Assembly: GCA_002269645.1 (NCBI GenBank)
Contig: NIVC01002533.1
Coordinates: 1-64,000, forward strand
Origin: Macrostomum lignano
Lineage: Eukaryota
Length of the DNA stretch: 64,000 nucleotides
Direction of reading: 5' to 3'
Shown here piece after piece: positions 1-64,000 of this stretch. Position 1 is the stretch's first letter. The number at the start of each line of letters is the position of its first letter. A model generated the notes under the pieces. The model worked only from the letters and a program-made list of their open reading frames with translations, had not been told where the DNA came from and made no database searches. Made by a program: the position numbers and the translations under genes.

Positions 1-237
1 TCTATGTACTATCGTACTTTACTTTTTACAATCAATCTTTGCGCATAGCTTGACTGCGCATTTGGGGCAAAAAATGTGCGCCTCTCTCCCAGTAATGAAA
101 ATGGCAGTCCAGCACCCATCCTCAGGATTCCCGTTGCCACCGTGATGCCACCCTCGGTTTCCTTTTCCCCTCCTAAACTGATGATTTTAAATATTCTGCT
201 TTGTTTTAAACTCGCAGCACCCACTTTCTGTACTTCA

Positions 238-2252
238 TCGAAGCTGCTATTTTTTGTGCCGAGGCGCCGACGGACAAGCGACGAAGCTTCCGTGCTGTCA
301 GCAGTTCGTCTACCTCGGCTGTCTGGTGCCTGACGTTTGCGAGGACCTGCGACGTCTTCGTGACTTGCCTGGGCTGCTTTCCGTTCCGTGAGGGTTGTCC
401 TGCAGTCCGAGGCGCTGCCCGACTGCCAGAGGGCGGCGTTGTTCCAGGTGGTAATCGAGACCGTCCTGCTGTACAACGCCGAGACCTGGACGCTGACGGA
501 TTCGCTCGAACAGCTGGTCGATGCGGCGCACGCTGGCCTGCTGCGCGCCGCCTTCAAGATCGGCTACGAGCGAGTGACCAATGCGGCACTCTATCGCCGC
601 ACCGGCCTGTCCCGCCCCAGCGAACTGTTGCGCCGTCGCGACTCCAGCTGGCAGGCCAGTTCATCCGAGCCGAGTCGTACTGCTCACAGCCGGTGCAGGA
701 GGTGCTGCTACTGACGCTACAGGCACCCTACCGGCGGGGGCAGGCGCGTACTCGGCGTTTCGTCGACTGCCTGCTGGCTGATGCCGGCGCCCCGGACAAC
801 TGCCCGGCGCCGCCTAGGTTCGCGCCCAGGCCTTGAAACGCGCCTTGTGACATTGTCTGCTAACTGATTGACAACAACAACAACAACAACAAGGTACTGC
901 TCCCGCCGGCCACGCAGTAGCCAGAAAGGGGGGAGCAGTCAGAAAGCGCGTCTCTGGGCCATTGCCCTCAGGAAGTCGCATCCCCCTGCTTGGTCCGGGC
1001 GCCAGCGTCACTCAAAAGTCGGTTAGGGTATCGCACCGTTTGCCCTTGGCCTCGCCTCCGCGGTCCCTGCAGCTTGAGCAGCAGCACGTCGTGTAGCGGC
1101 TCAGGACAGCGGGCCTCCGACCGGATGACGTGGCCAGCCAGTCGAAGTCGCCGCCCGCGCAGCAGGTCAGAAGGCCGCGTCAGGCGCGCCTAGTGTAGAG
1201 CGCGGCATTGGTCTCGCTGCCTGGGCCGCTGCGCACTCCGAAAGCCGCACGCAGCATTGCCGCATGCGCAGCGTCCAGCTGCCTCTCCAAGGCGTCCGTC
1301 AGGGTCCAAGTCTCGGCGTTGTACAACAGGACAGTCTCGACGACTGCCTGAAACAGCGAGCCTTGAGCCCGTCGTCCAGGGCCTCAGATTGGAGCACGGA
1401 GCGCACAGATCGAAATGCGGCCCAGGCCAGTCCTCGTCGTCTCTTCAGGTCGTCGGCAACGTCCGGCACGGAACCGCCGAGGTACACAAAGCGCTCGCAG
1501 CGGGTAAGCATAAATGCATTCCCGGCAGCGTCTCGGTAATTGATCTCGGCCGGCAAGTCGGAGGGCACCGTGAACACTACCGTCTTCCGCGCGTTCAGCT
1601 TAAGGCCGACCGCGACGCTGCCGCCATCAGGCCATCAAGCAGCCGCTGGGCACCTTCAGCCGTCGATGAAAGTAGCGCGAGGTCGTCCGCGTAGCCGAGA
1701 ACGGAGAGCCGCTTCTCCGGGTGCCACCGACTCGTGCGTCTTCTCAAAAGGAAGCCGTCATCCAGGTTGGGCAGGCCGGTTTTCAGCACCCAGTCCAGTG
1801 CCAGCACAAACAGAAAAGGCGCCAAAGTGTCACCCTGCAGCACGCCTGACGACGTGCTGAATTGATCTGACAGTCCATCTGGCGTCATCACCGAAGCGGT
1901 CGTGTCCTGGTACATCGCCATGATGGCGGAAATCAGTTGCTCCGGTACATTGTACGCACGAAGCACGAGAGGCAGCGCGCCGCGAGCCAGCGAGTCGAAG
2001 GCCTTGAGGAAATCAATGAAGATCACCACGAGACTTGACTGATGGATGCGCGCCTCCTCGATGATGCGGCGGAGGGCTAGGATCTGCGTCACTGTGCCGC
2101 GATGTGGGCGGAACCCGTTCTGCTCAGTTCGCAGGAACTGGTCCAGCACAGGCTGTAACCGAGCCAGCAGCACCCGGTTGAACAGCTTCGGTTGTCCACT
2201 CGCGGGGCGCGGCCTGCGAGGTTTGATTGACAACGTATTTTGTTGTTGTTGT
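238..2252 (+). mobile_element. 5'-truncated RTE-type non-LTR retrotransposon (interrupted by a second RTE at 876-2223)
   Basis: RT C-terminal motifs FVYLG..EDLRRR.GLAWAAF and VLLYNAETWTLT. (TTG)n tail at ~2240-2252. Flanked by 9-bp direct repeat TGTACTTCA at 229-237 and 2253-2261. Confidence 0.88.
876..2223 (-). mobile_element. 5'-truncated RTE-type LINE nested in the 3' UTR of the + strand RTE
   Basis: ORF 1595-2272 carries RT motifs QNGFRPHRG, FIDFLKAFDS, GVLQGDTLAPFLF and YADD; ORF 1299-1577 continues with FVYLGG. (CAA)n on + strand at 872-892 is the tail. TSD TGATTGACAAC at 865-875 and 2224-2234. Empty site at ~56145-56155. Confidence 0.93.
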
Positions 2253-2350
2253 TGTACTTCAGAAATATTCATACAAACGGATCAAGCGGCTCCAATATGC
2301 ATGTGCTCTGCCCGAGGTTTATTGGCCAGACTTTAACCATTTGGAAGCCA

Positions 2351-3060
2351 AAGGCCTGCACTGCAGGCCATATCGAAACGGCCCAAAAATCCAGAGATTG
2401 AACAATGTCTATGGCATCAAAAACCATCTCCCAATCACTAAAGCAACTGCCCAGTATGGCCTGCTGTGCAGGTCATGATTGATTTAAAGAAGTCCATTGT
2501 GCATTTCCGTTATGTTTTCACTCAAATGTTAAAGGTGAAATAAGCGTGTGCAGTGAAAATGAGGTGATGCACAAATGTATGTTTTGGTCGTATTAAATGT
2601 AGCTAACTTTAATCACTTCACTTTCGTCTGGATTTTCTGGTAGATCGATGCTTGGATTGATGGTCGAAACCCTCGGAATTCCGGCCGTCATGGTCAAACG
2701 AGTTGTCATTTCGACCCTTTTTACTGGGTCCAGGGGGCTAATTCAACCCATTCCGCGGTCGCCTCATCTTGGCTCTCATCAGTTTCTGGATCCATACTTT
2801 CCGACTCCGTTTCTGACTCAAAAACCGTTGAGTCATCGCTTGATAAAGCGTCTTCCGAATCGGAATCGAGTCCCAGTCTGCGCAAGGCGTCACTTTTAGC
2901 TGTCCTTATCGGGCGCGTAGAAGCAATTTGTGGGTAGGAAGGTTTGAACAGGAGCTAGCAGAAAAAGTCTGTGGTATACTTTACTTCTGGGCTTCTAGGG
3001 TGTGCACTCGATTCAGCAAAAAAGACAAATTTGTCTATGGACTGCTCTGCAGGCCTTTGA
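2351..3060. mobile_element. Putative non-autonomous TIR element
   Basis: CAAAGGCCTGCACTGCAGGCCATA (~2350-2373) is an imperfect inverted repeat of TATGGACTGCTCTGCAGGCCTTTG (~3037-3060). A third arm lies at ~2454-2474. No TSD identified. Confidence 0.4.
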
Positions 3061-3739
3061 GCTTTTAAGCGATCTTACAGAACCAAGTTTGGTATATAGC
3101 TATGATTATTGGTAATATCAGATATTTGGCAATAATGAAGCTGAACTTGTGCTAAACGGCTCTGTTTTGTTTCAAACTGCTTTCTGTCTGCGTAGCAATG
3201 GATAAATAATCAGCGGTCCAGTGTCGTGCTGCGACCGCTGATTATTTGCATTGTTATACTGCTTGATCATCCTACAAACAATGCATTGTTAGTAGTAATA
3301 TATTGTTCTGCATAAAAATGTAAATAATGATCGTCAAATTGCTAGACAATGAATGGAGGCTTCACGTGCGACAGATTTTGTAGCTATTTTGAGGAATTCG
3401 TGTAGAAAGACATCACCACAAGTTTCGATTTTGAATTACAAAATGTACATTTCATGTATCTGAATTGCGTGTATCTGCAAGTTCAGCTTATTTCATTTTT
3501 ATATTTATTAGTCGATTTTCGTTGCAAAAATACTTTCGGCTCCTATCTGTGCAGCGAGAAAATTAAATATCATTTGCAGCTTACAATTGGAGGAGCATAA
3601 TACGGCATGTGCATCTACTTGTACGAGTACCATGTGAAATTATGTTGTGTATGAACGAGTATATAGTGTGCCAGGATTCCAAGAGTGAACTGAGTGTAAA
3701 AGTGTGAGTGTGAGAGAGACAGTGAGAAAGTGAGTGTGA

Positions 3740-3985
3740 GGGAGTGAGTGAAAAAGTGAGTGAGAGAGTGAGGGTGAGAGAGTGAGGGTGAGAGAGTGAG
3801 AGTGAGAGAGTGAGGGTGAGAGAGTGAGGGTGAGAGAGTGAGGGTGAGAGAGTGAGGGTGAGAGAGTGAGGGTGAGAGAGTGAGGGTGAGAGAGTGAGAG
3901 TGAGAGAGTGAGGGTGAGAGAGTGAGGGTGAGAGAGTGAGGGTGAGAGAGTGAGGGTGAGAGAGTGAGGGTGAGAGAGTGAGGGT
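3740..3985. repeat. Minisatellite, ~12-bp unit GAGAGTGAGGGT
   Basis: Direct reading of the tandem unit; the paralogous array is at ~58600-58865. Confidence 0.9.
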
Positions 3986-5847
3986 TAGTTAAATTTCCAA
4001 CACAATTCAATTTACAATAAAATTCAACTTACAATAAAGTTCTATTTCCAAAACAAGTAAACATAAAAACACTTCAATTTCATACCGGTTTTTGTTTTTG
4101 GGTCCAGTTGGTTTTCAAACCTTCATCAGTCACATAAGCAAAAGTGCCTGTCTGGGCGAAGTTTTAAGGGCACTTTTTCTAATCCAGCCATTGGCCGATG
4201 TCAGGGACTCTGTCCGAGATATCAATAATTGAATAGCGACGCATGCAGGAGGGGGGATATTTCTGCGTATGGGAATTCTTAATCACTTTGATTATTTATA
4301 AAACATAAAATACAGGGACATACATACAACAAAACAATTTTTATGGAAGCAATCATGCTAGCTACTGGCTCCGGTTTAAGACGGGTTTTAAGATCAGAAA
4401 GCCAAATTCATATAGAGAGAAATAGCTATAGCTAGCTAATTAGAAAATATAGGAATTCAGCACTTGCTTAATAATAATAACGCTGAAGTGCTTGATAAAA
4501 TGTCCATAATTGGGTCATTTTGGGAGATTTATAAATTGAATAACATAAGGGAGAGTTCCGCCTCCGCCAGCGTACGCCACTATAGCTATATACATTCAAT
4601 ATCGAGCAAAATATTATTTAAACATATTGTGACCAACATAGCTGAATCCCACACATAAACAAACCCAAACAAAGGAGAATATCGTAAAACCTAAGTTAAA
4701 TCTATTAGTTAAAATTTGATAATGCAAGGCTTAGCTATTGTGAGGAAACTCAAGGGGTCAGAAGTCTCAACAATTGAATGACAGAATTCAATGTGTAGGC
4801 AAGGGTGAACTATTAAGATACCAGTAAAGCTAAATAACAGTTAATAACAACTAATTCACTAGGATTAGCAATTTGATTCCATTAGCTACACGAAAACGAA
4901 GCACAAAAAAGCCCACAGGAAAGCAAATTCACTTGGTTAAACTGAGTATCGATGAAATGAGAAATATGATTATGGATCATGCTAAAGCAAATGAATGTAA
5001 CATAAAATAAGAGATATCAATATCAATTTAAAGCCAAAAACTGACTTCAAACTTAAAACAGGGTTTAATCATGGAGGAAAGAATCTATTCATGGCTTTAA
5101 TATGTTATCAAATAATTCTTCATAGGTTTCGACAGTTCTCAAAAAAATCAGGCAAAGGAAAATGTGAGAATTACAATATTCTAATTAACTCACTTCTAAA
5201 TTAATACTCTGTAACCATTATTTAGTAGTAAAATCGATTTAACTAATAAAACAAAAAGGATAAAAAAATCAGCATTTAAAAGTCCACTTCAGTAGCATTT
5301 ATTGGTATCCCACAGAATGCAACTACTCGTATTACTACGAGTAACACAAACAGGATTAGCAATGCCAATAAACTGATCAGCATTTAAAGGTTCTATTTAT
5401 CAGCATTTTGCAGTCGCTACGAGTATGCATAAACCACAGAAAATACACAGAAAAGTTAGTCAGCTCTCTCGCACAGAACCTGCTGATGTAGCAAGTTTGC
5501 TTTATACCTCTTTTAATTGATTAGGAGACATGCTTATACCACGAGCTAACAAAGAATAGCAGTTGAAGTCGCATGGTGGTTTACCAATAGCTATAACAAT
5601 TATTTAAGTTTTCTAACAAATTTACTAGAATACTCGCAATTTTACCAGATGTATCTCATCCTTGATTTTCAAAAGAAATAATTTCGAACTCACTTGTTTC
5701 AAGCCAGTTTAAAGCTAGTTTTAGTAACCAACTTAAACAACCAACCATTCCATGCATTATTCTGTGGTACTACCATGACATTGACAATATTAACAACAGA
5801 AACTTCCAGAACAAGGTACCGTCTGTTGCCTTGCCTATGGCCTAAAA

Positions 5848-8413
5848 TTACCTTCTTAACTTAAAAATGTTGGCTATTGCCCCAAAAAAGACAGCACGCC
5901 TTGAGCGAACAAAACTTGACAGTCGATCAAAAACAAGCTTGCACTGAAATTGTTCGCAGATTGATAAAACAGACCGACGTGAGCTATCTCTGTCAGTGAG
6001 ACAGTCTGGTCCGAGCTCGTTCACCAGCCACTCGAGTGCTGAGCTGCTCACAGCATTGAAAGCAGCACAGTGCACTGCTGTCATGTTCTTCCATCCTCTC
6101 AGCTTGAAACACTCGACTCCATTCATCTTCTCTTTGATGAACTGCATTGATTCCGCCTTCTGGAACTCAGCCGCAATGTGGATGACTGTGTCATTGTTTG
6201 CATCTCTGTCAGTGAGACAGTCTGGACCGAGCTCGTTCACCAGCCACTCGAGTGCTGAGCTGCTCACAGCATTGCCAGCAGCCAGTGCACTGCAGTCCTG
6301 TTGATCATTCCTCTCAGCTTGAAACACTCGACTCCATTCATCTTCTCTTTGATGAACTGCATTGATTCTGCCTTCTGGACAGAAGCCGCAATGTGGATGA
6401 CCGTCAAGTTATCTGCATCTTTATCAGTGAGACAGTCTGGTCCGAGCTCGTTCACCAGCCACTCGAGTGCTGAGCTGCTCACAGCATTGCCAGCAGCACA
6501 GTGCACTGCAGTCATTTTGTTCATTCTTCTCAGCTTGAAACACTCGACTCCATTCATCTTCTCTTTGATGAACTGCATTGATTTCGCCTTCTGGAACGCA
6601 GCCGCAACGTGAATAACTGTGTCACTGTTTGCATTTCTGTCAGTGAGACAGTCTGATCCGAGCTCGTTCACCAACCACTTAAGTGGTGAGCTGCTCACTT
6701 CATTGCAAGCAGCACGGTGCACTGCAGTCATGTTGTTTATTCCTCTCAGCTTGAAACACTCGACTCCATTCATCTTCTCTTTGATGAACTGCATTGATTC
6801 CGCCTTCTGGAACTCAGCCGCAATGTGGATGACTGTGTTATTGTTAGCAGCTCTGTCAGTGAGACAGTCTGGTCCGAGCTCGTTCACCAGCCACTCGAGT
6901 GCTGAGCTGCTCACAGCATTAAAAGCAGCACAGTGCACTGCAGTCTTGTTTTGCCTTCCTCTTAGCTTGAAACACTCGACTCCATTCATCTTCTCATTGA
7001 TGAACTGCATTGATTCCGCCTTCTGGAACTGAGCCGCTATGTGGATGACTGTGTTATTGAATTGATCTCTGTCAGTGAGACAGTCTGGTCCGAGCTTGTT
7101 CACCAGCCACTCGAGTGCTGAGCTGCTCACAGCATTGCAAGCAGCCCAGTGCACTGCAGTCCTGTTGTTGAATCCTATCAGCTTGAAACACTCGACTCCA
7201 TTCATCTTCTCTTTGATGAACTGCATTGATTCCGCCTTCTGGAACTCAGCCGCAATGTGGATGACTGTGTCATTGTCTGCATCTCTGTCAGTGAGACAGT
7301 CTGGTCCGAGCTCGTTCACCAGCCACTCGAGTGCTGAGCTGCTCACAGCATTGCAAGCAGCCCAGTGCACTGCAGTCCTGTTGTTGAATCCTCTCAGCTT
7401 GAAACACTCGACTCCATTCATCTTCTCTTTGATGAACTGCATTGATTCCGCCTCTGGAACTCAGCCGCAGTGTGGATGACTGTTAAATTTTTTGTATCTC
7501 CGTCAGTGAGACAGTCTGTTCCGAGCTCGTTCACCAGCCACTCGAGTGCTGAGCTGCTCACAGCATTGCATGCAGCACGGTGCACTGAAGTCATGTTTTG
7601 CCTTCCTCTCAGCTTAAAACACTCGACTCCATTCATCTTCTCTTTGATGAACTGCATTGATTCCGCCTTCTGAAACTGAGCCGCAATGTGGATGACTGTG
7701 TCATTGTTTGCATCTCTGTCAGTGAGACAGTCTGGTCCGAGCTCGTTCACCAGCCACTCGAGTGTTGAGCTGCTCACTTCATTGCAAGCAGCACAATGCA
7801 CTGCAGTCATGTTGTTAATTCCTCTCAGCTTGAAACACTCGACTCCATTCATCTTCTCTTTGATGAACTGCATTGATTCCGCCTTCTGGAACTCAGCCGC
7901 AGTGTGGATGACTGTGTTATTGTTAGCATCTCTGTCAGTGAGACAGTCCGCTTCGAGTTCGAAAATCAGCCATTGGAATGTCGATCCATGATCTGTGAGA
8001 TTCTCTGCTGCCCTATGCATCACTGTTTTCTGCCTGCTATCTCTTGCTTCGAATGGGTTCCAGTCCGCTTCTACTGCCTGCAGCTTCTGTTTCAGGAACT
8101 CCATCGTCTCCGCAGTCTGACTCTTTGCTGCCAGGTGAGTCACCGAGTCGCCATCGCTATCAACCAGCCGAAATATGTCGACCCCGTGCCCCATCTCCAG
8201 TAATCGAAGAACCGGCAGTCCGTCTCTGTCCCGAGCTGCAGCAAAAATGACGCCTTTGGCGAAGTCTTCTCCAGGTCCGACGATGCTCTCGGACACCTGG
8301 AACAGCAGATCATCATTGAGCTGTTCGTCTCCGTCTGCTACTGCTTGATGGATCTGCCTATAGAGATGCTGGGATGCCTCGTATTCGCTGGACTCGCTGG
8401 GACTCAGAGCTCT
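5848..8413 (-). pseudogene. Ankyrin-repeat gene copy Ank1, main exon; 9 x 72-aa units; two -1 frameshifts (pseudogene or assembly error)
   Basis: ORFs 7418-8296, 6264-7442 and 5848-6327 join into one ankyrin ORF (TVIHIAA / TAVHCAA motifs, 216-bp period). 1-bp losses at ~7453 (GCCTCTGG vs GCCTTCTGG) and ~6283 (GCAGCCAGTG vs GCAGCCCAGTG). Splice acceptor ATTTCAG before 8413. Confidence 0.88.
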
Positions 8414-8526
8414 CTGAAATCGGATGAGGCAGATAGTTATAATTAGTCTAGGTTAATTAAAGGCCTATGACATTGGCAGTGAAACTTAAGGACATATAGG
8501 TAAATTGGGAAGGGCAGAGCAGAAAC

Positions 8527-8601
8527 ATTTTCGCTCGGTTCGGTCGTGAGTGTCGTGCTATGTGACTGCAAAGTGGCAGAGCAGTTGTTTTCCGCTATCA
8601 T
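8527..8601 (-). CDS. Putative first coding exon of Ank1 (MIAENNCSATLQSHSTTLTTEPSEN)
   Basis: 75-nt ATG-initiated segment conserved in all four copies. It ends at a phase-0 GT (weak GTTTCT donor) that matches the phase-0 acceptor of the main exon. Confidence 0.4.
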
Positions 8602-8604
8602 GTT

Positions 8605-9640
8605 GATGGGCTGCCGTGTCATCACCTGGCAGCCTTTCCGACTTTTTTCGACATGATCTTTGTAGGTAAAGCGCGATATATGAGAAAGCAGCATTTCTGT
8701 TTGTCCGTTGCTCAACTTGGTGGTGCCGCTATCTACACTTCCTATCAACGACGTCTACGAGTACTCTCTGCTTCGGCGGGGTGTATGCAGAAACTAGCAG
8801 AATTCGCGAGAGACAGCCGATGATATCGCGCTGCTGTCCTTTAACCTCTACGCGACAGGTGGTGCTTGGCATCACCCTTGTTGCCAACGGCTGTGCCGAA
8901 ATCGGGACATAGACTATTTGACAGTCGCTTCGAACAACTTTGTTAGTTTTCCTAGGAGCCACGTTGAAATCAATTAGACCATGGCCGGGTTCCATTTGAT
9001 TGCCGAACTGCCACATGTCATTGGTGTTATCGACTGCACAAATGTCGCTATCAAGAGTCCAACTAACAATGAGTATGTTTTTGAGAACAGAAAATCGTTT
9101 TATTCTATTAATGTTCAAGCTGTGTGCAGTGTCGCAATGTCATTCACGAACATTCTAGTACGCCGGCCGAGAAGTACACACGATTCTTTCATATTCAACA
9201 ACTCTGCATTAAAGGAGATTCTATCAGAAGTGTTAGTGGCAGTATTCCTCGTCGGAGATAGTGGATATCCTCTGAGACCATTTCTCATGAAGGTTTTCGA
9301 CACTCCAAAAGAGATGCAAGAGAGACCGACTTCAACCGGAGGCTGCGACAAACTCGGGTGAAAATAGAATGTTCATTCGGGATTCTAAAGTCTCGATTTT
9401 AATGCCTGAATCGTCATTCCGCAAGTCTCCGATTCCATCCGAGCAAGTTTTGCTTGATAATAAGCGCCTGTTTTGTGCTGCATAACATTGCGATCAACAG
9501 AGGAGTTCCACTGGTTGTGCCGATCCAGCCTGACATCAATGACGAACCGGAGTATGTTGGCGTCGATGATATTGGAGCTAGAAGAGCCGAGCGAATTCGC
9601 ATCGTACATTTGATACAACATGCAAGTAATCAGTAAAGAG
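8605..9640 (+). mobile_element. Degenerate PIF/Harbinger transposase remnant
   Basis: ORF 8981-9361 has VIGVIDCT, NRKSFYSINVQAVC, STHDSFIF and LVGDSGYPL; downstream IECSFGILKSRF and ACFVLHN motifs lie in shifted frames. Confidence 0.85.
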
Positions 9641-9643
9641 GCC

Positions 9644-10600
9644 CTAGAGCTGGGCCATGGTGGGCACGAGGGGCAGCCCCTTGGCGGCGCGGTTGTTCCG
9701 GATTTCGGTCTGGAGCTCGAGCGGGAGGCGGTTCCAGAATGCGTAGACGCGGCTGTCGAGGGTGCACGCGAGCTCACCTAGGCGGAGTAACTGGCCGGTA
9801 GCGAGTCGGAGGGCGTCGGTGTAATTCTCGAGCTCATCCAAGTCGGAGGCGGAGCTGCAGTGAAGAGCGAAAAGGATCTGGAAGAAGGCGTTTTTCTGCT
9901 CCTGGGCATCGGCGTAGTTGGCCTGGAGGACGCGGCAGGCTTCGGCGTAGGCGTTGGGCTGGCAAGCGTCGAGGGCGCCAAGCTTCCGGAGTGCCGGGCC
10001 AGAGTGAAGACCGCGGAGCGCCTCAAACTTATCGACGTCGTTGAGACTGGATTGGTCGACGCGGTAGAGGAAGGCGTTCCAGAACCCGGGGAATGCGGTT
10101 GGGTTGGTGCCGTCGAATGTCGGGAGACGAACCTTCTGGAGAACAGTGGAGTGGATTAGAGCGGCCGGATCGCTATCGCTGGTTGCGGACGACGACGCAG
10201 ATGTCAGGGCAGGATGGGAATTAGCGGCGAGCTGTTGTATGAGCAGCTGATTCTGCTGCATCATGGCGGTCATAGCGGTCAGGAGGGCGTTGATATCGAC
10301 GGAGGCAGCGGGAGCTGCTGCAGGGATCGCAGTTGTGGATGGAGCAGCGGGAAGAGCAGATGTCGCGGCTGCTGAAGCAGCAGGCGGCGGGTCACTGGCT
10401 TTGACGTGCGGCTGCTCCGCGTCGATTGGCGCTTCAGCAGAGGCTGTGCTGTGGTCGTTCTTGGACTGCTTGATCTGGTCGCCAGATAGGTCAGTTGTTG
10501 ATCGCGTGATAACCATGGTAATCCGGACGCTCTGCTACCAATTTGTAGAATAGATTCGTCGAGGAAGAGAGAGGAACCACGCTCTGCTACCAATTTGTGG
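9644..10600 (-). mobile_element. BEL/Pao LTR retrotransposon remnant: gag (DUF1759-like) ORF plus primer-binding site
   Basis: ORF 9644-10516 has LPTFDG..F..FW..F and L.DVDKF..LR. PBS TGGTAGCAGAGCGTGGTT (10575-10592, minus strand) resembles the complement of an initiator-Met tRNA 3' end. Confidence 0.78.
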
Positions 10601-12066
10601 AATTTGACAATAAACTAATATTGAACGAGCGGTTAGCGGGGAAGGAATCAGTAGAAGAGAAGCAGAGGTGAAGGGCCGAGGCCGCGAGTTGAACTTGTAT
10701 TTGTACTAACATAGCGAACAGGGTAGCTGAAATGTCTGTGGCAAATTAACGGTTATGCTAGTCTGTGGGAAAAGCGTGGTAGACGAAGGGAGCCAGCTAA
10801 CTGAAAAGTACGAGTCTTTATTGCAAAACAGAAAGTAGAAATATTTGAAGGATGAAATCGCCAAGACCTCGAATTTGACAAACTTGCTCGGATAGCTAAT
10901 GAAGTCAGTGTTGCTGCCTGCAAGATAGGTGAAGAATTTCTACTTTCTAGACAAGCAGGTCATTAACATGGAACTCTATCGCATCGCAGAACTGACACGG
11001 TGTCTTCGGCTGCGTCGACGGTCTCACCCTGCTATTCTCAACAACAACAACAACAACTGTTCTCAACTAGTGATGAGGCGCTAACGAATGATGCTCGCCA
11101 ATGGTGCCTCATTCCTTTGGTTATTGCGCTTGTACTTTGCTTCCACAGCTTCTACTTAATAATTAATAATATAACTACTTAATAATAATAAGTCAAAGAC
11201 TTTCTGCCACCCAGCTCAGCCTCAGACACTTCGAGATGTTAAATCAGCAAGCAGTGCGACTTGATGAAATATTGGCTTTCATGCTGACCTGACATCCTTG
11301 ATGCTGGATGCCATCAGAGTCCCATAACCATTTAAATATCTGTCGCTCGAGTGCAGGAAGGAAAGTCGCGTTGCAAGAACAGGACTTCAGGAAAGCTTGA
11401 ATAAATAAGCAACGCAATAATTGTACTTTATATCGACAATCATTTATTTATTTTGGATAAACGCAATAAAATATACTTATTACCAGTCAATGGGGTAGTG
11501 GGTGCATAATGTACAGAGAAACAGCTTAATGATATTACGAGCTAAGTCGTAACCAAGTTACCAAGAACACAGGTGAGTCAACAATGACTAAACGCATCCA
11601 GTCTTAGCGCGTTCATACGCTGGTGTGACATGCTGAACTTCTCAACACTTCTTGCAAGTCGCTCAGGCAACAGCCGAATGGTTGACATATGATGTCATGT
11701 GATCGCCCTTGCGGATCATGCAGGTCTGAAATGCTGCGACTCCGAGACGTCTCAAAGCGCCACTGAAATTCTTGTCATTGTCAACTTCGCGGCAGCTGTT
11801 GAGTACATCGCGCATAACACAAAAAACAGAAACTGCGGTGATTCTCAGCCAAAGATGCAAAAATTATATTTCGTAATATTGCAGAGGGTGGACCCAAATA
11901 AGTACAAATCCTAAGAAAAAACTGCTTAGTTATTTGATCTAAAAATGGATTCAGATTACCTGATCACTACGAGAAACCGTGTATTTAATAATGACAATAA
12001 TGCTGAGTTTACGTAAAAAAAAACAGCACGGCAAACACAATAGACAGCCAGCTGCTTAGTGCTCAC

Positions 12067-12187
12067 CTCAGCCATGGAGCTGCTCGAGTGCCTTCGGCTG
12101 CTCAAGGGCGGCTGAGTCGCTGCCGAGGTGCTGACAGAGCTGATGTGCTGCGCTGAGTTTGAGATGCGTCTGAGAATGGAGGAGGGA
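12067..12187 (-). other. Upstream exon of the ankyrin gene unit (ends ...SSSMAE|GTGAGC)
   Basis: TTTTAAG acceptor and GTGAGC donor. Homologues at 33558-~33728 and 48536-48656. Coding status is unclear. Confidence 0.5.
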
Positions 12188-12199
12188 CTTAAAATGACG

Positions 12200-14212
<2,013 letters not shown>

Positions 14213-15140
14213 ACTCACCGGTTACTCTTTGTGAACTGTGCTGTGAGGATTCAGAAGCAAAACAGTAAAGTTATGCCTGTAGCTTCTGTAGCTTCTCTGC
14301 TCCAAAAAGCCAATGCAGTCGAAGAAAATTCTCGAGTCTGCCTGAGGCCGATGTGAGCTGAGGCGCTCCAAGAGGCCCCTTCTGCATCTCTTAAAGAGAA
14401 GCTCGAAACGAAGAAAGGCTGGTATCAGGATAGGAAATCATGGCTGATGATTAGGATCGAGAATCAAGAATGGAAATCATGATTGGGAAAAATGATTGGG
14501 GATCATGAATGGGAATCATATGATTGAGATCAAGATTATTAGTTGTTTCCCAGGGGTTCACGCCCCGCATGTGTTCAAGGCAGCTCTAGGGCTGCTGGAC
14601 TGACTGGGCTCCGGCGGCGGCAACCCATCTGTGGCCTGCTGGCCAATTTGGGTACGGGCCCCGCCCGGAAGTGAACCTGTGCGTATCAGGTACCTCTGGC
14701 CACGGCTCTGAGGAACAGGTATCACCCTCTGACCTTAACAGGGTATGCGGCCAGTCCGCAAGTTCCGGGGACGGTCTCTTGTCCCCCTAAAGGGCCCAGT
14801 GTAGTACCGCGCTGATGGACCTTTGGTTCGGCCTCTGGTTTTTCCAAGCCGGGCCCTTAGCCGGGGAGTTTCTCGGTTGCCAGCGGTCGGGCCGGTAAGG
14901 GCTTAAGCCACCCCCCGGTCGCTACCTCTTGGCCTGGCTGGTGGGTTTGGGGCTACGGCCCAGCGGCTTTTCACCTTTAGTCCCCATTCGCCTTTCAGCG
15001 ACTCATTCATTTACATCCACACGTCCGAGGCTGCTGGAGCACCAACCGAGGTTGGTACCGCGGTCCAGCCGGACATTCGCAACACCGGAACCCCCGGTGC
15101 CTCCCAGTCAGCCCCTGCCGCCGCTCAGGACAATACCGGA

Positions 15141-16467
15141 GTGGCTGGACAACAGGACAGCGGACCTCAGCCCTCTAAGAAGAAGGCCCGTAGCATTGCT
15201 CGCTACAAAGCTTTTCTCCAGCGCAAAGCGGAGGAACGGAGGAGTGCGAAAGCCGCCCCTCCGGCCGCCTCCGAGGAGGGTGCCGGTAACTCTGCAAATC
15301 CCGCGGAGGAGCCGACATCCGACAAGGGGGTGGACCCCGCGCGCCGGTCAGATGCGTCAGGTGTCGCCGAAGCTCCTGGTGCGGCTGGCCCCTCCCGTGA
15401 CGGTCCCTCTGCCCGTGTGGAAGCTCCCACGGCCGTGGAGGGATCCAAAGCGGTGGGTGCTGGCCAAACCACAAGCCGAAGCGCACCTATGCGGCTATGG
15501 CCAAGAGGCAGCCGGCCCTGATCATTCAAGGCCAGGAGATGCCTCTTACGGCTGAACAGCTCGACCAAATCTGGCGCAGGTTGGACTCCCACCTGGTCAA
15601 GATGGCCTTGAGCGGCACTACTATTCGAGTCCAAAAGACGAAAGTCGAGGACCAAGCCCTCCATATCCAGCCCGCCGACAGCCAGTCTGGGCAGCAGCTC
15701 CTCGAGATGCTGAAAGCCTTCGACTGGGGTACGGAGCTGGAAAACCTGTTTATCTACAGGGAGGACGAGCGACCCCGGACACACCGGCACCGTGCCTGGA
15801 TTCCGGCTCGCAGCTGCATCACCAAGGCCGACGAGCTGCGTCGCCTGCTAGTGGCTACCAACCCGGAGCTACCGGCCAATGGCGTCGTAGTTCACGAGAC
15901 CATCTCCAAGCCGGGTGGAGACGGTTTCATGGCTATTTTTGGACTGTCGGATAGCTGGATGCTCCACTATCCGGACTTGTCCATCATCTCTGTCGAGCTG
16001 ATGCAGATTCAGCTCTTTAGCTTTGAGTCTGACGCCACTCGCCCACCGCCCCCAGAGAAGCGAAAGCGGGCGAGCGGGGGCTCTGCCGGGCGGAAACGCT
16101 CAGGAAAAGAAGCTTCCGTTCGTCACAACCCTTCCGAGGACGTGGACCCTGTCAGAGGGAAAGCCGCGAAAGCTGCAGCAACAGACGGACGTGGAAAGGG
16201 CCGGAAACCCGCCCGGAATACTATCCGCTCTGGTCTGACTCAGCGCGCGAAGCAGCTGCTGGACACCGCCAAGGCCAACAACCGCAGCAACCCCCAGCCC
16301 AGTGTCACCACTGCTGCCCCCCCCCCGGAAAACCGGATCGAGAGACAGAATGCCGCCCAGGTGGCGGCCCCGGCCTCGACCATGGAGACCATGCGGGAGG
16401 AGCCCATGGAACTGGAGTCTGGAGCTATCGGCGAGGCAGAAGAGGCGGCTCTCCTGCACAACTCGCC

Positions 16468-16471
<4 letters not shown>
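15141..16471 (+). pseudogene. LINE ORF1 (frameshift near 15500; DUF4780-like RAWIP..LL..NP region)
   Basis: ORFs 15141-15521 and 15497-16471 lie directly upstream of the APE ORF. The domain call is by motif resemblance only. Confidence 0.6.
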
Positions 16472-20028
<3,557 letters not shown>

Positions 20029-22499
20029 CTGCCCGTGGTCGCCAGGGGTTAGAGAAATGGGCGGCAATGCCTCCTTGCTGTTTCCGGACGCACGGAACCC
20101 CCTGCAGCTAAGTCAAGTAAGTCAAGGGCAGCAATGCCGCAGTGCACCGGCCGAGTCCGAGTCCTGTGGATGTAGACCGACCACTTTCCAATGATAAATT
20201 CGCTTAGCTGCTCAGAAAAATGTGATTAAATCGTGCTCAAAGCAACCAATTACATTTTAGCAGTTTAGTGTTTTAACATGTTGTAGCCTATACTATACAG
20301 TACAGTGTGATTATGTAGTAGCTAACGGAAGTGGGGCTTACTGGCCTGGCCAGAGGGCTACCAGCTGGCTGGATTGGAGTGGTTGACAGTTAGAGGCCTA
20401 TAAAAGCCCACTATGCCCTATGGCATTATAGTTTTTTGAAAATGAAAGCCCAGTGGAGGCTGGAATAGTTAATATATAAATTGAAACTACTATATTGACA
20501 ATATTGTAAGCCCTATTGGCCATAAATTAAACCTAGTAGTATGGTATTAGGGCCTATTATTAATATTGAAAATGAAATTGAAAATGCATTCACTATGTTC
20601 ATTATAGGCCCTTGCTTGGCCTTAGGCCTAGGCATTTATAGCATACTACTGAAGTACATAAGTTGAAGCCTTGAGGCCTAACATTTCAATCTCAAAAAAC
20701 ATTTTTACAGACAACCATATTGACCTTGTGGTAGCTAAGACCTAAAACTGATAGCTTTAGGCCTACTGTTTTGAGTATTCTTTAAGAACCATTATTAGTC
20801 AATTTTAGGCTTAAATTTGCGGTCCGTGTAAACACGAAATAATTTTTCCCCAAAACTACTTTAACACCGGAAAATTGTAAATAAATTCATTTGCTCGTGA
20901 TTAAGCATGCTGAATTCGGTCCAATTTAAAGTTTATTCACCAAAAATTAATTTGCTATTCTCCTATTGTATTCTTTTTGCGAGCCTCGAGCAAAATGTTC
21001 CGCTGAGGAAAGTAAAAGGGCAGTGGAATTGTCCTAAAAGCAAACAAGCTGCACCCAATTTACTAACAGTTAACAATGTGATGTGAAGCAGGCCGTGCCC
21101 GTCAGGCCCTATTTATGGCTACATGCACAGCCATTGAATGGGAAGGACTTTGACCGACTTCCCACGGGCACAAAAGCGGGCACTGCCGATGTGATACGCA
21201 GCCATGCAGGTCGCGAAACACTTGCGCTCTGTTCTGATGAGGAGCGCAGTGACTCAGAAGAGGGTGGCTGTTTTAAACCTTGACTAATTATGCACTAATA
21301 CTCGTACTTACATTTGCGCGTACATACTGTACATCTACATGTACTTGTAGTACACGCGCTCTCGTATAAATATAAATATACAGCTACTTGAACATCATGT
21401 ATTCGATGAAACCCTGAAACCCGCCGAGCGGCTGTACAGCTCCAACCAAGGGCTCTAGGCCTAGTACGCACACTAGGGCCTCGGTTAATCCGCTGGCCAC
21501 CAGCACCAAGACCAAGCTAGGGGATCTACGCCTCCAAGTTTTAACGGCCAAAATTCCAGCCATCATCTACAGCGAGGATTGCAAGCTCAACGACGCTAGG
21601 CGTATCGTTGATGCTGAGCTGATCGAGCTGTCCATGGAGGAACACTTCGTTGACGTCGTCAACTCAGCAAAGGCAGATGGCTGTATCTTCGTTTGGGGCA
21701 AAAACCAATTAAGAAAGCAGCCGCGTGTGCTTCGCGATCGCTTGCCCTGTTTCAAATGTTTTAAATCTCGGCAAAATCGCATTTACTACTGAAGACCAGC
21801 GCCCGCGATCTCAGCACTATACCGCTTCTGAGTTCCCTCTGCTAGCGCTATCAGATCTGGCGACCAGCTTCAGTGCATCGTGCCAATTAAGCAGTTCCCG
21901 GAGGAGAAGAGTGGCAGCTGGTTCACCATGGCACTATCCGCAAAGGAGTGGAAGGTTCCACACACAGTGCTCCTGGGCGACGCGTGTTCCAAATGGCTCC
22001 CGCACAAATCGCTAACTAGCTAATCAGATAAATATCCTGAACTGCCCAGAACGGGATGACAACAGAGGCAAGACCGGCAGGCGCACTGCGTCCGGTTTTG
22101 GAGCCAAGGCACCATCGGCAAAGCGGCAGACGCAGTCGGTCGACCCAAATCCCGGCAAAGCCGTCCGCGCTGCGGAATCGGCTCCGGGAAAACGCCGGTC
22201 CTGTCGCGGCACCCGTAAATCGGGTCTGATCAGGTGAGCTCTAGAATCCAAAAATTCTCTGAGGGCACACCTCGAGAGAACACGCGCAGCGAGAGCGACA
22301 CGCAAACAACTCGCAACCCCTCCGGCTCACTGCAGAATGAGACTGCCGCGCTTGCAACCCGGAACCTTCCGGTGAGGTTTTGGCTGTCGACAGCGACCAA
22401 AACTAAAACTAGAAACCTAGAGTCTATAATCCAAAACTAGAAAAGCCTCCGCGATGCTAGCGAAGTTGCGTCGGGTTGTTGGCACCAGTTGAGGCCCCA

Positions 22500-22806
22500 A
22501 ACTTTGACCCCAAAATGTCTCTGGTGGGTCTACCACCGCTATAGTCAGACCGCTATTACATGTTGTAAGACCGGCCATCCCTTTCGCCGGCTTTATCTGG
22601 AATAGTGACCTGCAAGTCAAGGGAGTTCTTGCAGCCTTAAACAGAGTGCAGCCCTTGTCGAGCCATCATAAGTGCTGCGCCCTCCACCTCTTTCGCCGGC
22701 ATGAACTCGATCCTTTCCGGACCGGAGGGCGGCGACGCCTCTCTGCTGCATCCGGATGGAGCCCCCTGCAACTACAAGTAATTAAGTTTAAGTACACGTA
22801 AGTCAA
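22500..22806 (+). mobile_element. Short deleted fragment of the same R1/LOA-like LINE family
   Basis: Similar to 18610-18800 (LWW.Y.AIVRP, FAGFIWNS) and to the 3' end GGAGCCCCCTGCAACTA...AAGTCAAG. Confidence 0.7.
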
Positions 22807-23782
22807 GGCTACGAGTCATACATTGTACATGTACCTCCAAGACTGGCACACACGCTTACAAGAAAATGACTATAATTTTCACGTTAAAATAATAATGCGG
22901 TTTCATGGAAATGATGGGTTTCGGCCTTTTCAGCATAAAAGCAATTCAGGGCCTCAGGCCTCAGAAAAGAATCAATTAGAGTTCTGGCCTCCCACTCCTG
23001 TCAGATGGTCTGCCCATAGCTAGGTAGCTTGATCAGTGGGCGAGCAGTCCCATATCTATAAAAAAGGGACAGCGAGAGACAAGCAGGGAAACTTTAAAAG
23101 GACTGAGATTAGCTAATCCGAGGATTAACTACATGTATAACCTGCAATCGCCAACCCGTCCGAACTGGTTCATCAAACCAGATCTCTCAAATCGGGCTTC
23201 CGACTAAATAATATGGTAGGTCGAAGAGCCGGGTGGAAGCTCCTGCACAGAGGCTGGGGACGTTAGGCTAGCAACAGCGGTGCTAACCTAGAATGAGTTG
23301 CAGCGTGTGGCGGAGGTTGGTCCAATGCTGGGGCCGAAAGGCGAGACCCCTGTAATTGCAAGTTTAATACATACTGCATTTGGAGTGCAGTTAAGGTATG
23401 TAATTGAACGCGCAAAAACCGGTGCACTCATCAGCAAGCAATAGCTGTCATCTGCCTGACAATGTCTCCACAGGCTGGACTTGTGCACTACCAGAGCTAC
23501 GTGAGGGGAATTACCAAGGAGTTGTTTGCGCGTTCAATTACACCTTAACTGCACTCCAGATGCAGTACTTGTGCAGACCCTAAGAAATCCCACTCTTCTG
23601 TCTTCAAATTGAGTGCAGTTTGCCGAAATTGAATATACGATGTCGAAATTGAATGCGGTTTGTCGAATTTGAATATCAGTTTGTCTAAATAGAAACTCGA
23701 GTTGTCGAAATTGAGTGCAATTTGCCGAATAGTTTCTCGGTTTTTCGAATTCGAATGCAGTTTGGATGTGCGGCCATAGCTG

Positions 23783-24172
23783 ATGCCGAAGATGAAAGCC
23801 AGTTTGCCGAAGATGAAAGCCAGTTTGCCGAAGATGAAAGCCAGTTTGCCGAAGATGAAAGCCAGTTTGCCGAAGATGAAAGCCAGTTTGCCGAAGATGA
23901 AAGCCAGTTTGCCGAACATGAAAGCCAGTTTGCCGAAGATGAAAGCCAGTTTGCCGAAGATGAAAGCCAGTTTGCCGAAGATGAAAGCCAGTTTGCCGAA
24001 GATGAAAGCCAGTTTGCCGAAGATGAAAGCCAGTTTGCCGAACATGAAAGCCAGTTTGCCGAACATGAAAGCCAGTTTGCCGAAGATGAAAGCCAGTTTG
24101 CCGAAGATGAAAGCCAGTTTGCGGAAGATGAAAGCCAATTTGCCGGAGATGAAAGCCAGTTTGCCGAAATAG
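23783..24172. repeat. 21-bp minisatellite GCCAGTTTGCCGAAGATGAAA (~18 copies)
   Basis: Direct reading; ~6 copies at the paralogous site ~37900-38035. Confidence 0.93.
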
Positions 24173-24729
24173 AACGCAAAAAGGTGTAGCAGCAAGCTGT
24201 GAAACAACACTGATAGCTGCATTTTCGGAAGTTTCGAATGCGATTTTAAAAGTAGGTTGACTTTGTTATAACCTGAGCTTGCCGGAACTGTAAATGTCAT
24301 GCAGGGTCGAACAGTAATGTGTCCGAATGCCGATCCAAAGATTTGGATGATACGAGTGAGTCGTGCAGTCACACCGTTGGTATTTCGTGTACATGCGAAT
24401 GTACGCATAAAGTATGAATTGTTGCTCACTGGGTTGCACGATGGAGCCGATTTTAGTGCAGAAATTTTCATGCTCACTTTGAATATCAAAACTGTGAGTA
24501 TCTACCGGCGCTCGGATGTTGGAGGCGGCGGTCACATTTGGCTGTGACTTCACGTGTCATCACGAACCCAAGCACAATGTAGCAATTATCTATGCTAAAA
24601 ATTACAATAACCGCACTCGCTGCTGTGTATTGAAACTGCTGCGTGGCTTGCAGAAAGAACTGTTTAAACGGCACACAGAAAATAGCCTGCACAAAACCTT
24701 TGAGTTCAACTAAAGTCCCATCCTTTTTG

Positions 24730-24975
24730 CGATCTCTCTCTACATCTGTCTACCTATCTACTTCTCTCTCCTCCTCTCTACCTCTCTGTCTCCCTCCCTT
24801 CCTCTATCACTCTCCCCCTCTCTCTACCTCTCTCTCTCCCTCCCTTCCTCTATCACTCTCCCCCTCTCTCTACCTCTCTCTCTCCCTCCCTTCCTCTATC
24901 CCTCTCCCCCTCTCTCTACCTCTCTCTCTCCCTCCCTTCCTCTGTCACTCTCCCCCTCTCTCTACCTGTCTCTCG
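24730..24975. repeat. CT-rich low-complexity tract
   Basis: Direct reading; shorter paralogue at ~38590-38700. Confidence 0.85.
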
Positions 24976-27274
24976 AGCGTTCTCGGAGAAACTGACGGCC
25001 CGCAGCCAAAGAATCCTTTGCGCATCTTTCGTACGAGCGGATACAGGCTGCAGTTGACAACGCCGTCCGGTCAATCACAGCAGCCGTTCGGACACTGGCG
25101 GGGGCGCAAGAGGCGCCTGGCGCTGAACCTGGCCGGCAGAGAAGCGCAGGAAAAACTGCGTCACAATTCTTCGCCGGTATTGAGAACGCCGCCGCTGCCC
25201 GCCAACTTTGCTTTACCGACACACATTCTGAGGAGAAGTTCTGCATAAGGGGTGGGTGTTCCTGTGCAGGCTCCCTCGTATTCAGAAAGCAGGAGCCGAA
25301 GCTGTCCAGTATCTCTGCTGGTCAGTGGATCGCGGCTAAATTGGTCATCCTGCAAAAGCTGATCAAGGAAAAACTCCCCGCGACTACTGGAAGCACTGAT
25401 GGTCTCCTGACTGACGTCCTTGGCTAGCTTGACTACAATCGCAAGATTGGAGAGCTGCTGGCCGAACTTTGTGTGATGGCCTGGGCTGGGGATCGCTCCG
25501 CAGCCCTGGCCATATGGTCTGCCGCTCCCACTGACTATGCTTGTTTGCACTCTGTTTGTTCCCCTCACTGACTCACCGGAGTCACCCCTTCTGAACACTT
25601 CCCCCATGCTACGTATGCACCATTCGTACGCGTGTTCCATGCATCGTGCCACAGCGCACCTGGCTATGTTGGGGCCCAGGAGCCCACAAATATATGGCAA
25701 AGCTAGACGATACGGTCTGGTTTACATCTCTTATTCCTGTCTGCCACTCGGGAGCCAATTCCCAGTGCATAGCGAATCAAGACTTCGTTCTCGAATCATT
25801 ACACTTTGGACTCGATTTAGTCTGAGGATTTGACCGACGACAGAGCGTGTCGCTCCTGACTCCAGTATGAGACCATGCAGTCCGCTCCTTCTACTCCTAC
25901 TTTTGCAGCTGCCATTCTGACGTGTCAATCAACTTAAATAAAACAAAAATAGGCTGAAATAATTTTCAGTTCCAAAGTCATCGCCAAATCGTTGATAGCG
26001 TTGAGTTTTGTACGATATGTACTTTAATTCATTGTAGGTAAAAATCGATCAGGAAATAAAAATGGATCAGCAAACCAGCTCACATCTGAGCATACCAGTC
26101 TACAAGAGCAAAAACAGGCAGTTATGTACGATATGTACTTTAATTCATTGTAGGTAAAAATCGATCAGGAAATAAAAATGAATCAGCAAACCAGCTCACA
26201 TCTGAGCATACCAGTCTACAAGAGCAAAAACAGGCAGTCGCTGACACTAAGGGAGGCCGTGAGGTCGCTGGCAGCAGCGGGTCCGGTCGGTCGCAGTTCA
26301 CGGAGCAGTCGGTGCAGCTGACCCAGCAGAAGCCGACGACAATTTTGGCCGGTTAAAGAAATCGGGGAGGTCAGCATCATGTGAAAGGTCGGAGAGGGCA
26401 AGTGCATTGTAGCGATGAAGCTGCATTGCAGATTCCCATTGACGCCTCGAAAGGCAGGCAAGCAAGGCTTGGATTGGAGGGTGGGGAAGCTTATCCAACA
26501 ACATGCATTACGTGACCGCTGAACAGACCTTGAACTCCGCTGCTTAAGCAACCAGTGACGTCATCACACGAGTGCAGCTGCGATTGGCTGAGGTGCGATG
26601 AGAGTTTGGGATCGTGGCACCATCAAGGCGTGCAAATAAGAGTTCGCTACACAGAGTAAAACAAATGTGGGCATAAAAGTGATTAATAAATAGTCACAAA
26701 AATCTGAATAAGCATGCGTAAGCCTGGGTAAAACAAACGGAGGTTTAATATTTTAGTCAAAAGATTCGTTCACACTGCCACAAGATGAACATCGCTTTTG
26801 AGTGCAGATTCCACGTCTTTTAAATATTTTCTTGTTTCTCTGTCCGTGCATAAGTCGCATGGCTTGGTGGCACTTTTCACTTTTCATGGCAGTCTAAACG
26901 CGTCTTAATTGACATGCCTAGGTGGGTCATGTTAGTAGTGAGTTGCGCGCACTCAGTGTCAGACACCCAGTGTCAGAAGCCACTGTAAATAAGAGCATGA
27001 GTTTTACGAACAGACAGCAATCAGTCAACGAAAAATAAACAACTTAGCATTAGCGACGCACAAAACGGATTAAATTAATCGGTGTCACCAAAAGTTATTA
27101 CTGCGATCATTTATGAAACAGATAAAATGTTGGGGAGGTCTAACGAAACAAAGTCTTTATAAAAAATTCATGGCTTCGGTGCTACTTCACACTACAACAG
27201 GGTCTGAGATATTATTAAATAAGTCTTCAGAAGTGTGCAAGATAATAAACAGTCAAAGCAAAGGCAAAATATGG

Positions 27275-27842
27275 CAGGGGCGTAGCCAGAGGGGGCAAGG
27301 GGGGCCGTGCCGTGCCCCCCCCCCCAATCACCAACTCTGGCCTTGGCGCCCCCCCCCTTAAAAGAAACTGGCGCCCCCCCCTAAAAGAAACTGGCGCCCC
27401 CCCCTTAAAGAAAGTGGCGCCCACCCTCTAAAAGAAAGTGGCGCCCCCCCCCCTAAAAGAAACTGGCGCCCCCCTATAAGAAAGTGGCGCCCCCCCTAAA
27501 AGAAACTGGCGCCCCCCCCCTATAAGAAACTGGCGCCCCCCCCCCTAAAAGAAACTGGCGCCCCCCTATAAGAAACTGGCGCCCCCCCTAAAAGAAACTG
27601 GCGCCCCCCCCTATAAGAAACTGGCGCCCCCCCCCTAAAAGAAACTGGCGCCCCCCCCCCTAAAAGAAACTGGCGCCCCCCCCCTATAAGAAACTGGCGC
27701 CCCCCCTATAAGAAACTGGCGCCCCCCCCCCCCCCTATAAGAAACTGGCGCCCCCCCCTAAAAGAAACTGGCGCCCCCCTATAAGAAGCTGGCGCCCCCT
27801 AACTCACGCCCCCCCCAATCAAAATTCCTGGCTACGCCCCTG
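27275..27842. mobile_element. hAT-type MITE with internal ~22-bp tandem repeat
   Basis: 15-bp TIR CAGGGGCGTAGCCAG / CTGGCTACGCCCCTG. 8-bp TSD AAATATGG (27267-74) / AAATACGG (27843-50). Internal GGCGCCCCCCCTA(A/T)AAGAAACT repeats. Absent at the paralogous site ~41000. Confidence 0.9.
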
Positions 27843-28393
27843 AAATACGGGGAATACTTATATGCGTACACATTGAAACAGTATAAGAGAAACTAATGGA
27901 ATTCTACCGCACTTACTAGTATACCTACTCTGCAACCATTAATTAGTAGTAAATTCTGGTGAAAAACCAAATAGGACTCCCAGCGCCAATTAGAACTTCC
28001 GCATTTAAGAGTCCTATTTAGCAGCATTTTGCTGACGTTCGCTTTCTACGAGCTACCTCTATTGATGAGAAGCCATGCTCAGCAATAAATTATACCAGCT
28101 GAATTCGCTTGGCGGTTCAACCGGATAATATTGAAGTTCTCTTACTTGTACCTCATCATTGAATCCAAGAATGTCAACGAATCTATTGGGACTGCTCATA
28201 AGTTATCATCATCCGTCAAATAAGTGGGCTGATTACGGGAAAATAAACGGACCAATCCGTGCATATTCCTCGGTATGTGAGCGTAACCATGGAATTAAAA
28301 AACATCACCAACAAAAAATCGTGTGTTGCCTTGCCAATAGCCTAAATATGCACTATTAACATAAAAACAGTTGTAAGTGCGCGAATAGCAGTT

Positions 28394-30259
28394 TTAGCGA
28401 ACTAATCTTGACAGTCGATCGAAAATTTGCCTGCTCTGACGTAGTTCGCAGATTGATAAAGCAGACCGACGTGAACTATCAGTGTCAGTGAGACAGTCTG
28501 GTCCGAGCTCGTTCACCAGCCACTCGAGTGCTGAGCTGCTCTCTTTATTGAAAGCAGCCCAGTGCACTGCAGTCCTGTTTTGCATTCCTCTCAGCTTGAA
28601 ACACTCGACTCCATTCATCTTCTCTTTGATGAACTGCATTGATTCCGCCTTCTGGAACCCAGCCGCAGTGTGGATGACTGTGTTATTGTTAGCATCTCTG
28701 TCAGTGAGACAGTCTGGTCCGAGCTCGTTCACCAGCCACTCGAGTGCTGAGCTGCTCACAGTATTGATAGCAGCACAGTGCACTGCAGTCCTGTTTTGCA
28801 TTCCTCTCAGCTTGAAACACTCGACTCCATTCATCTTCTCTTTGATGAACTGCATTGATTCCGCCTTCTGGAACCCAGCCGCAGTGTGGATGACTGTGTT
28901 ATTGTTAGCATCTCTGTCAGTGAGACAGTCTGGTCCGAGCTCGTTCACCAGCCACTCGAGTGCTGAGCTGCTCACAGTATTGATAGCAGCACAGTGCACT
29001 GCAGTCCTGTTTTGCATTCCTCTCAGCTTGAAACACTCGACTCCATTCATCTTCTCTTTGATGAACTGCATTGATTCCGCCTTCTGGAACTCAGCCGCAA
29101 TGTGAATGACTGTGTTATTGTCTGCATCTCTGTCAGTGAGACAGTCTGGTCCGAGCTCGTTCACCAGCCACTCGAGTGCTGAGCTGCTCACAGCATTGCA
29201 AGCAGCCCAGTGCACTGCAGTCCTGTTGATCATTCCTCTCAGCTTGAAACACTCGACTCCATTCATCTTCTCTTTGATGAACTGCATTGATTCCGCCTTC
29301 TGGAACCCAGCCGCAATGTGGATGACTGTGTTATTGTTAGCATCTCTGTCAGTGAGACAGTCTGGTCCGAGCTCGTTCACCAGCCACTCGAGTGCTGATC
29401 TGCTCACAGCATTGAAAGCAGCACAGTGCACTGCAGTCCTGTTGTTGAATCCTCTCAGCTTGAAACACTCGACTCCATTCATCTTCTGTTTGATGAACTG
29501 CATTGATTCCGCCTTCTGGAACTGAGCCGCAATGTGGATGACTGTGCTATTGTTTGTATCTCTGTCAGTGAGACAGTCTGGTCCGAGCTCGTTCACCAGC
29601 CACTCGAGTGCTGAGCTGCTCACTTTATTGAAAGCAGCACAGTGCACTGCAGTCCTGTTGTTGAATCCTCTCAGCTTGAAACACTCGACTCCATTCATCT
29701 TCTCTTTGATGAACTGCATTGATTCCGCCATCTGGAACAGAGCCGCAGTGTGGATGACTGTGTCATTGTCTGCATCTCTGTCAGTAAGACAGTCCGCTTC
29801 GAGTTCGAAGATCAGCCATTGGAATGTCGATCCATGATCTGTGAGATTCTCAGCTGCCTTATGCATCACTGTTTTCTGCCTGCTATCTCTTGCTTCGAAT
29901 GGGTTCCAGTCCGCTTCTACTGCCTGCAGCTTTTGTTTCAGGAACTCCATCGTCTCCGCAGTCTGACTCTTCGCTGCCAGGTGAGTCACCGAGTCGCCAT
30001 CGCTATCAACCAGCCGAAATATGTCGACCCCTTGCCCCATCTCCAGTAATCGTAGAACCGGCAGTCCGTCTCTGTCCCGAGCTGCAGCAAAAATGACGCC
30101 TTTGGCGAAGTCTTCTCCAGGTCCGACGATGTTCTCGGACACCTGGAACAGCAGATCATCAGTGAGCCGCTCGTCTCCAGCTGCTGCCGCCTGCTTGATC
30201 TGTCTGTAGAGATGCTGGGAGGCCTCGTATTCGCTGAACTCGCTGGGACTCAAAGCTCT
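28394..30259 (-). CDS. Ankyrin-repeat gene copy Ank2, main exon; 6 x 72-aa units; short C-tail
   Basis: Uninterrupted ORF of 619 aa in the track. CTAAT..ATTTCAG acceptor before 30259. Putative exon 1 at 30373-30447. Confidence 0.9.
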   Translation of the reverse strand, partial: RALSPSEFSEYEASQHLYRQIKQAAAAGDERLTDDLLFQVSENIVGPGEDFAKGVIFAAARDRDGLPVLRLLEMGQGVDIFRLVDSDGDSVTHLAAKSQTAETMEFLKQKLQAVEADWNPFEARDSRQKTVMHKAAENLTDHGSTFQWLIFELEADCLTDRDADNDTVIHTAALFQMAESMQFIKEKMNGVECFKLRGFNNRTAVHCAAFNKVSSSALEWLVNELGPDCLTDRDTNNSTVIHIAAQFQKAESMQFIKQKMNGVECFKLRGFNNRTAVHCAAFNAVSRSALEWLVNELGPDCLTDRDANNNTVIHIAAGFQKAESMQFIKEKMNGVECFKLRGMINRTAVHWAACNAVSSSALEWLVNELGPDCLTDRDADNNTVIHIAAEFQKAESMQFIKEKMNGVECFKLRGMQNRTAVHCAAINTVSSSALEWLVNELGPDCLTDRDANNNTVIHTAAGFQKAESMQFIKEKMNGVECFKLRGMQNRTAVHCAAINTVSSSALEWLVNELGPDCLTDRDANNNTVIHTAAGFQKAESMQFIKEKMNGVECFKLRGMQNRTAVHWAAFNKESSSALEWLVNELGPDCLTDTDSSRRSALSICELRQSRQIFDRLSRLVR

Positions 30260-30451
30260 CTGAAATCGGATTAGGCCGATAGTTATAATTAGTCTAGGTT
30301 AATTAAAGGCCTATGACATTGGCAGTGAAACTTAAGGACATATAGGTAAATTGCGAAAGGCAGAGCAGAAACATTTCCGCTCGGTTCGGTCGTGAGTGTC
30401 GTGCTATGTGACTGCAAAGTGGCAGAGCTGTTGTTTTCCGCTATCATGTTG

Positions 30452-30740
30452 ATGGGCTGCCGTGTCATCACCTGGCAGCCTTTCCGACTTTTTTCGACAT
30501 GATCTTTGTAGGTAAAGCGCGATATATGAGAAAGCACCATTTCTGTTTGTCCGTTGCTCAACTTGGTGGTGCCGCTATCTACACTTCCTATCAACGACGT
30601 CTACGAGAGACAGACGGTGTGTTTGTCTAGGCCGATGATATCGCCCTGCTGTCCTTTAACCTCTACGCGACGAGTGGTGCTTGGCATCACCCTTGTTGCC
30701 AACGGCTGTGCCGAACACGGGACATAGACTGTTTGACAGT
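30452..30740 (+). mobile_element. Shortened remnant of the Harbinger-associated insertion upstream of Ank2
   Basis: Matches 8605-8930 with deletions; absent upstream of Ank4. Confidence 0.6.
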
Positions 30741-31055
30741 CGCTACAGTTGCTGCTGCAGTACCCCCTTTCCCGCCAAAGGAGATGGACAAGTTGTAGAT
30801 CCTGTCTCAGTAATGAACTTCAGGAATACTCTTTTATATGTTTCAGTGCGAGAATATATTTCGGTCTACTCCGAGGCATAGAATATACTATCTATAGTCA
30901 GAATAAGTCTATTGCCAAAAGGTATTCATGCAGAGACACGCATATTCATATACCACACATATCAACAAGCAACTGTGTCCTTAGCAACGCCCAGGCAGCC
31001 ACATTTTGCCCAGAGGCCGATGGGAAGACAACAGAACTTCTCGTCATGTCAGCAT

Positions 31056-31138
31056 TACTACTAAGGACTCCCGTAAGGCCCCTTTTTGGAGGTGGGGTGG
31101 GTGTCAACGGGCTGGCGCTACGGGAGTCCTTAGTAGTA
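31056..31138. mobile_element. 83-bp hairpin / micro-MITE
   Basis: Perfect 20-bp inverted repeat TACTACTAAGGACTCCCGTA (31056-75) / TACGGGAGTCCTTAGTAGTA (31119-38), with TA at both ends. Confidence 0.6.
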
Positions 31139-31394
31139 GCATTTCATCTAGCTAGGAGTTCTAGTTTCTGATGCAGACATTGCTGCTGACTTGTCTGTGC
31201 TGCTTGAGGGCATTCTTGCGACTCATAGCCAACCAAAACGCGTCTAGCTGTAGAACGCCACGACCTCGAATTCGAAAAACTTGCTCGGGTAGCTAATGAA
31301 GTCTGTGTTGCTGCCTGCAAGATAGGTCACAAGCGGATCGTTAGTATGGAACTCTATCGCATCGCAGAACTGAGCTGGTAAGGCGATATTATTA

Positions 31395-32500
31395 AGTGTG
31401 CAAGGAGTGACTGGACCACGCACAAGTGTGCAGGAATAGCTGGAGCACGCACACGTGTGCAGGAATAGCTGGAGCACGCACAAGTGTGCAAGGAGTGACT
31501 GGACCACGCACAAGTGTGCAGGAGTGGCTGGAGCACGCACAAGTGTGCAGGAATGACTGGAGCACGCACAGGTGTGCAGGAATAGCTGGACCACGCACAA
31601 GTGTGCAGGAATAGCTGGAGCACGCACACGTGTGCAGGAATAGCTGGAGCACGCACAAGTGTGCAGGAATAGATGGACCACGCACAAGTGTGCAGGAATA
31701 GCTGGAGCACGCACAAGTGTGCAGGAATGGCTGGAGCACGCACAAGTGTGCAGGAATAGCTGGAGCACGCACAAGTGTGCAGGAATGGCTGGAGCACGCA
31801 TAGGTGTGCAGGAATGACTGGAGCACGCACAGGTGTGCAGTAATGGCTGGAGCACGCACAAGTGTGCAGGAATGGCTGGAGCACGCACAAGTGTGCAGGA
31901 ATAGCTGGACCACGCACAAGTGTGCAGGAATGGCTGGAGCACGCACAGGTGTGCAGGAATGACTGGAGCACGCACAGGTGTGCAGTAATGGCTGGAGCAC
32001 GCACAAGTGTGCAGCAATGGCTGGAGCACGCACAAGTGTGCAGGAATGGCTGGAGCACGCACAAGTGTGCAGGAATAGCTGGAGCACGCACAAGTGTGCA
32101 GGAATAGCTGGAGCACGCACAAGTGTGCAGGAATGGCTGGAGCACGCACAAGTGTGCAGGAATAGCTGGAGCACGCACACGTGTGCAGGAATAGCTGGAG
32201 CACGCACAAGTGTGCAGGAATGGCTGGAGCACGCATAGGTGTGCAGGAATGACTGGAGCACGCACAGGTGTGCAGTAATGGCTGGAGCACGCACAAGTGT
32301 GCAGGAATGGCTGGAGCACGCACAAGTGTGCAGGAATAGCTGGACCACGCACACGTGTGCAGGAATAGCTGGAGCACGCACAAGTGTGCAGGAATGACTG
32401 GAGCACGCACAGGTGTGCAGGAATGACTGGAGCACGCACAAGTGTGCAGGAATGACTGGAGCACGCACAGGTGTGCAGTAATGGCTGGAGCACGCACAGA
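31395..32500. repeat. 29-bp minisatellite GTGTGCAGGAATAGCTGGAGCACGCACAA (~38 copies)
   Basis: Direct reading; the three long minus-strand ORFs here arise because the unit lacks stop codons. Confidence 0.93.
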
Positions 32501-33724
32501 TGAGCAGGAGTTTTACTCCTGTACGCGTACGTGAATGATTCGAATTCACCCGAATAACACCCGAATTCGCTACTCGACGGACAGAATGCGCGATTGCAGC
32601 GCATCCACACCGAGGCGGATAGCTGCACAGGCACAGAGGAAGTCTGCTTGCGGATCGATCAATGACCCCTAGTTCTTGGCCTTCCTGACAGCCCATAACG
32701 ACACCATTTCTGCGCTAGGCGGCAAGCGTGGAGGTACCGGAAGTTACGTTGCACTCAACCGAAGAAATGCTGGTAAAGCGCGCAGCTGGTTTTCGCTGCG
32801 ATGGAAATCCGTAGCGATACTAATGCTGCTGTCTCAAGACGGTGCAATGCCTACGCTGCAGCGCCCCGGCTACGCGACGCCGGGGCACCCGACACTGCCA
32901 ACGGGGCGGACTTCGTCCGCTCTCAGGCTCTGCGGTGCGCCATGTGACGCACCCTGCTCTAACTGTTGTGTCAAGACTAGACGATATGTATGACTCATTT
33001 GACGCATCCTCTAGGCTGCTCCAGGTTGATCGAGTTCGAGCGTTCGTGCTTTCTTGCTTTCGTATCTGTCCGGGTTGCTGCCTAAGGTGCTGACATGTGA
33101 TGTGACGCCATGTGCTCGCCCTTGTGGATCAGGCAGGTCTGAAATGCTGCGACTCAAATCGCCACTGAGCTGCTTGTCGACTTCGCGGCAGCTCCTGGGT
33201 GCATCGATTGCGCATAACGCAAGCAAACACAAACGGCATGATTCTTAGCCGAAGATGCAAATCTTGTATTTCCAAATATATGTAGAGGGTGAAAACTAAT
33301 AAGTACAAATACTGAGACATAAAGGGTTTCAGGATACGAGATTATTATGAAGCACAATGTATTTAAAAATAACAGCTATGCAAAGTTTACGTGGAAATTC
33401 AAACACACAACTCATATAACTATAGCCGTGAGGTAATAAAAAGAGCAAAATGCAGATTTTATGAATTAATTATGGGATAAGCAGAAATTCTTCCAGATTA
33501 ATATATGTCCGCAAATTTTGCAATTTATACAAAACGCAGTAGACAGACAGTGCTCACCTCAGCCATGGAGCTGCCCGAGTCCTGCGTGCCGCAGATCTGC
33601 CTTCGGCTGCTCAAGGGCGGTTGAGTCACCCGATCGCTGCCGATGTGCTGAGGGAGCTGAGCTGAGTTTGAGATGCGTCTGAGAATGCAGAAGGGATTCG
33701 AAATGATGGTGAGGTAATAATGGA

Positions 33725-34725
<1,001 letters not shown>

Positions 34726-35356
34726 CACTCACCGGTTATTCGATTTTGTCAGGGTTGAGCAGCAGAAGTGTACTTGCAGTCAAATTGAATGAATTCTGGG
34801 CTGCTAATTTTACTTTGACTCACCGATGAGAACGAGTCGAATATCAGGGTGTGAAAGCCAACTTTATTTACCGTTTCAATTTAAGGAGGGGTGGAGCACT
34901 GATAAACGGGCCAGGCAAAAGCAAGACGAGTTGATAAGGTGAACAGATAAAGAAGGTTGGTTTCTGAGTACAGGTGAAATGGATAGGGCAAGGAGAGACA
35001 GATTTCGTAGATTGGTTTTTGTAAAAGACTGTGGTTTAGTGCTTAGAAAAACGTGGGGCTGCATGGCTCATTTTCAGAAGAACACTCGATGCCAATATTC
35101 AAAAGCAGAAGAGCGAAATGATGAATGAATTCAATTACATGACATTGAAATAAGGGAATATTTGGCCTGAGTGGTGAATGAACGTGAGCATAAGTAAATA
35201 ATATTAAACAATAGAACGAACGAGTCCGTCTCATTCCACGACAGTAATGTTTTCCCTATAGCTTTTCGGCTCGAAGATAGTTCAAGTTTGGCTTGGCCGT
35301 AAGTACTTAGGATTAGGAACTTTAGGTCAGGGAGCCATTAATTTACATATGTTGTC

Positions 35357-35818
35357 AGCACCTGACCGAGACACCTGACCGAGGCACCTGACCGAGACAC
35401 CTGACCGAGGCACCTGACCCAGGCACCTGACCCAGGCACCTGACCCAGGCACCCGACCGAGGCACCTGACCCAGGCACCCGACCGAGGCACCTGACCCAG
35501 GCACCTGACCCAGGCACCCGACCCAGGCACCCGACCCAGGCACCTGACCGAGGCACCTGACCGAGGCACCTGACCCAGGCACCTGACCGAGGCACCTGAC
35601 CGAGGCACCTGACCCAGGCACCTGACCCAGGCACCTGACCCAGGTACCTGACCCAGGCACCTGACCGAGGCACCTGACCCAGGCACCCGACCGAGGCACC
35701 TGACCCAGGCACCTGACTGAGACACCTGACCCAGGCACCTGACCCAGGCACCTGACCCAGGCACCTGACTGAGACACCTGACCCAGGCCTCCGACCGAGG
35801 CACCTGACCCAGGCGCCT
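35357..35818. repeat. 13-bp minisatellite GCACCTGACC(C/G)AG
   Basis: Direct reading. Confidence 0.92.
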
Positions 35819-37080
35819 GGCGAGCAATCCTATGAGTCATGCGAGTCCACTGCCCACTGCAAGAGAATAACTGATGGGGCAAGAAGAGAGTCTGGAGCTG
35901 GCCTAAGTCAAATATGTCTCTGGATTGGAACGTTTGCCTCTGTTTAAGACACCAACCCGACTCGGCTCACAGTATGCCGCTGCACATCACGAGAGACGCT
36001 TGAGCAGCTCACAACGAGAAGTTCGGCTGACAACGAGTCCTGTGAATGGCACTGCGGCAATATGGCTAATCAATAAGGCTACGAGCGGGTCTGCACAGAG
36101 GCAAGAAAGTCTCAAAAGTTGCCCTGGCACAAGACGGCTCGATAAGAGTCAGCCGAGCCGAGCAAAAAGCGAAAAGCACCTGAGAACACAGGGGTGACTG
36201 CACGATAAGACAAGCCAGCCTAGCCGGGTCCGAGCGGGAGAACTGCCAACAGCATCAGCAGGCAAAAACAAGGGAGATCGGAGCGAGCACAGCTCGACTT
36301 GTGTATGAACTGACTTTTGCCCTTTTGTGAAGAAAGCGCTAATTTAGGCTTTATGCCAAGTGATAAACTCTCGTTCTACGTATGCACGCGCTTGACTAAT
36401 TTTGGAAGGGCAGAAAATCATTCGATATGCGCTGTTTCAGACTTTCATATCTTTTGCGTTTTCCTGTGATGTGATTACAACACTTTACGGTCTCTTCAGT
36501 AATCATCGACCTCTCTCGCCTCCAGCCTGTCATCTTGTCTCTAATCTCTCGTCTCCTCTTTCCTCTTCTCTGCCCTCTCTATTATCCCTCCTTTTTCTCT
36601 CACCTGGCAAGCCGCCGTGGTCAAAATTATTTACCTGGCCCTTGGGGTAAAAATGCTCCTGGTTTAAACCCTTGGTAGTGTGCATGTACACATGTAGTAG
36701 CTATTGACGATGTACATGTAGCAATTCAATATTACACTGCCTGTATTGTATTATATTATCTAGCATGATATTTTCTAATTTAAAATACGATTTTAAAAAA
36801 CGAGCATCCAGTAAGTGGGGCGGCGAAAACCTCTTACAACTTTATACATATTGTTTTTTACATACAATTCTGCTCACGAGCATCATAAGGTAAGCAGTAA
36901 TTTTTTAATCTTTTATAAAACTCTATAAATCTTATTATACAATTTATAACTCTAAGTCAAAGTATATATTTTTCAGCAATTGTCAGTAAAGCAGGACGGT
37001 GACTGCCCAAACATTTCCAAAGCAAAATTTGGCTCAGCTGCTCAGTAATGTGCATGATTTTTGTCCTGAATACAATAGTT

Positions 37081-38050
37081 ACTGCTACACCTTTCTGCGT
37101 TCGACTTCCTTAAAACTGCATTCCATTTCGGCAAACTGGCTTTCATTTTCGGCATCAGCTAGGGCCGCACATCCAAACTGCATTCGAATTCGACAAACCG
37201 AGAAAAGATTTCGGCAAACTGCACTCCATTTCGGCCACTTGAGTTTCTATTTAGACGAACTGATATTCAAATTCGACAAACTGCGTTCAATTTCGGCAAC
37301 TCGAGTTTCTATTTAGACAAACTGATATTCAAATTCGACAAACTGCCTTCAATTTCGGCAGCCAGCGCCTCGAGCCACAGACTGTCTATGGAAACAGACG
37401 CATCTAAACCCAAAACTGCATTCAATTTCGGCAAACTGCACTCAATTTCGACAGCGCCAATCTAAAAGGGAATAAAGACAGAAGAGTGGAATTTCTTAGA
37501 GTCTGCACAAGTACAGCATTTGGAGTGCAGTTAAGGTGTATGTAATTGAACGCACAAAAACCTGTGCACTCATCAGCAAGCAGTAGCTGCCATCTGCCTG
37601 GCAATGTCTCCACAGGCTGGACTTGTGCTACGTGAGGGGAATTACGAAGGAGTTGTTTGCGCGTTCAATTACACCTTAACTGCACTCCAGATGCAGTACT
37701 TGTGCAGACTCTAAGAAATCCCACTCTTCTGTCTTTATTCCCTTTTAGATTGGCGCTGTCGAAATTGAGTGCAGTTTGCCGAATTTGAATATCAGTTTGT
37801 CTAAATAGAAACTCGAGCTGTCGAAATTGAGTGCAGTTTTCCGAATCGTTTCTCGGTTTGTCGAATTCGAATGCAGTTTGGATGTGCGGCCAAAGCTGAT
37901 GCCGAAGATGAAAGCCAGTTTGCCGAAGATGAAAGCCAGTTTGCCGAAGATGAAAGCCAGTTTGCCGAAGATGAAAGCCAGTTTGCCGAAGATGAAAGCC
38001 AGTTTGCAGAAGATGAAAGCCAGTTTGCCGAAATAGAACGCAAAAAGGTG
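37081..38050. repeat. ~1-kb imperfect palindrome (foldback-like) with internal degenerate 20-21-mers
   Basis: 37427-37553 is the near-perfect reverse complement of ~37660-37782. Similarity continues outward to ACTGCTACACC / GGTGTAGCAGC. Confidence 0.8.
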
Positions 38051-41000
38051 TAGCAGCAAGCTGTGAAACAACACTGATAGCTGCATTTTCGGAAGTTTCG
38101 AATGCGATTTTAAAAGTTGGTTGACTTTGTTATAACCTGAGTTTGCCGGAACTGTAAATGTCATGCAGGGGTCGAACAGTAATGTGTCCGAATGCCGATC
38201 CAACGATTTGGATGATACGGGTGAGTCGTGCAGTCACACCGTTGGTATTTCGTGTACATGCGAATGTACGCATAAAGTATGAATTGTTGCTCACTGGGTT
38301 GCACGATGGAGCCGATTTTAGTGCAGAAATTTTCATGCTCACTTTGAATATCAAAACTGTGAGTATCTACCGGCGCTCGGATGTTGGAGGCGGCGGTCAC
38401 ATTTGGCTGTGACTTCACGCGTCATCACGAACCCAAGCACAATGTAGCAATCATCTATGCTAAAACTTACAATATCCGCACGCGCTGCTGTGCATTGAAA
38501 CTGCTGCGTGGCTTGCAGAAAAAACTGTTTAAACGACACACAGAAAATAGCCTGCACAAAACCTTTGAGTTCAACTAAAGTCCCATCCTTTTTGCGATCT
38601 CGCTCTACATCTGTCTACCTATCTACTTCTCTCTCCTCCTCTCTAACTCTCTCTCTCCCTCCCTTCCTCTATCACTCTCCCCCTCTCTCTACCTGTCTCT
38701 CGAGCGTTCTCGGAGAAACTGACGGCCCGCAGCCAAAGAATCCTTTGCGCATCTTTCGTACGAGCGGATACAGGCTGCAGTTGACAACGCCGTCCGGTCA
38801 ATCACAGCAGCCGTTCGGACACTGGCGGGGGCGCAAGAGGCGCCTGGCGCTGAACCTGGCCGGCAGAGAAGCGCAGGAAAAACTGCGTCACAATTCTTCG
38901 CCGGTATTGAGAACGCCGCCGCTGCCCGCCAACTTTGCTTTACCGACACACATTCTGAGGAGAAGTTCTGCATAAGGGGTGGGTGTTCCTATGCAGGCTC
39001 CCTCGTATTCAGAAAGCAGGAGCCGAAGCTGTCCAGTATCTCTGCTGGTCAGTGGATCGCGGCTAAATTGGTCATCCTGCAAAAGCTGATCAAGGAAAAA
39101 CTCCCCGCGACTACTGGACGCACTGATGGTCTCCTGACTGACGTCCTTGGCTAGCTTGACTACAATCGCAAGATTGGAGAGCTGCTGGCCGAACTTTGTG
39201 TGATGGCCTGGGCTGGGGATCGCTCCGCAGCCCTGGCCATATGGTCTGCCGCTCCCACTGACTATGCTTGTTTGCACTCTGTTTGTTCCCCTCACTGACT
39301 CACCGGAGTCACCCCTTCTGAACACTTCCCCCATGCTACGTATGCACCATTCGTACGCGTGTTCCATGCATCGTGCCACAGCGCACCTGGCTATGTTGGG
39401 GCCCAGGAGCCCACAAATATATGGCAAAGCTAGACGATACGGTCTGGTTTACATCTCTTATTCCTGTCTGCCACTCGGGAGCCAATTCCCAGTGCATAGC
39501 GAATCAAGACTTCGTTCTCGAATCATTACACTTTGGACTCGATTTAGTCTGAGGATTTGACCGACGACAGAGCGTGTCGCTCCTGACTCCAGTATGAGAC
39601 CATGCAGTCCGCTCCTTCTACTCCTACTTTTGCAGCTGCCATTCTGACGTGTCAATCAACTTAAATAAAACAAAAATAGGCTGAAATAATTTTCAGTTCC
39701 AAAGTCATCGCCAAATCGTTGATAGCGTTGAGTTTTGTACGATATGTACTTTAATTCATTGTAGGTAAAAATCGATCAGGAAATAAAAATGGATCAGCAA
39801 ACCAGCTCACATCTGAGCATACCAGTCTACAAGAGCAAAAACAGGCAGTTATGTACGATATGTACTTTAATTCATTGTAGGTAAAAATCGATCAGGAAAT
39901 AAAAATGGATCAGCAAACCAGCTCACATCTGAGCATACCAGTCTACAAGAGCAAAAACAGGCAGTCGCTGACACTAAGGGAGGCCGTGAGGTCGCTGGCA
40001 GCAGCGGGTCCGGTCGGTCGCAGTTCACGGAGCAGTCGGTGCCGCTGGCCCAGCCGAAGCTGGCGACAATTTTGGCCAGTAAAAGGAATCGGGGAGGTCA
40101 GCCTACTGGAAATGGTCGGAAAGGGCAAGTGCAAGTGCATGGTAGCGATGAAGCTGCATTGCAGATTCCCATTGACGCCTCGAAAGGCGGGCAAGCAAGA
40201 CTGGGATTGGAGGGTGGGGAAGCTTATCCAAGAGCATGCATCACGTGACCGCTGAACAGACCTTGAATTCCGCTGCTTAAGCAACCAGTGACGTCATCAC
40301 ACGAGTGCAGCCGCGATTGGCTGGGGTGCGATGAGAGTTCGGGATCGTGGCACCATCAAGGCGTGCAAATAAGAGATCGCTACACAAAGTAAAACAAATT
40401 GGGGCATAAAATTGATTAATAAATAGTCACAAAAATCTGAATAAGCATGCGTAAGCCTGAGTAAAACAAACGGAGGTTTAATATTTTAGTCAAAAGATTC
40501 GTTCACACTGCCACAAGATGAACATCGCTTTTGAGTGCAGATTCCACGTCTTTTAAATATTTTCTTGTTTCTCTGTCCGTGCATAAGTCTCATGGTTTGG
40601 TGGCACTTTTCACTTTTCATGGCAGTCTAAACGCGTCTTAATTGACATGCCTAGGTGGGTCATGTTAGTAGTGAGTTGCGCGCACTCAGTGTCAGACACC
40701 CAGTGTCTGAAGCCACTGTAAATAAGAGCATGAGTTTTACGAACAGACAGCAATCAGTCAACGAAAAATAAACAACTTAGCATTAGCGACGCACAAAACT
40801 GATTAAATAAATCTGTGTTACCAAAATTTATTACTGCGATCATTTATGAAACAGATAAAATATTGGGAGGTCTAACGAAACAAAGTCTTTAAAAAAATTC
40901 ATGGCTTCGGTACTACTTCACACTACAACAGCGTCTGAGATATTATCAAATAAGTCTTCAAAAGTTTGTAAGATAATAAACAGTCAAAGCAAAGGTAAAA

Positions 41001-41613
41001 GGTGAGAAATACTCATATGCGTGCATATTGAATCAGTATAAGAGAAACTAATAGAATTCGACCGCACGTACTAGTTCTCGTATATCTACTCCGCAACCAT
41101 TATTTAGTAGTAGATTCTGGTGAAAAACCAAATAGGACTCCCAGTGCCAATGAAAAATCCGCATTTGAAAGTCCTATTTAGCAGCATTTTGCAGTGTCAA
41201 CCACAGAAATACACAGAAACGTCAGCCAGCACTCGCACAGAACTTGCTGACGTTCGCTTTCTACGAGCTACCTCTATTGATGAGAAGCCATGCTCAGCAA
41301 TAAATTATACCAGCTGAATTCGCTTGGCGGTTCAACCGGATAATACCTGTTGAAGTTCTCTTACTTGTACCTTACCGTTGAATCCATGAATGTCAACGAA
41401 TCTATTTGGACTACTCATAAGTTATCATCATCCGTCAAATAAGTGGGCTGATTACGGGAAAATAAACGGACCAATCCGTGCATATTCCTCGGTATGTGAG
41501 CGTAACAATGGAATTAAAAAAGATCACCAACAAAAAAACGCGTGTTGCTTTCCCAATAGCCTAAAATATGCACTATTAACATAAAAACAGTTGTAAGTGC
41601 CCAAAAAGCAGTT

Positions 41614-43695
41614 TTAGCGAACTAATCTTGACAGTCGATCGAAAATTTGCCTGCTCTGACGTAGTTTGCAGATTGATAAAGCAGACCGACGTGAACTATC
41701 AGTATCAGTGAGACAGTCTGGTCCGAGCTCGTTCACCAGCCACTCGAGTGCTGAGCTGCTCACAGTATTGAAAGCAGCCCAGTGCACTGCAGTCCTGTTG
41801 ATCATTCCTCTCAGCTTGAAACACTCGACTCCATTCATCTTCTCTTTGATGAACTGCATTGATTCCGCCTTCTGGAACTGAGCCGCAATGTGGATGACTG
41901 TGTCATTGTCTGCATCTCTGTCAGTGAGACAGTCTGGTCCGAGCTCGTTCACCAGCCACTCGAGTGCTGATCTGCTCACTTTATTGAAAGCAGCACAGTG
42001 CACTGCAGTCCTGTTTCGCATTCCTCTCAGCTTGAAACACTCGACTCCATTCATCTTCTGTTTGATGAACTGCATTGATTCCGCCTTCTGGAACTGAGCC
42101 GCAATGTGGATGACTGTGTCATTGTCTGCATCTCTGTCAGTGAGACAGTCTGGTCCGAGCTCGTTCACCAGCCACTCGAGTGCTGATCTGCTCACTTTAT
42201 TGAAAGCAGCACAGTGCACTGCTGTCATGTTCTTCCATCCTCTCAGCTTGAAACACTCGACTCCATTCATCTTCTGTTTGATGAACTGCATTGATTCCGC
42301 CTTCTGGAACTCAGCCGCAATGTGGATGACTGTGTCATTGTTTGCATCTCTGTCAGTGAGACAGTCTGGTCCGAGCTCGTTCACCAGCCACTCGAGTGCT
42401 GAGCTGCTCACAGCATTGCAAGCAGCCCAGTGCACTGCAGTCCTGTTGTTGAATCCTCTCAGCTTGAAACACTCGACTCCATTCATCTTCTCTTTGATGA
42501 ACTGCATTGATTCCGCCTTCTGGAACTCAGCCGCAATGTGGATGACTGTGTCATTGTCTGCATCTCTGTCAGTGAGACAGTCTGGTCCGAGCTCGTTCAC
42601 CAGCCACTCGAGTGCTGAGCTGCTCACTTTATTGCATGCAGCACAGTGCACTGTAGTCTTGTTTTGCCTTCCTCTCAGCTTGAAACACTCGACTCCATTC
42701 ATCTTCTGTTTGATGAACTGCATTGATTCCGCCTTCTGGAACTCAGCCGCAATGTGGATGACTGTGTTATTGTTTGCATCTCTGTCAAGAAGACAGTCTG
42801 GTCCGAGCTCGTTCACCAGCCACTCGAGTGCTGAGCTGCTCACAGCATTGAAAGCAGCATAGTGCACTGCAGTTCTGTTTTGAAATCCACTCATCTTGAA
42901 ACACTCGACTCCATTCATCTTCTCTTTGATGAACTGCATTGATTCCGCCTTTTGGAACTGAGCCGCAATGTGGATGACTGTGTCATTGTTTGCATCTCTG
43001 TCAGTGAGACAGTCTGGTCCGAGCTCGTTCACCAGCCACTCGAGTGTTGAGCTGCTCACTTCATTGCAAGCAGCACAATGCACTGCAGTCATGTTGTTAA
43101 TTCCTCTCAGCTTGAAACACTCGACTCCATTCATCTTCTCTTTGATGAACTGCATTGATTCCGCCTTCTGGAACTGAGCCGCAGTGTGGATGACTGTGTT
43201 ATTGTTTGCATCTCTGTCAGTGAGACAGTCCGCTTCGAGTTCGAACATCAGCCATTGGAATGTCGATCCATGATCTGTGAGATTCTCAGCTGCCCTATGC
43301 ATCACTGTTTTCTGCCTGCTATCTCTTGCTTCGAATGGGTTCCAGTCCGCTTCTGCTGCCTGCAGCTTCTGTTTCAGGAACTCCATCGTCTCCGCAGTCT
43401 GACTCTTTGCTGCCAGGTGAGTCACCGAGTCGCCATCGCTATCAACCAGCCGAAATATGTCGACCCCGTGCCCCATCTCCAGTAATCGAAGAACCGGCAG
43501 TCCGTCTCTGTCCCGAGCTGCAGCAAATATGACGCCTTTGGCGAAGTCTTCTCCAGGTCCGACGATGCTCTCGGACACCTGGAACAGCAGATCATCAGTC
43601 AGCCGTTCGTCTCCGGCTGCTACCGCCTGCTTGATCTGCCTAAAGAGATGCTGAGAGGCCTCGTATTCGCTGAACTCGCTGGGACTCAGAGCTCT
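41614..43695 (-). CDS. Ankyrin-repeat gene copy Ank3, main exon; 7 x 72-aa units; short C-tail
   Basis: Uninterrupted ORF 41614-43578 (654 aa = 117 + 7x72 + 33), open back to the acceptor at 43695. Putative exon 1 at 43809-43883. Confidence 0.9.
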   Translation of the reverse strand, partial: RALSPSEFSEYEASQHLFRQIKQAVAAGDERLTDDLLFQVSESIVGPGEDFAKGVIFAAARDRDGLPVLRLLEMGHGVDIFRLVDSDGDSVTHLAAKSQTAETMEFLKQKLQAAEADWNPFEARDSRQKTVMHRAAENLTDHGSTFQWLMFELEADCLTDRDANNNTVIHTAAQFQKAESMQFIKEKMNGVECFKLRGINNMTAVHCAACNEVSSSTLEWLVNELGPDCLTDRDANNDTVIHIAAQFQKAESMQFIKEKMNGVECFKMSGFQNRTAVHYAAFNAVSSSALEWLVNELGPDCLLDRDANNNTVIHIAAEFQKAESMQFIKQKMNGVECFKLRGRQNKTTVHCAACNKVSSSALEWLVNELGPDCLTDRDADNDTVIHIAAEFQKAESMQFIKEKMNGVECFKLRGFNNRTAVHWAACNAVSSSALEWLVNELGPDCLTDRDANNDTVIHIAAEFQKAESMQFIKQKMNGVECFKLRGWKNMTAVHCAAFNKVSRSALEWLVNELGPDCLTDRDADNDTVIHIAAQFQKAESMQFIKQKMNGVECFKLRGMRNRTAVHCAAFNKVSRSALEWLVNELGPDCLTDRDADNDTVIHIAAQFQKAESMQFIKEKMNGVECFKLRGMINRTAVHWAAFNTVSSSALEWLVNELGPDCLTDTDSSRRSALSICKLRQSRQIFDRLSRLVR

Positions 43696-43886
43696 CTGAA
43701 ATCGGATTAGGCAGATAGTTATAATTAGGCTAGGGTAATTAAAGGCCTATGATATTGGCTGTGAAACTTAAGGACATATAGGTAAATTGGGAAGGGCAGA
43801 GCAGAAACATTTTCGCTCGGTTCGGTCGTGAGTGTCGTGCTATGTGACTGCAAAGTGGCAGAGCAGTTGTTTTCCGCTATCATGTT

Positions 43887-44920
43887 GATGGGCTGCCGTG
43901 TCATCACCTGGCAGCCTTTCCGACTTTTTTCGACATGATCTTTGTAGGTAAAGCGCGATATATGAGAAAGCACCATTTCTGTTTGTCCGTTGCTCAACTT
44001 GGTGGTGCCGCTATCTACACTTCCTATCAACGACGTCTACGAGTACTCTCTGCTTCGGCGGGGTGTATGCAGAAACTAGCAGAATTCGCGAGAGACAGCC
44101 GATGATATCGCCCTGCTGTCCTTTAACCTCTACGCGACAGGTGGTGCTTGGCATCACCCTTGTTGCCAACGGCTGTGCCGAAATCGGGACATAGACTATT
44201 TGACAGTCGCTACGAACAACTTTGTTAGTTTTCCTAGGAGCCACGTTGAAATCAATCAGACCATGGCCGGGTTCCATTTGATTGCCGAACTGCCACATGT
44301 CATTGGTGTTATCGACTGCACAAATGTCGCTATCAAGAGTCCAACTAACAATGAGTATGTTTTTGAGAACAGAAAATCGTTTTATTCTATTAATGTTCAA
44401 GCTGTGTGCAGTGTCTCAATGTCATTCACGAACATTCTAGTACGCTGGCCGAGAAGTACACACGATTCTTTCATATTCAACAACTCTGCATTAAAGGAGA
44501 TTCTATCAGAAGTGTTAGTGGCAGTATTCCTCGTCGGTGATAGTGGATATCCTCTGAGACCATTTCTCATGAAGGTTTTCGACACTCCAAAAGAGATGCA
44601 AGAGAGACCGACTTCAACCGGAGGCTGCGACAAACTCGGGTGAAAATAGAATGTTCATTCGGGATTCTAAAGTCTCGATTTTAATGCCTGAATCGTCATT
44701 CCGCAAGTCTCCGATTCCATCCGAGCAAGTTTTGCTTGATAATAAGCGCCTGTTTTGTGCTGCATAACATTGCGATCAACAGAGGAGTTCCACTGGTTGT
44801 GCCGATCCAGCCTGACATCAATGACGAACCGGAGGATGTTGGCGTCGATGATATTGGAGCTAGAAGAGCCGAGCGAATTCGCATCGTACATTTGATACAA
44901 CATGCAAGTAATCAGTAAAG
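43887..44920 (+). mobile_element. Harbinger transposase remnant (duplicate of 8605-9640)
   Basis: ORF 44200-44643 carries the same DDE-family motifs. Confidence 0.85.
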
Positions 44921-44921
44921 A

Positions 44922-45870
44922 GGCCCTGGAGCTGGGCCATTGTGGGCACGAGGTTGGCGGCGCGGTTGTTCCGGATTTCGGTCTGGAGCTCGAGCGGGAG
45001 GCGGTTCCAGAGTGCGTAGACGCGGCTGTCGAGGGTGCACGCGAGCTCACCTAGGCGGAGTAGCTGGCCGGTAGCGAGTCGGAGGGCGTCGGTGTAATTC
45101 TCGAGCTCATCCAAGTCGGAGGCGGAGCTGCAGTGAAGAGCGAAAAGGATCTGGAAGAAGGCGTTTTTCTGCTCCTGGGCATCGGCGTAGTTGGCCTGGA
45201 GGACGCGGCAGGCTTCGGCGTAGGCGTTGGGCTGGCAAGCGTCGAGGGCGCCAAGCTTCCGGAGTGCCGAGCCAGAGTGAAGACCGCGGAGCGCCTCAAA
45301 CTTATCGACGTCGTTGAGACTGGATTGGTCGACGCGGTAGAGGAAGGCGTTCCAGAACCCGGGGAATGCGGTTGGGTTGGTGCCGTCGAATGTCGGGAGA
45401 CGAACCTTCTGGAGAACAGTGGAGTGGATTAGAGCGGCCGGATCGCTATCGCTGGTTGCGGACGACGACGCAGATGTCAGGGCAGGATGGGAATTAGCGG
45501 CGAGCTGTTGTATGAGCAGCTGATTCTGCTGCATCATGGCGGTCATAGCGGTCAGGAGGGCGTTGATATCGACGGAGGCAGCGGGAGCTGCTGCAGGGAT
45601 CGCAGTTGTGGATGGAGCAGCGGGAAGAGCAGATGTCGCGGCTGCTGAAGCAGCAGGCGGCGGGTCACTGGCTTTGACGTGCGGCTGCTCCGCGTCGATT
45701 GGCGCTTCAGCAGAGGCTGTGCTGTGGTCGTTCTTGGACTGCTTGATCTGGTCGCCAGATAGGTCAGTTGTTGATCGCGTGATAACCATGGTAATCCGGA
45801 CGCTCTGCTACCAATTTGTAGAATAGATTCGTCGAGGAAGAGAGAGGAACCACGCTCTGCTACCAATTTG
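44922..45870 (-). mobile_element. BEL/Pao gag remnant plus PBS (duplicate of 9644-10600)
   Basis: ORF 44860-45789; PBS at 45848-45865. Confidence 0.78.
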
Positions 45871-47390
45871 TGGAAGTTGACAATAAACTAATATTGAACG
45901 AGCGGTTAGCGGGGAAGGAATCAGTAGAAGAGAAGCAGAGGTGAAGGGCAGAAGCCGCGAGTTGAACTTGTATTTGTACTAACACAGCGAACAGGGTAGC
46001 TGAAATGTCTGTGGCAAATTAACGGTTATGCTAGTCTGTGGGAAAAGCGTGGTAGACGAAGGGAGCCAGCTAACTGAAAAGTACGAGTCTTTATTGCAAA
46101 ACAGAAAGTAGAAATATTTGAAGGATGAAATCGCCAAGACCTCGAATTTGACAAACTTGCTCGGATAGCTAATGAAGTCAGTGTTGCTGCCTGCAAGATA
46201 GGTGAAGAATTTCTACTTTCTAGACAAGCAGGTCATTAACATGGAACTCTATCGCATCGCAGAACTGACACGGTGTCTTCGGCTGCGTCGACGGTCTCAC
46301 CCTGCTATTCTCAACAACAACAACAACAACTGTTCTCAACTAGTGATGAGGCGCTAACGAATGATGCTCGCCAATGGTGCCTCATTCCTTTGGTTATTGC
46401 GCTTGTACTTTGCTTCCACAGCTTCTACTTAATAATTAATAATATAACTACTTAATAATAATAAGTCAAAGACTTTCTGCCACCCAGCTCAGCCTCAGAC
46501 ACTTCGAGATGTTAAATCAGCAAGCAGTGCGACTTGATGAAATATTGGCTTTCATGCTGACCTGACATCCTTGATGCTGGATGCCATCAGAGTCCCATAA
46601 CCATTTAAATATCTGTCGCTCGAGTGCAGGAAGGAAAGTCGCGTTGCAAGAACAGGACTTCAGGAAAGCTTGAATAAATAAGCAACGCAATAATTGTACT
46701 TTATATCGACAATCATTTATTTATTTTGGATAAACGCAATAAAATATACTTATTACCAGTCAATGGGGTAGTGGGTGCATAATGTACAGAGAAACAGCTT
46801 AATGATATTACGAGCTAAGTCGTAACCAAGTTACCAAGAACACAGGTGAGTCAACAATGACTAAACGCATCCAGTCTTAGCGCGTTCATACGCTGGTGTG
46901 ACATGCTGAACTTTTCAACACTTCTTGCAAGTCGCTCAGGCAACAGCCGAATGGTTGACATATGATGTCATGTGATCGCCCTTGCGGATCATGCAGGTCT
47001 GAAATGCTGCGACTCCGAGACGTCTCAAAGCGCCACTAAAATTCTTGTCATTGTCAACTTCGCGGCAGCTATTGAGTACATCGCGCATAACACAAAAAAC
47101 AGAGACTGCGGCATGACTCTCAGCCAAAGATGCAAAAATTACATTTCGTAATATTGCAGAGGGTGGACCCAAGTATAAGTACAAAGCCTAACAAAAAACT
47201 GCTTAGTTTTTTAATCTGAAAAATGGATTCAGATTACCTGATCACTATGAGAAACCGTGTATTTAATAATGGCAATTATGCCGAATTTACGTAAAAATAA
47301 AAGTACACAACTTTGATGCTTTTATTACTGTAGAGATTAGGTATTAAAAGAGCAAAGTGCACATTTTATGGATCAATTATGGAATAAGCT

Positions 47391-48432
47391 GAGTCGGCTG
47401 AGTCGCTTCATCAAACTGGCGCAGGCGCGGCTGTGAATGTTTTGTCAAAGTCTGCCGCAATCATCGAGCAAACAAACTTTAAGTGACGCAACAGCGCGTC
47501 AGCGCTGGCAAAAGTGCGCAATAAAATTCAGTAAATTTTGCACTGCGTTCAAAACGGAGCAGCGAGTTAAAGGCTCCCGCCTTCGCCAGTGCGCGGTTGC
47601 GAGAGCGACTGCTGTTCTCAGGCTCTCAGGCTACAGCAGCCTGGCCAATTATCGTGAAGGAAGGGATGACGGCAGGCAGGGAGGGGAGCAAGACTGGAGG
47701 ATTGCGGTGATATTGAAGGTCAAACCTGAGCAAGATCTAATGAGTTTTGGATTGCTTTGTAGAGGTTCATTCATTGAATGTTACTGTAAGTAGAACAATG
47801 CAAAAATGCGCAGCAAAACTTAAACTTCTTTAAGTTAAACTTAAACGTTACGCTCCAAAGATCTTAAGCTTGCTGGAGCAGCTAAGCGAGGCTACATCTC
47901 TGAGGGAAATAAATAGCGTTCGGTAAGCCTTTGTTCGAGTCTTCGTTATTTGATTATTGAGAGCGATTTTATTGCCGGCCATTACTGATCAGTTGAATTA
48001 CTGAGTTAATTGAATTTGAGGCCTCCCTCCTAAGGGATTGGATAGGATCTGCGGACCCTTTAAGGATTATCGATTTAATTGATTTTGATACCCTAGAGTA
48101 ACCGATAGGGGCACACGCCTCCGATTCCGTTATTTCTAGAAGAAGACGCCCTTTCTGGAGGACGTCGTTATTGTTATGGAGTTGACTTTGTTATTAGGGC
48201 GCATCTCTGATAATTGACGGATTAAATTGTAACGCTCTCACATTCGGCCGATTTTTAGAATTCAAGAAGACCACTCCGGAGGAAGACTCCATAGAAGACT
48301 ACGAGCTCTACGAACCTGCCCGACAAAGAAGAGGAGCCCGCACCCGTGAGTGATCACTGAATTTTGTTCCCAGGCTTAAGGTCTGGAAGTGAGAGTTTTC
48401 GGGTGACTGATCACCACCCGATTAAACTCTTC
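47391..48432. mobile_element. ~1-kb insertion of unknown class (possibly LTR-like)
   Basis: Absent from homologous positions ~12020 and ~33480; AGCT on both sides; boundaries uncertain by ~20 bp. Confidence 0.4.
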
Positions 48433-48679
48433 AGCTTGATGGCTTAATAATTTTGATAGTTCTTGTAGATAAATGCAAATTTTCAATTTCTACAGCACGG
48501 CAAACACAATAGACAGCCAGATGCTTAGTGCTCACCTCAGCCATGGAGCTGCTCGAGTGCCTTCGGCTGCTCAAGGGCGGCTGAGTCGCTGCCGAGATGC
48601 TAACAGAGCTGATGTGCTGCGCTGAGTTTGAGATGCGTCTGAGAATGGAGGTGGGACTTAAAATGACGGTGGTGTACAA

Positions 48680-49165
<486 letters not shown>

Positions 49166-49949
49166 ACTAAGGCAGCTATTAAGATAGACAAGGCACTCAC
49201 CGGTTACTCTTTGCGAGCTGTGCTGTGAGGATTCAAAAGAAAAAACTGTAAACTTTTGCCTGCAGCTTCTCTGCTCCAAAAAAGCCAATGCGGTCTATGA
49301 AAATTCTCAAGTCCGCCTGAGGCCGATGCGAGCTGAGGCGCTCCAAGAGGCCCCTTCTGCATCTCTTATAGAAAAGCTTGAAACGAAGAAAGGCAGAAAA
49401 GAAGGCAGACAGAGAGAGCTGCAAGCAGATGGAGAACAATAGCGAGCTCAGCATCCATGCCCGCCTCTGTGCACCCAGCCTGATGAAACCACTGTATTGA
49501 ATTTAGCTGAATTGTTTTCAAATGCGCGAGCAGTAAAAGGGCCGCCACTGCACTCATACGGTCTTGAGCACAGCGAGGCAGCCCTGGCCTTTTATGCCGT
49601 TGCTAGGCAGCTCAGACCCCAACCTCACAGAGGTGGAATCGAGCTCGGAGACGGAGTGCTGGGGAAGGCGGGGACCCCAAAGGCATCGAACTGAATGGTC
49701 AATTGAAATGGCAGCAGCGCACAGTTTTAAAGCACAGTTGCACAGTTCTTCAACAAGCGATTCGGTGAGACGTACCCGCATTTTATTTGCTCACTATTCC
49801 TGCTCGAGAGAAGAAGTTTAATTTTGGCTATAGGTGTCTGTTAGATACGAGACCTGCAAAAGGTCCCCAACACGCATTTATTGTGCTTTAATTCGCTAAA
49901 CTAAATTTTCATGAACTAAATCTATCACTGCGCTCAGATTTAGGAATCA

Positions 49950-51660
49950 GGATTAGAGATGAGGATTAGGGATGGGGTATTAAAATTGGGGATCAGGATT
50001 GGGGATCAGGATTGGGGATCAAAATTGGGGATCAGGATTGGGGATCAGGATTGGGGATCAGGATTGGGGATAGGATTGGGGATCAGGATTGGGGATCAGG
50101 ATTGCGGATCAGGATTGGGGATCAGGATTGGGGATCAGGATTGGGGATCAGGATTGAAGATCAGGATTGGGGATCAGGATTGAAGATCAGGATTGGGGAT
50201 CAGGATTGGGGATCAGGATTGGGGATCAGGATTGGGGATCAGGATTGGGGATCAGGATTAGGGATCAGGATTGGGGATCAGGATTGGGGATCAGGATTGG
50301 GGATCAGGATTGGGGATCAGGATTGGGGATCAGGATTGGGGATCAGGATTGGGGATCAGGATTGGGGATCAGGATTGGGGATCAGGATTGGGGATCAGGA
50401 TTGGGGATCAGGATTGGATCAGGATTGGGGATCAGGATTGGGGATCAGGATTGGGGATCAGGATTGGGGATCAGGATTGGGGATCAGGATTGGGGATCAG
50501 GATTGAAGATCAGGATTGGGGATCAGGATAGACTATCAGGATAGACTATCAGGATAGACTATCAGGATTGGGTATCTAGATTGGGGATCTGGATTGGGGA
50601 TTAGGATTGGGTATCAGGATTGGGGATCAGGATTGGGGATCAGGATTGGGGATCAGGATTGGGGATCAGGATAGACTATCAGGATTGGGGATCTTGATTG
50701 GGGATTAGGATTGGGGATCAGGATTGGGGATCAGGATTGGGGATCAGGATTGGGGATCAGGATTGGGGATCAGGATAGACTATCAGGATAGACTATCAGG
50801 ATTGGGTATCTGGATTGGGGATCTGGATTGGGGATTAGGATTGGGTATCAGGATTGGGGATCAGGATTGGGGATCAGGATAGACTATCAGGATTGGGGAT
50901 CAGGATTGGGGATCAGGATTTGGGATCAGGATTGGGGATCAGGATTGGGGATCAGGATTGGGGATCAGGATTGGGGATTAGGATTGGGGATCTGGATTGG
51001 GGATCAGGATTGGGGATCAGGATTGGGGATCAGGATTGGGGATCAGGATTGGGGATCAGGATTGGGGATCAGGATTGGGGATCAGGATTGGGGATCAGGA
51101 TTGGGGATCAGGATTGGGGATCAGGATTGGGGATCAGGATTGGGATCAGGATTTGGGATGGAGATTGAGGATCAGGATTGGGGATCAGGATTGGGGATGG
51201 AGATTGAGGATCAGGATTGGGGATCAGGATTGGAGATCAGGATTGGGGATCAGGATTGGGGATCAGGATTGGGGATCAGGATTGGGGATCAGGATTGGGG
51301 ATCAGGATTGGGGATCAGGATTGGGGATCAGGATTGGGGATCAGGATTGAAGATCAGGATTGGGGATCAGGATAGACTATCAGGATAGACTATCGGGATA
51401 GACTATCAGGATTGGGGATCTGAATTGGGGATCAGGATTGGGGATGGCGATTGAGGATCAGGATTGGGGATGAGCACGGAGGATCTGGATTGGGAATCAG
51501 GATTGGGGATCAGGATTGGGGATCAGGATTGGGGATCAGGATTGGGGATCAGGATTGGGGATCAGGATTGGGGATCAGGATTGGGGATCAGGATTGGGGA
51601 TCAGGATTGGGGATCAGGATTGGGGATCAGGATTGGGGATCAGGATTGGGGATCAGGATT
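49950..51660. repeat. G-rich 13-bp satellite GGGGATCAGGATT (~130 copies)
   Basis: Direct reading; a degenerate short relative lies at ~14425-14530. Confidence 0.95.
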
Positions 51661-51814
51661 ATTGGGAGTGAAACAGCCGGACACATTGAGACTGAGGAGA
51701 TGCTCGACCATCCTTGCAGCGGTGCTAAAATCAAATAATTCAAAGATTCACTACTATAATTGCAGCCTTGGGGACAACAAAGTTAATAATTTTGAGTGTC
51801 ATCCATGCCAGCAA

Positions 51815-52982
51815 CAAGGACTACTTAAGAACACAGGACGTTACACTTGCAAATATTGGCAGAATTCTAAAAGGCCGCTTTGAATGCATGTGTCTATGGT
51901 TTTAGTGGCCTTTTTGCTTAGTAATTCGCATCGCAGCGTAGCATGATACTCATAACCCATAAGTCTACGTTAGAGCACCAAGCAGACAAGATCGCAAACA
52001 GCTCACTTTATTGTGTTCTCTGGATCTTTTATTTCTTTCTTCAAATTAAATTATCAATTGAGTTATACAAGATGCCGACGAAGTGTTGCGTTCCAGGCTG
52101 CACAAGCAACTACAAAAGTGGTAAAAGGTGCACCGTATATACTTTTCCGAAACAAGAGGCTGAAATTGACTCCTGGATGAAGGCTTTGCGGTTATGTCTC
52201 GTACAAGGAAAATTTGTCCGGGAAAAGCACCGAGGCATATGCTACAGACAACAGCTGTGAGTTCACAAAGTTGGTGTCTCGCGGAAAATTGAGTCATCCG
52301 CCAGAATGGCTTGTTGTGTATGCTAGTTTCTGCTACGTCTTCTTTCTCGGCTCCGGACAGCGTTGCGTTAACAGTTCAGTTAATGTGTTTCTGAGAATTT
52401 TCGACTCTTTTTTGGATATTGCACTTGGCAACGAGCTACTTATAAGAATATCTCGCCGGTTTGCAAATTCCTTTTACAAGGGTTTAGTAAGAAAGGAATC
52501 TGAAACTGAGAGACATCAAAGCGGTGTTGGTGCAAGACGGTTACGAAAATTAAACTCCGGTTAACTTTGTGACGAATTTATTACTATTTTCACTGTCATC
52601 TTTGCTACCATCGTGTTGCTTCTACATTTTAAACAAGTCCATGAATCGGGATATGAGCGAATAAGTATTATTATTGTTGACCAAGTGTAGTTTCTATCAT
52701 TCAATATTGTCATTCTTGTTATTTTTGGGTATTTCTTCGTTTTTTGTTAAACTTCTACACCCTGTTCACGATCACCTTTTGGAGAAAATATAAATATTTT
52801 GTCGGTGTACATGCATATAAAAAGCTTTATTTACTAGGCTTTAATTTCTATTCATGTATTATACACATTGCTTCAAATAGCAAAAAGGCCACTAAAACCA
52901 TAGACACATGCATTCAAAGCGGCCTTTTAGAATTCTGCCAATATTTGCAAGTGTAACGTTCTGTGTTCTTAAGTAGTCCTTG
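51815..52982 (+). mobile_element. Non-autonomous P-superfamily (THAP) DNA transposon with 104-bp TIRs
   Basis: TIR 51815-51918 / 52879-52982 starting CAAGGAC. Perfect 8-bp TSD GCCAGCAA (51807-14, 52983-90). Internal MPTKCCVPGC.SNY..FP..W THAP start joined to an SRGKLSHP transposase C-terminal motif. Confidence 0.9.
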
Positions 52983-53033
52983 GCCAGCAATAAAGCGAGT
53001 TTGAAGCTGTGGTTCAAGAATCGAAGCAGTAGG

Positions 53034-53246
53034 CTAATGCTCCCAAACTGGAGAACCTGATTTACTGGAACAATTATGTACATTAAATTTAAGAGTCAGA
53101 TTCAAATACACTTGATAAAGAATTTTTACACAGCTGATGCCCTTTGCTACAGTTAGGGTACACAAGTGTTTTGTCAAAGACAGGACTTTCAATATTGCTA
53201 TTGGCACCAGAAAATTGCATGTAGATGTGGCCAATTTTGCATCCAA
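53034..53246 (-). mobile_element. Possible hAT transposase remnant
   Basis: NFLVPIAILKVLSLTKHLCTL resembles the hAT FxxxLxILxxVLxxTxxLSxxLQ helix; a CAGGGGGTCGGCAAACT end-like motif is at ~53274. Weak. Confidence 0.3.
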
Positions 53247-53379
53247 AATGAACGAAACTGAAAGTTGTTAGCCAGGGGGTCGGCAAACTCTCCCGAAGCC
53301 TCTCGATCCGGCCCGGGGATTAATAATTGTATTAGCGATCTGGACTGCTCACGGGCTTGTGTCTCTTTCAGTGCTCTCC

Positions 53380-53458
53380 TCTCTTCTCTCCTCTCTCTCA
53401 TCTCTGTTTTTCTATTCTGTAATCTCGTCTCTTCCCTCTCCTCTCTTTTTCTAATCTC

Positions 53459-53549
<91 letters not shown>

Positions 53550-53610
53550 CTCTCCTCTTTATCTGTCATATCATATCTTCTCTTCTGAGCTCCCTCTTTC
53601 CTTTTCTCTC
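53380..53610. repeat. (CT)n microsatellite
   Basis: Direct reading. Confidence 0.9.
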
Positions 53611-53764
53611 TCATTTGGCTCTCTTATGAACTGGATTCTTTATCTGACCCTTGAGGTACGCATGCAGACCCTGGGTTTAAAAACCCTTGGCAGTGTACCG
53701 TAGTGTACGAGTAGAAGCTGTAAACTTTGTGACACGTAAAAATTAAAATCTCTGAGCAATCAAC

Positions 53765-55513
53765 ATTCTTCGCCTTCCTGCTCAGCCTGCTCAAGCTGAA
53801 CCTGGAGCGCAACGAATCCGAGTTCCCAATTCGATGGCAAGCACTTCCTGTAGGTAAAAGGCACTGCCATGGGGAAGTCGTTCGCGCCCAGCTACAGCAA
53901 CATCTACATGGGCTACTGGGAGCAGAGAGGTCTGGAGACCAGCCCGCAGAAGCTCAGCCTTTGGCTTCGCTACATTGATGAAATCTTCGGCGTGTGGCGC
54001 GGCACAGAGGCGGAGCTGGCCCAGTTCCATCAACACCTGGACGCCCTCGACCCGAACATCCGGCTTCAACTGAGCTACAGCAGCGCAGAGGTGAACTTCC
54101 TGGACACCACCGTCCTCTGGGACCGCGAAGGCCACATTAAGAGCCTGGCAAGCAGGGTGTACTTCAAGCCCACCGACAGCCGAGCCCTCATTCACCACGG
54201 CTCCTTTCATCCTAAGTGGACTTTCCGAGGCGTGGTGAAATCCCAGCTCCTCAGGTACGCCCGGCGGTGCTCCCGGTTGGCCAACTTCGACGCAGCAGGC
54301 ACCTCGCTGATGTCGAATCTGGTGCAACACCAAGGCTACAGCCAGCGTTTCCTCCGCACCATCAAGTACGACGTGCTGACTGAGCTGGGCTTCTACCCGA
54401 CCAGACGGTGGGAGTTCGGCTTCCTGCCGTGCAACTCGGCCCGGCTCTGCAAGTGCTGCCAGGCGCATGCCAGGTTCACCTCCGTCTACCCCGGATCTGC
54501 TGCCACATCGGTCCAACTCGTCATCAGTCCCAGGATCGACTGCAACGCAATGAACGCCGGTGCGACCACACTGTGTTTGTCGGCGAGACCGTCAACAGCA
54601 TCCGCGGTCGCATACTGGCGCACATCGGCGACATCCGACACGCCCGCGACACTCCGGTGGCCCGCCACTTCACCAGCGATGGCCACAGCCTGGCAGACTT
54701 CGCCTTAACCGGCGTGTGGACTCAGGACGGCGCAGGACCGAAGGCCAATGAACGGCGTCAGCGCCAAGAAGCCAAGCTGATTGATGTCCTGAGGACCCGT
54801 TTTCCGCATGGCGCCAACGAGATTTTGGCCGTTGTGCAGCATCCGAGGCCCTAGTTGTCATTGTGAGGGACCGGCTGGAACGACACTGCGAGGCCCCGGT
54901 GCTGCCAGCCTACACCAAGGGCAGGAGCCTCCGGGAGTTGCTCTGCCGCAGTCGGCTCGAACCTGCCAATTAACATATTCAGGTATTTTTGCTCTCCCTA
55001 CTCTGCGTTTTTTCTGCTCCTCTGCCATTGTTTGTACTTGTTTGTTGACTCTGTCACCTTGTGCGGTGCGGTAACTCTTTCTACGCAACGTTTATTTCTT
55101 ACCTATTTAATTTTTTTGTTTTACATTATCGGGTGATATTCTATTTGGAAATATCTTATTTGACATTTAAATGTCGGTAAGGCCTTTGTTTTTTATTCTA
55201 TTTATTTTGATCTATTACTCATCATACTCAATCTATTTATTTTGCCAATTTATAGTTCTCGTATATTTCTCTATGTACTATCGTATTTTAATTTTTACAA
55301 TCAATCTTTGCCATAGCTTGACTGCGCATTTGGGGCAAAAAATGTGCGCCTCTCTCCCAGTAATGAAAATGGCAGTCCAGCACCCATCCTCAGGATTCCC
55401 TGTTGCCACCTTGATGCCACCCTCGGTGCCTTTCCTTTTCCCCTCCTAAACTGATGATTTTAAATATTCTGCTTTTGTTTTAAACTCGCAGCATCCCCAC
55501 TTTCTGTACTTCA
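53765..55513 (+). mobile_element. 5'-truncated Penelope-like element (RT C-terminus, Cys-rich linker, GIY-YIG), degenerate
   Basis: GTAMG.SFAPSY.NIYM, LRYIDEIF, VNFLD, YFKPTD, SFHP, C..LCKCC, FVGET...R...H, VARHF..H, R..QE..LI..LRT.FP.G.N. Followed by an AT-rich 3' region. Confidence 0.9.
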
Positions 55514-56171
55514 TCGAGGCTGCTATTTTCTGCCGAGGCGCCGACGGACAAGCGACGAAGCTTCCGTGCTGTCTGCAGTTCGTCTACCTCGGCTGTCTGG
55601 TGCCTGACGTTTGCGAGGACCTGCGACGTCGCCGTGGACTTGCCTGGGCTGCCTTCCGTTCCGTGAGGGTTGTCCTGCAGTCCGAGGCGCTGCCCGACTG
55701 CCAGAGGGCGGCGTTGTTCCAGGTGGTAATCGAGACCGTCCTGCTGTACAACGCCGAGACCTGGACGCTGACGGATTCGCTCGAACAGCTGGTCGATGCG
55801 GCGCACGCTGGCCTGCTGCGCGCCGCCTTCAACATCGGCTACGAGCGAGTGACCAATGCGGCACTCTATCGCCGCACCGGCCTGTCCCGCCCCAGCGAAC
55901 TGTTGCGCCGTCGGCGACTCCAGCTGGCAGGCCAGTTCATCCGAGCCGAGTCGTACTGCTCACAGCCGGTGCAGGAGGTGCTGCTACTGACGCTACAGGC
56001 ACCCTACCGGCGGGGACAGGCGCGTACTCGGCGTTTCGTCGACTGCCTGCTGGCTGATGCCGGCGCCCCGGACAACTGCCGGCGGCGCCGCCTAGGTTCG
56101 CGCCCAGGCCTTGAAACGCGCCTTGTGACATTGTCTGCTAACTGATTGACAACGTATTTTGTTGTTGTTGT
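55514..56171 (+). mobile_element. 5'-truncated RTE LINE (uninterrupted paralogue of 238-2252)
   Basis: ORF 55600-56145; (TTG)n tail; TSD TGTACTTCA at 55505-13 and 56172-80. Confidence 0.9.
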
Positions 56172-57007
56172 TGTACTTCAGAAATATTCATACAAACGGA
56201 TCAAGCGGCTCGAATATGCATGTGCTCTGCGCGAGGTTTATTGGCCAGACTTTTAACCATTTGGAAGCCAAAGGCCTGCACTGCAGGCCATATCGAAACG
56301 GCCCAAAAATCCAGAGATTGAACAATTTCTATGGCATCAAAAACCATCTCCCAATCACTAAAGCAACTGCCCAGTATGGCCTGCTGTGCAGGTCATGATT
56401 GATTTAAAGAAGTCCATTGTGCATTTCCGTTATGTTTTCACTCAAATGTTAAAGGTGAAATAAGCGTGTGCAGTGAAAATATGAGGTGATGCACAAATGT
56501 ATGTTTTGGTCGTATTAAATGTAGCTAACTTTAATCACTTCACTTTCGTCTGGATTTTCTGGTAGATCGATGCTTGGATTGATGGTAGAAACCCTCGGAA
56601 TTCCGGCACCCCGTCATGGTCAAACGAGTTGTCATTTCGACCCTTTCTTACTGGGTCCAGGGGGCTAATTCAACCCATTCCGCGGTCGCCTCATCTTGGC
56701 TCTCATCAGTTTCTGGATCCATACTTTCCGACTCCGTTTCTGACTCAAAAACCGTCGAGTCATCGCTTGATAAGCGTCTTCCGAATCGGAATCGAGTCCC
56801 AGTCTGCGCAAGGCGTCACTTTTAGCTGTCCTTATCGGGCGCGTAGAAGCAATTTGTGGGTAGGAAGGTTTGAACAGGAGCTAGCAGAAAAAGTCTGTGG
56901 TATACTTTACTTCTGGGCTTCTAGGGTGTGCACTCGATTCAGCAAAAAGGACAAATTTGTCTATGGACTGCTGTGCAGGAGGTGATATCAGATATTTGGC
57001 AATAATG

Positions 57008-58004
57008 GTTGGTTATTCGTAAGTGAGACTTTAGGATAATAGTCCGGCTCATGAGTGCGCGCTATGAGGACTATTATCCTAAAGTCTCACTTACGAATAA
57101 CCGCATTGTCGAATTTCAGTGGGGCCATAGACAAAAAGGGCATCGAAAGGAGAGAGGGGTTACCGAGGAGAGAGAGACAAAGACTGAGGTGGTTTACTGG
57201 AGTTTGGGCCATAGACAACGAAGTTGCAAACAGGCTGGGGGTTAAGAGGGTGGAAAGGAAGGAGATGTGGAGAGAAAGAGAGAATAAAACGTAAATAGCT
57301 ACATTCGCTTGGCCATGGAGAACCAGACGTCATATCCGATCAACTGGGGCAATCTGCCTGTCGAAAGTTTAGCCAACGTATCTAGCAGCGAACTCAATTG
57401 GATCTCAAGACTTTCCACATCTCAGAAGGACATGAAGGATAACGAAGACTTTTTGAACTTCTTGCACTTTCTTGAGACCTGGAATCGGCTGAGCATTCGA
57501 TGAGCGAGATCATGGCTATCACGGGTCAAAAGTCCGAGAGCACGGTCCGGCGCTACCTGGCAGTTAAACGGGACAAGTCCCTGCAACAATGCAGCGATGC
57601 AGTGTCGCGTGCGTTGAACATGGGACAAAGCGCCGCGACCCACGGTCAAGTAACAATGCCTACTGACATCAGCATCCAAATTTCCATCGTGCAAGAAGCA
57701 GTGAGCGTGTCTGATGGTCGTCAGATGAACGGTCGGAATATCTTTATTATGAACAACTGCACTTTCAACAATTGCAATCTGTAATGGTCTTCGGCACTAT
57801 GACAATTGCGCCATATTGATACTGCACAATTAACTTTCCATAGCGCTAATTTTTTGTTGTTGGTGTTTGCTGTTTTGTTCTAAAAATAGGTGTCCATTAT
57901 CCCGAGTTTGAAATCATTATCCTGAAGTTTAAGTGAAAAAATAAATAAATGTGCTCATGGTTTAACCATAGACGATTGCATTATCCTAAAGGCTGATTTT
58001 TGAC
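57008..58004 (+). mobile_element. Crypton-like (tyrosine recombinase) non-autonomous element
   Basis: Absent at paralogous site ~3137. AATG direct repeats at 57004-07 and 58005-08. ORF 57500-57784 IMAITGQKSESTVRRY matches the YR box II (TGH.S..S..Y). 35-bp hairpin at 57011-57102. Confidence 0.75.
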
Positions 58005-58599
58005 AATGAAGCTGAACTTGTGCTAAACGGCTCTGTTTTGCTTCAAACTGCTTTCTGTCTGCGTAGCAATGGATAAATAATCAGCGGTCCCAGTGTCGTG
58101 CTGCGACCGCTGATTATTTGCATTGTTATGCTGCTTGATCATCCTACAAACAATGCATTGTTAGTAGTAATATATTGTTCTGCATAAAAATGTAAATAAT
58201 GATCGTCAAATTGCTAGACAATGAATGGAGGCTTCACGTGCGACAGATTTTGTAGCTATTTTGAGGAATTCGTGTAGAAAGACATCACCACAAGTTTCGA
58301 TTTTGAATTACAAAATGTACATTTCATGTATCTGAATTGCGTGTATCTGCAAGTTCAGCTTGTTTCATTTTTATATTTATTAGTCGATTTTCGTTGCAAA
58401 AATACTTTCGGCTCCTATCTGTGCAGCGAGAAAATTAAATATCATTTGCAGCTTACAATTGGAGGAGCATAATACGGCATGTGCATCTACTTGTACGAGT
58501 ACTATGTGAAATTATGTTGTGTATGAACGAGTATATAGTGTGCCAGGATTCCAAGAGTGAACTGAGTGTAAAAGTGTGAGTGTGAGAGAGACAGTGAGA

Positions 58600-58865
58600 A
58601 AGTGAGTGTGAGGGAGTGAGTGAAAAAGTGAATGAGTGAGTGAGTGTAAGAGAGTGAGTGTGAGAGAGTGAGTGAATGAGTGAGGGTGAGAGAGTGAGTG
58701 AATGAGTGAGGGTGAGAGAGTGAGGGTGAGAGAGTGAGGGTGAGAGAGTGAGGGTGAGAGAGTGAGGGTGAGAGAGTGAGGGTGAGAGAGTGAGAGTGAG
58801 AGATTGAGGGTGAGAGAGTGAGGGTGAGAGAGTGAGGGTGAGAGAGTGAGGGTGAGAGAGTGAGG
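58600..58865. repeat. 12-bp GAGAGTGAGGGT minisatellite (paralogue of 3740-3985)
   Basis: Direct reading. Confidence 0.9.
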
Positions 58866-60742
58866 GTTAGTTAAATTTCCAACACAATTCAATTTACAAT
58901 AAAATTCAACTTACAATAAATTTTTATTTCCAAAACAAATAAACATCTAAAACATTTCAATTTCATAATACAAAAACCGGCGGGTTTTTGTATTTTTGGG
59001 TCCAGTTGGTTTTCAAACCTTCACCAGTCACATGAGCAAAAGTGCCTGTCGTGGGCGAAGTTTTAAGGGCACTTCTTCTAATCCAGCCATTGGCCGATGT
59101 CAGGGACTCTGTCCGAGATATCAATAATTGAATAGCGACGCATGCAGGAGGGGGGATATTTCTGCGTATGGGAATTCTTAATCACTTTGATTATTTATAA
59201 AACATAAAATACAGGGACATACATACAACAAAACAATTTTTATGGAAGCAATCATGCTAGCTACTGGCTCCGGTTTAAGACGGGTTTTAAGATCAGAAAG
59301 CCAAATTCATATAGAGAGAAATAGCTATAGCTAGCTAATTAGGAAATATAGGAATTCAGCACTTGCTTATTAATAATAACGCTGAAGTGCTTGATAAAAT
59401 GTCCATAATTGGGTCATTTTGGGATATTTATAAATTGAATAACATAGGAGAGTTCCGCCTCCGCCAGCGTACGCCACTATAGCTATATACATTCAATATC
59501 GAGCAAAATATTATTTAAACATATTGTGACCAACATAGCTGAATCCCACACATAAACAAACCCAAACAAAGGAGAATATCGTAAAACCTAAGTTAAATCT
59601 ATTAGTTAATATTTGATAATGCAAGGCTTAGCTATGGTGAGGAAACTCAAGGGGTCAGGTAAGGGTGAACTATTAAGATACCAGTAAAGCTAAATAACAA
59701 TTAATAACAACTAATTCACTAGGATTAGCAATTTGATTCCATTAGCTACACGAAAACGAAGCACAAAAAAGCCCACAGGAAAGCAAATTCACTTGGTTAA
59801 ACTGAGTATCGATGAAATGAGAAATATGATTAAGGATCATGCTAAAGCAAATGAATGTAACAAAAAATAGAGATATCAATATCAATTTAAAGCCAAAAAC
59901 TGACTTCAAACTTAAAACAGGGTTTAATCATGGAGGAAAGAATCTATTCATGGCTTTAATATGTTATCAAATAATTCTTCATAGGTTTCGACAGTTCTCA
60001 AAAAAATCAGGCAAAGGAAAATGTGAGGAATAATTCATATGCGTTAATACCTGATAAGTTAGAGAAAATAACAATATTTTAACTCACTTCTAAATTAATA
60101 CTCTGTAACCATTATTTAGTAGTAAAATCGATTTAACTAATAAAACAAAAAGGATAAAAAAAATCACCATTTAAAAGTCAACTTCAGTAGCATTTATTGG
60201 TATCCCACAGAATGCAACTACTCGTATTACTACGAGTAACACAAACAGGATTAGCTAGCAATGCCAATAAACTGATCAGCATTTAAAGGTTCTATTTATC
60301 AGCATTTTGCAGTAGCTACGAGTATATATAAACCACAGAAAATACACAGAAAAGTTAGTCAGCTCTCTCGCACAGAACCTGCTGATGTAGCAAGTTTGCT
60401 TTATACCTCTTTGATTAGGAGACATGCTTATACCACGAGCTAACAAAGAATAGCAGTTGAAGTCGCATGGTGGTTTACCAATAGCTATAACAATTATATA
60501 AGTTTTCTAACAAATTTACTAGAATACTCGCAATTTTACGATGTAGCTATCTCATCCTTGATTTTCAAAAGAAATAATTTCGAACTCACTTGTTTCAAGC
60601 CAGTTTAAAGCTAGTTTTAGTAACCAACTCAAACAACCAACCATTCCATGCATTATTCTGTGGTACACCATGACATTGACAATATTAACAACAGAAACCT
60701 CCAGAACAAGATACCGTCTGTTGCCTTGCCTATGGCCTAAAA

Positions 60743-63103
60743 TTACCTTCTTAACTTAAAAATGTTGGCTATTGCCCCAAAAAAGACAGCACGCCTTGTA
60801 CGAACACAATTTGACAGTCGATCAAAAACAAGCTTGCACTGAAATTGTTCGCAGATTGATAAAACAGACCGACGTGAGCTATCTCTGTCAGTAAGACAGT
60901 CTGGTCCGAGCTCGTTCACCAGCCACTCGAGTGCTGAGCTGCTCACAGCATTGAAAGCAGCACAGTGCACTGCTGTCATGTTCTTCCATCCTCTCAGCTT
61001 GAAACACTCGACTCCATTCATCTTCTCTTTGATGAACTGCATTGATTCCGCCTTCTGGAACTCAGCCGCAATGTGGATGACTGTGTCATTGCCTGCATCT
61101 CTGTCAGTGAGACAGTCTGGTCCAAGCTCGTTCACCAGCCACTCGAGTGCTGAGCTGCTCACAGTATTTCCAGCAGCACGGTGCACTGCAGTCATGTTGC
61201 CACAATCTCTCAGCTTAAAACACTCGAGTCCATTCATCTTTTCTTTGATGAACTGCATTGATTCCGTCTTCTGGAATGTGGCCGCAATGTGGATGACCGT
61301 CAAGTTATCTGCATCTTTATCAATGAGACAGTCTGGTCCGAGCTCGTTCACCAGCCACTCGAGTGCTGAGCTGCTCACAGTATTTCCAGCAGCACAGTGC
61401 ACTGCAGTGTTTTTGTTCCATCCTCTGAGCTTGAAACACTCGACTCCATTCATCTTCTGTTTGATGAACTGCATTGATTCTGCCTTCTGGACCTCAGCCG
61501 CAAGGTGGATGGATGTTTCATTGATTGCATTTCTCTCAGTGAGACAACCTCGTCCGAGCTCGTTCACCAGCCACTCGAGTGCTGAGCTGCTCACTTTGTT
61601 GCAAGCAGCCCAGTGCACTGCAGTCGTGTTGCAACTTCCTCTCAGCTTGAAACACTCGACTCCATTCATCTTCTCTTTGATGAACTGCATTGATTCCACC
61701 TTTTGGAACTCAGCCGCAATATGGATGACTGTGTTATTGTTAGCAGCTCTGTCAGTGAGACAGTCTTGTCCGAGCTCGTTTACCAGCCACTCGAGTGCTG
61801 AGCTGCTCACTTTGTTGCAAGCAGCACAGTGCACTGCAGTCTTGTTTTGCCTTCCTCTCAGCTTGAAACACTCGACTCCATTCATCTTCTCTTTGATGAA
61901 CTGCATTGATTCCGCCTTCTGGAACTCAGCCGCAAGGTGGATGACTGTGTCATTAAATTGATCTCTGTCAGTGAGACAGTCTGGTCCGAGCTCGTTCACC
62001 AGCCACTCGAGTGCTGAGCTGCTCATTTTATTGCAAGCAGCACAGTGCACTGCAGTCCTGTTGTTGAATCCTCTAAACTTGAAACACTCGACTCCATTCA
62101 TCTTCTCTTTGATGAACTGCATTGATTCCGTCTTCTGGAATATGGCCGCAATGTGGATGACTGTGTTATTGTTAGCATCTCTGTCAGTGAGACAGTCTGG
62201 TTCGAGCTCGTTCACCAGCCACTCGAGTGCTGAGCTGCTCACAGCATTGCAAGCAGCACAGTGCACTGCAGTCATGTTTTGCATTCCTCTCAGCATGAAA
62301 CACTCGACTCCATTCATCTTCTCTTTGATGAACTGCATTGATTCCGCCTTCTGGACCTCAGCCGCAAGGTGGATGGCTGTTTCATTGATTGCATCTCTGT
62401 CAGTGAGACAGTCTGGTCCAAGCTCGTTCACCAGCCACTCGAGTGCTGAGCTGCTCACAGCATTGCAGGCAGCACAGTGCACTGCAGTCCTGTTGTTGAA
62501 TCCTCTAAACTTGAAACACTCGACTCCATTCATCTTCTCTTTGATGAACTGCATTGATTCCGCCTTCTGGAACTCAGCCGCAATGTGGATGACTGTGTTA
62601 TTGTCTGCATCTTTGTCAGTGAGACAGTCTGCCTCGAGTTCGAAGATCAGCCATTGGAATGTCGATCCATTATCTGTGTGATTCTCAGCTGCCCTATGCA
62701 TCACTGTTTTCTGCCTGCTATCTCTTGCTTCGAATGGGTTCCAGTCCACTTCTGCTGCCTGCAGCAGATGTTTCAAGAACTCCATTGTCTCCGCAGTCTG
62801 ACTCTTCGCTGCCAGGTGAGTCACCGAGTCGCCATCGCTGTCAATCAGCCGAAATATGTCGACCCCGTGCCCCATCTCCAGTAATCGAAGAACCGGCAGT
62901 CCGTCTCTGTCCCGAGCTGCAGCAAAAATGACGCCTTTGGCGAAGTCTTCTCCAGGTCCGACGATGTTCTCGGACACCTGGAACAGCAGATCATCAGTCA
63001 GCCGTTCGTCTCCGGCTGCTACCGCCTGCTTGATCTGCCTGTAAAGAGTCTGGGACGACTGGGAGGCCTCATATTCGCTGGGCTCGCTGGGACTCAGAGC
63101 TCT
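60743..63103 (-). CDS. Ankyrin-repeat gene copy Ank4, main exon; 8 x 72-aa units; long C-tail
   Basis: Uninterrupted ORF 60743-62977 (744 aa = 117 + 8x72 + 51), open back to the GCATTTCAG acceptor at 63103. Putative exon 1 at 63215-63289 (MIAENSCSATFQSHSTALKTEQSRN). Confidence 0.92.
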   Translation of the reverse strand, partial: RALSPSEPSEYEASQSSQTLYRQIKQAVAAGDERLTDDLLFQVSENIVGPGEDFAKGVIFAAARDRDGLPVLRLLEMGHGVDIFRLIDSDGDSVTHLAAKSQTAETMEFLKHLLQAAEVDWNPFEARDSRQKTVMHRAAENHTDNGSTFQWLIFELEADCLTDKDADNNTVIHIAAEFQKAESMQFIKEKMNGVECFKFRGFNNRTAVHCAACNAVSSSALEWLVNELGPDCLTDRDAINETAIHLAAEVQKAESMQFIKEKMNGVECFMLRGMQNMTAVHCAACNAVSSSALEWLVNELEPDCLTDRDANNNTVIHIAAIFQKTESMQFIKEKMNGVECFKFRGFNNRTAVHCAACNKMSSSALEWLVNELGPDCLTDRDQFNDTVIHLAAEFQKAESMQFIKEKMNGVECFKLRGRQNKTAVHCAACNKVSSSALEWLVNELGQDCLTDRAANNNTVIHIAAEFQKVESMQFIKEKMNGVECFKLRGSCNTTAVHWAACNKVSSSALEWLVNELGRGCLTERNAINETSIHLAAEVQKAESMQFIKQKMNGVECFKLRGWNKNTAVHCAAGNTVSSSALEWLVNELGPDCLIDKDADNLTVIHIAATFQKTESMQFIKEKMNGLECFKLRDCGNMTAVHRAAGNTVSSSALEWLVNELGPDCLTDRDAGNDTVIHIAAEFQKAESMQFIKEKMNGVECFKLRGWKNMTAVHCAAFNAVSSSALEWLVNELGPDCLTDRDSSRRSVLSICEQFQCKLVFDRLSNCVRTRRAVFFGAIANIFKLRR

Positions 63104-64000
63104 CTGAAATGCGGATGGGGTAGATTGTTATATTTAGAGGGTATGTTGTAGCGTATAAAATTGGCAGTGAAGCTCGGGGATATATTAGTAAATTACAGAG
63201 GGCAAAATAGAAACGTTTCGGCTTTGTTCGGTCTTCAGTGCCGTGCTATGTGACTGAAAGGTTGCAGAGCAGCTGTTTTCCGCTATCATGTCGATGAGCA
63301 TTGCTGCGGACTTGTCTGTGCTGTTTTGTTGAGGGCATTCGTCAACCAAAACGCATCTAGCTGGAGAATTTGACATTTGCTCGGGTAGCTAATGAAGGTT
63401 GTGTTGCTGCCTGCCATTACTCCTTGTTAGGTCATTAACAAGGAACTCTATTGCAACGCCGAACTGACTCGTTAAAGCGATATTATTAAGTGTGCAGGAA
63501 TGTTATTGCTGTACTCCTGTCAAATGTGAATGTTTCGAATTCACCAGAGTAACAACCGAATTCGCAAGCCGACGGGCAGTAAAAGTGCATGGCAGAATGC
63601 GCGATTGCAGTGCGGAGCACCGATGCTGATAGTGAAGTCTGCTTGCTGTTCGATCATTGACCCCTAGTTCTTGACTCAGTGACAAAGAGGCTGCCGCAGC
63701 GCTACTGCCGCCCATAACTGCACTGCGCTAGGCGGAATCGTGGAGGTGCCGAATAACTGCTGCTAGAGCGTGCCAGAGCATCTGGTTTCCGCTATCATGG
63801 CAATGGCGAGTAATGTTGTTGTGTCAAGAGTAGACGATATGTGGAACTCATTTGACGTATCCTCTCGGTTGCTCCAGGGTGATTGAGTTCGAGTCTGCTT
63901 GCGTCTGTATCTGTCAGGGTTGCTGCCTGGGTGCTGAGGACCGACTTTCCTGCCAATGATGAAGGATTTTTGAGACCTTTCTTTGTTCGGCATTTGTCGT

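What the first reader, a model, noticed from the sequence alone, without database searches (positions are those of the whole stretch)
5848..12200. Ank1 is a chimera: Ank3-type 5' half and promoter side, Ank4-type 3' half and flank
Seen: the Ank1 upstream region (Harbinger + BEL gag), N-terminus and unit 1 (GINNMT..CNEVSSST) match Ank3. Its last units, C-tail (SSRRSVLSICEQFQCKL...KLRR) and ~5.8 kb of 3' flank match Ank4. Ank2 and Ank3 share the short C-tail and 3' flank but have different upstream regions. So 5' and 3' halves are reassorted, and unit counts differ (9, 6, 7, 8). Inference: unequal crossover inside the 216-bp array both swaps halves and changes repeat number, which is a combinatorial diversification mechanism.
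Basis: partly seen in the sequence, partly recalled or inferred. Interest (0 to 1): 0.75.

Follow-up and report, generated by a model that had tools for sequence, protein, structure and literature searches.

The report
Mosaic ankyrin-repeat paralog in flatworm cluster
One of four neighbouring ankyrin-repeat genes (probably from a Macrostomum-like flatworm) really is a patchwork: its front end is copied from one neighbour and its last repeat and tail from another. It is a multi-layer mosaic with two frame-breaking 1-bp deletions, made by ordinary homologous exchange between repeats, not a clean half-and-half product of a special diversification mechanism.

Summary
The four minus-strand genes, their 216-bp arrays and the unit counts 9/6/7/8 are real. 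Ank1's 5' flank, N-terminus, u0-u1 and u3-u4a are Ank3-type (1.3% divergent over 4.1 kb, sharing a derived Harbinger + BEL-gag insert). Its last unit, C-tail and at least 5.8 kb of 3' flank are Ank4-type (1.5%; informative sites 21:0:0). So Ank1 is chimeric, but not as two halves. Only the last unit matches Ank4 closely, and the 3' junction lies at about 6132-6197. The core (u2, u4b-u8) matches nothing closely and carries 23 private bases. The Ank3-type tract is bounded, ending at an (ACAG)n satellite beyond which divergence is 11.8%, which looks like conversion. Ank1 also has two 1-bp deletions (about 7453 and 6282) that split its ORF: either a pseudogene or consensus errors. The family shows 85% unit identity, ten hypervariable codons on the ANK recognition face (dN/dS 1.62 against 0.36), identical adjacent units, and parallel arrays in M. 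lignano. This regime is known from fungal NLR repeats, so this is a new (metazoan) member of a known kind. Mis-assembly cannot be excluded without reads.

The parts
5848..8413 (-). Ank1 coding exon as assembled: acceptor-like TTTCAG| at 8414/8413, N-terminal capping region, degenerate unit u0, nine MQFIK-anchored units (anchors 7873, 7657, 7442, 7226, 7010, 6794, 6578, 6362, 6147), long C-tail and stop at 5848. Broken into three frames.
7453..7454 (-). Frameshift 1: a 1-bp deletion in unit u2 (CAG-AGG where the paralogs have CAGAAGG).
6282..6283 (-). Frameshift 2: a 1-bp deletion in unit u8 (CACT-GG where the paralogs have CACTGGG).
7130..12206 (-). Recent Ank3-type tract: upstream flank, N-terminus, u0, u1 and u2end-u4a. 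About 1.3% divergent from Ank3 43231-47302/48492-48675. Contains the orphan unit u2 (7443-7657) and a one-unit slip relative to Ank3 u3b-u4.
8929..11687 (.). Derived replacement shared only by Ank1 and Ank3 upstream: Harbinger DDE_Tnp_4 fragment 8981-9361(+) and BEL/Pao gag-like DUF1759 ORF 9644-10516(-). Ank2 has instead sequence weakly homologous to Ank4's upstream.
6283..7129 (-). Ank1 core (u4b-u8a): collinear with Ank4 u3b-u7 by hypervariable patches, but 4-10% divergent in framework. Carries private bases, and u8 is Ank2/3-pool-like.
6132..6197 (-). 3' junction interval, between the last Ank3/Ank2-type diagnostic site (u8+166) and the first Ank4-type site (u9+15). Lies in the invariant framework ...QKAESMQFIKEKMNG...
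1..6132 (-). Recent Ank4-type tract: last unit u9, long C-tail and 3' flank. 1.49% divergent from 55270-61042 and runs off the window start. Has a private 1.35-kb RT-bearing insert at 875-2224.
12207..14215 (.). Compound (ACAG)n satellite bounding the Ank3-type tract. Counterparts lie upstream of Ank2 (33723-34730) and Ank3 (48676-49175).
14216..14419 (.). Older Ank1/Ank3 homology beyond the satellite (24/204 = 11.8% divergent). Homology ends at 14419/49394.
28394..30259 (-). Ank2: 6 units, short C-tail, intact ORF, u4 identical to u5.
41614..43695 (-). Ank3: 7 units, short C-tail, intact ORF. Partner of Ank1's 5' tract.
60743..63103 (-). Ank4: 8 units, long C-tail, intact ORF, most diverged array. 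Partner of Ank1's 3' tract.

Best explanation
Ank1 is a real, multi-layer mosaic paralog in a tandem cluster of ankyrin-only genes whose 72-aa units (two 36-aa ANK repeats) are internally highly conserved.

An older Ank4-lineage copy ('proto-Ank1', still visible as the diverged, collinear core u4b-u7) had both ends overwritten at about the same recent time by non-allelic homologous exchange with its neighbours. (i) A tract of about 5 kb from Ank3 runs from the (ACAG)n satellite through the TE-bearing upstream region and N-terminus into unit u4. (ii) A tract of at least 6 kb shared with Ank4 runs from the u8/u9 boundary through the C-tail into the 3' flank. Each tract has one end inside the 216-bp array, where invariant framework segments of 65-100 bp provide in-register homology. 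Smaller unit-scale exchanges (one-unit slip, u8 converted to the Ank2/3 type, orphan u2 probably from a copy outside the window) add further layers.

The same process, acting within and between arrays, changes unit number and reshuffles hypervariable patches. Selection favours amino-acid change at ten recognition-face codons and purifies the scaffold. Ank1 itself, as assembled, is frame-broken, so it is at best a recently inactivated copy and a possible sequence reservoir.

Shown: the mosaic anatomy, the junction positions, the divergence layers, and the selection pattern. Inferred: the order and direction of events, conversion versus double crossover, and function.
For: - Discordant nearest relatives: 5' side 1.30% from Ank3 over 4066 bp, with a shared derived insert; 3' side 1.49% from Ank4 over 4221 bp, with 21:0:0 informative sites.
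- Ank4's own 5' region is 22% (upstream) and 5-7% (exon) divergent from the others, so Ank1 is the discordant copy. Ank2 and Ank3 are concordant on both sides (3.3% and 2.5%).
- Copying-model painting puts the breakpoints at u4+96 (7130) and u8/u9 (6132-6197).
- The tract is bounded at the satellite: 11.8% against 1.3%, p = 3e-14.
- The core is collinear with Ank4 by patches (QF-N; RQNK..RAANNN; RNA-N; G..KDADNL) but has 8-18 framework differences per unit and 23 private bases.
- Unit-scale exchange is visible: A2.u4 = A2.u5; A1.u3 differs from A3.u4 by 1 nt, out of register; two four-gamete violations between patches.
- Hypervariable codons 19, 20, 22, 27, 30, 32, 56, 58, 63, 66: pi 0.37 against 0.043; dN/dS 1.62 against 0.36. 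The register on TPLHxAA comes from alignment to solved ANK structures.
- M. lignano relatives have their own 213-bp array varying at the same positions, and sit as tandem neighbours.
Against: - No read-level support, and every junction coincides with a repeat, which is also where assemblers fail.
- The equal divergence of both tracts could instead be heterozygosity.
- Ank1's flanks show an excess of 1-bp deletions (12 against 4), compatible with lower consensus quality.
- Conversion tracts of 5-6 kb are long for interlocus conversion.
- The window may miss better donors, so the 'old core' could be a recent copy of an unseen paralog.
- Direction of transfer (Ank1 as donor or recipient) is undetermined.
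- No expression or functional data.
Confidence: 0.62

Rival explanations
1. Assembly artefact. The Ank1 locus is a mis-join or consensus blend. The Ank3-type and Ank4-type tracts would be the alternative haplotypes (or unplaced paralog reads) of Ank3's upstream and Ank4's downstream, stitched through the (ACAG)n satellite and the 216-bp array. The two 1-bp deletions would be polishing errors.
For: - All discontinuities sit in repeats.
- The two tracts are equally divergent (1.30% and 1.49%), as expected for genome-wide heterozygosity.
- G1 has 12 one-bp deletions against 4 in its partners.
- Published Macrostomum assemblies used PacBio/canu with haplotig purging and Arrow/Pilon polishing, and did see separate haplotypes (PMC10468722).
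- In a comparable fungal repeat, a 1-bp deletion in a long-read assembly was shown to be a misassembly, and short-read assemblies created chimeric repeats (PMC12222747).
Against: - The Ank1 core carries 23 bases absent from every unit of Ank2-4, so it is not a blend of them. A third real locus would be needed, plus mis-joins on both its sides within 8 kb, which is shorter than typical long reads.
- The satellite has ordered higher-order structure, not noise.
- The flanks carry private kb-scale TE indels.
- Neither frameshift is in a long homopolymer.
- I do not know which assembly or technology the window comes from.
Confidence: 0.17
2. One reading: one in-register unequal crossover between an Ank3-type and an Ank4-type gene created Ank1 in a single step (5' half from Ank3, 3' half from Ank4), with later divergence confined to the array.
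For: - Equal divergence of both flanks.
- An in-phase switch at A1.u4+96, from A3.u4+96 to A4.u3+97, makes Ank1 u4b-u9 collinear with Ank4 u3b-u8.
Against: - Interior framework divergence from Ank4 is 4-10%, against 1.5% in the flank.
- u8 is Ank2/3-type and u2 is an orphan.
- The 5' tract is bounded at the satellite.
- Gene order and flanks are not those of the predicted duplication product (Ank4 - chimera - Ank3).
Confidence: 0.13
3. Ank1 is the donor, not the recipient. An intact ancestral Ank1 supplied its upstream region to Ank3 and its last unit and 3' flank to Ank4, so those genes are the 'chimeras'.
For: Sequence identity is symmetric, and no outgroup polarises the tracts. Ank4's last unit and flank are its only parts that are close to anything else.
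Against: Ank3 is concordant with Ank2 on both sides at 2.5-3.3%. The Harbinger/gag insert would then have to be transferred into Ank3. This is possible, but it still requires exchanges ending in the arrays, so the mechanism is unchanged.
Confidence: 0.08

Closest known systems
Fungal NLR/STAND repeat domains with 'high internal conservation' (Podospora HNWD WD40 genes; ANK and TPR NLRs). Paoletti 2007 PMC1805685; Chevanne 2010 PMC2873952; Dyrka 2014 PMC4986451
   Same: - Tandem repeats about 85% identical to each other.
- Repeat-number differences.
- Repeat exchange within and between paralogs by unequal crossing-over and conversion.
- Positive selection on a handful of positions on the interaction surface (for ANK: the beta-hairpin/loop and inner helix).
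- Frame-broken alleles occur.
   Different: - No NACHT/NB-ARC or effector domain here: the proteins are ANK-only, and some M. lignano relatives carry a C-terminal kinase.
- The unit is a di-ANK of 72 aa.
- The genes form a tight tandem cluster in an animal, where such repeats are rare (0.8% of ANK/TPR/WD proteins in metazoa, PMC4986451).
- No link to non-self recognition has been shown.
Hybrid genes from non-allelic homologous recombination in tandem families (haemoglobin Lepore/anti-Lepore, red/green opsin hybrids, plant R-gene clusters). From general knowledge
   Same: The 5' part and promoter side come from one paralog and the 3' part and flank from another, with the junction in shared homology and copy number changing.
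   Different: Those are single clean crossovers with the predicted duplication or deletion structure. Ank1 has bounded tracts, at least three age layers and a junction inside an intragenic tandem array.
Designed ankyrin repeat proteins (DARPins; randomised positions 2, 3, 5, 13, 14, 33 of a consensus ANK module). From memory, not tested against a DARPin sequence here
   Same: Invariant scaffold with variation concentrated just before the T of TPLH and just after the AA. Window codons 19, 20, 22, 30 (and +36) correspond to module positions 2, 3, 5, 13.
   Different: This is a natural family. Additional variable positions follow the H (27/63) and lie at 32. The repeats are 36 aa, not 33.
Interlocus gene conversion in multigene families (MHC, KIR, globins). 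From general knowledge
   Same: Bounded tracts of near-identity between paralogs embedded in older divergence, with end points in repeats.
   Different: Tracts here are 5 kb and at least 6 kb, much longer than typical conversion tracts, and they include non-coding TE-bearing flank.

Membership tests
Ankyrin-repeat proteins (Pfam clan Ank) | Significant matches to the ANK repeat profiles across the protein | tested here: met
   Ank_2 E 7.8e-48 (Ank4) and 1.4e-39 (Ank2), above the curated cut-offs. TAVHxAA aligns to TALHLAA of NOMPC and espin.
High-internal-conservation (HIC) repeat regime, as defined for fungal NLRs | Repeats at least about 85% identical to each other over at least 100 aa | tested here: met
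   Mean pairwise unit identity is 84.9% aa over 26 units. Within-gene values are 80.7-90.7% aa and 87.6-95.3% nt. Ank4 alone falls below 85%.
High-internal-conservation (HIC) repeat regime | Repeat-number polymorphism | tested here: met
   9/6/7/8 units among paralogs, and an identical adjacent pair A2.u4/u5. Allelic polymorphism is not testable here.
High-internal-conservation (HIC) repeat regime | Positive selection at a few positions on the interaction surface | tested here: met
   Ten hypervariable codons have dN/dS 1.62 against 0.36 in the framework and pi 0.37 against 0.043. Placement on the recognition face is by sequence register only; the AF2 model failed.
High-internal-conservation (HIC) repeat regime | Repeat exchange within and between family members | tested here: met
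   A1.u3 differs from A3.u4 by 1 nt, out of register. A3.u4b-u5a matches A1.u8b-u9a with 2 mismatches in 197. All four genes paint as mosaics.
NOD-like receptor (NLR/STAND) | Central NACHT or NB-ARC nucleotide-binding domain | tested here: not met
   Pfam finds only ANK families in the window proteins. The M. lignano relatives are ANK-only or ANK plus protein kinase.
Lepore-type hybrid gene from a single unequal crossover | Two-parent structure: every segment closely matches one of two parents, with a single switch | tested here: not met
   Six of ten units have no close parent, 23 bases are private, and minimum-cost painting needs at least 8 segments.
Lepore-type hybrid gene from a single unequal crossover | Open-ended exchange and the predicted duplication order (5'-donor locus continues upstream) | tested here: not met
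   Identity drops from 98.7% to 88% across the satellite, and homology ends at 14419/49394. The chimera is not located between Ank4 and Ank3.
Interlocus gene conversion / double exchange | Tract of near-identity bounded on both sides by older divergence | tested here: inconclusive
   Met for the Ank3-type tract (7130 to about 12206). The Ank4-type tract runs off the window start, so its far end is unknown.
SL trans-spliced gene with leader-donated AUG | Acceptor site with no in-frame ATG downstream, leader ending in AUG in frame, and SL-containing reads | tested here: inconclusive
   A conserved TTTCAG| acceptor and absence of an ATG in all four genes. The M. lignano SL ends in ATG (PMC8629364) and would be in frame. 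The species and RNA evidence are unavailable.

The most novel reading that the evidence does not exclude
This cluster could be an animal counterpart of the fungal high-internal-conservation recognition repertoires. It would be a germline family of cytosolic, DARPin-like ankyrin binders, with relatives wired to a kinase output. Their recognition surfaces would be diversified by selection on about five positions per ANK repeat and continually re-dealt by array-mediated exchange among tandem paralogs, with frame-broken copies such as Ank1 serving as cassette reservoirs. The likely role would be non-self or pathogen sensing, or sexual-conflict interactions, in macrostomid flatworms.
Probability: 0.2. 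Interest if true: 0.7.

Novelty: new member of a known kind. Interest (0 to 1): 0.42.

Why it matters
Internally near-identical ANK/WD/TPR repeats with hypervariable binding positions are the basis of rapidly evolving recognition repertoires in fungi, and they are rare in animals. A flatworm cluster with the same signature offers a tractable metazoan case for studying how array-mediated exchange and selection interact. Relatives in M. lignano include kinase fusions, which suggest a sensor-plus-output architecture. Practically, it is a warning for annotation. Such loci are where assemblies and gene models fail, with frameshifts, mosaic units and start codons possibly supplied by the spliced leader. 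A 'chimeric gene' should not be taken as functional or as real without read-level proof.

Tried and rejected
- **AF2 model.** A single-sequence AlphaFold2 model of four units, meant to place the hypervariable residues in 3-D, failed (mean pLDDT 42). I discarded it and relied on the sequence register against solved ANK proteins.
- **Within-gene clustering.** I expected units to cluster by gene, the classic concerted-evolution signature. The permutation test was negative overall (within 8.4 against between 7.9 framework differences). The pattern is heterogeneous: Ank2 and Ank3 are homogenised and Ank4 is not.
- **Four-way 5' block.** I tried it as a formal quartet test. It was only weakly informative (6:3:3), so I did not use it as the main evidence.
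- **Species test.** I asked whether the window is M. lignano itself. Identity to the best M. lignano gene is only about 72% nt and at most 50% aa, and there were no high-identity TE hits in two loci. The species remains unidentified, and no window-encoded protein is in the protein collection.
- **u2 as a fusion unit.** I considered that u2 is an Ank3 u2/u3 fusion from a one-unit deletion. I rejected this because mismatches are spread across the whole unit.
- **Noisy satellite as poor consensus.** I considered that the 'noisy' 2-kb (ACAG)n reflects poor consensus quality. I rejected this because it has ordered recurrent interruptions.
- **Literature.** A search for a described Macrostomum ankyrin family found nothing relevant.

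Full report
**1. What is in the window**

TRF finds four 216-bp arrays at 5986-7948, 28483-29794, 41705-43230 and 60881-62631, with 9.1, 6.1, 7.1 and 8.1 copies. All four lie in minus-strand ORFs.

An exact 15-mer anchor (the MQFIK codons) occurs 9, 6, 7 and 8 times, spaced at 216 bp.

Pfam identifies the proteins as ankyrin-repeat proteins and finds nothing else (Ank_2 E 1e-39 to 1e-47). Each 72-aa unit consists of two 36-aa ANK repeats.

The nearest relatives in 5.8 billion proteins are hypothetical proteins of the flatworm Macrostomum lignano, at 50% identity or less. Some are ANK-only and some carry a C-terminal protein kinase. Nucleotide identity to the best M. lignano gene is only about 72%. 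The source is therefore probably another macrostomid or a divergent paralog, and I could not identify it further. I found no paper describing this family.

**2. Checking the observation**

Self-comparison and pairwise alignments give the following.

| Comparison | Region | Divergence |
|---|---|---|
| Ank1 vs Ank3, upstream | 7949-12023 vs 43231-47302 | 53/4066 = 1.30% |
| Ank1 vs Ank4, 3' flank | 1-5985 vs 55270-60880 | 63/4221 = 1.49% |
| Ank2 vs Ank3, 3' flank | 4-5 kb | 2.5% |
| Ank2 vs Ank3, proximal upstream | 813 bp | 3.3% |

- The Ank1/Ank3 upstream region contains a Harbinger-type DDE_Tnp_4 fragment (8981-9361+, E 6.5e-17). It also contains a BEL/Pao gag-like DUF1759 ORF (9644-10516-).
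- Ank2 shares only the two ends of this region with Ank1 and Ank3. Its interior is weakly homologous (75-83%) to Ank4's upstream.
- So 8929-11687 is a derived replacement shared by Ank1 and Ank3 alone.
- The Ank1/Ank4 3' flanks also differ by three kb-scale indels. One is an RT-bearing insert private to Ank1 (875-2224).
- Homology between the two 3'-flank types stops exactly at the Ank2/Ank3 stop codon.
- From the last anchor to that point, informative sites split 21:0:0 for (Ank1,Ank4)|(Ank2,Ank3).
- Ank4's own 5' region is the outlier: 22% divergent upstream of the exon and 5-7% within it.

Ank2 and Ank3 are concordant on both sides. Ank1's 5' side nests with Ank3, while its 3' side pairs with the otherwise distant Ank4. 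Ank1 is therefore the discordant, chimeric copy. That part of the finding stands.

**3.

*Unit-by-unit comparison.*
- A1.u0, u1 and u3 are near-identical to Ank3 units (5, 2 and 1 differences). The u3 match is to A3.u4, which is out of register.
- Only A1.u9 is near-identical to an Ank4 unit (1 difference).
- Units u2 and u4-u8 have no close partner in the window (best 6-18 differences).

*Copying-model painting.*

| Ank1 segment | Best donor | Mismatches |
|---|---|---|
| 8898-7678 | Ank3, in register | 25/1221 |
| u2 | none good | 18 |
| 7453-7130 | Ank3 u3b-u4, with a one-unit slip | 1/324 |
| 7129-6283 | poor donors | - |
| 6282 onward | Ank4, in register | 13/511 |

*Site-by-site inspection.* Unit u8 follows Ank3.u4/Ank2.u3 throughout, and Ank4-type sites begin only at u9+15. 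This places the 3' junction at about 6132-6197, in invariant framework sequence.

*The core.* By its hypervariable patches, the core u4b-u8 is collinear with Ank4 u3b-u7. However, it differs at 7-18 framework sites per unit, which is 4-10%, against 1.5% in the flank.

Ank1 u2-u7 also carry 23 bases seen in no unit of the other three genes, while u1, u3, u8 and u9 carry 0-1. Ank1 therefore has at least three age layers rather than two halves.

*The frameshifts.* Ank1 has two 215-bp units, each with a 1-bp deletion. At about 7453/7454 it reads CAG-AGG where the paralogs have CAGAAGG. At about 6282/6283 it reads CACT-GG where they have CACTGGG. These split the ORF into three frames, while Ank2-4 are intact.

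**4. Mechanism**

Both recent tracts end inside the array. The Ank3-type tract also has a far end. Across the compound (ACAG)n satellite (12207-14215), divergence from Ank3 jumps from 1.3% to 11.8% (24/204; Fisher p = 3e-14). Homology stops altogether at 14419/49394.

A bounded tract is the signature of conversion or a double exchange, not of one open-ended unequal crossover. The gene order also does not fit the simple crossover product, because the chimera is not between Ank4 and Ank3.

The near-equal divergence of the two tracts suggests that they arose at about the same time.

Unit-scale exchange is directly visible:
- Ank2 u4 and u5 are 216/216 identical.
- Ank1 u3/u4a is a one-unit slip of Ank3.
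- A3.u4b-u5a matches A1.u8b-u9a with 2 mismatches in 197.
- There are two four-gamete violations between adjacent hypervariable patches.
- All four genes paint as mosaics.

My best explanation is an old Ank4-lineage copy whose two ends were recently overwritten by array-anchored homologous exchange with Ank3 and Ank4, with smaller conversions on top. The direction of transfer and the exact number of events are inferred, not shown.

**5. What the family looks like**

Across 26 full units, ten codons are hypervariable: 19, 20, 22, 27, 30, 32 and 56, 58, 63, 66. These are equivalent positions in the two half-units.

| Measure | Hypervariable codons | Framework codons |
|---|---|---|
| Nucleotide diversity (pi) | 0.37 | 0.043 |
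| dN/dS | 1.62 | 0.36 |

Alignment to solved ANK proteins puts TAVHxAAxN on the TPLHxAAxxG register. The variable residues therefore lie just before the T, after the H and after the AA. This is the beta-turn/inner-helix recognition face, and from memory it matches the positions randomised in DARPins. Dyrka et al. report the same face for fungal ANK repeats (PMC4986451).

Mean unit identity is 85% aa. Framework homogenisation is strong in Ank2 and Ank3 (2-5 differences per 186 nt) and weak in Ank4 (13).

M. lignano P0003 has its own 213-bp x 7.5 array (93% identity) that varies at the same first-repeat positions. A second ANK-kinase gene lies 9 kb away from it.

**6. Comparison with known systems**

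The combination of four features defines the regime described for fungal NLR repeat domains. These features are high internal repeat conservation, repeat-number variation, exchange within and between paralogs, and positive selection on interaction-surface positions (PMC1805685, PMC2873952, PMC4986451). In that work such repeats were rare in metazoa, at 0.8%.

The window genes share that regime but are not NLRs, because they have no NOD domain.

The hybrid-gene aspect resembles classical NAHR products such as Lepore haemoglobin and opsin hybrids (general knowledge). However, it fails the two-parent, single-switch and open-ended criteria.

I therefore class the finding as a new (metazoan, flatworm) member of a known kind.

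**7. Rival: mis-assembly**

*For the rival.*
- Every discontinuity lies in a repeat.
- The equal divergences could be heterozygosity.
- Ank1's flanks have 12 one-bp deletions against 4 in their partners.
- Published Macrostomum assemblies were PacBio/canu with haplotig purging (PMC10468722).
- In Podospora, a 1-bp deletion in such a repeat proved to be a misassembly (PMC12222747).

*Against the rival.*
- The 23 private bases in the core show it is not a blend of Ank2-4.
- Mis-joins would be needed on both sides of a third locus within 8 kb.
- The satellite has ordered structure.
- The flanks carry private TE indels.

I put the artefact at about 0.17. It can only be settled with reads. Whether the two frameshifts are real is roughly even odds.

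**8. Verdict**

The inference of array-mediated exchange is right in kind. The 'single unequal crossover swapping halves' and the 'combinatorial diversification mechanism' go beyond the evidence, and the product is frame-broken as assembled.

Interest is moderate. The chimera itself is ordinary NAHR. The family-level signature, an animal high-internal-conservation ANK repertoire, is the more interesting lead.

**9. Side observation**

None of the four genes has an in-frame ATG between the upstream stop and residue ~60. All four conserve a TTTCAG| acceptor: 8414/8413 in Ank1, with exon starts at 30259, 43695 and 63103 in Ank2-4. Ank4's similarity to the others rises from 78% to about 94% at that point.

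The M. lignano spliced leader ends in ...TTGCATG (PMC8629364). Trans-splicing there would donate an in-frame AUG, giving M-R-A-L-S-P-S-E. This is an inference and would need SL-containing RNA reads to confirm.

Noticed in passing
8413/8414 (Ank1), 30259 (Ank2), 43695 (Ank3), 63103 (Ank4), minus strand: All four genes lack an in-frame ATG before residue ~60 but conserve a TTTCAG| acceptor. The Macrostomum lignano spliced leader ends in ATG (PMC8629364) and would supply an in-frame start codon (M-RALSPSE...). Ank4 is 22% divergent from the others upstream of the acceptor and 5-7% downstream.
   Followed up: partly
29071-28640 (Ank2 units u4 and u5): Two adjacent 216-bp units are 216/216 identical, which indicates a very recent one-unit duplication inside an intact gene.
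   Followed up: yes
hypervariable codons of all arrays: Synonymous divergence at the ten hypervariable codons is also high (dS 0.34 against 0.09 in the framework). Either the variable patches are older lineages kept while the scaffold is homogenised, or multi-nucleotide changes or local hypermutability are involved.
   Followed up: no
12207-14215; also 33723-34730 and 48676-49175: An (ACAG)n satellite lies upstream of each of Ank1, Ank2 and Ank3. The Ank1 copy is a 2-kb compound array with recurrent interruptions (ACACTAAG x15, a 24-mer x9), and it coincides with a recombination-tract boundary.
   Followed up: partly
16468-20028 (+); 1595-2272 (-); 56979-58005; 47302-48492: A LINE-like element (APE endonuclease, RVT_1, RNase H) lies between Ank1 and Ank2. 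An RT fragment sits in a 1.35-kb insert private to Ank1's 3' flank. Inserts of about 1 kb and 1.19 kb are private to the Ank4 flank and the Ank3 upstream region.
   Followed up: partly
23784-24168 vs 37900-38032; 3704-3985 vs 58576-58867; 31394-32509 vs ~63487-63526; 49985-51660; 35358-35819: Many minisatellites (21, 14, 29 and 13 bp units) differ strongly in copy number between otherwise 97-98% identical duplicons (for example 18 against 6 copies, and 38 copies against about one). The 29-bp array at 31394-32509 is open in three frames on the minus strand, which is presumably spurious.
   Followed up: no
L002 10315-11895 (M. lignano NIVC01000934.1): The ANK-kinase gene P0003 has an independent 213-bp x 7.5 array at 93% identity. 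Variation is confined to the same positions of the first ANK of each unit, and a second ANK-kinase gene lies 9 kb downstream.
   Followed up: partly
about 8300-8340 (Ank1 N-terminal exon; columns ~470-510 of alignment A1): Ank1 has a cluster of private changes here. It includes a compensated +4/-4 indel (QIHQAVAD where the others read QIKQAVAA), and accounts for much of the 3.3% exon divergence from Ank3, against 1.3% in the flank.
   Followed up: no
Ank4 array 60881-62631: Ank4's units are far less homogenised than those of Ank2 and Ank3 (13 against 2-5 framework differences per unit; 81% aa identity). Every unit except the last carries 4-10 private bases. Only its last unit and 3' flank are close to another copy.
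   Followed up: partly
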